A stretch of DNA of 64,000 nucleotides. Origin: Stegostoma tigrinum. Lineage: Eukaryota. The notes under the pieces were generated by a model that did not search any database, was not told the origin of the DNA, and saw only the letters and a list, made by a program, of their open reading frames with translations. Numbering within the stretch: position 1 is the first letter of the stretch; the number at the start of each line of letters is the position of its first letter. Position numbers and translations under genes: made by a program. This document shows, in pieces, positions 1 through 64,000 of this stretch. The stretch is from contig NC_081382.1 in assembly GCF_030684315.1 (NCBI RefSeq), positions 42,083,491 through 42,147,490 on the forward strand. The letters run 5' to 3'.

Positions 1-664
1 CTTAATGTATTAAAGGAAGACTGCATTGATTTCAATTCTCATACGTATTCTAAAGTAAAAAAGGAACTCTTCAGTTTCTTCTAGTCTTTCTTTTTTTTTA
101 AATTAGGAGATTAATTTATTGGTTATTTTTTAGCTGTAATAACATCTTGCCCAGGATTTTATTTGGAAATTCCAAATGTATTAATCAGTTGACACAAAAC
201 ACTTTGATCTTTTATCTCACAAATCATGAAATTTTTTAACACTAGTATCCTCTAGTGGTAACAATGATGTATCGCAAGGACTTTTTAGAGCTTGAAAGCC
301 TTGCCTGGAGGTGTGGTAAAGGCAGACTGAATTGTTGCATTCAAGGGGACATTATTTTTAATTTAATGATCTAGTGTGCAGGGATACAGGAAAAAGGAAG
401 GAGATTTGCACAAATTCAAAATGCTCAGAAAGCTAGTGTTGACATGATGGACCATACAACCTCCTTCTTCCACCTTACTGATTCTGTGATTTTGTGTAAT
501 TTTGCGAACTCAAGTCACATACCGTGAACAAGTATAAAGAAACCTTCACCATGGGTCTTTACCACTTCCAAATCAAAATATATCATACAGATACCTGATC
601 AGTTTCTTCAATTTGCTACTATTTGAGTAAGTGGAGACTTCAATGGTTTTTTTCCACTGACAGA

Positions 665-965
665 ATGGCAAGGCAGCATTTATTTCCCAGGGGGCAGTTA
701 AGAGTCAAGCACATTGCTGTGGTTCTGCAGTCACATGTAAGCCAGACCAGGATGGCAGTTTCCTTCCCTAAAAGGAAGGTGAGCCAGATGGGTTTTTCCA
801 ACAATTCACAATGGATTCACAGTCATCATTAGACTCTTAATTCCAGTTATTTATTGAATTCAAATTCCACCATCTGCCGAGGTGGAATTCAATTCAGGTC
901 CCAGAACGTATCTGGGTATCTAGATTAACAGTCCAATGATAATAATGCCAGGCCATCACTTCCCT
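665..965 (-). mobile_element. DeuSINE (SacSINE1-like) tRNA-derived SINE
   Basis: Reverse complement of the 2490-2845 copy, including the Deu-domain-like tract CCTGGTCTGGCTTACATGTGACT..AGAACCACAGCAATGTG..TGACTCTTAACTGCCC. Confidence 0.7.
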
Positions 966-1184
966 CTGGGGAGGGAGGCAAGCAATGGCCTAGCAGTATT
1001 ACACAGTGACAACATTAAAATGGATACTTCATGGCTGAGGTTCTGAAAGGAAGTATATTTATCTTCTAATTTAGTGAGGAGCTAATGGAATTGAAAATCA
1101 ATTTAACTTTCATTAATTTACTATCCTAACATATCTTTAAATACTCCCCTGATTAAATGTGGTCTAATAGCACATCTTTGTTTT

Positions 1185-1497
1185 AGAATCAGAACCCCTA
1201 CAGTGTGGAAACAGGCCCTTTGGCCTCAAGTCCACACGACCCTTGGTGCATCCCACCCAGGCCCATCCCCTTCAAGCCACCTAATCTACAGACCCCCTGA
1301 ACACTACGGGTAATTTAGCTTAGCCATTCCACCTAACCTGCACATCTTTGGACTGTGGGAGGAAACCAGAGTTCCCAGAGGATACCCATGCAGACGGGGA
1401 GAAATGTGCAAACTCCACACAGACAGTCGCCTGAGGGTGGAATTGAACCCAGATCCCTGGCGCTGTGAGGCAGCAGTGCTAACCACTGAGCCATAGC
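1185..1497 (-). mobile_element. HE1-like V-SINE (elasmobranch tRNA-derived SINE)
   Basis: Minus-strand tRNA head (TGGCTCAGTGG box A, GGTTCAATTCC box B), V-domain GACTGTCTGTGTGGAGTTTGCACAT...CCCACAGTCCAAAGATGTGCAGG and tail CCTGTTTCCACACTGTAGGG; several copies in the window. Confidence 0.8.
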
Positions 1498-2044
1498 ACA
1501 GTTAATAAATTCGGGAATATACACAAATAGTGCTACCCCCATTTTTGTTTTACCTCAGTTACTGCAGTTGCACCAAGGTTGACACTGTAACTCAGCATGC
1601 TTGATTGTTCTTTCAAATCAATTTTGTATCCTAAATGGTTCCCTTCACTCTGCACCTCGCTCCCTTCCTCTCTTGTATGAGTAAGGACTCAGGAGAGGGG
1701 CAGAGGGCAGTGACAGTGTGAGAGACAGTTGGGAGGAGGCAAGAGGCCAGCAACATCTAAGTTACCATGCAACTAAAATTAAACAACTATGCACACCAGA
1801 GGAAAAAATAAAAAGACAGACTTGCTTTGAAATATGACTTACGCTGCATGGTCGAGTCAACAAGGCTTCATCAAGGGGACATCACATTTGAAAAATCTGT
1901 TGGAATTCTTTGGGGAGGCAATGAGCAAGACAGACAAACAAGAACATGATCTATTAGGATTCCTAGTAAGCTTTTGACGAAGTGCCACAAAGGAAGATAT
2001 TAAATAAGAGTCCACGTGTTAGGGGGCAAGGTCCTGGATTAGAT

Positions 2045-2460
2045 AAACCATAATGAACACCAACTGGCTACAAAAATACATGACCAATACTCACTCATCT
2101 CAATCCACATGGACAAGGAGAACCACGACTTCGACTGGGGCAACACCAAGATCCTGGGGCAGGCTAGGCATACACAAGCACGAGAATTCCTAGGCATAGA
2201 CAAGCACGAGAATTCCTAGAAGCATGGCATTCCACAAAGCATGCTTTTATTAAACACATTGAACTTGACCTCATTTACACTCCACTATGAAGGAAAACCG
2301 GAAGTGAGGCAATCCATCTCAACGGACCCCAGAGTTTAAAAACCAAGCAGAAAAACACACTGACGCTTCACAGGAGGCAGCACTGAGGATGTTACCAAGG
2401 ACGGTAATGAAACATCAGCAAAACAACAAACCAGCTCAGCGAGCCAATCAACCTCATCAC
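2045..2460 (+). mobile_element. Penelope-like element 3' fragment (GIY-YIG C-terminus plus terminal repeat with hammerhead-like core)
   Basis: Translates HDFDWGNTKILGQ..REFLEAWHS..INKHIELD; followed by CTGAGGA-TGTTACC..GGTAAT-GAAACATC at 2383-2416. Confidence 0.7.
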
Positions 2461-2489
2461 TGCAGCTTATTTCAACACAACACAATGAT

Positions 2490-2845
2490 GGGGAGACAAT
2501 GGCCCGGTGGTATTATCGCTGAACTGTTAATCCAGAGACCCAGATAACATTCTGGGGACCCGGGTTTGAATCCCACCATGGCAAATGGTGGAATTTGAAA
2601 TCGACAAAATATCTGGATTTAAGAATCTAATGATGACCATGAATCCATTGTAAATTGTTGGAAAAACCCATCTTGTTCACTAATGTCCTTTAGGGAAGGA
2701 AACTGCCATCTTACCTGGTCTGGCCTACATGTGACTCCAGACCCACAGAAATGTGGTTGGTTCTGAACTGTCCTCTGGGTAATTAGGGATCGGCAACAAA
2801 TGCTGCCTCGTCAGCAACGCCATTATCCCGTTAATGAATAAAGAA
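2490..2845 (+). mobile_element. DeuSINE (SacSINE1-like)
   Basis: tRNA-like head (TGGCCCGGTGG..GGGTTTGAATCCC), Deu-domain CTTACCTGGTCTGGCCTACATGTGACTCCAGACCCACAG and tail ATGAATAAAG. Confidence 0.75.
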
Positions 2846-3426
2846 TGAAGAGAATAAACACAGACATTTTACTTAACAATTCTAAATTGGTGAATAAAAA
2901 TCCATTTAAATAAAAGTTCCCTCAATGTTAACATCCCTGTACAGACAATCATTACAGCACTTTACTGAATCATTTACTGCTGGTAATATGTGCTGTCTAT
3001 GACCTGCATCTCTTCTGTCTTTTGGATAAAATGTTAAACTAAGACACCACTTGCAGATAAAGATTCCAGGGCAGTCTCCCAGTTTCCTGGCCAATATTTA
3101 TACTTCAATCAACATTACCAAAATGGATTAACTGACTAGTATATCACTGCTGTGTATGGGAACTTACAGCAGGAAAAATAGCTGCTATAATTACCATGTT
3201 ATAGAAGTGATTACACTTCAAAAGTACTTCATTGGCTGCAAACAACTTGACTGTCACGCAATTGTGAAGTGCACTATAAATGCGAGTCGGATTTTCATCC
3301 ACTGCTTCAGGACACCCAAGATGTTGGAAAAGAGCTCAATGATTTCAGTAGTTCAACTCATTTCTCCATTGCCCTAAAATGTGATGAGCAGATCCAGGTT
3401 TTAAAAATGAAAGCCTCAATTCATAC

Positions 3427-3584
3427 CAGCAATCAAAGAAGGCTCTACTGGGTGGAATGCCAGACACATAACAGCACTAGAAACATCAATCACTGTATTT
3501 GGTCGCTCTGGGTTCAACCCTCTCCGATCTAGATTCCAGGAGCACACATAGGACTTCTCTGTACTCCAATCACCATCCTCCAAC
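3427..3584 (-). CDS. DYNC2I2: Dynein-2 intermediate chain 2 (WDR34), coding exon 3
   Basis: TTTCAG|G..GCTG|GTATGA; 158 nt, phase 2 to 1; [53 protein letters not shown] matches the WDR34 WD40 start. Further exons lie left of the window. Confidence 0.93.
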
Positions 3585-6500
3585 CTGAAAACAATGTGAT
3601 AGGAATTATTACTAATCATCATGGACGCAATCATACAAACTTTCACATTGAAAAGTAAAGCACAAAGCTGTTAACAGTCAACTGTTACTCAGAATAATTT
3701 ATAGGATGATTTAATGGCAAACAGTGACTCAGAGAAAGATTGCGATTTAAATAAGAAAAAATGATCATTTAAATTGTGCATATTATATGAAGGAAACATT
3801 TTTGTCCACTATCACCTCTTGTTACTTTGCTTCATGTTAGTAGTCTGTTGGTCAAAGGCAATCTGGAAACACGCAGGTATGCACTTGCAGAGGGTGTTTT
3901 TAACATTACAAATTTTTAAACTATAACACTGTGAACATGATGGAGCCAGAAATCACTGCTGTCAGTCAAATTATCAACACCAGGAGAAAATCCACCAGTA
4001 TATGCATCCACTTCAGTCCAGCTGTTCCAAAGCTGAAAGCAAGGTGACAAAAGATGCATGGTCCACAAACAGTGGATATTATTATTATCACTGACTGACT
4101 ATATAATGACGCTTAAATGTCATAGAATCCCTACAGTGTGGAAGCAGGCCATTCAGCCCATCGAGTCCACAATGACTCTCTGAAGAGAACCACACTCAGA
4201 CCCACCCTCTTACCCTATCTCTGTAACCCTCCATATCCCATGGCTAATCCACCTAGTAGATTAAATAATATGACTAATGATGACTAGCACTATTAATGGT
4301 GTAACGTATGCTATGCTTTCATTTCTTGTTGTTTAGAACTGATACAATCTTTCTTTTAAAACCTAAAAATACATAGAAAAAAGTACCTTACCCTCTTAAG
4401 CATTTTTGATCCCCTGTCAATTTGCAATGAGCACTGAATGAAACAAACACTCAACCATATAGAAACTTTTAAAAATATCTTCAGAATTCCAGAAGTGTGC
4501 CACTGTCAACAAATTATTCCAAGTGTAGTCTCTATTATAATGGAAACAAAAGGAGCAGCGAATTTTCACCCAAAAGCAAATGTCCAGCTAAACTTTTGAT
4601 GATGTTGGTTGAAGTGTATGCATCAGCCAGAGCACCTGGAATACTCCACTTCTCTTCTCCATATATTGCTACAAGATCTTTTACACCAAACTGAACAGCA
4701 GACAGTTTAATGTTTCTTCTAAGAAAGTTTCTCTGACAGTGCTGCATTCTCTCAGGTCTGCACACGTGTGTCATCTTGGATTACATTCTCAGACTCTGTG
4801 GGGTATCTTAAAGCTGCAATCAAAGGTTCAAAGTTGATCACAGGAACTGATCAGATCATAGAGCGAGAAAGCAGTGTGCACTGCAGTTCTATCCTCAATG
4901 ATGCTCAGTAACAAGTAGCAAATCCTGGATAACAATTGTTACAAGTAAGATGGAAGGAGTGCACAATCTTTCTTTAATCTCATTATACTATCGTTGACAA
5001 TAAAAATTCATTATTTTTACACAGCTCCTGATATAGCAAGTCTTTTTTTCCCCCTATATCAGACTTAGAATAAAAAGATCCATCAACCAAGTATCTTCAA
5101 TAAAGACAAAATCATTTTTGATTACAAAACAAAAAAAAAACTTATTCCATAAAGATTCACACTTTTGGCTAGTAATGCGAGTCTGATTTTCATCAAAGGA
5201 ATGAGGTATAATGTTCAGTCGGCTGTTGATCTGACACACAATGACAGGGCACCAGACAAGGCAATTGTCTCTGGGATGTTGACACATGCAGCTTGCTCAA
5301 GAGACTTTATCAAGAAAGCTTCCAGTAACTTTTCAAGTGAACAATCAAGTTCCATACTGGAGTCATTTCAAAAACAGGATAACTGAGCTGAGAAGTCTGT
5401 ACTTTAGCAGACTTCCTTGAACCAAAACAAACTCCAACTGCCTGCAAAAAGCCGTTCAAACAATACATAAAATCCAGTCAGACGATGACCAACAAACAAA
5501 TCCAACAATTAGCCGGCATCATGCAGCTTCCAAGAAATGCCTTGTTTTAAAAAAGTTCCACTATGTCTTTTCATTGGTCTCTCTTTTTAAAAACAAAATC
5601 CAGGTATCCACACAGAACATGAAATAAATCTTATTTTTAAACACAATCCATGAAAACTCACCTTTGAGAAGTATTAAGTAAATATGAAACTGGCATAATA
5701 TTTTACACTGCAAGGAACAAAATGAGCTGGAAAAAGAATCCTTCCGATACAACTTCAAGAGTAAGGTGTTACTCCAATATCAATTTCTCAATCAAAACCG
5801 AAAGAAATAAAAAAACTGGGTTTTCATATCATAATTATTTGTAGATACAAATTGGTTGTTGTGTTTCCTCACAAAAATGTAACTACATTTCAAAGGCAAT
5901 CCGCTAGAATCATCGAATTTTACAATATAGAAGGAGGCCATTCAACATGCATGTGTCCTGGCTTCCTGGTGCAATAGAAATGTACAAAGGCCAAAATAAA
6001 GGTACAATAGAAGTGTAAACCTACCTTTCACCAATGAATATACATAAAACTGGATCTATTGTGTTTTTAGGTTATAGTTTCAGAACAAGAAATAAACTGA
6101 AAATTCTTCAAATTATTTGTTAAAGTTTAAAGTTAACTAATGTACATATGACGACGAAATGGCTTTATCACAATCGCATGCAACGACTTCTTTTGGTAAG
6201 GAAGTGGCTCAAACAGTATACATTGCTTTGAAAGTACTCAGAAGGTATTAAGTGGCCATCTATATTAGGTAAAGTATTTCATTTGTTATAAAGTACTGTG
6301 GGGTTTCCTGAGATCATGAAAGGCTCTATATAAAAAAAAAGTCTTGCCTAATTATTAAACTTTGTTTAAAATCCAAAAAGACCTTCAACTAAGTTGCTGA
6401 TAGCTGAAGAGATGTTTACAACAACACATTTCAGGTAATACAAATCTCTGATAAAAGTCAAACTTATTAAATAATTTTCAAATAAATGTCATGATCGTGA

Positions 6501-7149
6501 CAAAAGGGGTCAATAATCCTGTGAAGATTTAAGAGGCCCTGGCAGTGAACTGCAGTGTATCTGAAATATACAAACAGCCAGCTCATTTAAATGACTTTCA
6601 GTATCCAAAGTGCATGACATGCTTAGTGAATACAGAGGTCATGCTATCTCAAACCCAAAAGGCTACAAACTTCAAAGCAGAACAGGGTATGAATTTAAAA
6701 GTGACAGTAGCATGTACAGAAACCAAATATCATTGCGCCAAGGTGCAACTTGGAAGTTCAAAGAGGAGGAGGTACTACAGAAAAGGGGTGGATCTATTTT
6801 GAATGGGTTATAAAGAAGGATTCCCGCTACAAACTATCAAAGGATATGATGCTCTTCACACTAAAATAAATAGCATAGTACTAGACAGGCGAATGGAGGC
6901 GAAAACTCATCAACCATCTAAGAGACAAATAGATGATGCAAGTGTAGCCTTCCTTGTTCAGTAATTCTCCTGTGATAATCTGTCACAATGCCGTGTATAA
7001 ATTGGCTATAACAAGTGACTATCTTTTAAAATAATTATTAAAATCACAAAAGTGCTGCTAAGGTAAATGTATTTATTTAGAATAATTTTAATGCATCCTA
7101 TATTCTAATTATTCTGTGAGTTCAAATCATTTTTGTAGGTTTAGATCAT

Positions 7150-7610
7150 ACAGATTTTTTTTTCAATTCATTGCTGGCTGACCAGCATTTCTTGCCCATC
7201 CCCAATTGCCCTTGAGAAGGTGGTGAGCTGCCTTCTTGAACCACTGCATTCTTCCTTCTGTGGGTTGTCCCACAATGCTTTTACGGACGGAATTCCAGGA
7301 TTTTGACCCAGTAACAGTGAAGGAACGCCAATATATTTCCAAGTCAGGATGATGAGTGACTTGGAGGGGAACTTGCAGGGAGTGGCGTTCCCATATATCT
7401 GCTGCCCTTACCCTTCTAGATGGAGGTGGTCATGGGTTTGGAAGGTGCTGTCTGAGGGTCTCTAGTAAATTTCTGCAGTGCATCTTGTAGATAGTAGACA
7501 CTGCTGCTGAGCGTCGGTGGTAGAGGGAGTGAATGCTTGTGGATGTAGCGCAAATCAAGCAGACTGCTTTGTCCTGGATGGTGTTAAGCTTCTTAAGTGT
7601 TATTGATGAT
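7150..7610 (-). mobile_element. Degenerate L2/CR1-clade LINE 3' end
   Basis: Minus-strand LKKLNTIQDKAVCLI..HSLYHRRSAAVSTIYKMHC; the tail GGGCAATTGGGATGGGCAAGAAATGCTGG resembles the DeuSINE tail. Confidence 0.6.
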
Positions 7611-7929
7611 GACAGAAATAAAAGCCATTCCAACTGAATAACTCAGAGGCATTTGGGTCAGTACATCACCGATTAAAAGAGAGGTCTTGGTAGTACTTTG
7701 GTAGCATCCCTACTACTGGGCCAGAACGTCTCGGTTCAAGCCTCACCTGCCCTGAGTCAGAGTATGAGTGAAATAGCTATAACTAATTCAAACAAATTGA
7801 TCCTCCTAAATCACCATTCTTTTTCATAACATGGACAGGACTTCCCCATGGGTTTTCAGATTCTAACCTCAAATGGGGGTCAGAAGCTGACACTGCATGA
7901 CAAATAATCAGTAAGTTGCAATTCTTCAA

Positions 7930-8340
7930 CTTTTCCCCTGGAGTGTCAGAAGCTGAGGGGCGACCTTACAGAGGTTTATAAAATTATGAGGGGCATGGAT
8001 AGGGTGAATAGTCAAGGTCTTTTTTTCCTAGTGTAGGGGAGTCCAAAACTACAGAGCATAGGTTTAAGGTGGGAGGGGAAATATTTAAAAGGGACCTGAA
8101 GGGCAACATTTTCATGCAAAGGACATGCGTATAGGGAACAAGCTGCCAGAGGACGTAGTGGAGGAGGATACAATTACATTTAAAAGGCATCTGGATGGGT
8201 GCATTAATCGGAAGGGTTTAAGGCGGCTAGGGGCCAAATGTTGGCAAATGAGACTAGATCAGTTTAGGATGTCTGGTCAGTGTGAAGAAGTCGGACCAAA
8301 GGATCTTTTTCAGTGCTGTATAACTCGATGACTCTATGGC
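7930..8340 (+). mobile_element. CR1 LINE 3' fragment
   Basis: LRGDLTEVYKIMRG..KTTEHRFKV..FKRHLDG C-terminal ORF2 motifs and ATGACTCT tail. Confidence 0.75.
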
Positions 8341-9351
8341 CCGAAGCTAGTCTCACTATTCAATTAAATATGATGAGCAGGTGCTCAAAGCTGGAAAGCC
8401 AACAGAAGGAAACAAGTTGTTTTCTGAAATTGTTAAGTTGAGGGTCTTCTCTCCAAAGTTCTTAAACTTTAAAATAAAGGGTGCCATTAATAAGTATGGG
8501 GAAATGCCTCCACAGGACTGTTTCTGCTGCAGCTGCAGACTATCAGTTGGATAGCTTCCCCTTCAGAGAAGTGTCAATACAGTTTTACGGTTAGAAGCAG
8601 GAGATTCAGAGGGAATTTGAGGAGTTCTTCCCCCTCGCCTCCAAGACGGTGGCGGGTATCTGAAACTCAATGCTTAAAAGAGTGATAAAGGCAGGAACCT
8701 TCAAAAATTAAGGAGTATTTAGAATAACATTTGAAACTTAGCACACAAAGCTACATGTCAAGCATTAGAAATGCACTTAGTGTAGATATATATACTTGAT
8801 AACTGGTGCAGACACAATGGGCTAAAAGGACTTTTTCCTGTGATGTAAATATAACTCTATATATACACAGCAATAGATTTCAAATAAGTAAAATCTGTTA
8901 TCTTTAGCTGGTTTGGCATACAATTGACTGCAGATCCACATTTAATGTATTTGACTCTTAACTGACCTCTAAAATGGCCTAGAAAGCAAATTAGTTCAAA
9001 AGGCGATTAGGAATAGGCAACAAATGTTTGCCTTACCACACACATCCACATCCCACAAAAGAAAAAATGTTGTCAAAGCCATTGTTATGAGTTTATTCTT
9101 CATTAGTAATTGTCTAAACCCAACATGAATGGATCTGTGATCCATCCCCAAAGCAGTATTATTGGAATTGGAAGTGTAGCCACAATGGAATTAAAATTTA
9201 AAACCAGTGATCAGCAGAAGAACTTGAGTCTTCTTCCCTTTTCTGAAAGACTCAAACGCAACATCACGAAAGACAAGTATCCATTTTAATTGAGCATGTG
9301 ACTACCAATAATGAATACAGACCCAATGTTGGTTATTTGTAGCTATCATAC

Positions 9352-9461
9352 CTGCCATATGCACAAGCAATGACAGAGCCTGTCACATTCCAAGACACAC
9401 CAGTAACGTGCAGTTTTCGCTTCTGTGCTTCTGGATAATGCAGAGTATGTAAACATGAAAC
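9352..9461 (-). CDS. DYNC2I2: WDR34 coding exon 2 (not in ORF track)
   Basis: CTGTAG|GTT..GGCAG|GTATGA; 110 nt, phase 0 to 2; [37 protein letters not shown]; phases fit exons 1 and 3. Confidence 0.93.
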
Positions 9462-11300
9462 CTACAGCAGGATTTAAACAAAGAAACTCATTAAGCAATT
9501 ACAAAAGGAGCCAGTTACATTATTAAAATTAATTTACTGACTGAAATAAGAATCAAAGTTTGTAGAATCATGTGGTTTGCAATTATAGGTTGCGAAATAA
9601 TGGATTTCAACCACAGGAGATTATATTTAATCACTAATCACTAAATTTAATTGGCACAAAGACAAAAAATGCACAGCACACCTCAACGTAGAACATTCTT
9701 GTCTGTCAATCAACTCTACTGTTTTGTTTTTTGTTATCCCATCCAATTGCTTTTCCACGAAGTCTCTTGCGATACGTCATATTCAATATCTTCGGAAAAT
9801 CCGTACAAGCTACATCTATATATATTTTTCAAGAACCACTAAAATCAATCAAGCTTTGTCTGTAAATAAAATGTTAGTAAAAGCCAAAAGTAATGTAGTT
9901 AATATAATGGCCACACCTGCAGCAATGCAGATATATTAAATCACTTGCCATATGCCATTTACAATAGAAGCATATTGTGGTAGGATTCTGGATTTTAATT
10001 TGCCTCAAAGAACAGGGGGAAATTATGGATTTATACTTTACTTCTAGTTAACTAAGGACCATGCTTCTCATTAAGTTTTTTTTCTGATATGCCCTCAGAA
10101 TTTCTAAGTCAGAATAGTGTTTCACTGTGTCAAAGGTACGAAGGAAATTTTTGAAGAGTTCCCTTGAATTGGTGATTTATCTGCCAAATCCAGGTAATAT
10201 TTATATAGCACCAGAAATAGTCCTTTTAAAAAACCTCAATTTCAAACACCTCTATCAAATGTCCTTTTAAACCTTCTCTGCTTTAAGTAAAATAATTCCA
10301 GCCCCTCTGGTTTCCTCACACCACTGAACTGGCTTATCTGTAGTGCTAATTTTGGTAAAATCTCCTCTACACCATCCTCAAGCCTCAACGTCCTTTCTGT
10401 GTAGTGAATAAAACTGGATACAACACTCCCTCAGAGGCCTAACCAAATGGCTTATAAAGCTTAAATTCCTAATGGAAACAATTTGTACCTTCTACTCTTT
10501 AAACACGCACTTCCCTTTGCATAGAAAGGGCAAACTACCTCAATTTTAACTCGCATATACTGAACATTGCTGACCAAAGAATCCCATACCCTCCCTAAGA
10601 CACACTGTCATGAACATGGATTTTATTTGTGGTCTAAATTAAATCCTAGGATCTAGCGTACAGGGGGAACAAAACTTGCATAAATATTGGAGAAGTCAAC
10701 TTACCATTGCATTCTCCTCAATGTCCAAATAAGCATTATCAATAAGCATTGAAAAACCTGGATGATCTAGTAATTACAATATTGCTGGTTTTGGGATTTT
10801 GCTGTGTAAACACTAACTGCCGACTTCCTGCAAAGAAACAATGACTACAATTCAAAACTAACTCACTGGTCACAGAACGCTTCGAGACATCCCAAAGTTG
10901 GTAAAAGGCACTATTTAAATATAAATATTTTAAAAATCAACTCAATAGAAACATCAACAGGAACACAAACAATCAGAATTTGTTTTGTTATAAACAAACC
11001 AAGCCAGAATAAACATAATGGTGCTTCAGGGACAAATGAATAAAGCACTGAAACGTTATGATCAAAATCATGGAAATCTTGACTTCATTAAATCCGAAGT
11101 CAATTTAAATGGCAAGCATAACAAAACGAAATTTGCACAATTTTACACAAACTACTATAGGTCAAGACTACAAGATGATAGAGTGATGCCTCTGTCAAAT
11201 AGTTGGCAGGTGTTCTTTGGAACTGCTCTGGTCTTTCTTTACGACTGCCAAAAATCAAAACAGCTCATGGAAATAAACTACAAAACTAAATGTATGGTAT

Positions 11301-11416
11301 TTCTGAAGAAGGGTCCCAACCCGAAACATCAAGTTTTCCTGCTCGGTCTGCTGTGTTCATCCAGCTCCACACCTTGTTATCTCAGATTCTCCAGCATCGG
11401 CAGTTCCTACAATACC
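11301..11416 (+). mobile_element. Short Penelope-derived repeat with hammerhead-like core
   Basis: CTGAAGA-AGGG-TCCCAA-CCC-GAAACATC followed by the family tail CTGCTGTGTTCATCCAGCTCCACACCTTGTTATCTC; related copies near 23805-23935(-), 29095-29190, 34817-34910, 51355-51558 and 53752-53950. Confidence 0.75.
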
Positions 11417-12239
11417 CACATGGGCATATCTGTTTTGATAGATTTGGCAGAGGCCACTGCATGTGCACTTGATACCTTGGAAACATACCAATATGGAAGA
11501 ATACGCAAATATTGGTCTCGTTAGGTTGCTATTTAATATATCCAAGGAACACAATTATTCACAAATTGTTTTTATAAAATTAATTATGGGAAGAGTAGAA
11601 GCTATATTATAGTCCAATATTATCTCTGCATAGCTGCACCATCAGGCAAGAATTAAAAGTATTTTACTTTAGTATAAGCAGACCTTGTGTGGAATTGCTC
11701 ACTGTTAATCATAGTGTACAGTGAAGTATGCAAGAGGAAAGTGACTCGAATCAAGATAGTATACAATTACATCCAGAAGTTTTCAGAATTAAATAACCTT
11801 TTTATAAATGCAAGTAAATTAAACAATCAATCTTCAAACAGTTAGACTCTACAAGCAACAACAGAGAAAAATTTCCAGCTGTAGGGCAAACAGCCAAGTA
11901 CGACATTGGGTATAGAGGGTATAAAGATTTGGCAATAATACAAAGGAGGAACTGGAACATGTCAGAGTTGGGGTAAGAATGTGTGATTTGGTTCACAACT
12001 AGATTTGTAGTGTCTGCCAGTAATAGTAACAAGGAAACAGGTCTGATTACATTTAGTGTGAAAAATATAAGGCCTGGAAGTATTCATTTACCAGTTTCCA
12101 AGCCATTTTTAAGCAACATATTGAGATATTTCTCCTTTTGCTTCCGTGAAACACAAAGGAATTCTTCCCATGCAAAGATGTTCCATAAATGCAAATACAA
12201 AGCTATCATTGCAAGAGATATTTTAAAAATTATTATAGA

Positions 12240-12895
12240 ATTACAGAATCCCTACAGTGTGGAAACAGACTCTTCCGCCCAATAAGTCCACGCCAACCCT
12301 AAGAACACTCACTCAAATCCATCCCCCTAATCCACACATCCCTGAACACTATGAGCAATTTAGCATTGCCAAACCACCTAGCCTGCACATCTTTGGACTG
12401 TGGGAGGAAACCCACGCAGACACGGGAAGAACATGCAAACTCCACACACAATCTCCCGAGGATGGAATTGCACCTGGATCCCTGGTGCTATGAGGCAGCA
12501 GTGCTAGCCACTGTGCCACCCCAACTGCAAACTATTTCCTGCAAAACTAGTGACTCAGTGGATAGCACTGTTGCCTTACAGCACCAGGGACTCAAGTTCA
12601 ATTCCACCCTCAGGCGACTGTGTGGTGTTTTCACATTCTTGCCCCATCTGCATTTGTTTCCTCCAGGTACTCCAGTTTCCTCTCTCAGTCCAAAGATGTG
12701 CAGGTTTGGTGGATTAGCAATGCTAAAATTGCCTATATACTGTACAAGCATGTGAAGGTTAGGTGAATTAGCCATGGGGAATACAGGGGCACAGGGATAG
12801 GGTAAGAGGTGGGTCTGGGTGGCATGCATCTCAGAGGGTTGATGTGGATTTTTTGGGCAAAATAGCATGCTTCCCCACTTTAGGGATTCTATGAT
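12240..12895. mobile_element. Two HE1-like V-SINEs head-to-head (about 12240-12520 minus, about 12550-12895 plus)
   Basis: Both carry the tRNA head, V-domain and TAGGGATTCT tail; their heads are separated by about 30 bp. Confidence 0.8.
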
Positions 12896-13189
12896 TTCAA
12901 TGCTTTCCCCGTGGGATTCGTACTCAAAACTGCCAAATGGATGATCCATCTTGGCCTCCTCCTAAAATTCCCAGTTATTTCAGCTAAATCAGTCCACTCT
13001 GCGGGATATCATGATATGCCCGAACACATCACTGGCCTTTCACATAGCCCCTGACATCTCTGCCACAATAGTACTGAAGACTTGTGCTCCAAAACCTAAC
13101 CAAGTAGTTCCAGGAGAATTACATGACTGGCATCAACCTCACAATTTGGCAAATTAGCCAGATATGTCCATAAAAAGCAGGGCCAGGGC

Positions 13190-13660
13190 CTCAGAAGAGA
13201 TTTACCAGGATGTTGCCACATATGGAAGGTTTGAGTTATAAGGAAAGGCTGGATAGGCTGGGACTTTTTCCACTGGAGCATAGGAGGTTGAGAGATGATC
13301 ATACAGAGTTTTAAAAATTCATGAGAGATATAGATAGGGTTAATAGTAAGTGTCTTTTCCCTAGGATGGGGGATTTTAAGACAAGAGGACATATTTTTAG
13401 GGTCAGAAGAGAGAGATTTTTAAAAAAAAAGAGGGAATTTTTTGTTTTTACACGCAGAATACGGTTTTATGCAAAATGAACTTCCTGAGGAAGTGATGGA
13501 TGCAATGTTTAGGACACTTACACAAGTACATGAATAGGAAAGATTAGAGGGATATTGGCCAGGAGCAGACAGGTGAGACTAGTTTCATTTGAGAATATGT
13601 TAGGCATGGACAGGTTGGACTGTCTGTTGAAGGATCTGTTTCCATGCTGTATGGCTATGG
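13190..13660 (+). mobile_element. CR1 LINE 3' fragment
   Basis: RRFTRMLP..EGLSYKERLDRLGLF motifs, frameshifted. Confidence 0.7.
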
Positions 13661-15399
13661 CCGTAACCAATCCAATCCCTCAAATACTGCTCCACCAGAC
13701 TACTCTCAATCGGCGGCCAGTGTAACAGCATTGTTAAGTAGCAGTTATTCAATAATACTCTGCATATTGATGCTCAATCTGGATTCTACGAGGGCTGAAC
13801 TACTGACCTCATAACTCCCTTATTCTAAACATGGGGAGAAGAGCCAAACTCAACAGGAACTGCCCTTGACACTATAGTAACATTTCACAGAGCACGGCAC
13901 AAGAAAAAGAGCTCCAGCAAAACTGCCCTTGATTAGAATCAGTGGGAAAATCCTCCACTGGTTTGAGGCATGCCAACACAAGGAAAATGGGCATAGTTGT
14001 TGGAGACCAATCATTTCAATCCCAGGACATCACCAAAGGTATTCTTTAGGGTACATACATTTTAATTAACCAATCAGATAATGCTATGACAAGATGGACT
14101 TGAAAGCAGGTCTCTTGATCTTCAGGAAGGGACACATTACAACAGCACTACAAAAGCCCTCTCTTCCTTAGGGTAGATATTTGCTAATCAACCTGTTCAG
14201 GGATGTTATTATACACCTCTGGGGCAGGCAGTACTTGAACACAGAGCTCGTGGCTCAGAGGTAAGGGCACTACAACAGCCATGTCCTACGCCCAATCATC
14301 TATAGCTGCTTCATCAATGACTTTCCCTCATCATAAAGTCACATATGGAGACATGTGCTGATGACTGCACCATATTCAATGTTCAGCGCCATTTGCAAAT
14401 CCTCAGATACTGAAGCAAGATGTCTAACATAGCCTAGACAACATTCAGGCTTGGCTGAAGAACAGCAAAATGACATCCATGCATCGCAAGTGCCAGATAA
14501 AAGACCATCTTCAGCAAAAGAAAATTTAAGAAACTCCCTCTAATATTTAAATGGCATACACTCTCTAAATTCTGCACTGTGAACATCCTAACCAGAAACT
14601 GAACTGGACCAGCCATGTAAATATTGTGGATACAACAGCAGGTCACAGCTGGGAATTCTGTGGCTATCAATTTATCTCCTGACTTGCCAAAGTCAGGTTA
14701 TCATCAACAAGGCACAAGTCAAGAGTGTGACTTGCCTCTTTCCTAAATGAGTGCAGCTTACCAACACTAAACAGGCTTGACAATGTCCAGGACAAAACAG
14801 CCTGCATGATTAGTTCTTATGCCATTGGTGGCATGACAAAGTTGGGAGTGCACAAGAGACAGGACATCTCAAAGTTGTGGGTTGAAGGGGATTTCACAAA
14901 GCAAAAAGGGATTTGAAAATAAGCATGGGAGTTTTAAAATCAAGATGCTGCCTGACCAGAAGGCCACAAATCACAGGAATGAACAGGAATAGATTTGCAA
15001 AGTTATAGAGGGCAGAATGTGAGAGAACCGCCAGGAATATCGAAATAGGCTAAGGATAACTGGGTGAGAGTTTCAGCAGCTGCAGACATTCTGAAAATGG
15101 GGCAAATTCAAGCAGTGTAATGGAAGTGGGAATGGTCTTGGTGAATGCAGAAATAAGATCTAAAGTTCATCTTAGAGTTGAACGCGACACCAAAGTATAC
15201 AGAGAAGCTACTGCAAGTGATTCTGCGATCAGATAGATAAGAACGGAATAAGATGAGTAGTCCTATTCAGCCAGATGACAGTGCAGAGGTGTTGGAGAAG
15301 GATGGTGTGATCAACTATATCGACAATAGGTTGAGAAGGAAGAACAGAGGAAGTTTACCTTTGTCATGGTCACAGAGAATACCAGTTGTGATTTTCACA

Positions 15400-15715
15400 G
15401 AGGGAGGTGATGGTCTAATGGTATTATCTCTGGACTGTTAATCCAGATTCGCAGGAAATGGGAGACAGATAGTGGAATTGTATTCAATTTTTTAAAAAAT
15501 GGAATTAAGAGTCTAATGATCATAAAACCAGCATCGATGTCAGAAAAACCCATCTAGTTCACTAATGTCCTTTAGGGAAGGAAAGTGCCATTCTAACCTG
15601 GTCTGGCCTACATGTGACTCCGGACCCACAGAAACATGATTGGCTCTGAACTGCCTTCTGGCTATTTAGTGATGGACAATAAATGCAACATATTCATCCC
15701 ATTAATGAATAAAGA
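15400..15715 (+). mobile_element. DeuSINE (SacSINE1-like)
   Basis: Same head, Deu-domain and tail as 2490-2845. Confidence 0.7.
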
Positions 15716-16744
15716 AAGAAAAAAAGTGCTTCAGTACGACAGCAAGGGTATAAACCCAATTAGAAAGGGTTCCAATTCACATTAGGAATTCAGGAAAGAC
15801 GGAACCAGATTTGGGAGGTTACAACATCTCAAAGACAAGGGAAATGGAAGCTGGAGATGGGATGGTAGTTTGCAAGGACAGAAAAGCAAAGATTGTCTTT
15901 AAAGAAATGGGGATATGGCAATAAATTTGATGGAAAAGGAGACAAAACCTAAAGATAACCATTTTGTTATCATTTAACATGGGGGCTAGAAATGGACTGT
16001 CTCTATTTTCAGCATTTCAGCTGAATTGGACAGAGGAAAAGGGAGGTGCGATAGGGTTAGGGTTAGGGTTCTCATGGACTGAAGAGCTCAGAGAGGACAA
16101 TGATAGGAGATGAAAAAAAATCTAGAGAATGAGGAGAATTCAGGACAAGGGCAGGGAAGCACATCAAAGGAACCTTAGCCAGGTGAGCTGGTGAAGGGAG
16201 CAAAACAGCAGAAACTGTTGATCAGATTATTTCAATTTATGTAACAAAGAGGTCTGTGAACTGCTCATACTTTCTGACGATGAGGGAGGAGGGAAGTGTG
16301 CAAGAACTGAAGATGACTGTTTCCAGTTAAGAAAAGAAGTTCATTCCAAGATGATCCTAATGTAGTGACGAGCTATAAATGTAAGCCTTTTTCAGATTAT
16401 AAATTCAATGGCAAAAGAACAAGAACCTTGTAATATTTATCTACATTATAAATGTAGTAATAATTATTGCCATTTAACATGTTAAGATCACATTTTTAAA
16501 AATCACACCTTCCAGAATTTTCCATTCAATAGAAAATGTTTGCAGTTACACAATCTACTCCTATTGCATAATCTTATATACCTAACAAGACTAATTTAAT
16601 CATGAAGAATGGATTAATTAAAATTAATGAACAAATTACCATCATATTTGAACCACGATTATTGAAGAACATCTTGTAGTCTCAGAACACTTTACATGAT
16701 CACAAAATGTTTTAAAAGCTTTACAACCACTGAAGTGCTTTTGA

Positions 16745-17810
16745 AGTGGAGTACAGCCCTCCACTGTACTCCCTGTACACCCATGACTGTGTTGTCAAAT
16801 TCCGAACAAATGCCATCTACAAGTTTGCTGATGACTCCATGGTAGGATGGATATCAAACGACAAGTCAGAATACAGAAAGAAGACAGAGGGCTTGGTGAC
16901 CTGGTGCAATAAGAACAACGTCTCGCTCAACCATCAAACTTCCCACCTAAATGGCTAGCACGAGGGGTCATAGTTTTAAGCTGGTTGGTGGAAAGTATAG
17001 AGGGGATGTCAGAGGCAGGTTCTTTACGCAGAGAGTTGTGAGAGCATGGAATGCGTTGCCAGCAGCAGTTGTGGAAGCAAGGTCATTGGGGTCATTTAAG
17101 AGACTGCTGGACATGTATATGGTCACAGAAATTTGAGGGTGCATACATGAGGATCAATGGTCGGCACAACATTGTGGGCTGAAGGGCCTGTTCTGTGCTG
17201 TACTGTTCTATGTTCTATGTTCTATAGATGCAACAGTCAAGATGACACATCAATGCCTCTTCTTCTTCAGACAGCTCAGAAAATTTGGCGTGTCCACAAG
17301 GTTCCTCATCAACTTTTAGAAATGCACCACTGAAAGCATACTGTCCAGATGCATAAGGGCCTGGTAATGGCAACTGCTCTGCCCAGAACCGTAAGAAACT
17401 ACAGAAGGTCTGGACTGTGCACAAAACCATCATGGAAGACAACCCTCCATCAATGGACTCCTTCCACCTGGCCCATAGCCATGGAAAGGCTGCTAACATC
17501 AAAGACTCCACTACACCCGAACAATGCTCTCCTACAACATCTTCCCTCAGGCAGAAGATACAGAAGTTTGAACACACACATCAGCAGGCTCAAGAACAGC
17601 TTCTTGCTGTTGTTAGACTGATGCATGGATTCTCTAACTTCAAGTAATGCTGATCTCGCTAACGAAACCTCTGTGCAGCCTAACCTGCATGCCTCTGGCT
17701 AGTTTTTTTTCCCCCCACCCTATGATCTGTATGTCCTTACTTACTATGATCTGGCTGCACTGCTTATAAACAAAGCTTTTCACTGTGCTTACATACAGGT
17801 GGCCTTAAAT
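16745..17810 (+). mobile_element. Rex1/Babar-like LINE relic interrupted by a CR1 3' end (about 16935-17225)
   Basis: PLYSLYTHDCVVKFRTNAIYKFADD RT motif and LPSGRRYRSL..RLKNSF C-terminus; insert TRGHSFKL..FFTQRVVRAWNALP ends in (TGTTCTA)n. Confidence 0.65.
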
Positions 17811-18119
17811 CAAGTTTTAAAAACTCAGCACCTATTTGCACATAGCAAGTTCCCAAGACAGCAATGTAACAGATGACCCAGACGTTTTTTTAGTGATTTT
17901 GTTTAAGGGACAAATATCAGTTTGGGGCACCAGCACTCCTGCCTTTCTTCAAAATCATGCCATGGGATCTTTTCTACTCACATTACAAAACAGATCCTTA
18001 GATTAACATTTCATCCAAAATATGGATATTAATTTTGCCTATCAACCAACTGAGAAACCGGAGTAGTGGTGAACCATGTATTACACACAAAAAAAAATTG
18101 CCAAATGTAGGGACAACAT

Positions 18120-19080
18120 GAGAACGCATCTGACTACTTTCAAGAGGAATAGAATACAAGAGTTATACAGAGAGGCTGAACAGGCTGGAGATATTTTCCC
18201 TTCAGCAAAGGATGACGGGTGACCTTATTGAAGTTTATAAAATCATGAGGGGCATAGATACGGTGAATAGTCAAGATCTTTTCCTCAGGTTAGCAGAGTC
18301 CAAAACTACGTGCATATGTTCGGGTGAGAGGGGAAAGACCTAAAGGAACAACATTTTCATGCAAAGGACAGTACCTGTATGGAATGAGCTGCCAGAGGGA
18401 GTGGTGGAAGCTGGTACAATCACAAAATTTAAAAGGCACCTAGACAGGTATATGAATAAGAAGAGTCTAGAGGGATACTGGCAAATGGGACTACATTAAT
18501 TTATGATGTCCGGTTGGAATAGATGAGTCGGCATGAAGGATCTGTGTCCACGCTGTACAGCTCTATGACTCCATGAAGAGCAGAAATATACTGAAGGTGT
18601 AGAAGGCTCTGGTCAGACCACAGTGGAATATCAACGGCAGTTTTAGGCTTCATATCTAAGGAAAGATGCACTGGTGTTGGGGGATGAAGGGCTTGTCATA
18701 TGAGGAGCAGTTGAGGACTCTGGGTCTGTACTCAATGGGGTTTACAAGAATGAGAGGGGAATCTGTTTGAAACCTACAGAACACCGAGAGGCCTAGATAG
18801 CATGGATGTGGAAAATATATTTCCACTTGGAGACACTAGGACCCAGAGAGCATAACTTCAGAGCAAAGGAACTGAGATAAGGAGTAATTTCTTCAGCCAG
18901 AGCGTAGTTATTCTATGAAATTCATTGCCTCAGAGGGTTGATTAGTAAGGGAATCAAGAGTTATGGGAAGAAGGCATGAGAATGGAGCCGAGAAAAATAT
19001 CAGTCATGATCACATGGCAGAGCAACTGGATGAGCCAAATGGCTTAATTCAGCTCTTATCTCTAATGGTTTTATGGACCA
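18120..19080 (+). mobile_element. Nested degenerate CR1 fragments
   Basis: CR1 ORF2 C-terminal motifs (GDLIEVYKIMRG, WNELPE, FKRHLD) with many indels. Confidence 0.6.
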
Positions 19081-19224
19081 CGCAAACTATATGAACCAGA
19101 AGCAGGCAATTATTCTCAGCATTTTATTTTCTGTAGCACTTTCTAAAAGAACATGGTAAGGAATCAATTTCAATTCTGTAAAGACATACATTAGAAACCT
19201 CTTGTGGCTAAAAGCTAGTGTCCA

Positions 19225-19625
19225 TACCCCAAGCAGGTAGTGTACTCCCAGCTTCAAAACAGAAGCAAGCCCACGTGGACACAGGAAGTGCTTCAGTGAT
19301 ACCCTAAAGGCCTTACTGGCAAAGTGCAACACTCCAACATACACCTGGAATCTCTGGCCCAAGACCATCCAAAATGGAAGAATAGCATCTGAGAAGGCAT
19401 TGAGCACCTCAAGACATGCCACCAGGAAAAACTGGAAGCCCAACAAAAACAGCAAAGGGAGCACATTGCCACAATGCCACACCAGTGCACCACCCACCCC
19501 TTCCCACTACCTGCCCCAAGTGTAACAGAGCCTGTGGTAGCCATATCGGTTTGTACAGCCATCTACGAACTCACCCGGAGAGTCGAAGACAGCCACGTTC
19601 GTCTGCGAGGGACCACCAATGATGC
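19225..19625 (+). mobile_element. RTE-clade LINE 3' fragment with C2H2 zinc finger
   Basis: RKCFSDTLKA..TWESLAQD-like text and CPKCNRACGSHIGLYSHLRTH. Confidence 0.6.
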
Positions 19626-20634
19626 GACCTGGGCCAAAAGGCCCAGGTTCAAATTCCCTGCCCCAGGCATGTACTATAATGAACAGGTTGACTAAAAGTA
19701 TCTGGAATTAGAGGAATGTGCATATTCATGATGTCCTGAGATCACAAAAAATGCAATATTACATGAGTTTCTTAATCTGTCTACAAGTTATCCACATTGA
19801 CTAAATATTGAAAACAGACACTCCTATACTAAGTTTAAAAAGTGATATTAAAGTTAGTATAAATTAAACTAAATATTAAAACACTGGCATGCAGCAAATT
19901 TAAGCATGGACGCATTTCAAGTAAAATATATATCTATAACATTGCCGAGCCAACTCTCATTGTTTGCAATATAAACAGAAAACAACGCTGAGCGGGTGAG
20001 TGCAGCACCTCGCCACGGAAAAACAAAATTAATATGTCTCAGCCACAATCCCTATTCTGAGCAAGTCAATTTATTGTCGAGTGGTGGTGGCTCGGCACAC
20101 AGCAAACCCAGTACTTAAACCATCTTTTTCAACAAGTGCTGCCCAACACAACACTTCCACAATCTTTTGACTTTAACCATTATTTGATGTACTTGACTAT
20201 GCAAAATGTAGTCGCTTCCTATTGTTTGATGGTTGCTTTTCTATCTACCACATCATAATTATACGACAGCATAGTCGATAATGTAACTATCGCCTGCTTC
20301 TCTCTTGGGCCATGCATAAGGTCTGCAAAAGGGTTACTGGACTCGAAACATTAACTCTGCTATTCCTCCACGGAAGCTGCCACAGCTGCCGACTTTCATC
20401 AGCAATTCCGTTTTTGTTGCATTAAAAAGAGTGTTTAGCCAACAACGACAATGCTGAACCACGATGACAATAATCGAGATTATATTGTCTAAATTACCAG
20501 AAAAGTTCGTTTCGCAAACTGCCGTGTGGAATTCCAACTTCAATGAGGAACGCACTTTTGCAAAAAACACGACAAAAATCGCACACGATTTGAAACGCAC
20601 TCGAACGTCCAACTTTTGTCACTGGCAAACTCAC

Positions 20635-20970
20635 AGTGTTGGGGTGGTCTATCCAGTTGACTTCAAACCCATCGAAGGCGTGGCTCTTGATGTTCTTCAT
20701 TAACTCCTTGCTCACCATGGGCTCCACCTGCCGGAGAAAGCGGGCCAGGCGCGGGGAATCGATCGACGGCTCCACACTCCCATCGAAGGCCGGCAGGTCT
20801 CGGCACTCGACCGGATCGGTCTGCGTGCCGCTTCTCGCGTTGCGTCGAATTTGCACCGAAGCTTCGGTGCGCCGAACTACCGCCGTTTGACAAACTGCGT
20901 CACGCAGCTCGGGAACCTTCCTCCAGCGCGAATCAATCGACACGGCCTCCCGGACCTCGTCCGTGAACAT
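20635..20970 (-). CDS. DYNC2I2: WDR34 coding exon 1
   Basis: ATG at 20970 (ACTATG), MFTDE..VCQT..SGTQT..LARFLRQVEPMVSKELMKNIKSHAFDGFEVNW; donor ACT|GTGAGT; 336 nt, phase 0. Confidence 0.92.
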
Positions 20971-21149
20971 AGTGCGGATTCGCTAAGGCGTTGCTGGAGG
21001 AACCCCAGCACCAAAATGTCTTCCTCCTCCTCACGAAGCTAAGAGTAGCTTATTTATATATTAAAGAATACGTTGGAGTGTCTAGAACTCATTCACCTCC
21101 CACACGCAGTAAAAACTTTCTCTTTCTCCCCTCACACTCCAACACACAG

Positions 21150-21430
21150 CATAAGTTCAAGAGTGGACGCGGACCCAATGGGGACGACCTGGTCGCCATG
21201 ACGACCCGCGCCGCCTGACGTCACGGCCGGCTTCGCGCCGCGCGGCCGCGGCCAATGGGAGACAACGCCGGGGCGGGTGTCCGGCGCGAGGGCGGCGCGT
21301 CGCGCATGCGTACTTGGGGAAGTTGTTGATGTGGGGGTGGGCCGCTCGCGCGCGTGCGTGCTGGAGAGGCCGAGCGCGAGCGTTTTTTTTTCCATTCCCC
21401 TCCTGTGGTAGAGGCGCGAGACCCGCTGAG
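21150..21430. promoter_or_regulatory. CpG-island bidirectional promoter of WDR34 and SET
   Basis: CpG-dense; CCAAT 21175 and 21252, X-box-like palindrome 21192-21205, CRE TGACGTCA 21216-21223, GC box 21270-21277, NRF1-like CGCGCATGCG 21301-21310. Confidence 0.8.
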
Positions 21431-21611
21431 CCATCGAGGGGGAAGGAGAGAGAGAGAGAGAGTGAGAGTGTGTGTGAGGGGAGTGCAGGAGGAAAAAGTA
21501 AAATATACACAGAGAGAGGAAGATTCGTGAAAGAAAGCGCGGATCAGGGCTTTTTTCCAATCATTTTTTTCTCCTTTTTTTTATTTCCCCCTTTTTTTTC
21601 CTTCTTCCAAG

Positions 21612-21684
21612 ATGTCGGTCCCAGCGACAAAGATGAGTAAAAAGGAGGTGAACTCGAACCATGATGGAGCAGATGAGACCTCAG
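21612..21684 (+). CDS. SET: SET nuclear proto-oncogene (TAF-I beta type N-terminus), exon 1
   Basis: MSVPATKMSKKEVNSNHDGADETS; donor CAG|GTAATT, phase 1. Confidence 0.95.
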
Positions 21685-22032
21685 GTAATTTCTTTTCTTT
21701 TTGTGCACGGTTGGTTTTATTTTCGCCTGGTGGACAAATATGTTTTCGTGCTTGCGTTCGTGAAGGCCTCTCTGTTGAGTGTGTTCTGTATGTCTGTGTA
21801 TGTATATTGTGTATGTGTTGTGTATGTGCGCGGAATGGCGGCCCCACGCTCCCCCTCTCGGTCGGGCTGGAGAGGAGCTGAAAGGCAGCGCGGGAGGGTA
21901 ACTCCATTCACTCCGGCGCCATGTTTATGAAGCCACATAGCGAGAGTGTGTGTGAGTGAGAGCGGGGATAAAAAGAGAAAGAACAGAATCTCAGTACCAC
22001 CTCCTCCTCCCTCATTGTGTAAGGCGGCCGCC

Positions 22033-22084
22033 ATGATACCAGGAAAGAGGAATGGAGCCGCCGTGGCCTGCTCGTCGGCCCGAG
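22033..22084 (+). CDS. SET: Candidate alternative first coding exon of SET (MIPGKRNGAAVACSSAR)
   Basis: GCCGCCATG Kozak, 52 nt, donor GAG|GTGAGA in phase 1, matching exon 2. Confidence 0.5.
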
Positions 22085-23398
22085 GTGAGATGCCCTATTT
22101 CTTCTAACCTCCACCCCCACCCCCAGGCGTGTGTATACACAGACATTCTCTCTTTTCTGTCTCTCTTCCCCACCCCACCCCCAATCCTAGAACGGGTGAG
22201 GATAATATGCAAGGAGACAGGTCTGAACATGGGCTTCACGCGAGCAGCAACATCACTCGGTGGGTTAGAGTCGTCCGACTTGGGGAGAAGAGGCCTAACC
22301 ACGCGGCCTGGAGTTAAAGGGGTTATAGACAGCTTTCTACTTTCCTCTTTAAATCCTCGGGCCAGGCAATACTAGCTAAAAACCCGTTCTGTGCACGCGA
22401 TTTTTACGTGAGCCCATGTTTGGTTTTGAGCCTTTTTGATTAAATGCCTTCCCTTTTGAGAATCAGAATGACGTGACCGAGACTTTTTAAATAAACTGCT
22501 AAATCTGGAGCGGAAAAGTTAAATGCGCTTTCAGAGTTTAATTGGTGTGAAGGGAGAGGGAAAACTGAATGGAAAATAATTGCATGAGCTAAAATTGTGA
22601 AATCATCTTAAAATGAAAGATGTGCAACCAGCTTTCATTAATGCTGAATTTTGAAAAAGTTTGTTTTCGGTGCAATTCATTTCCAAGTGAAATGTCGGCA
22701 TTGAAAGTAACGACTTCCTTCGTGGAGGAACCACGCGGCTCATAATTTAGCAGGGGTTCATTCAACACAAAGGGAAGCAGTACTGAAACGTGGGTTGCTA
22801 GCGAATTATTGACATCTCCTACCATTAGATTCGCAATGTGATACGACGACACTTACAATTCTGAATAAATCTGGACGTGTTTGCAGATGATATTGTCTGT
22901 CTCCATTTTCATAGTGCAACTAATAGGTGAGCGGAAGGTGTTTTTTTTCTCCCCCTTGGATGGTTTAATGACAGATTTCGTTACATCTACTTTTGAGATG
23001 TGATTGTAGATTTTCCGCAGAATATTACTGAACAGTATGGTTAACTTGCAGAATGTAATTAGGAGCTCTTCCAAGCTTACCCGTTGCCTTTTTGAATATT
23101 TAATGAAATGTTTCGTCCTAAGGCCATCAAATCAATGCTAAAATCAAGAGTTCACAACTTTCTGTGTGCATCTTTTATATTTTGCCGGTTTGAGAGTAAG
23201 TAGGCATAGTTGCCTGTAAATTTCAGAAAACCCAAATTGGATCTGTCAGTTAATAATTTCAAATTAGAGTATTTGCTTGAGGGAGATGTATTTGAGTTGA
23301 AGGTCATGCTGCAGTTGTCATTCTTTAAAAGTGTTAGAAATAGTGTACATGCTGAGCACATCGTAAATTGTGATTTTTTTTGGTCAATTTTTTTACAG

Positions 23399-23456
23399 AA
23401 AAAGAGCAACAGGAAGCCATTGAACACATTGATGAAGTACAGAATGAAATAGACAG
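23399..23456 (+). CDS. SET: SET exon 2
   Basis: TTTACAG|AA..GACAG|GTAATG; EKEQQEAIEHIDEVQNEIDR. Confidence 0.96.
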
Positions 23457-24835
23457 GTAATGTGAAGGAAACAATGACTTTTGCATTTTAACCCCTGGGT
23501 GGTTGAGTTTTTCTACAAAACTCGTTTTATCTGAAACATTTTAAAATGAAGTTCAGCAATAATTTTGTTGCATTAGGCGGAAGTGGCCTTTAGTTTGAAC
23601 GTTTCCACTGTTTCACATGTTATGAGCCATAGTCTAATGTCCTGAAACTTGGCATACTGTACTTGATACTCAAAAGAAATTGAAGGTAAATTATGGTTTC
23701 GCAGAACAGAACGTTTATTAAGTGGGTTTTTTTGATAGTGCTGACATCCACAGATTAAAGCACTGCTTTACAATTGGTTGAGAATGTATATACATGTTAG
23801 TATTCAGAGATAGTAGGAACTGCCGATGCTGGAGAATCTGAGATAACAAGGTGTAGTGCTGGATGAAGACTGCATGCCAAGCAGCATTAGAGGATCAGGA
23901 AAGCTGATGTTTCAGGTCTGGATCCTTCTTTTCTACCAAAATCTTTTTTGGCAAGCTTTATCTCTTCGTAGATTCTACCTGGCTGTCTTCTCGGTGTTTA
24001 AATTTTAAGATCGAAGATAAAGTTTGGAGGATCACCCAAGTTATTTGAACTTACACGATGACTCGAAAAGCCAAAATTGTGCTGTCTTTTCTGCCAGGGA
24101 GGTATTTATAGTGCTCAAGTGGAGTTCAACAGGTGATGCATCACTGCTGCCCTTGGCTGCTATCTGTCCTGCACGTTCTCTTCTCTGACTGTTAATTTAG
24201 GTATATTCTTGTGATTTGTCGTTTGGATCGCTAGTGATATTTGAGTGTGTCTTGCTACGTTCCTACCAAGTCCAATAGGAGATGTGCCCGCAATAATACT
24301 CTGATGTGGTCTAACCAGGATTTTGCATAGTTGTAGCAGAGTTTCCTCCCCTTTTATTTATTTCTAGAAAAAAACTTCTCAATGTTTCTCACATATCTTT
24401 GGTTGAAGGATCGAAAGCAACCTAACTTCCTGCTGATATTAAGCCTTCACTTGAAATGGAATTATTTGATTTCCAAAAATCTCAATTGTATTGCATTTGA
24501 AAACTGGTTTGTTCTGACATTGGCATTCTAGGAAGGAAAAAAATCACTGGTCCCAGCCCGCTGGTCAAGTGCTGTCCTTTGTGGCCAGAGTCTTAAAGTA
24601 CAGTTGTAACCTCAAGTATATCTACTGGGGTTTGCAGAAATATTTTGAACCAATTAAGTTCTAATGGATAAAATGCTCTGCCTTTTCTATTTCTATCTTC
24701 CCTGCCCCTTGTATGCAGGAATGCTGTTGTCTTATTTAATCTTTTGTTTTATAGTGCAAAATTGAACTTTTTGTGTCAAACTTCTAACTTTTTTTGTTAA
24801 ACCCTGTTTTACAAGGCTGCGAATATTTTTTGTGA

Positions 24836-25102
<267 letters not shown>

Positions 25103-25371
25103 TAGGATTAAGTGAAATTTTCACGTGGAGCTGTCAGTTGAGAAAACATTACAGATGTGTGATTGTGTAAGAATTTTATGGAAAGGGATCTTGATCTTTG
25201 CTTTCAAGAGAATCTAGCGATGTGGACCGTGATCAGCTTCCAAGAAATTGAAGTGATTGTGTCTTAAATTTTAGATTATCTTTGGCATGGCTTTATTGCC
25301 ACAATATACTAGTTAAGTTTTGTGAACTTTCCTGAAATTGTAATGAGTACTAGTTGCATCTCCATTGATAA

Positions 25372-25402
25372 TGCCCCCTAGAGGCACGTGATGTTCACTG
25401 CA
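25372..25402 (-). promoter_or_regulatory. Candidate CTCF site with upstream motif in SET intron 3
   Basis: Minus strand TGCAGT-N12-CCTCTAGGGGGCA. Confidence 0.5.
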
Positions 25403-26805
25403 GTGCTGCTCAAAAGACATTACAACAAGTCGCAGCCTTGACAGTTTTGAAAGAATCAGTGTGTTTTTGTTTTTGAAATGTGTGCGGTGTTGGTCTCCCT
25501 GGATTCTTCTCTTTGTGGCCACAATTGTTAGTTTTCGCTGTAAATGGTTTTTGTGCTCCTAGAACCACCGCTGTTTTTTTTCCTTTGAAATGGCTGTAAC
25601 CCTTTTGGCTTATATACAGTAGGAATTACAAATATGGTCATTTGTGTTCTGCTGTAAATACTTGATTATATCCTGTTTTTACACATCAGATGGAATTTTA
25701 AATTCCTGTCTGTTAATAGCATAAGTTTCAACAAATGCTTTTACCCCCAAACTTTGTCATATGGGAAATGACTGAACAGAAATCCTGTAGAGAAACCCAC
25801 CTTGCTTGCAAACGTATACATTATTTCCTTTTTTGATTCGCACTTGCTAGGTTCTTTCATCGGGTTATATTCCGGAGACTCCAAATGTGTTTTTTTTGGG
25901 GGGGGTTGGGAGTGGTGTGGGATTTGCTGCTGCATTTAATCCTTCTATGCAACATTAACCTGGCATTCCAGAGCGGGACTGATTTTTTTTCCATTGGCCT
26001 TGATGTGTAGACCCTAGTTGTTATCCACCATACCTTGATTTTGAAATTGTAAACAGTAGGTTGCACTCTTGCCTAGAAAGAGTGGAGAATGTTTTTGTTT
26101 TTGTTTTTGTTTTTGTTTGCTGTGTTCTAAATGGGCTTTTGCAACTTAACTCTGTAAGTAGTGTAAGACAGTTTTATAGTAATTAAATGATGTAGTTTGA
26201 ATGTTAATGAGTAGCATTTGCAAAAGTGTGAATGAAATAAGTAACTTGTGGCACCTTTTCAGTGAAGTGTGATTTAGCTCTATTGTAACGTTGGGAGATG
26301 CCAGCCAATTAGCATGTAGCATGGTTCAACAAACAGCAGTGAAATAACCGAAAACATTGGTCCACCTAGTAAGACTTGTAATTATAACATGCAGCAGTGG
26401 TCATTGTATGTGTTTACATATTATTTTAGCAAATATTTCCAATGATGATCTCGTCAGCCTATTCACATGTTATTACACACCCCTGGAGCAGGTTGGAGTT
26501 GAACCCAGTTCGCTTGGCTCAGAGTAGGGATGCGAACCATCAACCTTCATTTCCATTATATCTTTAATTTTTTCAGCATGCCATTTGAATTTGGAGTCTC
26601 AGAAGTATATCACCTGATGAAAGAACTTAGCAAGTGGCTTCTTGTGTCTTTGTCTTTTAATGTTGTTCCTTTCCTTTCACATCCAACAATTATGGACAGC
26701 CCTAACATTTATTTGTGTACATTGCCTTACATGTCGTCCCTTCTTGATCAATACTGTCTGTGGACCTAATGCTGCAAAAGGGAGTTCATGCAGTACAACA
26801 GTTAG

Positions 26806-26988
<183 letters not shown>

Positions 26989-28321
26989 TAAAACCAAATT
27001 TGTTCAACAGTGCTGAAGTACTGATAAAAGACGAACAACTTATTTCATACCATCAAGCCTCTAATGTCTTAATTCACTGGAGTGATTTCCTCTTTTTTAG
27101 GCATAGTGTTTTAAGAAGGCTTTCAAGATTGTTTTCAGAAGTAACGTGCGGGTAGTTTAAAAACTGCCAACCTGTCTGAAGTTTAATAAACTGTATACTG
27201 ATATGCAAAGTACAAAGCAAAGACACAGGTTGTTTTTACAAGTTTGGTATCTGTCAATTTCCTAAATTCTCATGCAAAACTAATACACAAAGGCATTTAA
27301 AGTGGCATTTCTAATTTCCCACAATTTTTTTTTCCATCAGTAACTGATAGGGGGGATTGTTTTGCAGGCTTGTGGCCTTGTTTTAATTAGCCTCAAACAG
27401 CTACTGTAGAGCAACATTACTCCCGTTTATACTCAGTTGGATTAAACCCATGGTTTTTTGGTGGGAGGGGAACACTGACTGTTGAATCACTGAGTGACAT
27501 GTTTTCTCTTCATGCAACATGTGAATAAAATTCTAAGAAACTTCTTTAAAAGTTCCTCCATTCACCACGGTGATATTTAAGAACTATCAAAATTCAATAT
27601 TGGCCTATTTCATGTTGACCCAGAGTATCCAATTGTTCGCCCAAAGGAAATTTTTAAAATGTAGTGACTGCTCAAAAGTTGGAAAATATGCGAACCAACT
27701 TCCATTTGAGTTCAAGAATCCCCATTCCTCGGCAACATCCTGAAACCGGCAAATGGATATGCAAACAGCTGCCCCACAGGTAGCAGAGAAAAATAACTGG
27801 TTTGGTGTGTTTTGATTCTTGTAAAAGGATAACTGTTGAACAAGCTATTGGAAGAACTTCTTTGCTATTTACAGGCTGACGGGCCCCATTGTTAACTGAT
27901 TTATTCACGGAATGGTACCTGAAAGTGTAACACACTCCAAGTCAGCCTGCATTAGGTGCCAAACTCTAGTGTTGCATTACTCGTGAATAATGTATCTGGT
28001 CTGTTTGTTGTTTTTTCTTCAGTTCTCCAGTGTTTAGCAAATAATAGTCATGGAGCAATTTTGTTTCTGTCAGCATGTATAAATCAATATTGTTCAAGTA
28101 AAATGAAATAGGTGCCATTTGGTGAATGCTCCACTTTTTTTACTACACCATCCTCCTGTTACAACTCTAATATTAAATGCTATGCAACCACTTCTAACTA
28201 ATTGGAGTATCATGAATGGGTGTGGACAGACATGATTTTGTCAAATGCTTTGATTTCGCGGTAATTAAATATATCAAACGGCATTTCTTTTTCAGAAACA
28301 TTTCATTGTCTTGATCATTAG

Positions 28322-28510
<189 letters not shown>

Positions 28511-29844
28511 TAATCTCAAGGATGATTCTCTAAATTATTTTAAAGATACGTGATCTTGTAGATACGCTGAAAGAGAACTAGTTCTACATGGGTTAGAGCT
28601 GATGTCAAGCAACAGTTTCCACTAGGGGCAAGGGAAAACTGGAATTTTATTGTAAAAATGGGTCTGCAAATTATTTGAACATGTAACTCAGATTTTTGAT
28701 GGAGAAGGATAATTTTTAAGGAACCAGGCTGTCAGTCATTAATTGATGGAACAGGCTTCAAGGACTAAATGACATGCACTCAATTGGACTTGTGATTTGG
28801 TATTTCATTATTTCCTAACCTAGGTCAGAGAAGTGTGGCTGCATCCTGTGTTTGTTACAGTTCTTTTTAGAGCCTTGCTGTAAGGAGATGAGAGCAGTAC
28901 AGTGTGACTTTGAGCAGTTATTCCAAAACTTTTAAAATTGAACTAGATCTTACTTGGTAGGTGTATTTTAAGTGTTGACCAGCCTTGACTGCTTCTGTGT
29001 GGAATTTGAATTTGTCCAAATTTGAAGGCTTTTTTTTAAAATTTACCCGTTGGTCAATTCATGAATGAATTTGGAGTCTCAACTGGCAAATTTTCTGATC
29101 AAGTGTCCAGACCCGAAAACGTTAACTTTCCTGCTCCTAAGATGTTGCTTAGCCTGCTGTGTTCATCCAGCTCTACACTTTATCTCGTTGCTCAGTTAAC
29201 ACGTTGGTGTGTGGGAAAGATTTGAATTTATATCTTACTGATGTTCATTACAGTGTTGGTTTTTTGCCCTAATGTTTATTGCACTGTGCACTATTTTAGT
29301 TGCCAAATAATTTTGTGTTCCTTAGATTTAAACAGAAATCTTCCACTTCTTTGAATCTGCCAGGTACTGAACAATGCATCTCAGATATTTCGGTCCCTTA
29401 TCTGTTGAGTTCAGTTGGCTTTGCTGAGGCAATAATGGGGGGGGTCTACATTCAGTCCTGGGCTATAGAAGGGAATTACCTTTTAAAGTACTCCCCATGG
29501 TGAAGATTGTTTTTGGCTTAGCTACAGTCCTCGTTTTTGTTTTTTTTCTTTCTTTCAATTTTACTGTTTTTGGGGAAAGCCTAATATAAGGATATCTTGC
29601 CAAATTTTTCTTTGCAAAAATTGATTGAGCATATAGGTCGAATTAGTTAGTTTGATTTAACGTTAGAATTCTTCAAACTTTTCTCAACACTTGAATTCTG
29701 TGATGTAATGTTTGGTTGCATCTTTGTCTCCTTTGAAGGGAATTTTAATTTTCAAAATTGAACTTGATGCTGTAATGTAGATGCTTATGTACCTAAACAT
29801 TTTGTTGAGCGCTTACAATTACTTGGCATTTGTATTATTTCAAG

Positions 29845-30015
29845 GACCTGACAAAGCGCTCCAGCCAGTCGCAGACTAAAGCAGGCAGGAAGCGACAGCA
29901 TGAAGAACCAGAAAGTTTCTTCACCTGGTTTACTGATCACTCGGATGCAGGTGCTGATGAGCTGGGAGAGGTTATCAAAGATGACATCTGGCCGAACCCA
30001 CTGCAATACTATTTG
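29845..30015 (+). CDS. SET: SET exon 6
   Basis: TTTCAAG|GAC..TTG|GTGAGT; [38 protein letters not shown]. Confidence 0.96.
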
Positions 30016-30575
30016 GTGAGTGTTCTTGAGTCCTTCTATGCAAACATACGACTTTACATCTGATTTGGCAAAAGGGGGTATGGGCATTCAGCTTCACCAG
30101 TGATCTCTTTTTGTGGGAAACACAATATTTCTTTGCACACAAAGGAGTGGATATGTGGGTATTATAAATGGCTCCAAGCTGTTGAGCAGACAGGCTGAAA
30201 TCCCAGAAGTGGGTGAATTAATTATTTTCCCTTTTTTTTGGGGAGGTTTTATCGCATTATAATTATGGTGGCTGGAGTGATACATTAATTTTAAGACCAA
30301 ATTTCTTGATGTACTGTAATGATTTTATATACATCAGATTTGCTGGATCTTCACTAGTTTGGCATTCTGCAGCGGTTTTGGAGGATTCTTAATCTCCCGT
30401 GTGCAGCAGCCTGTTGCTTTATACTCTAATAATTCCTTGTCATTTTAAATAATTCATGTTGTCCCTGGTGTTTGAAAAACCATGTGACTGTTACACACAA
30501 GTTCAAGCATAACGTTGAATTTTAACGTAAATGCACTCCTCAACTAAAAGCGTTGTTATTGTGTTGCCTTGTCAG

Positions 30576-30731
30576 GTTCCTGATATGGAAGATGAAGAAG
30601 GTGATGGCGAGGAGGAGGATGAAGATGAGGAGGAAGAAGAAGGATTGGAGGATATTGATGAAGAAGGAGATGAGGATGAAGAGGGAGAAGAGGAGGATGA
30701 GGAAGAGGAGGAGGAAGGTGAAGAAGCTGAG
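30576..30731 (+). CDS. SET: SET exon 7 (acidic tail), GC donor
   Basis: GTCAG|GTT..GAG|GCAAGT; [13 protein letters not shown], 156 nt. Confidence 0.9.
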
Positions 30732-31314
30732 GCAAGTGCTTTCATTTTTAAACTCCCAATCTAGACATTTATACAGAAACATTAAAATGCTTTGGCCACA
30801 CTTTGTCTTTATTCCCCAAATGGGGAATTCCTGATCTCTGTGCGTAAATAAGAGTAATTACTGTGATCCCATTGAATGGTGGAGCAGATTTGATGGGCTG
30901 ACATCCTTCTGTGTCTTGTTGACAGTTGCCTCAAATGTTGAATCTGTTCAAATATCTTGTTGTTATTCTTTGCTTTGCAAGTCTGACTTTTCCAAAACGA
31001 GATTTGGCCACCAGAGTAACTTTTTGTAGGATAGAGGAGCTGTCTTGCATAGCCATGAAAGGGGAAGATCATCATTTTGCTTAAATGTAAAATAGGAAGG
31101 TGCTTTAAGATTCTCTCAATATGCTTTGTTTTCATTAAATTTCAAAATGTGCAGAAGAAACCAGAAATTTAACTCTTCAAAGCAAAAGCTTTTGCACCCG
31201 TATTACACATAGCTGTTAATAGTTACAGAGGAGAGTCTAATAATTCTGATTTCTATTATTTTATTTACATGTAGCTATCTTGTACTAACCTTTGTTTTCC
31301 TGTATTGTTTGTAG

Positions 31315-31338
31315 GAGGAGGAAGGCGAAGATGACTGA
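31315..31338 (+). CDS. SET: SET exon 8, final codons EEEGEDD*
   Basis: Branch point TACTAAC 31283-31289, pyrimidine tract, GTAG|GAG; total CDS 843 nt = 280 aa plus stop. Confidence 0.92.
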   Translation, partial: EEEGEDD

Positions 31339-32091
31339 TCTGGTTGCTGTTGATATTCGCCTCTAATTTTTTTTTCTTTAGTCCCTGGGAGCAAGTTGCT
31401 GTCTTTTTGTGCTCAGTTTCCTTGCTCTCCTGAGGTCCTTAAACCATTATACACAATTGGGATGAGTTACATGCGCAAACAACAGTGGCAATCTCTCTCT
31501 GCCATTTCCGTGAACTGATATGAATTCTCCTAGCACCAGCTGATCAGCACATCATCTTCTGTAGTAATGTGATTGTATTTTTTTTACTTTTTATTTTAAG
31601 CCCCACCCCACCCTCCCACTTCCACCCACCCCTCTGCTGGAAGCCCAGAACTACTTTCTGCCTTTGTGGTGTGACTATAGATCATTTTGAATAGGCTTTT
31701 TTCTTACCTGTTCTGGCCCAGAGATTACACTGTGTTTCCATGTGATGTGGACAATTAGCAGTTACCATCAAGTCCTTGTTTTCTTCTCTCTTGTAACAAA
31801 TGGGTGTCACTGAGGCACCTAGGGTAGTTGCAGACGGTTGGGTTCTAATGGGTGGGTTTGTTGGGTATTTTGAGGCCTGGCTGTACTTAGCATGTCGATG
31901 CATTGTATATTGATACAACATCCGTGCAACCAAACTTTTAAATATTAATCGATTTGAACCCCACAGCAGATGGAGGAGTAACAACCTGTAGAATCTTATT
32001 GGAATCTACACTCTCTAATGTAATTTTTTGTTTCACTGGAAAGGAAATTTGCTCCGTTTTAAACGTTAGAGTGTACAAGTTGCTTTGTTAC

Positions 32092-32097
32092 AATAAA
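32092..32097 (+). terminator. Proximal SET polyadenylation signal
   Basis: AATAAA with TGTA motifs nearby and a GT/T-rich downstream tract. Confidence 0.6.
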
Positions 32098-34273
32098 ACT
32101 AAATGTGTACACAAAAAGTGTGTGGTGAGTTTGCTTTTAATCTGGGATGTTTTGCCGACTTAATTGCAATCAATCTAGAATGGTTATTTTTGGTAAATGC
32201 TTGGTGGGGAGGGTGGAAATTGTACAGACCTGAGGTAAATGCTTCAGTGTCAAAATTGATTTCAAACTGCTTGCTCCAAATTAAATCCCTGTTATTATCT
32301 TCTTAAAAGACCAAATTGTAACAACTTTAATATGTACACAAATGAATCTGCTACAAGTATCAAGGAACAAATCGTTGGAGTTGTCTGCGATGTTCTAGAA
32401 ACTTCTGAGTTTGTAATAATTAGAGATCCATTCTGTATTTATTGGAAATGAGATTGTAATTAGAAAGGGCAGATTGCAACCCTGAGAACTTGGTGTTCTC
32501 CTTCAATAATTTGGGTCTGGGTCCATTGTCGCATTGTAAGTGCTTGTTTAAATTTGAATACCACAAATTTTGTGGACTGTTTGTAGGCTTGCTTTTAACT
32601 ACCAAAATTGCACTTGATTTATTTTGCCTCTTAGTTCCTAAATTCTATAAGTTGGTATATAATGTATATATTGTCCTGGCAGTAGTTGCAAAACATCCTT
32701 TGAACTGATGACTTTTTCTTTGCAACTGGAGTCTGCCGTAATTGCTACACATTTAGCACCAAAAATGTAGTGATGTGTGTATATAATCAACTTTTTAAAA
32801 GCCTGCCACAAAGTTTGCAGAAAGTTAGACTCTTGTGTAATTATTACATTTTATAATTATTGGTGTGCAATGGATTTGGCACAATTCTTGCAAATTCATC
32901 ATATTTCTGGTAGTTCAAAAGAATTTGTTGTGCTGTTTTATTCTATTCTGGCTCCACTTGATTAGGAATGAGGTTGTGGCATAACTAGCTTATCACTACT
33001 AGTTTTTGAGAATATGGGATCTTTTGTCTCTCTTTTTTTGACAGGTTGTGTGTGGGTATCCCATTCAATGCTGCCTGTAGTATTTAATGTACACTTTTGT
33101 TCCTGTTTCATGTTTAATTAGTCAATTTTTCTGATCTTTCCAGAATTTGTACTGATTATACTAAACTGTGACCTGGTTTGAATTGCTATTGTATAATGAA
33201 AGAAGTTGACCTGATTACAACTGTGTTTCTTGATTTATGAGCTTCTCCTGTTTTCATTAACTCTTACTTGATAACTGTTTAAGAATTTGAGTTGGATTTC
33301 TTTTTGTAATATTTTGCTTTTTAATCCTTTCCAACTTGAAACATTTTCAATAACTTTTAGGGGTTTTGCAGTTGCTGTAGGAGGGTAATGGTGCCATCTT
33401 ATTACAGTGATGAGTAGGCATTGTGATATTGCTCAACATGTTACCTCTCGATCCTGAGCCTTGCCAGAATGGTGTATAAATTGATTTAATATACTTGTCC
33501 TAGTTAATGCTGGTAGTTGATTGCTGCCAACTTCAGAGATTTTCATATCTAAATCTTCTCCAGTATTTCTTTAGATTTCAGTATAACCTGAGCAGCTCAT
33601 GAATACAGTTGTTTCACAAATGCAGTTCTTCAGTTTCTCCTGGTGTTTGAAGATTGTGTCTTCGTGAGAGGGAATTGTACATTTGCATGTTTTTCACTTT
33701 GGAGAAATACATTCTCCTGAACAAGTCCTTTGTTTGTTGATGCATTCTTGCCACTCCAGTAGAGACCAAGAAACTTAGTTGAGTAGTGGGTGGGAAACCC
33801 TCTTTGGGATGCAAAAGATAGCTGACTGGTACCAACCATGCCATTTTTTTTCTTTTGGCAGACTGATGGATTGACTAATAATTCTACCACCAGCAATGCA
33901 AGCATAAGGCAAGGCATGTGATTCCTTAAACTAGTAATAATGGACCTGAACACTTCCGTCTAAAAAGAATGATGGTATACAAGAAGCCTAATGAGTATAA
34001 CCAGAGCTGTAGTTAGTTTTTTTTTTATTTTGCTTACGTAATTGTCCTGATAATAGGATCTAGCTAAGCCATTGCTTTGCTTAGCAATGTTCTGGAGAGC
34101 ATGATGTCTATAAACCACATTTGAGAATGTTCCACTGGATTTATAGACACTTGATCTTTAAATGTATTGGGTTTTGTTTGACATGGCAGCCTAAAGGTGT
34201 CCTGACTTCATCTTGAACTTTGTTTTTTTTAAATTAAATTGGTTCTCATCAATCTGTCTTTACTGTTATCTAC

Positions 34274-34279
34274 AATAAA
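34274..34279 (+). terminator. Distal SET polyadenylation signal
   Basis: AATAAA followed by GT-rich sequence, at the end of a repeat-free 3-kb T-rich 3' UTR-like stretch. Confidence 0.6.
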
Positions 34280-35569
34280 GTTTGTATACATGTTTTGCCA
34301 TAGTGCTGTGTATTGTCTTTAATCTCATGCAACAAAAATGAAGCAATTAGCACAAATAGGCCTTTGGATATTTCTACAAATATAGCACAACACTATTATG
34401 GGATGTGATAATGTGCCACAGAAATTTGAGGGTGCATACATGAGGATCAATGGTCAGCACAACATCGTGGGCTGAAGGGCCTGTTCTATTATAAATTGCC
34501 ATTAGCACAGGAATGCTTAGTGGTGCTCTATGGTATTGACCATCTGTAGTTGTCATTTGACTACTTGATTGATCTCTCAATTTGAGATGAGTTAACTACT
34601 CAGACCAGTGAAAAAAGAGCTTTTAAGAAATTGGGCCATTTTGGAACAGCTGTTCCTCTGGCAAAATGTGATGTGTGAGCAGCTCAACATTTACACACAA
34701 TTCCTGGTACGCTGACAGTTGCTCTAACCCCTTTGTTCCTGGGCACAAATTTTCAGATGAGGGATTTTTTTTTTTTAATTTAAATTTAGTTTTGAATGAG
34801 ATTTTAAACTGAAACATTCTGAAGGGTCCAGACCAGAAACGTCAGCCTTCCTACTCGTCTGATGCTCCTTGGCCTGCTGTGTTCATCCAGCTCTACACCT
34901 TGTAATCTTAGTTTAATTAATAGTTGTTCTCTGAACCACTCATGGTGGTAGACAAAGTTTTTCCATTCACAGTTTGATACCCTTGCTAATCTGTGCTTCT
35001 TTCAAGTAGTGACCATGGAAAAGTATTGATTCAGCAGCTGAGAAGGTAGTAAGTGATATTTAGCAAAATGATTCCCATGTTTGAAGTGACAGCATGAAAT
35101 CAGGAGTTAGAATTGATTTGAGTCCACTCCCTCTGAACTGTGCATCACAACCCCTGTGGGGAAAGCAAGAGGAAGAGTCTGGGATGTTAGCTGGAGGATA
35201 AGCTCCTGTGAATATAAACAGGTGCTATCTTTATCAGCACTCCTAGTTTTGGCATACATACCCACATGTTCATGAAGGCTGGTAGAAGACAACCACCATG
35301 GTGTAGATCTGGGTTCATGTGTAGACCAAACAAATATATAGTTTCCTTACCCAAATGTTAGCATATCTGGTTTATGGCAGTCTAATGGTTCATTGTCATG
35401 AGTACAGCACCATTTGATTTAGTTAAATGCATCTAACTCATTGCTATGATAGGACCTGAACATATTTCTTGATTATTTCACACTTGTATTACCATGGTAG
35501 GGAGAGTAAAATGCATATAAATTGAGTAAATTTCATCAAGGCATAAAATATAAGTATTAGTTATAAATA

Positions 35570-35575
35570 TTTATT
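35570..35575 (-). terminator. Polyadenylation signal of the CULT-domain gene
   Basis: AATAAA on the minus strand about 30 nt after the TGA. Confidence 0.5.
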
Positions 35576-35603
35576 TCTCTACAAAAAAATAAAAAGTTTG
35601 ATT

Positions 35604-35758
35604 TCAACTCCGGTAGGACTTGGGTACCATGAGAAGTGTTGCAGCAAAATTCTCCTGGAGGAGTCTGTCTACAATCAGTGCAACAAATGTCTCCTCTGAT
35701 TCCTCAAACTCTTCATCTGTAAGATGCTGAGGCCAGATGCTGGGCTGAAATGACCAAC
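35604..35758 (-). CDS. Secreted cereblon-like (CULT domain) protein, exon 2 (not in ORF track)
   Basis: TTTTTCCAACAG|GT TGG..AGT TGA; GWSFQPSIWPQHLTDEEFEESEETFVALIVDRLLQENFAATLLMVPKSYRS*; completes the HLGWxF motif in the correct phase. Confidence 0.88.
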
Positions 35759-35984
35759 CTGTTGGAAAAAGTTCACAAACTTAACACTAGATAACTAAGC
35801 TAGCAACATCACATGTAACCTATTATGAAACATTTGTGCCAAGTTGCTTTATAGGTGTGTAATCAATAAAAGTGAGCTAAAAGGAAGAACTATTAAAGTT
35901 TGCCAACAGCCCAATCAAATAGTTTTGAGCAGTATTAAAGTGTTTAGGAAATGAAGTTCCTGAGCTTAGGCTTAGAACACTGAG

Positions 35985-37190
35985 TCAGAAATCACATGAT
36001 ACCAGGTTACAATCCAACAGGTTTATTTGAAAACGCAAGCTTTCAAAGCCTTGCTCCTCCTCCAGGTGTTAGTGAAGTGGTATCAGACAGAATTTAAGTA
36101 AAAGATCCAAGGGTCACATCACTGATGCAAATGTATTAAACAAACCTGAAGATTTGTATGTAAATCTCAAAATTCTTTTCAAGTCGCTGCCCTGAGAGAA
36201 CTAAATGTTTTATCAATGTAAAGATAAGGTGACATTTTAGGTCAGACAATGCTTGTTAGATTCTAAACAAAGCCTCATACCTATGTTTGGTCTGGAGTCA
36301 GGCTGCTTTTATTGCTAAATTAGGAATTTATAAAAAAAACACATGGACTGACCGACTGTCTATAAATTGTGTGCTTTTTGAACAAAATAGAATCTTTCTG
36401 CAAATACAAATTCACCCCATAGATTTTCATGTGTGCTTGCACAGGGGCGGGAGAGGGCACATGCATATGAAAGTGCAGGTATGAGAGAACGAACAAACGT
36501 GCCTGCATGCATGAGGGCAAGAGAGTGTAAGTACTGTATAGTGTGGTGGGGTCACCTGTAGTGCAACATGAACCCAAGATCCCAGTTGAGGCAATTCTCA
36601 TGGGAACCAAACTTGGCTAATAGCCTCTGCTCGGCAACTCTGCGTTGTTGTGTATCCTCAAGTCCACCTTAGAGGACATTTACCCAAGATCCAAGGCTGT
36701 ATATCCTTGACCACTGAAGCATTCCCCCAGGGGGTGGGGGGAAAACATCCCTGACTGGCAATTGTTACGCAATGTCATTCGTCTGCCGTATTCATAGCAT
36801 CTGCATGGTTTCACCAATATATAATGCCTTGAGATAGACAATGTTGGCCAAGTCACATGAGTATCAGCCATGCACATGGTGGGTGTTGTTCCCACATGCG
36901 ATGGTACAGTTCATGTTGAAGATCTGATGTGTCTTGCAGAGGGTGCCATTACAGGGTTGTATAGTGTTGTGGTTAATGTTGTCTTGAAGACTGGGTGGTT
37001 TGCTGTGAACAGTGGCCTCTTTAAGGTTTGGTGGTTGTTTGAGAGTGAGAAGTGGAGGCATACAGAAGATCTTGGGGAGGTGCTCATCGTCACTGATAAT
37101 GTGTCAAAGTCTGCAAAGAACATAGCATAGATTCTCCGCTCCCAGGAAATACTGGACAAGCACTGAAGTTGCAGCTGCCAAAAGTGGGAG
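35985..37190 (-). mobile_element. Degenerate Penelope-like element (same family as 62085-63632)
   Basis: KQPPNLK..QPC..LCKTHQIF GIY-YIG region; the terminus AATAAACCTGTTGGATTGTAACCTGGT..TGTGATTT resembles the ends of the 62-63 kb copy. Confidence 0.7.
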
Positions 37191-37734
37191 GGAATACTTA
37201 GATCTGAAAGTTGAAGCAGGTTACAGAAATAGGCTGGAGGTATTTGAACAGGAGAATGCAAATTTTAAGAAAGGAGACACTGATAGCCTGAAAACCAAGG
37301 CCATAAGTCCAATAAGGTATATAGGAGAACATTGTGGACAAGTGTGATGTGGTGTCAGGTGTAGGCAATAGAATTTTGGATGAGCTCAAGTTCAGATCAT
37401 CAAAGTTTGAGGTCTGCCAGCAGAGTATTGGAATAATAAAAATCTAGAAGAAAAAGTTATGCATTTGGCAGACAGAAGTAGACATTTGACGTAGAAGTCG
37501 ACAGTCTTGCCAACGGAAAGGATACAGGATCAGTACTCAGCTCAAAATCAAATGAAGCAAAGAGATTGCCTCACAGGATACTGGTCCGGAAAGGGATAGA
37601 ATAGGAAACGGCTTGTGATGGGAACTTGACGCAGGAACTCTGTAGTATATTCTAAAAGTTCAACGCTGAGATACAGCTCACCTCCCTGATTTCCTGTTAA
37701 CCAAAAATCTGTTTTGGACTTTTCACATAGATGC

Positions 37735-38300
37735 GATGGTCGAGACGGCACAACAATGCTTCCTCTTCCTCAGGCAACTTAGAAAATTTGGCATGTCCAT
37801 AAGGACTCTCACCAACTTCTACAAAGGCACCCGAGAAAGCATACCATCCAGGTGCACAATAGCCTGGTACGGCAACTGCTCTGCCCGGGATTGTTAGGAA
37901 CTACAGAAGGTTGTGTGTACAGCCCAGACCCGCGGGAAGCCAACCTTCTGTCCATGGACTTCATTTACACCTTTTGTTGCACAGCAAGTCTGCCAACATT
38001 AAAGACCCCTCCCACTTCAGTAAACCTCTCCTACAACCTTTTCTGCCAGACAGAAGTTGCAGAAGCTTGAACACATGCACTAGCAGGTTCAAGAACAGCT
38101 TCTTCTTTGCCATTACTAGACTGATGAATGGACTCTAACTTAAAATAACGTTTACCTTGTTACTGTTGATCTTGCTTCACGCACCTCCCGTGCAGAGTAA
38201 TCTGTATAGCTCACTCTGTCTAAGCACCCTATGATCTGTCTGTACTGCTCATATACAAAGCTTTTCACTATACATAGAAACATGTGACTACAATAAATCA
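37735..38300 (+). mobile_element. Rex1/Babar-like LINE 3' fragment
   Basis: Same family as 17230-17810 (FLRQLRKFG, SRFKNSFF, shared 3' UTR). Confidence 0.6.
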
Positions 38301-39044
38301 ATTTCTTTCTTTAAAATCAAAAAAAACTTTAAAATGCAGCTTTGAAATTTTCAAAAACAACATTGTTATAAGATAGTACTCTAGATTTCATAAGATTACA
38401 CTAATTTTAAAAGGTGTGCCTTCTCATTCTTGGCTGTTCCCCACCCACCAGAGTTATTTCACCAGCCACCCTTTTAGAACTTCTAATCATCTTTTAAATA
38501 ACCAGAAGCTTAGCTGGACCAGCCACAAATACTTCAGTTACAAAGAGGGAATTCTGTATGAAGTGACTCACCCAACCTTTTCATCACCTGAAAAGCACAA
38601 ATAAGAAATCTGTTGTAATGTCATAAAATATAGGAGCAAAATCAGACCATTCAGCCCATCGAGACTACACCACTATTTTATCATAGCTGATATTTTCCTC
38701 AACCCCATCCTCCTGCCTTCTCCCTATAACCCTTGATCCCCTTACTAATCAAGAATCCATCTATCTGCTTTAAATACACACAATGACTTGGCCTCCACAG
38801 CTTTCTGCAGCAGTGATTTTCACAGATTGACCACCCTCTGAACAAATCCCTCCTCCTCTCACTTCTAAAGAGTCATCCTTTCACCCTGAAGCTGTGTCCC
38901 CAGGTCTTCGACTCTACTTCTAGAAGGAACATCTTCTCCACGTCCACCCTATCCAGGTCTCATTTTCTGTAAGTTTCGATCAGGTCCCCCCTTCATCCTT
39001 TTAAACTCCAACCAGTACAGTCAGAGTTGTCAACTATTAACAAA

Positions 39045-40905
39045 GACATAGAAACAAAGAAACCTACAGCACAGGAACAGGCCCTTCGGCCCTCTAAGCC
39101 TGCGCCGATCAAGATCCTCTGTCTAACCTGTCATCTATTTTCTAACAGTCTGTGTCCATTTGCTTCCTGCGCATCCATGTACCTGTCCAAATATATCTTA
39201 AAAGACGCTAACGTGTCTGCGTCTACCACCTCCGCTGGCAACGCGTTCCGGGCACCCACCACCCTCTGTGTAAAGAACTTTCCATGCATATCTCCCTTAA
39301 ACTTTCCTCTTCTCACTTTGAACTCATGACCCCTAGGAATTGAGTCCCCCACTCTGGGAAAAAGCTTCTTGCTATCCACCCTATCTATACTCCTCATGAT
39401 TTTGTAGACCTCAATCAGGTTCTCCCCTCAATCTCCATCTTTCTAATGAAAATAATCCTAATCTATTCGACCTCTCTTCATAGCTAGCACCCTCCATACC
39501 AGGCAACATCCTGGTGAAACCTCCTCTGCACCCTCTCCAAAGCATCCACATCCTTTTGGTAATGTGGCGACCAGAACTGTACACAGTACTCCAAATGTGG
39601 CCGAACCAAAGTCCTATACAACTGCAACATGGCCTGCCAACTCTTGTACTCAATACTCCACCCAATGAAGGAAAGCATGCCATATGCCTTCTTGACCACC
39701 CTATTGACCTGCGTTGTCACCTTCAGGGAACAATGGACCTGAACACCCAGATCTCTCTGTTCATCAATTTTCCCTAGGACTTTTTCATTTACTGTATAGT
39801 TCGCCCTTGAATTTGATCTTCCAAAATGCATCACCTCACATTTGCCCGAATTGAACTCCATCTGCCATTTATCTGCCCAACTCTCCAGTCTATCCATATT
39901 CTGCTGTAATTTCTGACAGTCCCCTTCACTATCAGCTACTCCACCAATTTTAGTGTCATCAGCAAACTTGCTGATCAGACCACCTACACCTTCCTCCAGA
40001 TCATTTACATATATCACAAACAACAGTGGTCCCAGCACAGATCCCTGTAGAACACCACTGGTGACAGGTCTCCAATTTGAGAAACTCCCTTCTACTACTA
40101 CCCTCTGTCTCCTGTTGCCCAGCCAGTTTTTTATCCACCTAGCTAGCATACCCTGGACCCCATGTGACTTCACTTTCTCCATCAGCCTGCCATGGGAAAC
40201 CTTATCAAACACCTTACTGAAGTCCATGTATATGACATCTACAGCCTTTCCCTCATCAATCAACTTTGTCACGTCCTCAAAGAATTCTATGAAGTTGGTA
40301 AGACATGACCTTCCCTGTACAAAACCATGTTGCCTATCACTGATAAGCCCATTTTCTGCCAAATGGGAATAGATCCTATCCCTCAGTATCTTCTCCAGTA
40401 GCTTCCCTACCACTGACGTCAGGCTCACTGGTCGATAATTACCTGGATTATCCTTGCTGCCCTTCTTAAACAAGGGGACAACATTAGCAAGTCTCCAGTC
40501 CTCTGGGACCTTACCCGTGTCTAAGGACACTGCAAAGATATCTGTTAGGGCCCCGGCTGTTTCCTCTCTCGCTTCCCTCAGTAACCCGGGATAGATCCCA
40601 TCCGAACCTGGGGACTTGTCCACCTTAATATCTTTTAGGATACCTAACACTTCCTCCTTCCTTATGTCAACTTGACCTAGATTAAGCAAACATCTATCCC
40701 TAACCTCAACATCCGTCATGTCCCTCTCCTTGGTGAATACCGATGCAAAGTACTCGTTAAGAATGTCACCCATTTTCTCTGACTCAGCGCATAACTTTCC
40801 TTCTTTGTCCTTAAGCGGGCCAATCCTTTCTCTGGTTACCCTCTTGCTCTTTATATATGAATAAAAGGCTTTGGGATTTTCCTTAACCATGTTTGCCAGC
40901 AATAT
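39045..40905 (-). mobile_element. 5'-truncated CR1 LINE with nearly intact reverse transcriptase
   Basis: 472-aa ORF with PGNYRPVSLTS, QHGFV.GRSCLTN, QGSVLGPLLF and KFADDTK; continues through two frameshifts (39411-39683, 39131-39397) to a TTTCTATG-type tail; nested in an older CR1 (38625-39020 and 40930-42240). Confidence 0.92.
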
Positions 40906-41373
40906 CTCTCATGATGAGCTCTTAAATCAGTTTTTTTTGTGAACCTCCTCTGGAACCCTTCTAATTCCTTCCAAAGTTCAGTCTAAAGCTGCACACAGTA
41001 TTCCAAATGTGGCATGACCAGAGCCTTATAGAGCCTCAGCAGTACGTCTGTAGGCGTCTTGAAATGAGTGCTAACATTACACTTACCTTCCTAACTGCCA
41101 ACTGAACCTGGAGGTTAACCTGAAAGGTATCCCAAATTAGGGCTCCTAAGTTCCTTAGTGCTTCAAATTTCCAAACCCTCTCCCTATTTAGAAAATAGTC
41201 TACACTTCTTTTTCTACCAAAGTGTATAACTTCACTTTCTGACATTGTATTCCATCTGCCACTTCTTTGCCCACGCTCCTAGCCTGTCCAACTACTTCTG
41301 CAGCCACCCTGCTTCTTCAACATTACCTGTCCCTCTACCTAACTTTGTCATCTGTAAACTTAGCTTACCCTCA

Positions 41374-41783
41374 TTGATAACAAAGGAGCTGGATGAACAC
41401 AGCAGGCCAAGCAGCATCTTAGGAGCACAAAAGCTGACGGTTCGGGCCTAGACCCTTCATCAGAAAAGGGGGATGGGGAGAGGATTCTGAAATAAATAAG
41501 GGGGGAGGCGGATCGAAGATGGATAGAGAAGAAGATAGGTGGAGAGGGGACAGACAAGTTAAAGGGGCAGGGATGGAGCCTGTAGAGATGAGTATAGGTG
41601 GAGAGGTAGGGAGGGGATAAGTCAGTCAGGGGAGGACGGACAGGTCAAGGGGCCTGGGTGAGGTTAGTAGGCAGGAAATGGAGGCCCGAAACGTCAGCTT
41701 TTGATGCTGCTTGGCCTGCTGTGTTCGTCCAGCTCCACACCTTGTTATCTCGGATTCTCCAGCATCTGCAGTTCCCATTATTT
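41374..41783. mobile_element. Penelope-derived insertion with inverted termini
   Basis: About 70-bp inverted repeat of the family tail; flanked by CTTAGCTTACCCTCA (41359-41373) and CTTAGTTTACCCTCA (41784-41798). Confidence 0.8.
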
Positions 41784-42269
41784 CTTAGTTTACCCTCAAT
41801 TCTTTTGTCCAGATCATTAATGTATCATGTAAATAGCTGTGGTCCCAACACTGATCTCTGCAAAACTCTGCTAATTACAGACTGCCATCCTGAAAAAGAC
41901 CCCTTTATGCCCACTCACTGCCTTCTACCAGTCAATCCTCTATCCTAACCTTGTCTCTAACACCATGGGCTCTTATTTTATTTAGCTATCTCCTTCAGAA
42001 TTCTGGAGTTACTCCATCTGGTCTGGGTGATTTATCCACTTTCAAAACTTCCAGCATCCCCATCACCATCTCCTTAGTGATGGCCACTACACTCACCTGA
42101 CACTCGAAGTTCCGGTATGCTGCTGACGTCTTCCAGTGTGAAGAGTGACGCAAACTACCTATTCAGTTCCTCCATCATTTCTTAGTTCCCCATTACTACC
42201 TCGTCAGCCTCAATTTCCAATAATGCAATGCCCACTCTTGCATCTTTATAAATGTTCTTGAGAATAATG

Positions 42270-43140
42270 GAAGCATGGTTAGTAATTTTGCGGATGACAC
42301 CAAAATTGGTGGTATAGTGGACATGAGGAAGGTTATCTAAGAGTACAACAAGATCTTGATCAACTGGGCCAACAGGCCAAGAAGAGGCAGACTGAGTTCA
42401 GATAAATGTGAGGTAGCACATTTTGGTAAGACAGACATGGGCAGAACTTGCAGACTTGGGAAGCATTGTTGAATAGAGAGACCTACAGGTTCGGGTACAT
42501 ACTTTTTTGAAAGTGGCATTACAGGTAGACAGGGTAGCAAGAAAGAAATGTGGCATGCTTGCCTTCAATGGTTAGAGCATTGAGTATATGAGCTGGGATG
42601 TTGTGTTGCAGTTGTACAGAGTATTGGTGAGGCCACTTTGGGAGTACTGTGTACTGGTCACCTGCAATAGGAAGTATATTATTGAAATGAAAGAGTGCAG
42701 AAAAGACTTACAAGGATGTTATGGGGTCTAGAGATTTCAGTTATAAAGAGAGGCTGGGACTTCTTTCTTTGGAGCATAGGAGTTTGAGGGTTGACTAAGT
42801 TGAGGCGTACAAAATGAGGGGCACAGATAAAGTAAATTACAAAGGTGTTTTTCCCTAGTTCAAAACTCGAGGTCACAATTTTCAGGTGAGAGGAGAACAG
42901 GACCAGAGAGGCAACTTTTTTCACACACAAGGTGGTTCATATGTGGAATGAACTGCCAGAAGAAGTGACAGATGCAAGTACAGTTACAACATTTGAAAGA
43001 CATTTGGACAGGTACACGAATAGGAAAAGTTTAGAGGGATGGGGGCCAAATGCAAGCAGGTGCGACTAATTTAGTTTAGGAAATCTGGTCAGCACGGACA
43101 AGTTGGACCAAAGGATCTGTTTCTGTGCTGTATGATTCAA
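42270..43140 (+). mobile_element. Degenerate CR1 3' portion
   Basis: NFADDTKIGGIVD, LYRVLVRP, WNELPE and FERHLD motifs with indels. Confidence 0.75.
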
Positions 43141-43916
43141 TAAATGTTTTCTTACCTTTTACAGATTAAAAAAACTTGCAATCTTCTTTTATATTACTAG
43201 CTAGTTTAACCTCAGACTTCATCTCCCACTATTGCTTTTCCAGTTTCGTCTGCCAGCTTTTTTAATCTTCTGGCTTCCCATTAGCCTTTACAACTTTTTC
43301 TTTTGTGCTATCCCTGATTTCCCCAAGCTTGTACCCTCCACTTGTACAAACCGAACGAAGAGCCCCATTCACTCCCTCCACCACTGATGTACAGTGGCAA
43401 TGTACACCATTTGCAAGATGCACTGCAGCTCTTCCCAAACTCCTGATCCTCACAACATGGAAGGAATGGCAGTGGACATATAGGAACACCACACCCCCTG
43501 CAAGTTCCCTTCAAAGATTCGGAACAATATTGTCCTTCGTTAACCATTACTGAAGGAACATTCTCCAACTCCCTGCTTAACTGTGGAGGTTTGCACATGG
43601 TAGAAGAGGCTGTCAAGGACAATTATGCCAGTCTCGCCAGATACATGCACACCTTAATAAATTAAGAATAATTACCGTATAGGCAAAGCACACTGTGGAG
43701 GCAATTCGGCCCTTCGTGTCAGCACTAGCCCTCTAAAAAGCAATTCTTCCCCTCTCACTCCCCTAGTTCTTCCTCACAATCTTTAAACTTGCAAATCAAA
43801 ATAGATCAGAACTTAGTTTTATCCAAACGATGCTCACAACTGATCGATTATTTGGAGGTTCGAAAGGATCACCAAAAAGCGGTAAGATGTCGCTAATGAA
43901 ACGAACATTGACAAAC

Positions 43917-44286
43917 CTAAGTGGTTGTGGCACCTGGGACACGTTGCCACTGTCCAAGAGTGTCCAGGGAACCAGGAAAACTGCTCCTCCGGCGGCCAGT
44001 GCCTGTGGACAGCGGCTTTCTTGAAAGTGAGTACCTGGAAGCGAAGTCCCTGGGGGTTCTGGAAAAGTTGCACCGGGACCCTGCGCTCGCCGATCACCGT
44101 GTCGTTACGCTGGGCTAAAGCCAGGGCGCTGGCCACGAACTTGAGGTCCCGACTGGCGGCCACCTCGAAGCCGCACGACCTGCACAGCAAGAGCTCATCT
44201 CGGGAACTTGCCTCCTCCTGGCCGGCATTGTAGCCGCTCACGGCAGGCAGCCACACCAAGAGCAGAGTCCCCAGTATCCGCCACAT
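43917..44286 (-). CDS. Secreted cereblon-like (CULT domain) protein, exon 1
   Basis: ATG 44286 (AGAATG); hydrophobic signal MWRILGTLLLVWLPAVSG; CRSC, NPQG, FSWFPGHSW, CPRC and HLG; donor TTAG|GTTTGT, phase 1. Confidence 0.88.
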
Positions 44287-44714
44287 TCTCCAGGCCGCTT
44301 CTCTCAACGCCTTAAAATAAAACTTCTCCTTTACAATTTTCTTTTGCTCCCCCAGCTCCCCAAACAGTGATTTAAAAATAATTGCGTAAAACCATTCGGC
44401 TACTGAGAGTTTGGCCTGAAGATTCCCCAACGTTATTGCACAGAACTTTGTATCAAAAATGTATCTGTTTTGTTCCTCCCCATTTAACTGTAGCCTTCCC
44501 ACGGCTGATATTTAAATGAACTGCACACGGGAGAGGAAAGATGGATCTCGCTGTATGTAAACATTCTTCAGACTATTTTCACCCCCCTGCTGGCTGGAGG
44601 ATTCCAATTCACTTCATGGGGCTGGGGGAGGACGGATGAAAAGGCGCAAGGAGGCTGTTCGACCAGTCCTTCCTCTGCTGGTTCATTTGACAGAGCCATC
44701 CATTCAGCCTCACT

Positions 44715-45515
44715 CAACAACCCCCAGCACCACTTGCCCCCACACCTCCTCCTTCACCCTCATCCCAGGCTCCAAGATGACTTTCCACATCATGTAGATG
44801 TTCACCTGCACATCTGCCAATGTGGTATACTGCATCCGCTGTATGCGTTGTGGCTTCCTCTACATTGGGGAAACCAAGCGGAGGCTTGGGGACGGCTTTG
44901 CAGAACACCTCCGCTCAGTTCACAAATAACGACTGCACTTCTCTGTGGCAAACCATTTCAACTCCCCCTCCCATTCCTTAGACAACATGTCCATCCTGGG
45001 GCTCCTGCAGTGCCATAATGATGCCACCCACGGGTTGCAGGAACAGCAACTCATATTCCACTTGGGAACCCTGCAGCCCAATGGTATCAATGTGGATTTC
45101 ACCAGCTTCAAAATCTCCCCCTCCCCCACTGCATCCCAAAAGCAGCCCAGCTTGTCCCCACCTCCGTACCTGTTCTTCCCACCTCCTCCCACCTCAAGCT
45201 GCACCTCCATTTCCTACCTACTAACCTCATCCCGCCCCCTTGACCTGTCCATCCTCCCCGGACTGACCTGTCCCCTCCGTACCTCCCCACCTATACTCTC
45301 CTCTCCACCTATCTTCTCCTCTATCCATCTTCGATCCACCTCCCCCCACTCTCCCTATTTACTTCAGAATCCTCTCCCCATCCCCCTTTTCTGATGAAGG
45401 GTCTAGGCCCAAAACGTCAGCTTTTGTGCTCCTCAGATGCTGCTTGGCCTGCTGTGTTCATCCAGCTCCACGCTTTTGTTATCTCGGATTCTCCAGCATC
45501 TGCAGTTCCCATTAC
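44715..45515 (+). mobile_element. Penelope-like element 3' part (GIY-YIG plus terminal repeat)
   Basis: FTCTSANVVYCIRCMRCGFLYIGETKRRLGDGFAEHL; hammerhead core at 45391 with GAAA changed to AAAA. Confidence 0.85.
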
Positions 45516-46335
45516 CTCCTCCAAAGCTCTCCCTTGTTTCCTAGGATCAAGGACAAATCTCTTTGGGGAGCAGAAAAGCAATAGCTTATGCTTCTAAGGC
45601 ATCTTTCCCTGAGGGTTGATGAAATAACTGCACAGAGGCCAGTATCCCATCACCAAGTCACCCTTTATTTACTTGTGCACAGTACACTGGCTGTGACCAG
45701 CCAGCTCACAGTCAGTTCCCTGAACTAGCAGGGGTTTGTGATCTGTTACTACGACAAATTCCCATCCATAAACATACTGGTGGAACCTTCTCACACCAAA
45801 GATGACCAGCAAACCTTCCTTCTCTATATGTGCATATTTGGGTTTGGCATTAGACAAAGACTGGGAAGCATATACTATCGGGCATTCCTCTCCATTAGGC
45901 CACGGGTGAGCCAACGCTATTCCAGCTCCGTTCGTGGAGGCATTGCAAGTCAACACTACTCTCGCTTCGGATCATAATGGGCCAACACGTTAGATGCTGA
46001 TAGCTGCTTTTCACTTCACTAAACACTACTTCTTGGCTACATGGCCAATCCCATGGCTGACCATTTTTTAATAGCAGGTGTAAGGCTGTCAAGACGGGGG
46101 CCAGCTTACATATAAATTTTCTGTCATAATTCACCAACCTGAGGAAAGACCTAAGTTCCAGTAGAAATGCGGGAGCTGGGGCCTCTTTGATCACCCTCAC
46201 TTTATCCTCCAATCAGTGTAACCTGGTTTTGTGGAGTCTGTAACCCAAATAGGTCATCTGGGGTGCCTGAAACACATTTTTCCCTTCTAAGGTGCATACC
46301 TGCCTGGGAGAAATGCTTAAACACTACATCAAATT

Positions 46336-46898
46336 ACCCTCCTCCCTCCGGACCAACCTCAGGGAATCTCTCTCCAACTGCAACTCTCTTGTAATACCTA
46401 TCTTGTTTTCTCTCCATCTTCGGACCGCCTCCCCCACTCTCCCTATTTATTCCGGTTCCCTCTCCCAATCCCCCTCTCTGATGAAGGGTCTAGGCCCGAA
46501 AAGTCAGCTTTTGTGCTTCTGAGATGCTGCTTGGCCTGCTGTGTTCATCCAGCTCCACACTTTGTTATCTTGGATTCTCCAGCATCTGCAGTTCCCATTA
46601 TCACTGATGCAATTTTAACCCCACTGCGAAGCCTCTTCCAGGGATGCCTAACCTGAAGAAGTTACCCTCCTCCCTCCGGACCAACCTCAGGGAATCTCTC
46701 TCCCACTGCAACTCTCTTGTAATACCTATCTTGTTCTCGCTCCATCTTCAGTCTGCCTCCCCTTTTCTCCCTATTTATTCCGGTTCCCTCTCCCCATCCC
46801 CATCTCTGATGAAGGGTCTAGGCCCGAAACGTCAGCTTTTGTGCTTCTGAGATGCTGCTTGGCCTGCTGTGTTCATCCAGCTCCACACTTTGTTATCT
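46336..46898 (+). repeat. Tandem 328-bp Penelope terminal-repeat dimer inside the Gypsy RT
   Basis: TTACCCTCCTCCCTCCGGACCAACC at 46334 and 46662; hammerhead cores at 46478 and 46806; flanked by ATCAAATT (46328, 46899). Confidence 0.85.
46806..46833 (+). ncRNA. Minimal type I hammerhead ribozyme core (intact)
   Basis: CTGATGA-A-GGGT-CTAG-GCCC-GAAAC-GTC: conserved core, stem II, palindromic ACGT stem III and GUC cleavage triplet. Confidence 0.75.
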
Positions 46899-47479
46899 AT
46901 CAAATTCTCCAAGTGCTGTTTATTGGTCTTTTCTGTTATGCATACATCATCCAGATAAATGGCAACCTGGGTAGTTATTGTAAAATGTTCTCCACAGTCC
47001 TTTGGAAAAGGGCACAGCCTGATCGAATCCCAAATGACATTCTTGTATATTGACATAAACTGATATGGGTGTTAATTATAGCGTATCTCTGGTACTCCTC
47101 AGACAGTCACAATTGCATGTAGGCCTGACTCATGTCCAGCTTCGTAAAGAACAGTACACCCCCCGACCCCCACCTATTTTATGTACAAGTCCTCTATGCC
47201 AGGAATTGGGTACTTATGTAGCTGTGAGAATGGTTTACTGTGTGCTTAAAATCCCCACAAAGGTGAAATGAACAACTGGTACTGCCCATTCTGCAAACTG
47301 CATTGGTTTGATGATTCCTTCACTGTCCAGCCTCCTGATTCCTACCTCTACTTTTGCCCGCAAGACAAATGGCACTGAGCAGAGCTTGCAAAATCTCAGA
47401 ATTGCTTCCTAGTCAACATGTAAAGTAGCTTTGGCCTCTTTGATAGTCACCAGACCTTCCTGAAAAACCCCTTGGGCAA

Positions 47480-47750
47480 CTGTTTGTGTGGCGTTTACAC
47501 ATTCTCCTCGTGTCTGCATGGGTTTCCTCTGGGTGCTCCAGTTTCTTCCCACTGTCCAAAGATGTCCAGGATACATGGTGTGGCCATGCTAAATTGCCCA
47601 TAGTGCCCAGGGATGTTTAGGTTAGGTGGGTTAGACGTGGGAGATTAGGGGAATGAGTCTGGGTGAGATGGTCTTCAGAGGGGTGGTGTGGACTTGTTGG
47701 GCGGAATGGCCTGTTTCCACATGTAGGGATTCTATGGTTTTATGATTCTA
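47480..47750 (+). mobile_element. HE1-like V-SINE (5'-truncated) nested in Gypsy
   Basis: V-domain and CCTGTTTCCACA.GTAGGGATTCTA tail. Confidence 0.75.
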
Positions 47751-48097
47751 GAATTTCACTAGGACTTCACTGAGACAGCCATTCTCTAATCAAAAAATGT
47801 TCAACCATTCTAAGTGAATCTTTCTCAACCAGTTCCACCCCAATAGGTTTGGGCCTGAGCCTTTTACACATCAGTGGTAATTGCATCAACTGTTTTTCAG
47901 AGGACACCAGAACCCAAGTCATACCCTTAATCTGCACCAGCTCCCCAGTGTATGTTCTCAGTTTGGCTGAGCACTTGCACAAACTTAAAGGTTGGAGTCC
48001 TGAGTGAAACTTGGTTCTGCAAATACAGATACAGCTGCACTGCTATTGACCTCCATGGGAACTGGGTGACCATTTAACCAAACATTAATTTTAATCA

Positions 48098-49550
48098 ACA
48101 ACATTTACCAACACCTTCCACCCCAACCTCAAATTCACCTGGGCCATCTCCAACATATCCCTCACCTTCCTGGACCTCTCAGTCTCCATCTCAGGTAACC
48201 AGCTAGAAACTGATGTCCATTTCAAGCCCACTGACTCCCACAGCTACCTAGAATACACCTCCTCCCACCCACCGCCCTGCAAAAATTCCATCCCCTATTC
48301 CCAATTCCTCCACTTCCACCACATCTGCTCCCAGGATGAGGCATTCCACTCCCGCACATCTCAGATGTCCATGTTCTTCCAGGACCGCAACTTTCCCCCC
48401 GCAGTGGTCGAGAACGCCCTTGAACACGTCTCCCGCAACACATCCCTCACACCCCGCCCCCGCCACAACCACCCCAGAGGATACCCCTCGTCCTCACATA
48501 CCACCCCACCAACCTCCAGATACAACGTACCATCCTCCGACACTTCTGCCACCTACAATCCAACACCACCACCCAAGCCAGTTTTCCATCCCCACCCTTG
48601 TCTGCCTTCCAGAGAGACCACTCTCTCCGCGACTCCCTTGTCCGCTCCACACTCACCACCACACCCGGCACCTTCCCCTGTGACCGCAGGAAGTGCTACA
48701 CTTGCCCCCACACCTCCTCTGTCACCCCCATCCCAGGCCCCAGGACGACCCTCCACATCAAACAGATGTTCACCTGTACATCTGCCAATGTGGTATACTG
48801 TATCCATTGTACCCGGTGTGGCTTCCTCTACATTGGGGAAACCAAGTGGAGGCTTGGGGACCGCTTTGCAGAACACCTCCGCTTGGTTCGCAACAAACAA
48901 CTGCACCTCCCAATCGTGAACCATTTCAACTCCCCCTCCCATTCCTCAGATGACATGCAGTGCCACAATGATGCCACCCGAAGGTTGCAGGAACAGCAAC
49001 TCATATTCCGCTTGGGAACCCTGCAGCCCAATGGTATCAATGTGGACTTCACAAGCTTCAAAATCTTCCCTTCCACTGCATCCCAAAACCAGCCCAGTTC
49101 TTCCCCTCCGCCCACTGCATCACAAAACCAGCCCAGCTCGTACCCTCCCCCTACTGCATCACAAAACCAGCCCAACCTGTCTCTGCCTCCCTAACCTGTT
49201 CTTCCTCTCACCCATCCCTTCCTCCCACTTCAAGCCGCACCTCCATTTCCTACCTACCACCTCATCCCGCCTCCTTGACCTGTCCATCTTCCCTGGACTG
49301 ACCTATCCCCTCCCTACCTCCCCACCTATACTCTCCTCTCTACCTATCTTGTTCTCTCTCCATCTTTGGTCTGCTTCCTCCTCTCCCTATTTATTCCAGT
49401 TCCCTCTCCCCATCCCCCTCTCCGATGAAGGGTCTAGGCCCAAAACGTCAGCTTTTGTGCTCCTGAGATGCTGCTTGGCCTGCTGTGTTCATCCAGCTCC
49501 ACACTTTGTTATCTTGGATTCTCCAGCATCTGCAGTTCCCATTATCACTG
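48098..49550 (+). mobile_element. Penelope-like retroelement (RT C-terminus, GIY-YIG, terminal repeat) nested in Gypsy
   Basis: NTFHPNLKFT..FLDL..KPTDSHSYLEYTSSHP; VVYCIHCTRCGFLYIGETK..RFAEH; flanked by ATTAATTTTAATCA (48084) and ATTAATTCTAATCA (49551). Confidence 0.9.
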
Positions 49551-52394
49551 ATTAATTCTAATCAGTTCTTATTTGGACGTCGCTAAGCAATTTAATTGTT
49601 CCCACCCACATGTAGGGGGAATTTCCAGGATGTGTACTCTCCAGAATATCAGCCTATGAGTTTTCCCAATGAAGTCAGTCCTTGTAGGAAGCCTTTGTTT
49701 TCTCGAGTCCACATACTTGGCCTTTTAGTCTAGATCCTGAAGAACTTTTTAGTGACTTGTTGTGAGATTCTGCTGTAGGCTGGCCTATGGTGCCTGTGCT
49801 CAGGATATGCCCTACCTGAAGCTCTGCAATTGCCTACACTCAAGTGGTGTTCCCCAAGCTCCGTCAGAGAGATCAGGTGGTCCACTTGTATCAGGATGCT
49901 CTGTAGATCACGTGCTCCACTTGCCACATATTTTAATGACAAAGCCAATTGTATTGCCTGTTTGAAGTCCAGTTGGGCTTCAGCTAGTAGATGGTTCTGC
50001 ACGGTTATGTCATTAATCCCACATACCAAACAGTCTCTCAGCATCTCATTCAGGGTTAACTCAAAACCACATGCCTTTTCTAGTGTCTGAACCTTGCCAA
50101 ACATCCTGATATGATTCCACTAGTTCTCTAACAGCCAAATAAAACCAGTTGGATCTCAGAATTAGAGGATGTTTGCAATAATAACATTCCTTAACCAACT
50201 CTGTTAACTCTTGAAAGGTTTTGGTGTCTGGTACCTCTAGGAATGTTAAGCCCCTTATAACCAAAAATGCTGTAGGCCCACGAGTAGTCAGAAAGATTAC
50301 TCATTGCTTTTCATCTGCCCCAATGTCATTTGCCTTGAAAAGAAAATGCATTCTTTCCACATACCAGGTCTAGTCTTTGACAGCAGGATCAGGTTTCCCA
50401 AATAAAGGCATGGTGCCAGAAATACCTACCCCAACTCCGAGATAACTGTTGCAAGCGAATGTTCTTCAGGCATGTACCATTTTCTCCCGTTGCCACTGAA
50501 ATAACTGCACAGAGGCTGGTATCTTGTCACCAAGTCACTCTTTAGTTACTTGTGAACTGTACGCTGGCTGTGGACTGCCAACTCAGAGTTAGTCCCCTGA
50601 ACAGAGGAGATTCTAAATCTCCTGTTAATATTGGGCAGCCAGGGCTTTCCTGATCAGCCCAGGTTAGTAACCCCAATCAAGCACCTCATAGTCAATGAGG
50701 TCCACCTGGTTCCAGTTATTACAGTTATCATCACTGTTTGGACATAGTCCTAGAGATTACACTGCATGAGCACCTGCCATCACCCCACACCCACACTCAT
50801 TTTCTTGATATGTCCATCTGCACTGGGCTTGTTTTACACTTAGTTTGAAAAAAGCTTGAAGGGTTTTAATTGAAATTTACAACACCCTGAATGGTCTTGA
50901 CAAGGTGGAAAAGATTAATCTTGTGAGGAAAATCCAGGGAAAAGGGTACATGGTTTTAAAATTAGGATTACTCTTTTAGGACAGAAATTAGGAAGCGTTT
51001 TCTCAGAGGGATGGGCAGCATTGGAACTCTTCCCAAAAGCTGGGAGTTGTTCAATATCTTCAAGGCACTTTGATTCTTACCAAAAACTGAAAGAACTGCA
51101 GATGTTGGAAATCAGAAACAAAAACTGAAATTGCTGGGAAAAGTTAGCAGATCTGGCAGCATCTGCAGGGAGAAATCAGAGTTAACATTTCTCTGCTTTA
51201 ATGAAATGTTAACTCTGAGTACTGTTCTGAGGAAGGCTCATTGGACCCGAAACAGTACTCTGATTTCTCTCCCCAGATGTCCTGGACCTGCTGAGCTTTT
51301 CCATGATCTAATTGAATGGTGGGACAGGCTTGAAAGTTGAATGGCCTATTTCTGAGATAACAAGGTGTAGAGCTGGATGAACACAGCAGGCCAACCAGCA
51401 TCAGATGAGCAGGAAAGCTAACGTTTCGGGCCTAGACTCTTCTTCATTTCCGAAAAGTCAGCCTTCCTGCTCCTCTGACACTGCTCGGCCTGCTGTGCTC
51501 ATCCAGCTCTACACCTTGTTATGTCAGATTCTCCAGCATCTGCAGTTCCTACTATCTCTGGCCTATTTCTGTGCCTAATTCATACATTTGCAGCACTCTT
51601 GCAAAAATATGAACAAGATTCTTAATTGTTTGTTTTGTACACTATTTTCTCATCTTCAATATTTTTAGAACTAGTAAACAAATTAAATTAACAGCTTTAA
51701 AACAAATAAACAGCTTTATTATTTTTTGGGTATCTTATAATTTTTTGGAGATAGATCATTAATTTGCATTTAATTTGCTCAGTCTTTGAATATGTTCAAT
51801 GTAAAGATTGATAGATTTCTGATTACTGGTAACAGATGGGAATGAATGGAAACGGCATTGAAATCACCAATCAGCATGGTTGTATTGAATAGTGAGGCAT
51901 GTTCAACAGGTTGAGGACCTCCTCCTGTTCTCATGTTGCTATATTCCTCTGTACTCTGTATATCCCTCTGTATTCTATCAATCCTTTCCTGATATTTAGG
52001 CACACATGTTTCTAGCAATATCCTTATAAATCCTCTCTACACCTTCTTTGGTGCTTCTTTTCTTCATAATATATATATTGCAACATATCTCTCTGCACCT
52101 TGAAAAACCTCTGTGAAATCTGAATCTATAGCTTCACTGCAGGTAGGGATTGACAGTTACACTGTGGTAATAGCACTGGAAAAGTAATCCTTTGCTCTGA
52201 GGATGTGTTCAATCTCACAATGGCACCTGTCGTAATCTATCATTCAATTAATACATTTGATTTAATAGCCAGCCTCAGTAATGGTGACCATAAAAATACC
52301 GTCGAATCTGGTTCATTAATGTCTTTGAGGAAAGGAAATTCGCCCTCTTTACCTTCTCTGGCCTAATATGACACTGCAGAGTAGTTGAATCGTA

Positions 52395-53305
52395 CAGTCA
52401 TAGACCTGTACAGTGTGGAAACAGACCCTTTGGTCCAACTCATCCATGCTGACCAGATATCCTAAATTAATGTAATCCCAGTTGCCACCATTTGGCCCAT
52501 ATCCCTCTAAACCTTTCCTATTCATGTACCCACCCAAATGCCTTTTAAATGTTATAATTGTACCAGACTCCATCACTTCTCCGGGCAGTTTATTCCATAC
52601 ACACACCACCCGCTGTGTGAAAATGTCCCCCCTCAGATCCCTTTTAAATCTTCCCCCTTTCACCTTAAGCTTATGCTTTCTAGTTTTGGACTCCATTATC
52701 CGTGGGAAAATACCTTGGCTGTTCACCTTATCTATGCCCCTCATGATTTTATAATCCTCTATAAGGTCACTCTCAGCCTCTGACACTCCAGGGACTACAG
52801 CCCCAGGCTATTCAGCCTCTCCTTATAGCTCAAACCTTCCAATCCTGGCACCATCCTTGTAAATTTTTTTTGAACCTTTTCAAGTTTCACAACATCCTTC
52901 TTATAGCAGGGAGGCCAGAATTAAATGCAGTATTCCAAAAGCTGCTTAACCAATGTCCTATATAGCCACAACATGACTTCCCAACTTCTTCACTCAATGC
53001 ACTAACCAATAAAGGCAAGCATTCCAAATGCCTTTCCCATTATCCTATCAACCTATGACTCTACTTTCAAGGAACCATGAACCTACACTACAAGGACTCA
53101 GGTCAGCAATGCTCACCAGTGCCTTACCATTAAGTGTACAAGTCCTGCCCTGATTTGCCTTTCCAAAATGCATTTATCTAAGTTAAACTCCATCTGCAAC
53201 TCCTCAGCCCACCTGCCCATCTGATCAAGGTCCCGCTGTACCATGAGGTAACCTTCATGGCTCGCCACTACAACACTAATTTTGGTGTCATCTGCAAATT
53301 TACTA
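52395..53305 (-). mobile_element. CR1 LINE 3' portion
   Basis: KFADDTKI at about 53290; YKIMRGIDKV..FTQRVVCVWNKLP..FKRHL. Confidence 0.8.
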
Positions 53306-53817
53306 AGCTTAATACCTCTCTGGAATGATATAATAAGCCATTCACTTCAAGGGCAATTAATGATTGTTAACAAATACAGGGATTGTCAGTGACCTCTATA
53401 CTCCATGAAAGGATATAGAAAACAGTACTTCCATTTTTGACAAACCTCTAGTTGTGAAATACCCACCAATACCTCTCAAGACTACAGAGGTTTCAAAATT
53501 GTTCAGTGGGTCCATATTTTGAATGCTTGTTCTGAAGAAAGAAGGACAGTGTGTCCCAGCTTAAGATTTCTGAGACCATTGCGCAGTTCAGGAATTGAGG
53601 ATATGTCGAATGCTGCTCACAATTTTATTACTTAATCTTCAATTTCAGTTGATTTTCAATGTAGCTCTTAATTAACTGTCCCTCACTAAAGAGGGGGTAT
53701 TTTTGTCAGGCATTTTGATTCATGATAGTGGAACACTCAGTTTGTGTTTAAGAGATAACAAGATGTAGAGCTGGATGAACACAGCAGGCCAAGCAGCATC
53801 AAAGGACCAGGAAGGCT

Positions 53818-53845
53818 GACGTTTCAGGCCTAGACCCTTCTTCAG
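53818..53845 (-). ncRNA. Minimal hammerhead core, CUGAAGA variant
   Basis: CTGAAGA-AGGGTCTAGGCCT-GAAAC-GTC on the minus strand. Confidence 0.6.
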
Positions 53846-54599
53846 AAAGTTTGTGATAACACGGTGTGAAGCTGGATGAACACAGAGGCCAAGCAGCATC
53901 AGAGGAGCAGGAAAGCTTGATGTTTCGGGTCGGGGCTGTTCTTCAGAAATTAATTCAGAAAGTTTGTGTTTATTTTGGAGAAGTCATTTTGGACTCAGTG
54001 TTAAGTCTGATTCTCTCTTCACATATACTGCCAAACCTGCTGAGTTTCTCCAACAATTTCTGTTCTTATTGCCTAAAGAAAAATACTATTAGAACATAGA
54101 ACAACACAGCGCAGAACAGGCCCTTCGGCCCTCGATGTTGTGCTGACCTGTGAACTAATCTAAGCCCATCCCCCTACACTATCCCATCATCATCATCCAT
54201 ATGCTTATCCAAGAACTGTTTAAATGCCCCTAATGTATTGATCAAGGAAATCTGAGATAAAGACAATACGTTCTAGAAAAACAGAGAATTACAGAAAATC
54301 TAATATGACCAGAACTTCAATTGTGCAAATTGTTCTTATTAACGCAAGACAAAAAGCCTAAACAAATGTATCATGTTTCACAAATATTCAACATGATTAT
54401 TTATTTTTACTCTTATTAGCACAGCATCTCTCATGCTTTCCGTAAGAAAGGATACTTTTGCTGCTGGAGTGGGTAGCCAGGTGACGCCAAATATAAGGCA
54501 GTGATAATGGGAACTGCAGATGTTGGAGAATCCAAGATAACAAAGTGTGAAGCTGGATGAACACAGCAGGCCAAGCAGCATCTCAGGAGCACAAAAGCT

Positions 54600-54627
54600 G
54601 ACGTTTCGGGCCTAGACCCTTCATCAG
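54600..54627 (-). ncRNA. Minimal type I hammerhead core (intact)
   Basis: Reverse complement reads CTGATGAAGGGTCTAGGCCCGAAACGTC. Confidence 0.75.
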
Positions 54628-55056
54628 AGATGGGGTTGCGGAGAGGGAACTGGAATAAATAGGGCGAGAGGGGGAGGCGGACCGAAGATGGAGAGAAAAC
54701 AAGATAGGTGGAGAGGAGAGTATAAGTGGGGAGGGGATAGGTCAGTCCAGGGAAGATGGACAGGTCAAGGAGGTGGGATGAGGTTAGTAGGTAGGAGATG
54801 GAGGTGCGGCTTGGTGTGGGAGGAAGGGATGGGTGAGAGGAAGAACAGGTTAGGGAGGCAGAGACAGGTTGGACTGGTTTTGTGATGCAGTGGGGGGGAG
54901 GGGAAGAACTGGGCTGGGTTGGGGAGCCACCTGAAGGTTGCAGGAACAGCAACTCATATTCCGCTTGGGAACCCTGCAGCCAATGGTATCAAGATAACAA
55001 AGTGTGGAGCTGGATGAACACAGCAGGCCAAGCAGCATCTCAGGAGCACAAAAGCT

Positions 55057-55084
55057 GACGTTTCGGGCCTAGACCCTTCATCAG
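55057..55084 (-). ncRNA. Minimal type I hammerhead core (intact)
   Basis: Reverse complement reads CTGATGAAGGGTCTAGGCCCGAAACGTC. Confidence 0.75.
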
Positions 55085-55339
55085 AGAGGCCTTCATCAGA
55101 GAAACAACCTCAGCCAATGGTATCAATGTGGATTTCACAAGCTTCAAAATCTCGCCTTCCCCACTGCATCCCATCTGCGGTCCGCCTCCCCCCCTATTTA
55201 TTCCAGTTCCCTCTCCCCATCCCCAACTTTGATGAGGGGTCTAGGCCCGAAACGTCAGCTTTTGTGCTCCTGAGATGCTGCTTGGCCTGCTGTGTTCATC
55301 CAGCCTCATAACTTTGTTATCTCAAATATAAAGCAGGTT

Positions 55340-55520
55340 TGCAACGACATCACGTACGCGAAGGTCCGCCCACAACCTTCTATTAGTTGGAAATGAGTGA
55401 TTGACAGGTCGCATGTGGCAGCAGTTGTCCAATTAGCGAGTGGGGCGTGCTGCACCGAGGCGGGAGCGCGCGGGGTTTAAAAACATTTCAAGCGGCGTGT
55501 CCGTTAACGGCTCAACTGAC
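55340..55520 (+). promoter_or_regulatory. PKN3 promoter (small CpG cluster)
   Basis: Local CpG enrichment, CCAAT 55429, GGGGCGTG 55442 and TTTAAAA 55476 upstream of the ATG at 55599. Confidence 0.6.
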
Positions 55521-55598
55521 TGAGGGGAAATAAATGGAGTAGGAATGACCAGACAGCATCATCCTTTCCGTGGAAAAAAATAAAGTTGCTGAGGCACG

Positions 55599-55619
55599 AT
55601 GGCGGGGACTTGCAAACAG
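55599..55619 (+). CDS. PKN3: PKN family kinase exon 1 (MAGTCKQ)
   Basis: ACGATGG Kozak and CAG|GTCAGG phase 0; resembles the short MASDAVQ N-terminus of PKN1 and fits the exon 2 phase. Confidence 0.65.
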
Positions 55620-57765
55620 GTCAGGAAAAGTTACAAAACAAAATTGCTAGTGAAGCTCAACGAGTCAAAAAAAATCGCGAATCCGGTCCCGATGTTCCCT
55701 CACTCCATAAGAGGGAATCTCCCGGACAGAGTCCTATTCAAGGGCAGTATTTTTTTAAAAATACGCAGCATTCAAATTTCAGTATCAGTCGGTCGTGAGT
55801 TTGAGTCTTCATTCGAGACACATGGTACAACTTTCTAAAACGACGGCCTCTGGCGGAGGGTCAGCGCCGAGGGTGTGGGCACTGTCGAAGCGTGAGGGCT
55901 GAGGGATCGCTGCTCTGTTGGAGGGCCAGCGTTTCTAATACTTCACACCAAAGGTCTGACTGTGGTCATGTGTAAAAGAAATAGCTGTTTGTGCAGAGCA
56001 GAATTTTGGTTTGGTAGAATAGTGACTATGTTATTGAACTATGTTGGTGAGTCATCTTGAGGCCTGAGTTAATGATATACAGACAAGTGTTCAGAGTGCA
56101 CTGTAATAATTTGTGTCTTGGCTAGTGGAAAAAAAATACTGGTAATGTTGACTATGAAGTTACTGGTTGGTATAGAAGATTGATTGTTGATATTGTGTTG
56201 GGAAGGATTCTTGCCATTGCCACTCATCTGTTGTGTATGTGACTCCAGACGCAGGACACAGTAAATATCCTCTTAAACTAGCCAAGCAAGCTGCTTAGTT
56301 GTTTGGGACTGACAAGAAGTGCTGACCTTTAGGTTATGTGTATGACCAGTAAACGCTTTTACTTAACGAATTGTGTGTTTCCTTGTGTGCAGCTAAATAT
56401 CTATCCCTAAACCAATCTTTTCTTTCCAGAAAAATTATTTTGGCATTACCCACATCTCTGCAACTGTTGATAGGATCTTTCAGTTTTCATGCCAGTTTTC
56501 TTTGTTATAACAGTGACTGCAATTCAAACGCAATCTACTGGTTGTTGAATGCTTTCTATCATAAGATAGTGGAAATGGTGATAGAAATACAAGTACCAAA
56601 CTATTTGAAATACCACTATAGAATTGGCAGCACCTGTGAAGAGAGGAACAGAATTAATGTTTCGGATCCATTGACCTTTCTTTAGAAGGAATGCATATAT
56701 TTATTTTACTCACCTGATGCCTTACTAGGCCTGAGGAAATTAAAACTTTCCAAAATGTTTAATAGACCATGGTTGAGATGTTGTGACTGTTTAGGCTAAA
56801 TGTTCAGGGAAGCAAGTGGCTTAAGCCACTTGTTTGTTCCTGTTTTTTTTCTCTGGGGAAAATAGCTCAGATTTTTGTTCTAATTTGAAAGTTAGTCAGA
56901 ATAATCAAATGGGGCAATGCAGAAAGCCAGCAAAAACTGAGCAGTTCCTGAAAGAGATGACTCAAATTATACAGCACTTAATGCAGGCTAATTTTTGGGA
57001 ACAGTTTGTTTTTAATAAAACTTTTGAAGGGAATGTGGTAAGTGTAACCATACCACAACTGAATGATGTAATGAATTGGAATTATCACTAGTAACTTTAG
57101 TGACATAAAACACAGGAAATGGGAATAGGAACATTTTAATATCTTGGCTTGTTCTAACTGAAATAATTTGACCAAGATAACAACTTAAAATCAATTCAGT
57201 TTAGCTATTAAAAGTTAGCTATCAAGCTTGGAGTCTTTTTAAGGCATTTGATCTACAGTAGATTATTGATCCATTTGTTGCCAACTTTGGCTCACTAGCA
57301 AAAACAAGAATTGCTGGACAAACTTCTGTATGGCTCTGAAGAAGGGTCACAGGATGTAAAACATTGACTCTGTATTCTCTCCATAGATGCTGCCAGGCTT
57401 GCTGAGTTTATCTAGCAATTTCTGTTTTAATTCATTTCATATCTCCTGCATTTGTAGTTCTTTGTTTTCCTTGATAATACCCAGTCTATGTTGAAAGGAC
57501 TTAGTGAAAGAACAAACCAGGATATGACCATGTAATCTAGCTAGTCTTTGAAGCAGGGCTAATGTTGTTTAGTTGCATTTTCAGAAGCTTTGTCTTTCTG
57601 ACCAGATGCCATATTAAACCAAGCCTTTTTAGTCAAAAGCTAATAGAATATTTCAAAGTTCAACTGCTATTGTTGTTGTTACAAGTGCTGCAGTAAATCA
57701 CTAAATGTTGCAATTTTATCTGCTGTCATAATGAAAATAAGTAACCATTCATCTAATTTATCTAG

Positions 57766-58066
57766 AGCAATTCCTACCAGCTGTTGATCAACCAGAGGCT
57801 GGACCTGGAAGAGGGAGCTGATCTCTTGGATCCAGATATGCAACAAAAACTTGATGAAGTAAAAGATCTGATTCGCCGCGAAATACAAAAGGAGCTAAAA
57901 ATCAAAGAGGGAACGGAGAACTTGCGCAAAGTGACAACGGATAAGAAAAATCTGGCACATGTGGAAAGCATTTTGAAAACCTCAAATCGCAAATTGAAAC
58001 GTCTGCATTGGGAACTTCAGGAGCTGAATGCACGAATTATGATCACAGACAGGGACAGTCAGGGAG
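57766..58066 (+). CDS. PKN3: PKN family kinase exon 2 (HR1a Rho-binding domain)
   Basis: TCTAG|AGC..GGAG|GTGAGT; QQKLDEVKDLIRREIQKELKIKEGTENLRKVTTDKK..LQELNA. The PKN3 paralog call rests on synteny with SET and WDR34. Confidence 0.85.
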
Positions 58067-58879
58067 GTGAGTGCAACTTGCAGCTGAATGTTGGATAAGA
58101 AGACCTAAGCCTTTATGTGGAGCTAAAACATTAGGTATATGACTCTACAAAAACTGATTTTTTTAAAAAAATTAGAATGTAGCTTAGTATTGAAATGTTC
58201 ATTTTTCAAGCTCCTTTCCACAGTCTTAGTGATAATTTCTTGATTCACCTGTTGATCTTTCTGGGGCTAGGGAAATAAATTTTACTCTTTCACTAGTTCA
58301 CAGGCTAGATTCATCACCCAGTTTGCTACATATATGTGGTAAGTACTTTGAGCTTGGCCAATGAAGATGCCACAGTAAGTGTCTCAGATCCTGAACCAGA
58401 AGCAAAATAAAATTATCAAGAATTCCTGCTCCTGATCACTTTTTGAACCTCTTGCTGAAAAGTGCACACGCAAGCAGGTTTAACTATTTAAGTCCCAAGT
58501 TTGTTTCTCCATGTTAAAAACTGCTGACTTTAGGATCTCACAGCTCACTTGAATAATTGACGGAAGTACCTACAGTATATGAAAATTATACGCAGCAATG
58601 TTGCGAGAGGAAATTTTAAAAAGGACACGGTAAATGAACCAACCGTATCTAATTGTGAAGAAGAACCCAATGACCAGATAGACTTATTGGAGATTAGGTA
58701 ACTGTGATGGTAGAAGAATTGCTTTTGTTGAATTGAGAAATGTTTGCAAACACTTATCTTGTATATGGTTCTTTAAGGTGATTTCATGAAATTGTAGAAT
58801 CCCTACAGTGTGGAAAGAGGCCATTCAGCCCATTGAGTTTGTACCAAACCTCCAAAAAGCATCCCACCTGGCTTTAGTA

Positions 58880-61150
58880 CCTGAGGAGATGCTATGGCGC
58901 TGAATGTTTTGCGATCATCAGTAAACATCCTCACTTCTGATGGAAGGTGGTTGTGCCTACAACACTGCCCTGAAGAACTCCTGCTGAGAAGTCCTGAGAT
59001 GACTGAGCTCCAACAGCTATAACTATATATTTTCCTATGTGGCATGTATGATTCCAACCAGAAGAGAGTCTGCCCACCAATACCCATTAGTTCAAGTATT
59101 GCTAGGGCTCTTGATGCCTCATTCGGTCAAATGTGGCTTTGATATCAAGGGTTGTTGCACTCACTGTTACCTCTGGAATTCAGCTTTTTTGTCCTTGTTT
59201 GAACCCAGGCTGTAATGTGGTCAGGAGCTGAGTGGCCCTGGGGGAACACAAACTGAGTACTAACGAGCAGGCGCTGCTTGACAGTAATGTGTTTGATCAC
59301 TTTTTACAGATGATTGATAGACTGAGAGAACGGTAATTGGCTGGGTTTAATATGTCCTGTACAGAAAAAAACAGGACAAACCTGGGCAATTTTCCACATT
59401 GTCGGGTAGGTACAATGTTGTAACTGTACTGGAACAGCTTGGCTGGAGGAGCAACAAGTTCTGGAGCTCAAACTTTCAGTACTACTGCTGAAATATTGTT
59501 AGGGACCATAAACTGTGCAGAATTAAATGCCTCTAACAGTTTCTTGACTTTATTTATTTCTTTTCAAAATTCATCTGACGAATGAAGGTGTCACTGGCTG
59601 AGCCAGCATTTACAGTCCATCCCTAATTGCCCAGAGGGAAGTTAAGAGTAAACCGCAGTGTGGTCTGGACTCACAGGTAGGCCAGATCAGTTAAGGCTGG
59701 GAGTTTCCTTCTCTGAAAGATATTAGTGAGCCAGATGGATTTTTCCTGGACAAAAGATTCTTGGTCATCATTAGACTCTTGATTCCAGACATTTATTGAA
59801 TTCTAATTTCACTATCTACTGTGGGAGGGGGGATTTGAACACAGGTCCCCAAGATGTTACCATTATCTGGATCTATCTCGATTAACAGTCCAGCAATAAT
59901 ATCACTAGGCCATCATCTTCCCCTATCACAAGGACTGAATCAAATTGCCTGAAGTCTGGCATTTGTCTTTTGGAGGAGGATCATCCACTTGGCAATCTTC
60001 AGCCAGAAGTGCCATGAATGTTTGAGCTTTATCTGTTGCACTGATGTGTTGAGCTCTTCTTTCTTCAAGGACAGTGATACTTGTGGAGCCACCTTCTCCA
60101 ATGAGTTGTTTAATTGTCCAACACCATTCATGACTGGATATGGCAGGGCTGCAGAGCTTAGATCTGATCCATTGGTTTTGGGATCACTTGCTGTTTGGCA
60201 TGCAAGTAGCTCTGTTTGGTAGCTTCACCAGGTTGACACCTCATTTTTTAGGTATACATAATGCTATTCCTGGCATGTTCTCCTGCATTGCCCATCGGAC
60301 AAGGGTCGATCCCCTGGTGTGGTGGTTTTGGTTGAGTGGGGGATATGTCAAGCCATTAGTGTGAAGATTATGCTGCAGAAAAATTCTGCTGCTGTAATGG
60401 CCCACAGTGTTTCATGGATGCCCAGTCTTGAGTTGCTAGATCTGTTTGATGTTTATCCCATTTTGGCACAGTGATAATGCCATGCAGCATTTTTGGAGGC
60501 TATTCACAATGTGAGGGCTTCATCTCCACAAAAGCACTGTATGGTGGTCACTCTCACTGTCATGATCTGATGCATTGGCAGCGATGAAGTCAAATATGTT
60601 TTTCCCTCCCTTGTTGATTCTCTCACCACCTGCTGCAGACCAAACCTAGCAGCTTTGCCATTTAGGACCTGACCTGCTTGTTCAGTAGTGCTGGTACCAA
60701 GTCACTCTTGGTGGTGGACATTGAAATCCCCCACCCAGAGTGCACTTGTGCCCTTTCCATCCTCAGTGCTTCCTCCAAGTGTTTAACATGGAGGGATTCT
60801 GATTCATCAGCCAAGGGAGGATGGAACATGGTAATCAGAAGGTTTCCTTGCCCACGTTTAACCTAAAACCTTGAGACTTCATTCAGTCTGGAGCTACCTC
60901 TGCTAGGTCTGTCTTGCCGGGAAGACAGAACTGATCCAGTGATGGTGGTATCTGAGATTTTTCTGTATGATTCCATGAATATGACTATGTCAGGCTGTTG
61001 CTTGACAGCTTCCCCAGTTCTGCCACCATCATCCAGATGTTAGTAAGGAGGATTTTGCAGAGTCAACAGGGCTGTTTCTGCTGTTGTCTTTCTCAGTGTC
61101 TTGATTGATGCCGGGCAACTGTCCAGTTGCATTCTTTGTTGAGATTTTGT
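58880..61150 (-). mobile_element. Long degenerate L2/CR1-clade LINE with nested DeuSINE (about 59570-59920)
   Basis: SEVRMFTDD RT motif near 58920, GIGGQTLFWLESY, and endonuclease-like GDFNVH near 60725. Confidence 0.55.
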
Positions 61151-62084
61151 AACAAAGACTTATGCTGGAAGATATGAAGAACATTAGTGAGCCAGATGGT
61201 TTTTTTCTAACAGTTGACATTGGTTTCATGGTCACTGATAGATTCTTGATTTTCAGAATTTTAAAAACGGAATTAAGATTCCACCATCTGGCGTGGCAGG
61301 ACTTGAACCTGGGCCCCCAGAGCATTAGCTGAGTTTCTGGATTAATAATCTAGGGATAATACCACTTTACTATTGCCTTTCGTTAGCATTGTTTGAGGAT
61401 TGGTTAACTCACAGAAGACAAGAGTTGGGAAGACAACTAGTGGACCTAGCACCTCAACAGTTTATTATTCATGCTGATGATTTAAGGATGGGGTAGGAGC
61501 GTAATATATTTAAATTTGCTGACAATACAAAAATCATCTTGAGGGCATGTTGCAATAATAGCATAAGAAGCAAAATAAGAGAATATAGGTCGAGAGAGCG
61601 TTAAAAACTCAGCAGATGGAGTTTAATGGAGCAAGGTGAGAGATCATGCACTTTTCCAATTGTAAAGAAGAATCAAAAGGCAGACAACTATTTTAAGTAG
61701 AAATTTGAGATGCAGTGAAGGGAATCTAGGTGTTCTTGTACACAAAACACACTGAATTGGCATACAGGTGTACCAAGTGATTCAGGCAAATGAAATTTTG
61801 CCATTTCTATAGAACATTACAGCACAGTACTGGCCCTTCGGCCCTTGATGTTGTGCCGACCTGTCATACCTGTTGCCAGGTCTTTGAGTTTTAAAAATAG
61901 GGAAGTGTTGTTACAGCTGTATAGGGCAGAAGTGAGGCCACACCTGGAGTTCAGTCTGCAGTTTTGGGACCTGTATTTAATTTAGGATGCCCTGGCAATG
62001 TAGACAGCTCCAAAGAGTATTGCCAGACTGATTACTGTGGATCAGGATAGATGTGGAGATACTGGTGTTGGACTGGGGTGGACA

Positions 62085-63632
62085 CCATCTGAAGTTACAC
62101 GAGACTAGGTTATAGCCCAGCAGGTTTACTTGAAATCTCCAGCTTTTGGATTGTAGTGCCTTTTGTCAGGTGAAATGAGGGAGAGCACATAGACACAGAA
62201 TTTTATAGGCAGAGAGGTCAAAACGCCATACAAATGATGTGAGTAGAGTGTCGCATTGTAAGTCTCGGCAGGTGATCAAAATTGTCAGATGGTGTAACAG
62301 CTGAATAACAAGTGAAGGAATGAGCTAAATCCAATTTAAATGAGGCAGATTTTTTTAACAAAATAAAAATAAGGTGGTGTTGGAGACAAACCGAATGACT
62401 AGAATAACATGATAGGTAGAAGAGTCATATGCTGAGGGTCTAACTATAAGAATGGGATACAATGCTCAACTCGTCGATCACCAGTTCCAACATTCAACAG
62501 TGGCAAAACTGCAGTGACCTCCTCGGAGGATAGACACAGGATACGACCAACAGAGTACCCTTCGTCCAGTACTTCCCCAGAGTAGAGAAGCTACACCATG
62601 CTCTTCGCAGCCTTCAGCATGTCATTGATGAAAAGCATCTTGTGAAGATCTTCCCCACACTTTCACTTCTTGCCTTCAAACAAGCACTAAACCTTAAACA
62701 GACCATCTTTTGCAGCACACTACCCAAACTTCAGGACAACATCAACCATGCAACCCTGCCTTGGCAGCCTCTGCAAGACATGTCAGATCATTTTGTTATG
62801 GATACTACCATCACACATGGGAACACCACCCACCATGTGCACAGCAGATGTTTATGTGACTTGGTCAAAGTTGTCTATCTCAAATGCTGCCAGCAAGGAT
62901 ACCCTGAGGCATGGTATATTAGGAAAACTATGGCAATGGATGAATGGACCCTGCGTAACATGAATGTTCCCTTCCAGTCAGGGAACATTTCAGCCATCAA
63001 AGATGTTCAGCCTCTAATCTTCAGGTAAGCGTCTTCCAAGGCGGTCTTCAAGATGCACAACAATGCAGAATCACCAAGCAGAAACTGATAGCTAAGTTCC
63101 GTACCCATGAAGACATCCTCAGCTACGAACTTGGGTTCCTGTTGAGCTTTATGTAACCTCGTCGTGCTGCTCTGTATTTGTAAAATCTTCCTTGCTGTCC
63201 TGATATGACTCCCCCACCTTGATTAAATTATGATCTCTCTATCTTAAGTAATTCAAGACTGTACAAACTAATTATTACTTTGGTTAGACCCTCAGCATGT
63301 GACTGTTGTACCTATCATCATGTTATTCCAGCCACTGGTTTGTCTCCAGTACCACCTTATTCTTAATTTTTGTAATTATCTCCCGACCTCATTTAATCAG
63401 ATTATACGTCATTCCTTCACTTGTTATTCAGCTGTTGACACTACTCATACTGTCTGATGGTCTTGATCACCTGCAGAGATTTATTTGACAGTCCAGCCAC
63501 ACCATTTGTGTGATCTTTTGATCTCTCTGCCTATAAATTCTGTGCCTGCCTGCTTCTCTCTCTCTACACCAAAGAGCTATGCTTCAAAAGCTTGTGATTT
63601 CAAATAAACCTGGTGTTGTGTGACTTCTGACA
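62085..63632 (+). mobile_element. Penelope-like element with about 350-bp terminal inverted repeats, inserted in a CR1 relic
   Basis: RVPFVQYFP, LLAFKQALNLKQ and VVYLKCCQQG..AWYI GIY-YIG relic; 62090-62443 is the diverged reverse complement of 63281-63630. Confidence 0.75.
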
Positions 63633-64000
63633 TTGTCCTGACTTAAGAAATGCTAAACAGATTAGGCTTTCATTCATTTAGAGTTTAGAAGAATGCGGGT
63701 CATTGGGTCAAAATCCTAGAATTCCTTGAGCTGTAATGTGGGCCTACCCACATCATATGGGTGACAGGTGTTTGAGGAGGCAGGTAACCATCACCTTTTT
63801 CAAGGGCAACCTGGAGCAGGCAATAAATGGTCAGCCAGTGTCATCCACGTCACAGGAGTGAATATTTTGTTATTATGATATAAAATGTTATTAAAATACA
63901 CAAATTTCTGAGAGGGGCTTGATTGGAAAAATGCTTCCACTAGTGAAGGGATTTCAACCTGGGAGCCATAGTGAAGGAATAAAGGGACATTCTCATTTAA

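Follow-up and report, generated by a model that had tools for sequence, protein, structure and literature searches.

A two-exon shark gene for a predicted secreted, single-domain relative of cereblon with a complete tri-tryptophan pocket

Introduction

Cereblon (CRBN) serves CRL4-DDB1 as its receptor for substrates, and the physiological ligands of its pocket are C-terminal cyclic imides, which arise spontaneously at pH 7.4 (bioRxiv 10.64898/2026.08.28.747849; PMC11725857). The CULT domain that carries this pocket also occurs as a single-domain protein in bacteria, where MsCI4 (PDB 4V2Y) binds thalidomide and uridine (PMC4287342; PMC8900816) as well as uracil (PMC4287342). In animals, secreted proteins consisting of a lone CULT domain have been described bioinformatically as group II of Lupas, Zhu and Korycinski 2015, with no function assigned to them (PMC4287342), in keeping with the initial annotation of the present locus. 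The range of group II was stated as 'not occurring beyond fishes'; the family reaches placozoans, insects and nematodes, with a sand-fly member reported from the salivary gland (PMC4287342).

Here we describe such a gene from Stegostoma tigrinum, lying in a stretch of 64,000 nucleotides (the window). It is almost certainly an ordinary conserved two-exon member of the secreted animal CULT family, with the beta-tent fold and the full tri-tryptophan pocket, and its architecture (predicted signal sequence, lone CULT domain, three Trp, two CxxC, NPxG) does not differ from that of group II. Both gene and family are on record already and therefore the sighting itself is not new. No binding, localization, expression or phenotype data and no functional study were found in the literature searched, subscription journals lying mostly outside its scope.

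Gene structure and genomic context

The gene is encoded on the minus strand, and its two exons (Table 1) join at GT-AG splice sites to give an intact protein of 174 amino acids followed by a stop, bearing out the in-frame join that was originally proposed. No in-frame ATG was found upstream when the sequence was followed as far as the next stop. Exon 1 is CpG-rich with an observed/expected ratio of 0.80 vs 0.27 in the intron, and the intron carries a retroelement remnant with a reverse transcriptase at 40908-39487 (RVT_1 E 1.8e-34). In tblastn comparisons the two halves of database orthologs map exactly onto exons 1 and 2, a Chiloscyllium RefSeq protein being identical to the shark protein at 159/174 residues (46/51 within exon 2), a Heptranchias ortholog at 144 (45/51) and a sturgeon ortholog at 112 (37/51). 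Because full-length database orthologs align across both exons the join is not due to chance. Splicing from the internal donor at 44035 to the same acceptor reproduces, letter for letter, NCBI Stegostoma tigrinum isoform X2 (P0011), and the locus is therefore already annotated at NCBI. This alternative isoform, which lacks the cage, is a point in favor of the join being an artefact or the gene a pseudogene, a reading that can practically be dismissed given the intact frame, the canonical splice sites and the full-length orthologs known from sharks, teleosts and coelacanth, among them entries on contigs of ~1-2 kb, in all probability derived from spliced transcripts.

The SET and PKN genes named at the outset as neighbors were both recovered (Table 1), and from synteny we take the latter to be PKN3, presuming that SET and PKN3 are adjacent in humans.

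Table 1. Coordinates within the window of the CULT gene, its encoded features and the neighboring genes.
Feature	Position	Strand	Remarks
Coding exon 1	43917..44286	-	370 nt; residues 1-123 plus 1 nt; GT donor; tblastn of orthologs
Coding exon 2	35604..35758	-	155 nt; preceded by pyrimidine-rich AG acceptor
Phase-1 GT-AG intron	35759..43916	-	8158 nt
Alternative internal splice donor	44034..44035	-	111-aa frame-shifted isoform without cage
Candidate polyadenylation signal AATAAA	35570..35575	-	29 nt downstream of stop
Probable signal peptide, ~residues 1-18	44233..44286	-	Hydrophobic 11-mer KD 2.19; cleavage site judged by eye
First CxxC, C35 and C38	44173..44184	-	Both Cys in 118/118 fish-type homologs
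Family-specific hairpin insertion (~15 residues)	44074..44124	-	N-glycosylation sequon at 44106-44098 (residues 61-63)
NPxG sensor-loop motif, residues 77-80 (N77)	44047..44058	-	Asn in 118/118 fish-type homologs
Cage segment, F103, W105, W111	43954..43980	-	MsCI4 F77, W79, W85; human H378, W380, W386
Second CxxC, C116 and C119	43930..43941	-	Residues 116-119
Third cage Trp, W125	35756-35754	-	First whole codon of exon 2; aligns with MsCI4 W99
Acidic loop in exon 2	35723-35691	-	
Conserved C-terminal helix and tail in exon 2	35657-35607	-	
SET (approximate coding span)	21612..30764	+	NAP matches on four exons; SET E 1e-34
WDR34/DYNC2I2 first exon	20626..20970	-	Head to head with SET; E 1.1e-17
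Open frame with first HR1 exon of a PKN kinase	57766..58095	+	HR1 E 4.8e-16; PKN E 4.7e-18

Fold and ligand pocket

The thalidomide-binding fold, the cage and the Phe at the base of the pocket are common to human cereblon and the shark protein. In the latter the leader runs straight into the CULT domain, and the LON domain and DDB1-binding connector of cereblon are absent, so the description of a stand-alone CULT protein stands. The shark protein further differs from cereblon in its predicted leader, in a hairpin enlarged by 15 residues and bearing a sequon, in an acidic loop and in the helix and tail at its C-terminus. Both CxxC motifs, NPxG, the sequon and the three cage tryptophans listed initially are all present in the spliced product. 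Conservation peaks in the cage region (0.80), the first, second and third Trp being kept in fish-type homologs (117, 118 and 118 of 118) as well as in distant ones (95, 100 and 97 of 100). The fish-type set comprises 118 rows, ~29 of them placed by similarity, with 24 partial sequences dropped before counting.

The model of a Chiloscyllium ortholog (P0003, 91% identical; pLDDT 88) matches MsCI4 and cereblon best, in agreement with the predicted beta-tent fold and cereblon pocket. MsCI4, a stand-alone domain like the shark protein, is the top structural match (Foldseek E 5e-9; VIA Z 15.6, rmsd 2.5, 104 aligned), human cereblon gives Z 15.2 with an rmsd of 2.7 over 106 aligned residues in its C-terminal domain only, and the structural matches span residues 31-162 of the ortholog model. 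Yippee/YPEL and Mis18 have the beta-tent fold in common with it but score lower (Z 9.2-10.0 with 14-16% identity, Mis18 itself Z 10.0) and have another predicted cage. In a Pfam search of the family a dedicated CULT model did not come up, the matches being weak ones to PF03226 (Yippee-Mis18) in 61/81 members, with no hit for the shark exon products or for P0001, P0002 and P0003. Membership of Yippee/Mis18 was rejected on the lack of a PF03226 hit in these three proteins and the higher structural scores of cereblon-type chains.

The initial annotation had drawn attention to the Phe that replaces the cereblon His before SWFPG. The substitution is real (F103 at H378), but it is not a meaningful difference, since ligand-binding MsCI4 carries Phe77 at this position and uses its backbone (PMC8900816); the position is also variable in distant homologs, and a change of specificity was rejected. 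In the alignment both cereblon His positions are Phe in the shark protein and in MsCI4, and MsCI4 Tyr101 corresponds to Phe127. By analogy with the known structures, the shark protein would be non-catalytic and is likely to bind cyclic-imide-like rings in vitro as cereblon and MsCI4 do.

Predicted export and the sequon-bearing hairpin

The signal-peptide region is poorly conserved in sequence (0.16) yet hydrophobic in 108/114 fish-type homologs with a full N-terminus, and a hydrophobic leader is found in 74/80 distant homologs. Together with the conserved sequon this supports the predicted signal peptide of ~18 residues, removal of which would leave a mature protein of ~18 kDa. The sequon lies on a hairpin specific to the family, the C-to-N spacing being 39 in the shark-type proteins as against 22-24 in cereblon and in the bacterial forms. 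The bacterial forms have no sequon, and with its long hairpin and spliced animal gene the shark protein does not belong among them. It is found in 118/118 fish-type and 86/100 distant homologs and in 0/14 short-hairpin forms, as against 0-7/100 in five other windows, shuffling giving 30 at most. No mention of a sequon kept on this hairpin was found in the literature searched, including the main text of PMC4287342.

A non-exported protein, either cytosolic or membrane-anchored, could instead modulate cereblon or act as its decoy. A four-Cys zinc site suits the cytosol, and the sand-fly salivary member, which we take as likely to be PabSP126, is represented by two ESTs, with no mark of detection at the protein level and no sequon predicted. 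Such a role is very improbable, as the leader is hydrophobic despite its variable sequence, the sequon is fixed in position and absent from 14/14 short-hairpin forms, and the best internal 19-mer of the shark protein reaches a hydrophobicity of only 1.25. A KDEL-type retrieval signal is absent from the C-terminus of the shark protein and was found in 0/118 fish-type and 1/100 distant homologs; therefore residence in the ER would need a partner.

Range of the family and the oomycete fusion

The shark gene is an ortholog of zebrafish si:ch211-51h9.7, matches being so named, within a vertebrate clade with SH-aLRT 96 in a quick tree of 76 selected rows and 94 core columns (hairpin insertion excluded; 39/73 inner branches open). 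Orthologs in NCBI and UniRef are often mislabelled 'protein cereblon'. The named matches come from fishes, plus only two frogs (Ascaphus, Discoglossus) and a turtle (Platysternon) with a damaged copy. Judged by these sequences the published limit at fishes is too narrow; the loss in mammals that was first suggested understates the case, decay among tetrapods being wider. In 3/3 tetrapod sequences the Asn position of NPxG is Asp/Glu, with the three cage Trp kept and the pocket rim altered; persistence beyond fishes with such a rim was not found in the literature searched. The turtle record is named 'urocortin-3-like', a label rejected here as its sequence is that of a CULT ortholog and no urocortin-like frame was seen by eye in the ORF lists.

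Among distant relatives, an oomycete-type protein (P0148; the oomycete group of Lupas) carries a leader and a CULT domain that is interrupted ahead of its last strand by an OS-9/Yos9-type MRH domain. The alignment, with a conserved Phe at 370, places this insert in the loop corresponding to the acidic one of vertebrates. Among lectins the insert matches only OS-9 (1.2e-11), an ER quality-control lectin of yeast type (2.1e-8), ERLEC1 and a homolog of OS-9, and the look-alike cluster in Atlas has 80 members, mostly Oomycota. P0148 has the leader and 39-residue hairpin of the shark protein but differs from it in having Phe for the first cage Trp, an altered NPxG and no hairpin sequon. It groups with the animal proteins with SH-aLRT 82 on 94 columns, by which the grouping is neither shown nor rejected. 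The fusion is found in 1/150 representatives listed, in a distant lineage, and no MRH domain is recognizable in the shark protein. The ER-lectin type of the inserted domain is not mentioned in the main text of PMC4287342 or in the literature searched.

Other unusual architectures were rejected. P0015 (22 stretches) and P0061 (4 stretches), considered as tandem-CULT proteins, are cereblon-like with repeated tails and probably mis-assembled, and the remaining long matches (CARD, SYF2, RAM) are single cases resembling gene-model fusions or low-complexity matches. For bacterial stand-alone CULT genes, 80 loci were kept of 211 confirmed, and no neighbor family (DsrC, a Cas6-like protein, a SLOG protein, UbiA, VIT1, an ECF sigma factor, ABC, a kinase and CorA being checked) occurred in >7/80; these neighborhoods thus held no conserved neighbor pointing to protein repair or any other function.

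Possible functions

The reading favored here is that the protein may be a luminal or extracellular counterpart of the substrate-reading domain of cereblon. It would enter the ER, be N-glycosylated on the added hairpin and bind the C-terminal aspartimide or glutarimide ends of damaged secretory-pathway proteins, beyond the reach of cytosolic cereblon. Damaged proteins would then be passed to disposal via a partner. The most plausible one would be ERAD with its OS-9/XTP3-B lectin arm, and docking could involve either the conserved tail or the acidic loop between beta7 and beta8. The idea that the protein works independently of ubiquitin ligases is unsupported, the OS-9-type fusion of P0148 hinting at the opposite, a link to a ligase. 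As a physiological role, reading C-terminal cyclic-imide damage in the lumen and feeding glycoprotein disposal is a tentative if appreciable possibility. Against it, the promiscuous pocket also accepts uracil, steroids and acetyl groups, extracellular or secreted substrates are never mentioned in PMC11725857, and amniotes, with their long-lived secreted proteins, appear to manage without the gene. The four-Cys zinc site may also turn into disulfides in an oxidizing lumen, altering the pocket.

It is also conceivable, if somewhat unlikely, that the protein is a secreted carrier or buffer of a small molecule, which might be uridine/uracil or else one of the 3-keto steroids, for instance cortisone or testosterone. 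MsCI4 binds the former two (PMC4287342), the human domain binds cortisone about as well as thalidomide via the cage Trp (bioRxiv 10.64898/2026.08.28.747849), all of which are present in the shark protein, and no retention signal is present. Corticosteroid-binding globulin is characterized in tetrapods and not teleosts, mirroring the range of the gene, but teleost plasma is mostly reported to be without a specific cortisol-binding protein (PMC12571615). A carrier would leave the lectin fusion of P0148 unexplained and fits poorly with a family extending to placozoans, insects and nematodes. These are not known to use vertebrate corticosteroids. Affinities in the micromolar range of thalidomide, moreover, far exceed usual hormone levels.

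A modest chance may be given to an extracellular protein-binding or pattern-recognition module, in which the cage would hold a side chain or modification of a specific partner, the HWPA segment, the glycan on the hairpin and the C-terminal tail would make up the interface as a conserved surface, and cyclic imides would be incidental. Surface motifs beyond the pocket are very strongly conserved in vertebrates, with W 116/116, P 116/116 and a tail motif P[KR]x[YF] in 108/118 fish-type homologs that ends two residues short of the terminus in 105/118. The cradle serves different ligands in other beta-tent proteins, tetrapod copies retain the three Trp behind a changed rim, and the sand-fly member is reported from salivary gland (PMC4287342). 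Set against this, proteins from bacteria to sharks retain the geometry for imide binding, with its three Trp, NPxG and aromatic residue at the base, and this suggests that the chemistry is the same.

Returning to a luminal reader of imide damage, a broader and unlikely extension is that the CULT proteins with a long hairpin form an ancient 'luminal cereblon' of eukaryotes handing imide-damaged secretory proteins to the OS-9/SEL1L/HRD1 ligase, with the lectin fused in oomycetes and separate in animals. Fishes would have kept this branch of quality control, whereas it would have been remodelled in frogs and have decayed in amniotes; a thalidomide-type ligand could then recruit it for the degradation of luminal proteins or, in zebrafish and invertebrate work, hit it as a second target.

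Significance

The predicted protein is one of the few natural intact thalidomide pockets outside cereblon and would occupy a compartment closed to the latter. Should it bind imide ligands, it would be an unexamined second binder in thalidomide studies in fish and invertebrates. The frog and turtle copies provide a natural series for alteration and loss of the pocket. If the protein feeds ERAD, it would answer whether the secretory pathway polices cyclic-imide damage and may offer a handle for degrading luminal proteins.

Gene Structure and Locus

The CULT gene consists of two exons, which the initial annotation had placed correctly, and their in-frame join encodes 174 residues followed by a stop. 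The intron is 8158 nt long and in phase 1. The third cage tryptophan is encoded by the first complete codon after it, which means that the CULT pocket requires splicing. Exon 1 is rich in CpG and a polyadenylation signal lies 29 nt downstream of the stop. The neighbours in the window are WDR34/DYNC2I2, SET and a PKN kinase, which we take to be PKN3, the gene order in human being likewise presumed. A retroelement remnant lies in the CULT intron, and Pfam gave no match to those of the other repeat-derived frames that were tested.

Coordinates of the CULT gene and of other features in the window
Feature	Position	Strand	Remarks
Exon 1	44286-43917	minus	ends at GT donor
Exon 2	35758-35604	minus	preceded by AG acceptor
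Junction of isoform X2 (P0011)	44035/44034 to 35758	minus	internal donor to exon 2 acceptor
C-terminal tail	35657-35607	minus	P[KR]x[YF] motif
Retroelement remnant	40908-39487	minus	474-residue open reverse-transcriptase frame (RVT_1)
Other repeat-derived frames	about 44900-49550, 52350-52800, 54430-55310, 62530-63030		Penelope-type and LINE fragments in appearance, by eye
CpG island	20400-21800		obs/exp 1.16; contains head-to-head WDR34 and SET starts, ~640 nt apart

Orthologs and Fold

Exon 1 as the sole query found 12 relatives among 28 candidates, those named being from sharks, rays, sturgeon and gar, while among orthologs exon 2 is as conserved as exon 1. The spliced protein is identical to that of Chiloscyllium punctatum at 159 of 174 positions, with 144 identities to Heptranchias and 112 to sturgeon. 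Judged from these comparisons the CULT gene is more than a chance reading frame; that the gene or its join is an artefact we regard as highly improbable. It is already annotated. Isoform X2 of the NCBI Stegostoma tigrinum entry si:ch211-51h9.7 (P0011) is matched exactly by joining an internal donor to the exon 2 acceptor, giving a frame-shifted product without the cage. From this match the window is probably the zebra shark locus. The product seems to have a parallel in a fish-like protein (P0113), which goes over to a comparable shifted tail there. From the sequences, the cage-less isoform is possibly a conserved truncated form or a recurring gene-model error. Many orthologs in NCBI and UniRef carry the label "protein cereblon", such that expression studies in fish may mix up the CULT gene with true CRBN.

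The shark gene fits the secreted animal CULT group described by Lupas in 2015. The fold of the Chiloscyllium ortholog, modelled from an alignment of 81 sequences (pLDDT 88, the last 15 C-terminal residues poorly modelled), matched the bacterial single-domain CULT protein MsCI4 (Z 15.6) and human cereblon (Z 15.2), with lower scores for Mis18 (10.0), YPEL5 (9.4) and MsrB1 (9.0), a ranking with which Foldseek agrees. Look-alikes in the Atlas fall into clusters from chordates and arthropods, one labelled "putative conserved secreted protein." The poorly modelled C-terminal tail carries the motif P[KR]x[YF], with its end two residues from the stop, in 105/118 fish-type and 22/100 distant homologs, and could be a partner motif, a sorting motif or a mimic of the N-terminal belt of cereblon. 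In two cereblon-like proteins (P0015, P0061) C-terminal fragments recur many times, which probably reflects errors of assembly or prediction, while two single cases (P0071, P0142) each have two apparent CULT-like domains, P0071 with an additional N-terminal CARD match.

Taxonomic Range

A first profile search gave 210 matches; among the 120 listed, those with a named source come from sharks, rays, ray-finned fishes, coelacanth and a single frog, Ascaphus truei (P0019). A second search, which missed even fish orthologs, gave three matches among 531 candidates, adding the frog Discoglossus pictus (P0271) and naming the turtle Platysternon megacephalum (P0028). The three tetrapod sequences cluster together (SH-aLRT 90) within the vertebrate clade (SH-aLRT 96), keeping all three tryptophans with the NPxG Asn changed to Asp or Glu and three further pocket positions changed. 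The Platysternon copy is without leader, sequon and first CxxC and, on its sequence, may be a pseudogene; it appears damaged, and its record bears the wrong name, urocortin-3-like. The published limit of the secreted group, "not beyond fishes" (PMC4287342), is too narrow since two frog and one turtle sequences exist. No bird or mammal appears among the matches listed (120 of 210, and those of the second search that missed fish orthologs). Any such loss looks, from the frog and turtle copies, like decay across tetrapods rather than the mammalian event proposed earlier.

The Binding Pocket

W105, W111 and W125 of the shark protein align with W79, W85 and W99 of MsCI4, which correspond to human W380, W386 and W400 (PMC8900816). 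The initial annotation had singled out a Phe where cereblon has His; MsCI4 has a Phe (Phe77) at this position contacting the ligand by backbone only (PMC8900816), so that the exchange neither sets the shark protein apart nor predicts loss of binding. The NPxG hairpin, which props the first cage tryptophan (PMC4449219), is intact. After removal of 24 partial rows, which applies equally to the leader and sequon counts, the three tryptophans were present in 117/118, 118/118 and 118/118 fish-type homologs (NPxG Asn in 118/118) and in 95/100, 100/100 and 97/100 distant long-hairpin homologs. By inference, the shark protein would bind ligand.

Leader, Sequon, and Export

A hydrophobic leader is present in 108/114 fish-type and 74/80 distant homologs with a full N-terminus, and in 1/7 short-hairpin forms. 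The first CxxC and NPxG are 39 residues apart in the family vs 22-24 in cereblon and bacterial forms, and the insertion of ~15 residues contains an N-x-S/T sequon in 118/118 fish-type, 86/100 distant and 0/14 short-hairpin proteins. Five other windows of the 100 distant proteins gave 0-7 sequons, and shuffles of the insertion segment averaged 17.7 with a maximum of 30. Leader and conserved sequon together are good indirect evidence that the family passes through the ER, and a decoy that is not exported appears improbable. Counted against export is the record of the "salivary protein" of a sand fly that Lupas cited, if this is, as we presume, PabSP126. PabSP126 has two ESTs, is unmarked as a detected protein and has no predicted sequon (PMC2714351). 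A KDEL-type signal is absent from all 118 fish-type homologs and present in 1/100 distant ones. In the lumen the four cysteines may either bind zinc or form disulfides.

An Oomycete-Type CULT-MRH Fusion

A broad search gave 1653 matches at E 0.001, and one of the 150 representatives listed (P0148) combines a leader and a CULT domain with an OS-9/Yos9-type MRH domain (residues about 199-344) inserted within the CULT domain. Its listed PDB lectin matches were OS-9, a yeast-type ER quality-control lectin, an OS-9 homolog and ERLEC1, with neither glucosidase II nor the mannose-6-phosphate receptor among them. The Gln, Arg, Glu and Tyr that we take to bind mannose are apparently kept in the alignment. 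Its look-alikes in the Atlas form a cluster of 80 members, most of them Oomycota, a group whose extra domain was described only as "a carbohydrate-binding domain" (PMC4287342). The alignment places the lectin ahead of the final CULT strand, within a loop whose vertebrate counterpart is acidic. P0148 has the 39-residue hairpin in common with animal CULT proteins and groups with them (support only 82), although the cage of P0148 itself is altered. OS-9-type lectins hand damaged glycoproteins to the SEL1L-HRD1 ligase. Fusion of such a lectin to an imide-reading pocket suggests, as a lead rather than a result, that exported CULT domains may work in luminal quality control, which points away from the earlier proposal of a function independent of ubiquitin ligases.

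Possible Functions

Tentatively, and at well short of even confidence, we favour a non-catalytic luminal or extracellular reader that would bind C-terminal cyclic-imide damage and pass damaged clients on to disposal. Such ends arise without enzymes at pH 7.4, the accessible part of the source making no mention of secreted substrates (PMC11725857). That the protein carries a small molecule, such as uridine or a steroid, is rather doubtful. No corticosteroid-binding globulin has been characterised in teleosts, but most data also find no specific cortisol binder in teleost plasma (PMC12571615). A protein-interaction or pattern-recognition module is unlikely to the same degree, and what probability remains goes to explanations not foreseen. 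Bacterial gene neighbourhoods gave no clue to function, one neighbour being common to at most 7/80 loci; proximity of the bacterial CULT gene to dsrC-like and Cas6-like genes in one gammaproteobacterial genome set (L007, L014, L016, L018, L027, L052, L055) is lineage-limited synteny only.

The shark gene is already known, being annotated and belonging to a family named in 2015. No functional study of zebrafish si:ch211-51h9.7 was found, nor any study of the secreted group apart from the 2015 paper, most subscription journals and supplements lying outside the search. Three points go beyond the literature found: the sequon in the hairpin, the copies in tetrapods and the assignment of the oomycete domain to the ERAD-lectin type. 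As a discovery the gene is ordinary; its value lies in a question of function that is open to direct testing.

Follow-up and report, generated by a model that had tools for sequence, protein, structure and literature searches.

The window analysed here, a stretch of 64,000 nt from the Stegostoma tigrinum genome (NC_081382.1, positions 42,083,491 to 42,147,490), contains exactly nine matches to a minimal hammerhead ribozyme motif, of which three are perfect, three carry one substitution and three carry two (Table 1). A pattern search recovered all nine at the positions and on the strands of the original prediction, against a chance expectation of 0.00 in 100 dinucleotide shuffles. Read from the sequence, C3 to A9 (CUGAUGA) is followed by one unpaired A, a four-bp stem II (GGGU/GCCC, three G-C pairs and one U-G) with CUAG as loop II, GAAA, and the palindrome ACGU at 15.2-16.2, which lacks a loop 3. 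This palindrome is kept in 7/9 copies, 41436 having ACCGU and 46478 having AAGU in its place; the four-bp stem II and palindromic stem III stand as first described. Likewise, the proximal stem I of about two bp can indeed be read as a CU/AG helix I (UU/AG in copies 41436 and 45391). In motif 46806, C17 lies at 46833, and the predicted 3’ product begins at 46834. All copies had been credited with the full catalytic core, which holds for five: CUGANGA, GAAA and NUH are intact in 46806, 54600, 55057, 46478 (palindrome broken) and 53818 (N7=A, C11.1>U), and altered in 41436, 45391, 49422 and 55229. Rfam hammerhead models expect a closed stem III. In the proposed check with these covariance models, the Rfam scan of the window showed no hammerhead among five matches at E<=1.

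Table 1. Hammerhead motifs, element copies and derived structures in the window.
Position	Strand	Feature	Basis
41376..41781	.	Head-to-head inverted pair	Minus and plus copies
41376-41684	-	Minus copy of this pair, hammerhead 41436-41463 (A15.1>C)	
41682-41781	+	Plus copy of this pair, beginning inside stem II	
44731..45514	+	5’-truncated copy with the C-terminal half of the endonuclease, the 3’ UTR, hammerhead 45391-45418 (G12>A) and a 95-nt tail	
46331..46898	+	1.73 copies of a 328-bp unit; retrozyme-like non-autonomous derivative	Sequence comparison
46478..46505	+	Hammerhead 328 nt upstream of 46806; core intact, palindrome of stem III broken by C15.2>A	
46644..46720	+	Putative first PLE ORF codons (MPNLKK...), 138 nt past the cleavage site	Position only
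46806..46833	+	Perfect minimal type I hammerhead; predicted cleavage 46833/46834	Fits published consensus
48090..49553	+	5’-truncated Neptune-type PLE, hammerhead 49422-49449 (U4>C, G12>A), tail about 101 nt	
51355..51560	.	Two subfamily-B mini-copies in head-to-head inverted orientation, each with a damaged or truncated core	
53753..53950	-	Two subfamily-B mini-copies joined head to tail (period 101), with hammerhead 53818-53845 plus a second, decayed hammerhead near 53920-53946	
54499..54920	-	3’ UTR, perfect hammerhead 54600-54627, 101-nt tail	
54926-54992 and 55114-55173		Endonuclease-end fragments by the 55229 copy	
54990..55087	-	Mini-copy, starting 3 nt upstream of perfect hammerhead 55057-55084	
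55171..55322	+	Inverted partner with hammerhead 55229-55256 (C3>U, unpaired A>G) between a short 3’ UTR and a 65-nt tail	

Motif 49422 is located 357 nt downstream of the GIY-YIG domain (48424-49065) of a Penelope-like element (PLE), on the same strand. Within this element, the RT thumb (48095-48460) is followed by a frameshift, a CX4CxxC linker, the endonuclease up to about 49065, the 3’ UTR and the hammerhead. A hammerhead also lies downstream of the endonuclease end at 44731-45094, and metagenome loci L010, L022, L026 and L041 show this same order of endonuclease and hammerhead. In translation, the linker (residues 86-94, CDRRKCYTC) precedes the CCHH-type residues of CTRC..YIG, AEH and NHF, an arrangement of CX4CxxC and CxxC-YIG that recurs in 112 of the best 150 homologs. 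The best full-length homolog spans both thumb and endonuclease (E 3.9e-73), the Pfam GIY-YIG score is 16.8 bits, under the 22.6 cutoff, and the closest named protein homologs (10 looked up, 6 named) are from whale shark, stingray and skate. This motif and the host group, rather than a tree, suggest a Neptune-type element, of whose RT only the thumb lies in the window. The putative ORF start drew no tblastn match from 15 full-length homologs. Together with the consensus fit and the helix I covariation discussed below, the position of the endonuclease upstream supports the reading that these are hammerheads carried by a Penelope element. That the family is young is true in relative terms, as subfamily-A copies differ by 1.8% from their majority over 76 nt; on the other hand, the overlapping 240 nt of the two tandem units differ at 13 positions, and the window holds no intact ORF. 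The repeat family is extremely abundant, with matches to 132,610 and 167,298 contig records.

In total, 19 alignments to the repeat are present between 11299 and 57460, which makes the earlier list of nine incomplete, and the nine motifs fall into six insertion loci. They had been described as one family, within which 53818 belongs to another subfamily: it differs from the majority of the other eight at 8/76 positions and has the tail of this second subfamily (B). The inverted pair at 51355..51560 was absent from the earlier list. As for the proposed clustering, an interval of 13.3 kb, picked post hoc, holds all five subfamily-A loci (P about 0.008 if placement is random); for all 12 loci tested, seven in 13.3 kb has P about 0.10, a count that left out two faint fragments of a third family, near 20.4 and 54.0 kb. 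Dimerisation in cis would be possible, on transcription, for just two same-strand pairs, 55057/54600 and 46478/46806. The former, two perfect motifs 457 nt apart that each match the majority at all 76 nt, is the best natural candidate for such a dimer; the latter offers two motifs in 1.73 units, one with a broken palindrome, and goes unreported by TRF. An HR1-domain exon at 57766-58095 comes after a GC-rich first exon near 55.4-55.6 kb.

To place the motif among relatives, 46 metagenome loci were retrieved with a pattern that fixes neither helix I nor H17, and 16 of these match the window endonuclease in tblastn at about 35-56% identity. These loci give 26 distinct contexts, which amount to only about four related families plus strays; in 19 of the 26, helix I reaches at least three pairs (chance 5.6% per site), and in 25, H17 is C or U. 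In an alignment of 13 rows, all three helix I pairs show two-sided changes, including U-A versus A-U at 2.1:1.1 across lineages. None of 500 shuffles reaches the covariation score and slid controls are lower, for rows that were hand-picked and with the caveat that related sequences can beat a shuffle control. Stem II is 98% paired over the same 13 rows, three of its four pairs being preset by the search pattern for the nine metagenome rows, and both the G10.1-C11.1 pair and the unpaired base after A9 are present. Helix I, which the search pattern did not specify, is thus a stem that covaries across distant relatives. Within the window it is weak (U-A, C-G or U-G) and at the short end of known cases, for which two-bp precedents exist in Drosophila virilis, Culex and Oikopleura (PMC4209133). 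The exact motif had 0 matches in metagenome contigs, and the degenerate motif 0 in viral contigs.

Across the inserted copies in the window, the core is no better conserved than its flanks, with 5/96 substitutions in the core and 4/384 in the tail (Fisher P 0.019; two of the five core changes are CpG transitions). The original prediction had looked to a core conserved above the flanks, which is not seen. This comparison is the wrong test, since neutral decay is the fate of inserted copies and selection works on the source lineages; the core decay is what neutral decay predicts.

We consider it very probable that the motifs are minimal type I hammerheads in the pseudo-LTR of a very abundant Neptune-type PLE of cartilaginous fish, present here as 5’-truncated, inverted and tandem insertions, with cleavage by a dimer aided by protein and with uncleaved RNA as the inserted template. 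Most of the copies at this locus would be inert relics. In the source element, a lone copy without a loop could not close stem III, and two copies would therefore swap the ACGU palindrome. Naked RNA is predicted to prefer an inactive rod that pairs CUGAUG with CGUCAG (-11.4 kcal/mol, versus -3.6 for helix I plus II), with a probability of helix I of at most about 0.01 in 9/9 copies, and cleavage after GUC would for that reason be slow. Minimal hammerhead dimers cleave only weakly (PMC4209133), and 8/9 Xenopus retrozyme dimers failed to cleave. Cleavage probably needs a helper besides the dimer, probably the element’s own protein by analogy with the anole Poseidon element PAc, whose ribozyme cleaves only with protein and for which unprocessed RNA is the dominant insertion substrate (PMC11167929). 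Insertion would likewise use uncleaved RNA, reverse transcription beginning inside the tail and passing through the ribozyme. In the tail, no significant structure was found (z 0.89 and 0.35).

The ends of the copies bear on the template. None of the 19 alignments in the window starts at the cleavage site and nine have a 5’ end within 5 nt of the ribozyme’s first base, so that the inserted templates were probably uncleaved; the 3’ ends are fixed at about 64-65 and 95-101 nt past the cleavage site. Contig depth, which cannot rank parts and is given no weight here, climbs at the ribozyme’s 5’ edge rather than at the cleavage site. A loose end at 46506 in contig set X4 (10 contigs, median 12 letters) was considered as a start at the cleavage site, and reads instead as a diverged ribozyme that extends further upstream. 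For the common 5’ boundary, a splice junction was rejected, as no AG precedes it. That X4 and X8 derive from RNA is a guess, and the contigs are uninformative on expression or cleavage. A tentative and rather doubtful extension is that the mini-copies of ribozyme plus tail, roughly 95 and 130 nt, would be run-off cDNAs, for which the RT begins synthesis within the 5’ pseudo-LTR’s tail and drops off the RNA 5’ end, 1-4 nt upstream of C3. Re-priming would then yield tandems of 94-101 nt as the seed of dimer-competent retrozymes, and the 328-bp unit would have been copied from a template that was circular or multimeric. If true, the fixed 5’ junction would be a genomic fossil map of the element’s transcription start, the shrinkage of helix I to two bp would be explained, and a very large number of copies would show that the auto-inhibited ribozyme remains uncleaved while the particle inserts.

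The 328-bp unit consists of the last 85 nt of the 3’ UTR, the hammerhead, the tail and the putative ORF start, and its ORF-start/3’-UTR junction occurs twice, at 46392/46393 and 46720/46721. A simple tandem duplication of 46331-46570 was rejected, as the spacer 46571-46658 is element sequence and not flank. This more-than-unit insertion with a repeated internal junction, together with the 101-bp dimer at 53753-53950 and head-to-tail joints from 46570 to 46474/46477 in 10 contigs of set X10 and 41 of set X11, could mean that short copies and the 328-bp unit are retrozymes dependent on autonomous PLEs, which replicate through circular RNAs made by the hammerhead and for which the ribozyme is essential. 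Their size would be in line with the 51-972 bp reported for vertebrate retrozymes, which average 363 bp in one chondrichthyan (bioRxiv 10.64898/2026.07.22.740005). However, re-priming on the template or PLE partial tandems yield the same structures without a circle, the short copies are mostly monomers, expressed retrozymes carry canonical hammerheads (PMC7229834), and a dispersed 328-bp family is unsupported, with junction 46392/46393 spanned by 0/32 listed contig pieces. We regard such replication as unlikely. A joint from 46667 to 46340, considered as support for this family, is merely the putative ORF start continuing.

Similarly improbable, in our view, is that the motif derives from a hammerhead that no longer cleaves in this lineage and is kept as part of the element RNA’s internal promoter, 5’ end or protein-binding site. 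The two-bp helix I, the predicted dominance of the inactive rod and the lack of copies beginning at the cleavage site all agree with it, as do the normal insertion of PAc catalytic mutants (PMC11167929) and the success of Naiad elements without canonical hammerheads. Against this, every catalytic position, H17 and the pairing of helix I persist in both subfamilies, A and B, and in relatives with endonucleases only about 40% identical. Moreover, we rejected the notion that the rod is unique to this lineage: most relatives are predicted to adopt a similar G5-C17 misfold, which therefore does not point to a lineage-specific loss. Very remote, finally, is co-option of the cluster for processing or limiting divergent transcripts from the neighbouring PKN-like promoter. 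Motifs 55057 and 54600 are antisense and just upstream of the GC-rich first exon, 0.3-0.8 kb from this promoter, and unmutated; yet the family’s abundance argues against such a role, and at 1.8% mean divergence 76-nt identity is common by chance.

As a class, the ribozyme is already described, having been in print since 2014. The window motif agrees with the metazoan minimal hammerhead consensus ‘NNN CUGANGAH G...C GAAAN palind NUH NNN’ (supplement of PMC4209133), and shares with those of metazoan PLEs (Cervera and de la Pena 2014, PMC4209133) the type I topology, CUGANGAH, the unpaired base before G10.1-C11.1, the palindrome without loop 3, the pseudo-LTR location and the presence of thousands of copies, single or inverted, that stem from truncated elements. 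It differs in its palindromic loop II CUAG, and its helices II (4 bp) and I (2 bp) are both at the short end. The searchable part of that supplement has no shark, Callorhinchus, Leucoraja or Squalus entries, and a published description of the shark family was not found in the literature searched, where unseen supplements may list one. With Neptune EN+ PLEs (Craig et al. 2021, PMC8557442) the element has in common the C-terminal GIY-YIG with CCHH-type residues, a CX2-5CxxC linker (which Nematis has as well), 5’ truncation, partial tandems, adjacent inverted copies and an optional tail, of 30-40 nt there and ending at about +65 and +95-101 here; unlike these, it comes without a full RT in the window. 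Non-LTR retrozymes (PMC7229834; bioRxiv 10.64898/2026.07.22.740005) are likewise short non-coding pseudo-LTR tandem units with a hammerhead each (328 bp and 101 bp here), whereas the present candidates hold under two full units and a minimal instead of a canonical ribozyme. The anole element PAc (Poseidon, Anolis carolinensis; Frangieh et al. 2024, PMC11167929) is of another clade, and its ORF starts at stem II rather than at a putative position past the cleavage site; it is alike in its internal initiation at two tail sites, its uncleaved RNA template and its inverted products, which fit priming on both strands. The copy-end pattern thereby agrees with one biochemical study in a second PLE clade, and a direct test of the role of PLE hammerheads could draw on this locus, with its two same-strand pairs of natural origin and its very short helix I.

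Nine occurrences of the 28-nt hammerhead string at up to three mismatches were recovered in the window, where none is expected by chance, and they lie exactly where the original prediction placed them. Three of these are perfect copies, while motifs 46478 and 53818 (named by start) have an intact core with stem III or stem II altered. The full catalytic core ascribed to the cluster therefore stands for these copies and does not for 41436, 45391, 49422 and 55229, in each of which a core base is altered. The predicted cut of the 46806 motif is 3’ of C 46833. Infernal-type models, proposed as a check, lent no support, as Rfam gave five weak matches to the window and no hammerhead among them. The repeat that carries the motif is more widespread than had been listed, with 19 alignments in the window from 11299 to 57460. 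It comprises two groups labelled here as subfamilies A and B, of which A holds eight motifs and the more decayed B includes the ninth (53818), and a more distant third type near 51.1-51.3 and 57.3 kb.

The nine motifs represent six insertion loci between the SET/NAP-like and PKN-like genes. Enrichment is modest: P is about 0.008 for the five subfamily-A loci, with the interval picked post hoc, and rises to about 0.10 when all 12 loci are counted. Loss from genic DNA, together with insertion beside earlier copies, as is known for Penelope-like elements (PLEs)(PMC6765202), would account for the cluster. A GC-rich bidirectional promoter lies between the exon at 20494-21100 and the SET-like gene. 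The WDR34-like, SET-like and PKN-like genes presumably recall the human WDR34-SET-PKN3 order.

Genes, repeats and hammerhead-like features in the window
Feature	Position	Strand	Remarks
SET/NAP-like gene	exons about 21.6-30.8 kb	+	NAP matches in Pfam; acidic tail at 30609; SET-like name presumed from translation
PKN-like gene	start near 55.6 kb		HR1 domain in Pfam; name presumed from translation
DYNC2I2/WDR34-like first exon (presumed)	20494-21100	-	by eye; no Pfam match
Small-gene exon	43834-44290	-	signal-peptide-like start; CULT/Yippee-like zinc domain (CxxC...FSWFPG..W...CxxC); Pfam Yippee-Mis18 only E 0.15; product presumably resembles secreted cereblon-like proteins
CR1-type LINE fragment	39484-40908	-	474-aa open frame; RVT_1 E 1.8e-34
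CR1-type LINE fragment	42250-43130	+	by eye
CR1-type LINE fragment	52400-53320	-	by eye
HE1/V-SINE-type repeat (presumed)	47480-47750	+	CR1-like tail
PLE fragment	48090-49553		RT thumb, frameshift, CX4CxxC linker, GIY-YIG endonuclease
Other Neptune-like PLE family	36603-37103	-	decayed endonuclease region; tblastn E 3e-13
Other Neptune-like PLE family	62534-63200	+	decayed endonuclease region; by eye
Third hammerhead-headed short repeat family	51085-51320 (inverted pair), 53999-54070, 57333-57460, 20345-20418
Minimal-hammerhead-like motif	2383-2416	+	unrelated repeat family; stem II of 6 bp; seemingly degraded palindrome and helix I

That the carrier belongs to the Penelope family is supported by the endonuclease upstream of the motif, by its linker, and by full-length relatives that align across thumb and endonuclease (E 3.9e-73). 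The Pfam GIY-YIG match itself is weak (E 0.008, under the cutoff); phmmer gave 6,052 relatives at E ≤ 0.001, and the linker and CxxC-YIG are common to 112 of the best 150. Ten relatives were looked up, and the six that are named all come from whale shark, stingray or skate, which makes a cartilaginous fish the most likely host. Since the hammerhead follows the endonuclease with a 357-nt 3’ UTR in between, its location is the pseudo-LTR, the end repeat of a PLE. The carrier is probably a Neptune element, assigned from motif and host group rather than from a tree, because a CX4CxxC-type linker defines the clades Neptune and Nematis (Craig et al., PMC8557442), and Neptune and Poseidon are the groups described as widespread in surveyed vertebrates (bioRxiv 10.64898/2026.07.22.740005). 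No hammerhead was seen directly downstream of the two other Neptune-like fragments. The family is young only in relative terms: over the 76 nt compared, subfamily-A copies are 1.8% diverged from their majority sequence, identity across the 3’ UTR is 74-91% with gaps, and no copy in the window has an intact ORF.

A lack of greater conservation in the core than in the flanks had been named as grounds for refutation, and greater conservation across genomic copies was not borne out. In eight subfamily-A copies, 12 core positions carry 5/96 substitutions (two of the five CpG transitions), against 4/384 in the first 48 tail bases (P 0.019). Contigs from two sequencing runs of one sample, X10 and X11 (132,610 and 167,298 contig records aligned to the repeat), show CpG transitions of 14-17% at two core CpGs and 12-17% at the flanking CpG, by hand ratios among the rows listed, which hold one flanking CpG, with coverage of the core coming from a larger set of subfamilies than that of the flank. 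Dead insertions decaying neutrally are expected to show such an absence; conservation of a hammerhead is informative when lineages, rather than inserted copies, are compared.

For this comparison, metagenome contigs were scanned with the core and three stem II pairs fixed and H17 and helix I left free, yielding 48 matches at 46 loci. Helix I has at least three pairs in 19 of 26 distinct contexts (5.6% by chance), two pairs in 2, and one or none in 5, and H17 is C or U in 25. An endonuclease related to that of the window is encoded at 16 of the 46 loci; at L010, L022, L026 and L041, about 105 nt separate its end from the motif, which lies downstream of it and on its strand. Among 13 hand-picked rows (four window, nine metagenome), all three helix I pairs show two-sided changes, e.g. 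U-A versus A-U, and the covariation score was equalled in none of 500 shuffles and was lower in slid controls; these rows represent only about four families, and thus a handful of independent events.

Of the 19 window alignments, nine start at -4 to +5 relative to C3, and another seven reach back into the 3’ UTR. The remaining three comprise two inner partners from inverted pairs, which begin within the core at +14 and +18, and a faint third-family fragment beginning at +40; no alignment begins at the cleavage site (+28). Six upstream flanks that were compared have no homology to one another or to the subfamily-A 3’ UTR. Among the loose contig ends listed, 481 in X11 lie directly before 46477, the base preceding C3 of the 46478 motif, and 2,473 and 3,313 in X10 and X11 lie behind 46570, a tail end 65 nt past the cut; 46570 is joined back to 46474 or 46477 in 10 contigs of X10 and 41 of X11. 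The tail can also end some 95-101 nt beyond the cut. We infer that transcription starting at the first base of the ribozyme would explain the copy ends there, and an internal promoter inside the pseudo-LTR is described for Penelope of D. virilis (PMC2377424). Alternatively, such ends could stem from SINE-like master copies, or from joining at the upstream pyrimidine run. Over 46340-46680, both runs also contain many tail-to-tail opposite-strand joints (46567-46572 to 46602-46614); these link the two tail ends and would point to insertion within the element’s own tail, unless they are an alignment artefact.

Folding was predicted with energies that leave out tertiary structure, Mg2+ and proteins. 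In the monomer stem III cannot close, and the models fold the naked motif into a rod that pairs CUGAUG with CGUCAG (-11.4 kcal/mol versus -3.6 for helices I and II), with helix I reaching a probability of no more than about 0.01 in any of the nine copies. For two copies, full duplex formation through the self-complementary stem-loop II (-38.0) outweighs stem II with swapped stem III (-13.3), and active cross-pairing has negligible predicted weight in a 46460-46900 transcript. Stem II and its loop CUAG (46814-46825) allow a 12-bp duplex between two copies, which can, in these models, compete with the active dimer. Most metagenome relatives lack this perfect palindrome, and a misfold similar to the rod is predicted for most of them.

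The class of minimal hammerheads and its dimer model (PMC4209133), as well as the link of hammerheads to PLEs (PMC4209133, PMC6765202), have already been published. We found no description of a shark family in the literature searched, although the supplementary lists of bioRxiv 10.64898/2026.07.22.740005 and PMC4209133 (file 1) may include one. The window motif fits the consensus given in PMC4209133, with an unpaired base after A9, G10.1-C11.1 and a loop-less palindrome, and a 2-bp helix I has precedents there in Drosophila, Culex and Oikopleura. The predicted inactive folds would agree with the low activity of minimal hammerhead dimers (PMC4209133), with Xenopus retrozyme dimers, inactive in 8 of 9 cases (bioRxiv 10.64898/2026.07.22.740005), and with the ribozyme of PAc, a Poseidon-type PLE of Anolis carolinensis, which cuts only with its own protein (PMC11167929). 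The stretch 46331-46898 has a period of 328 bp, and in two places it joins a putative ORF start to the final 85 nt of the 3’ UTR; it begins mid-unit and stops at the usual tail site, and its template would therefore have been multimeric or circular. The 328-bp unit, known here from one locus, is similar to retrozymes described as PLE-derived (bioRxiv 10.64898/2026.07.22.740005). Furthermore, the copy ends in the window match the two internal initiation sites and uncleaved template described for PAc (PMC11167929), and the inverted pairs in the window match the inverted 5’-truncated partners known for PLEs (PMC8557442).
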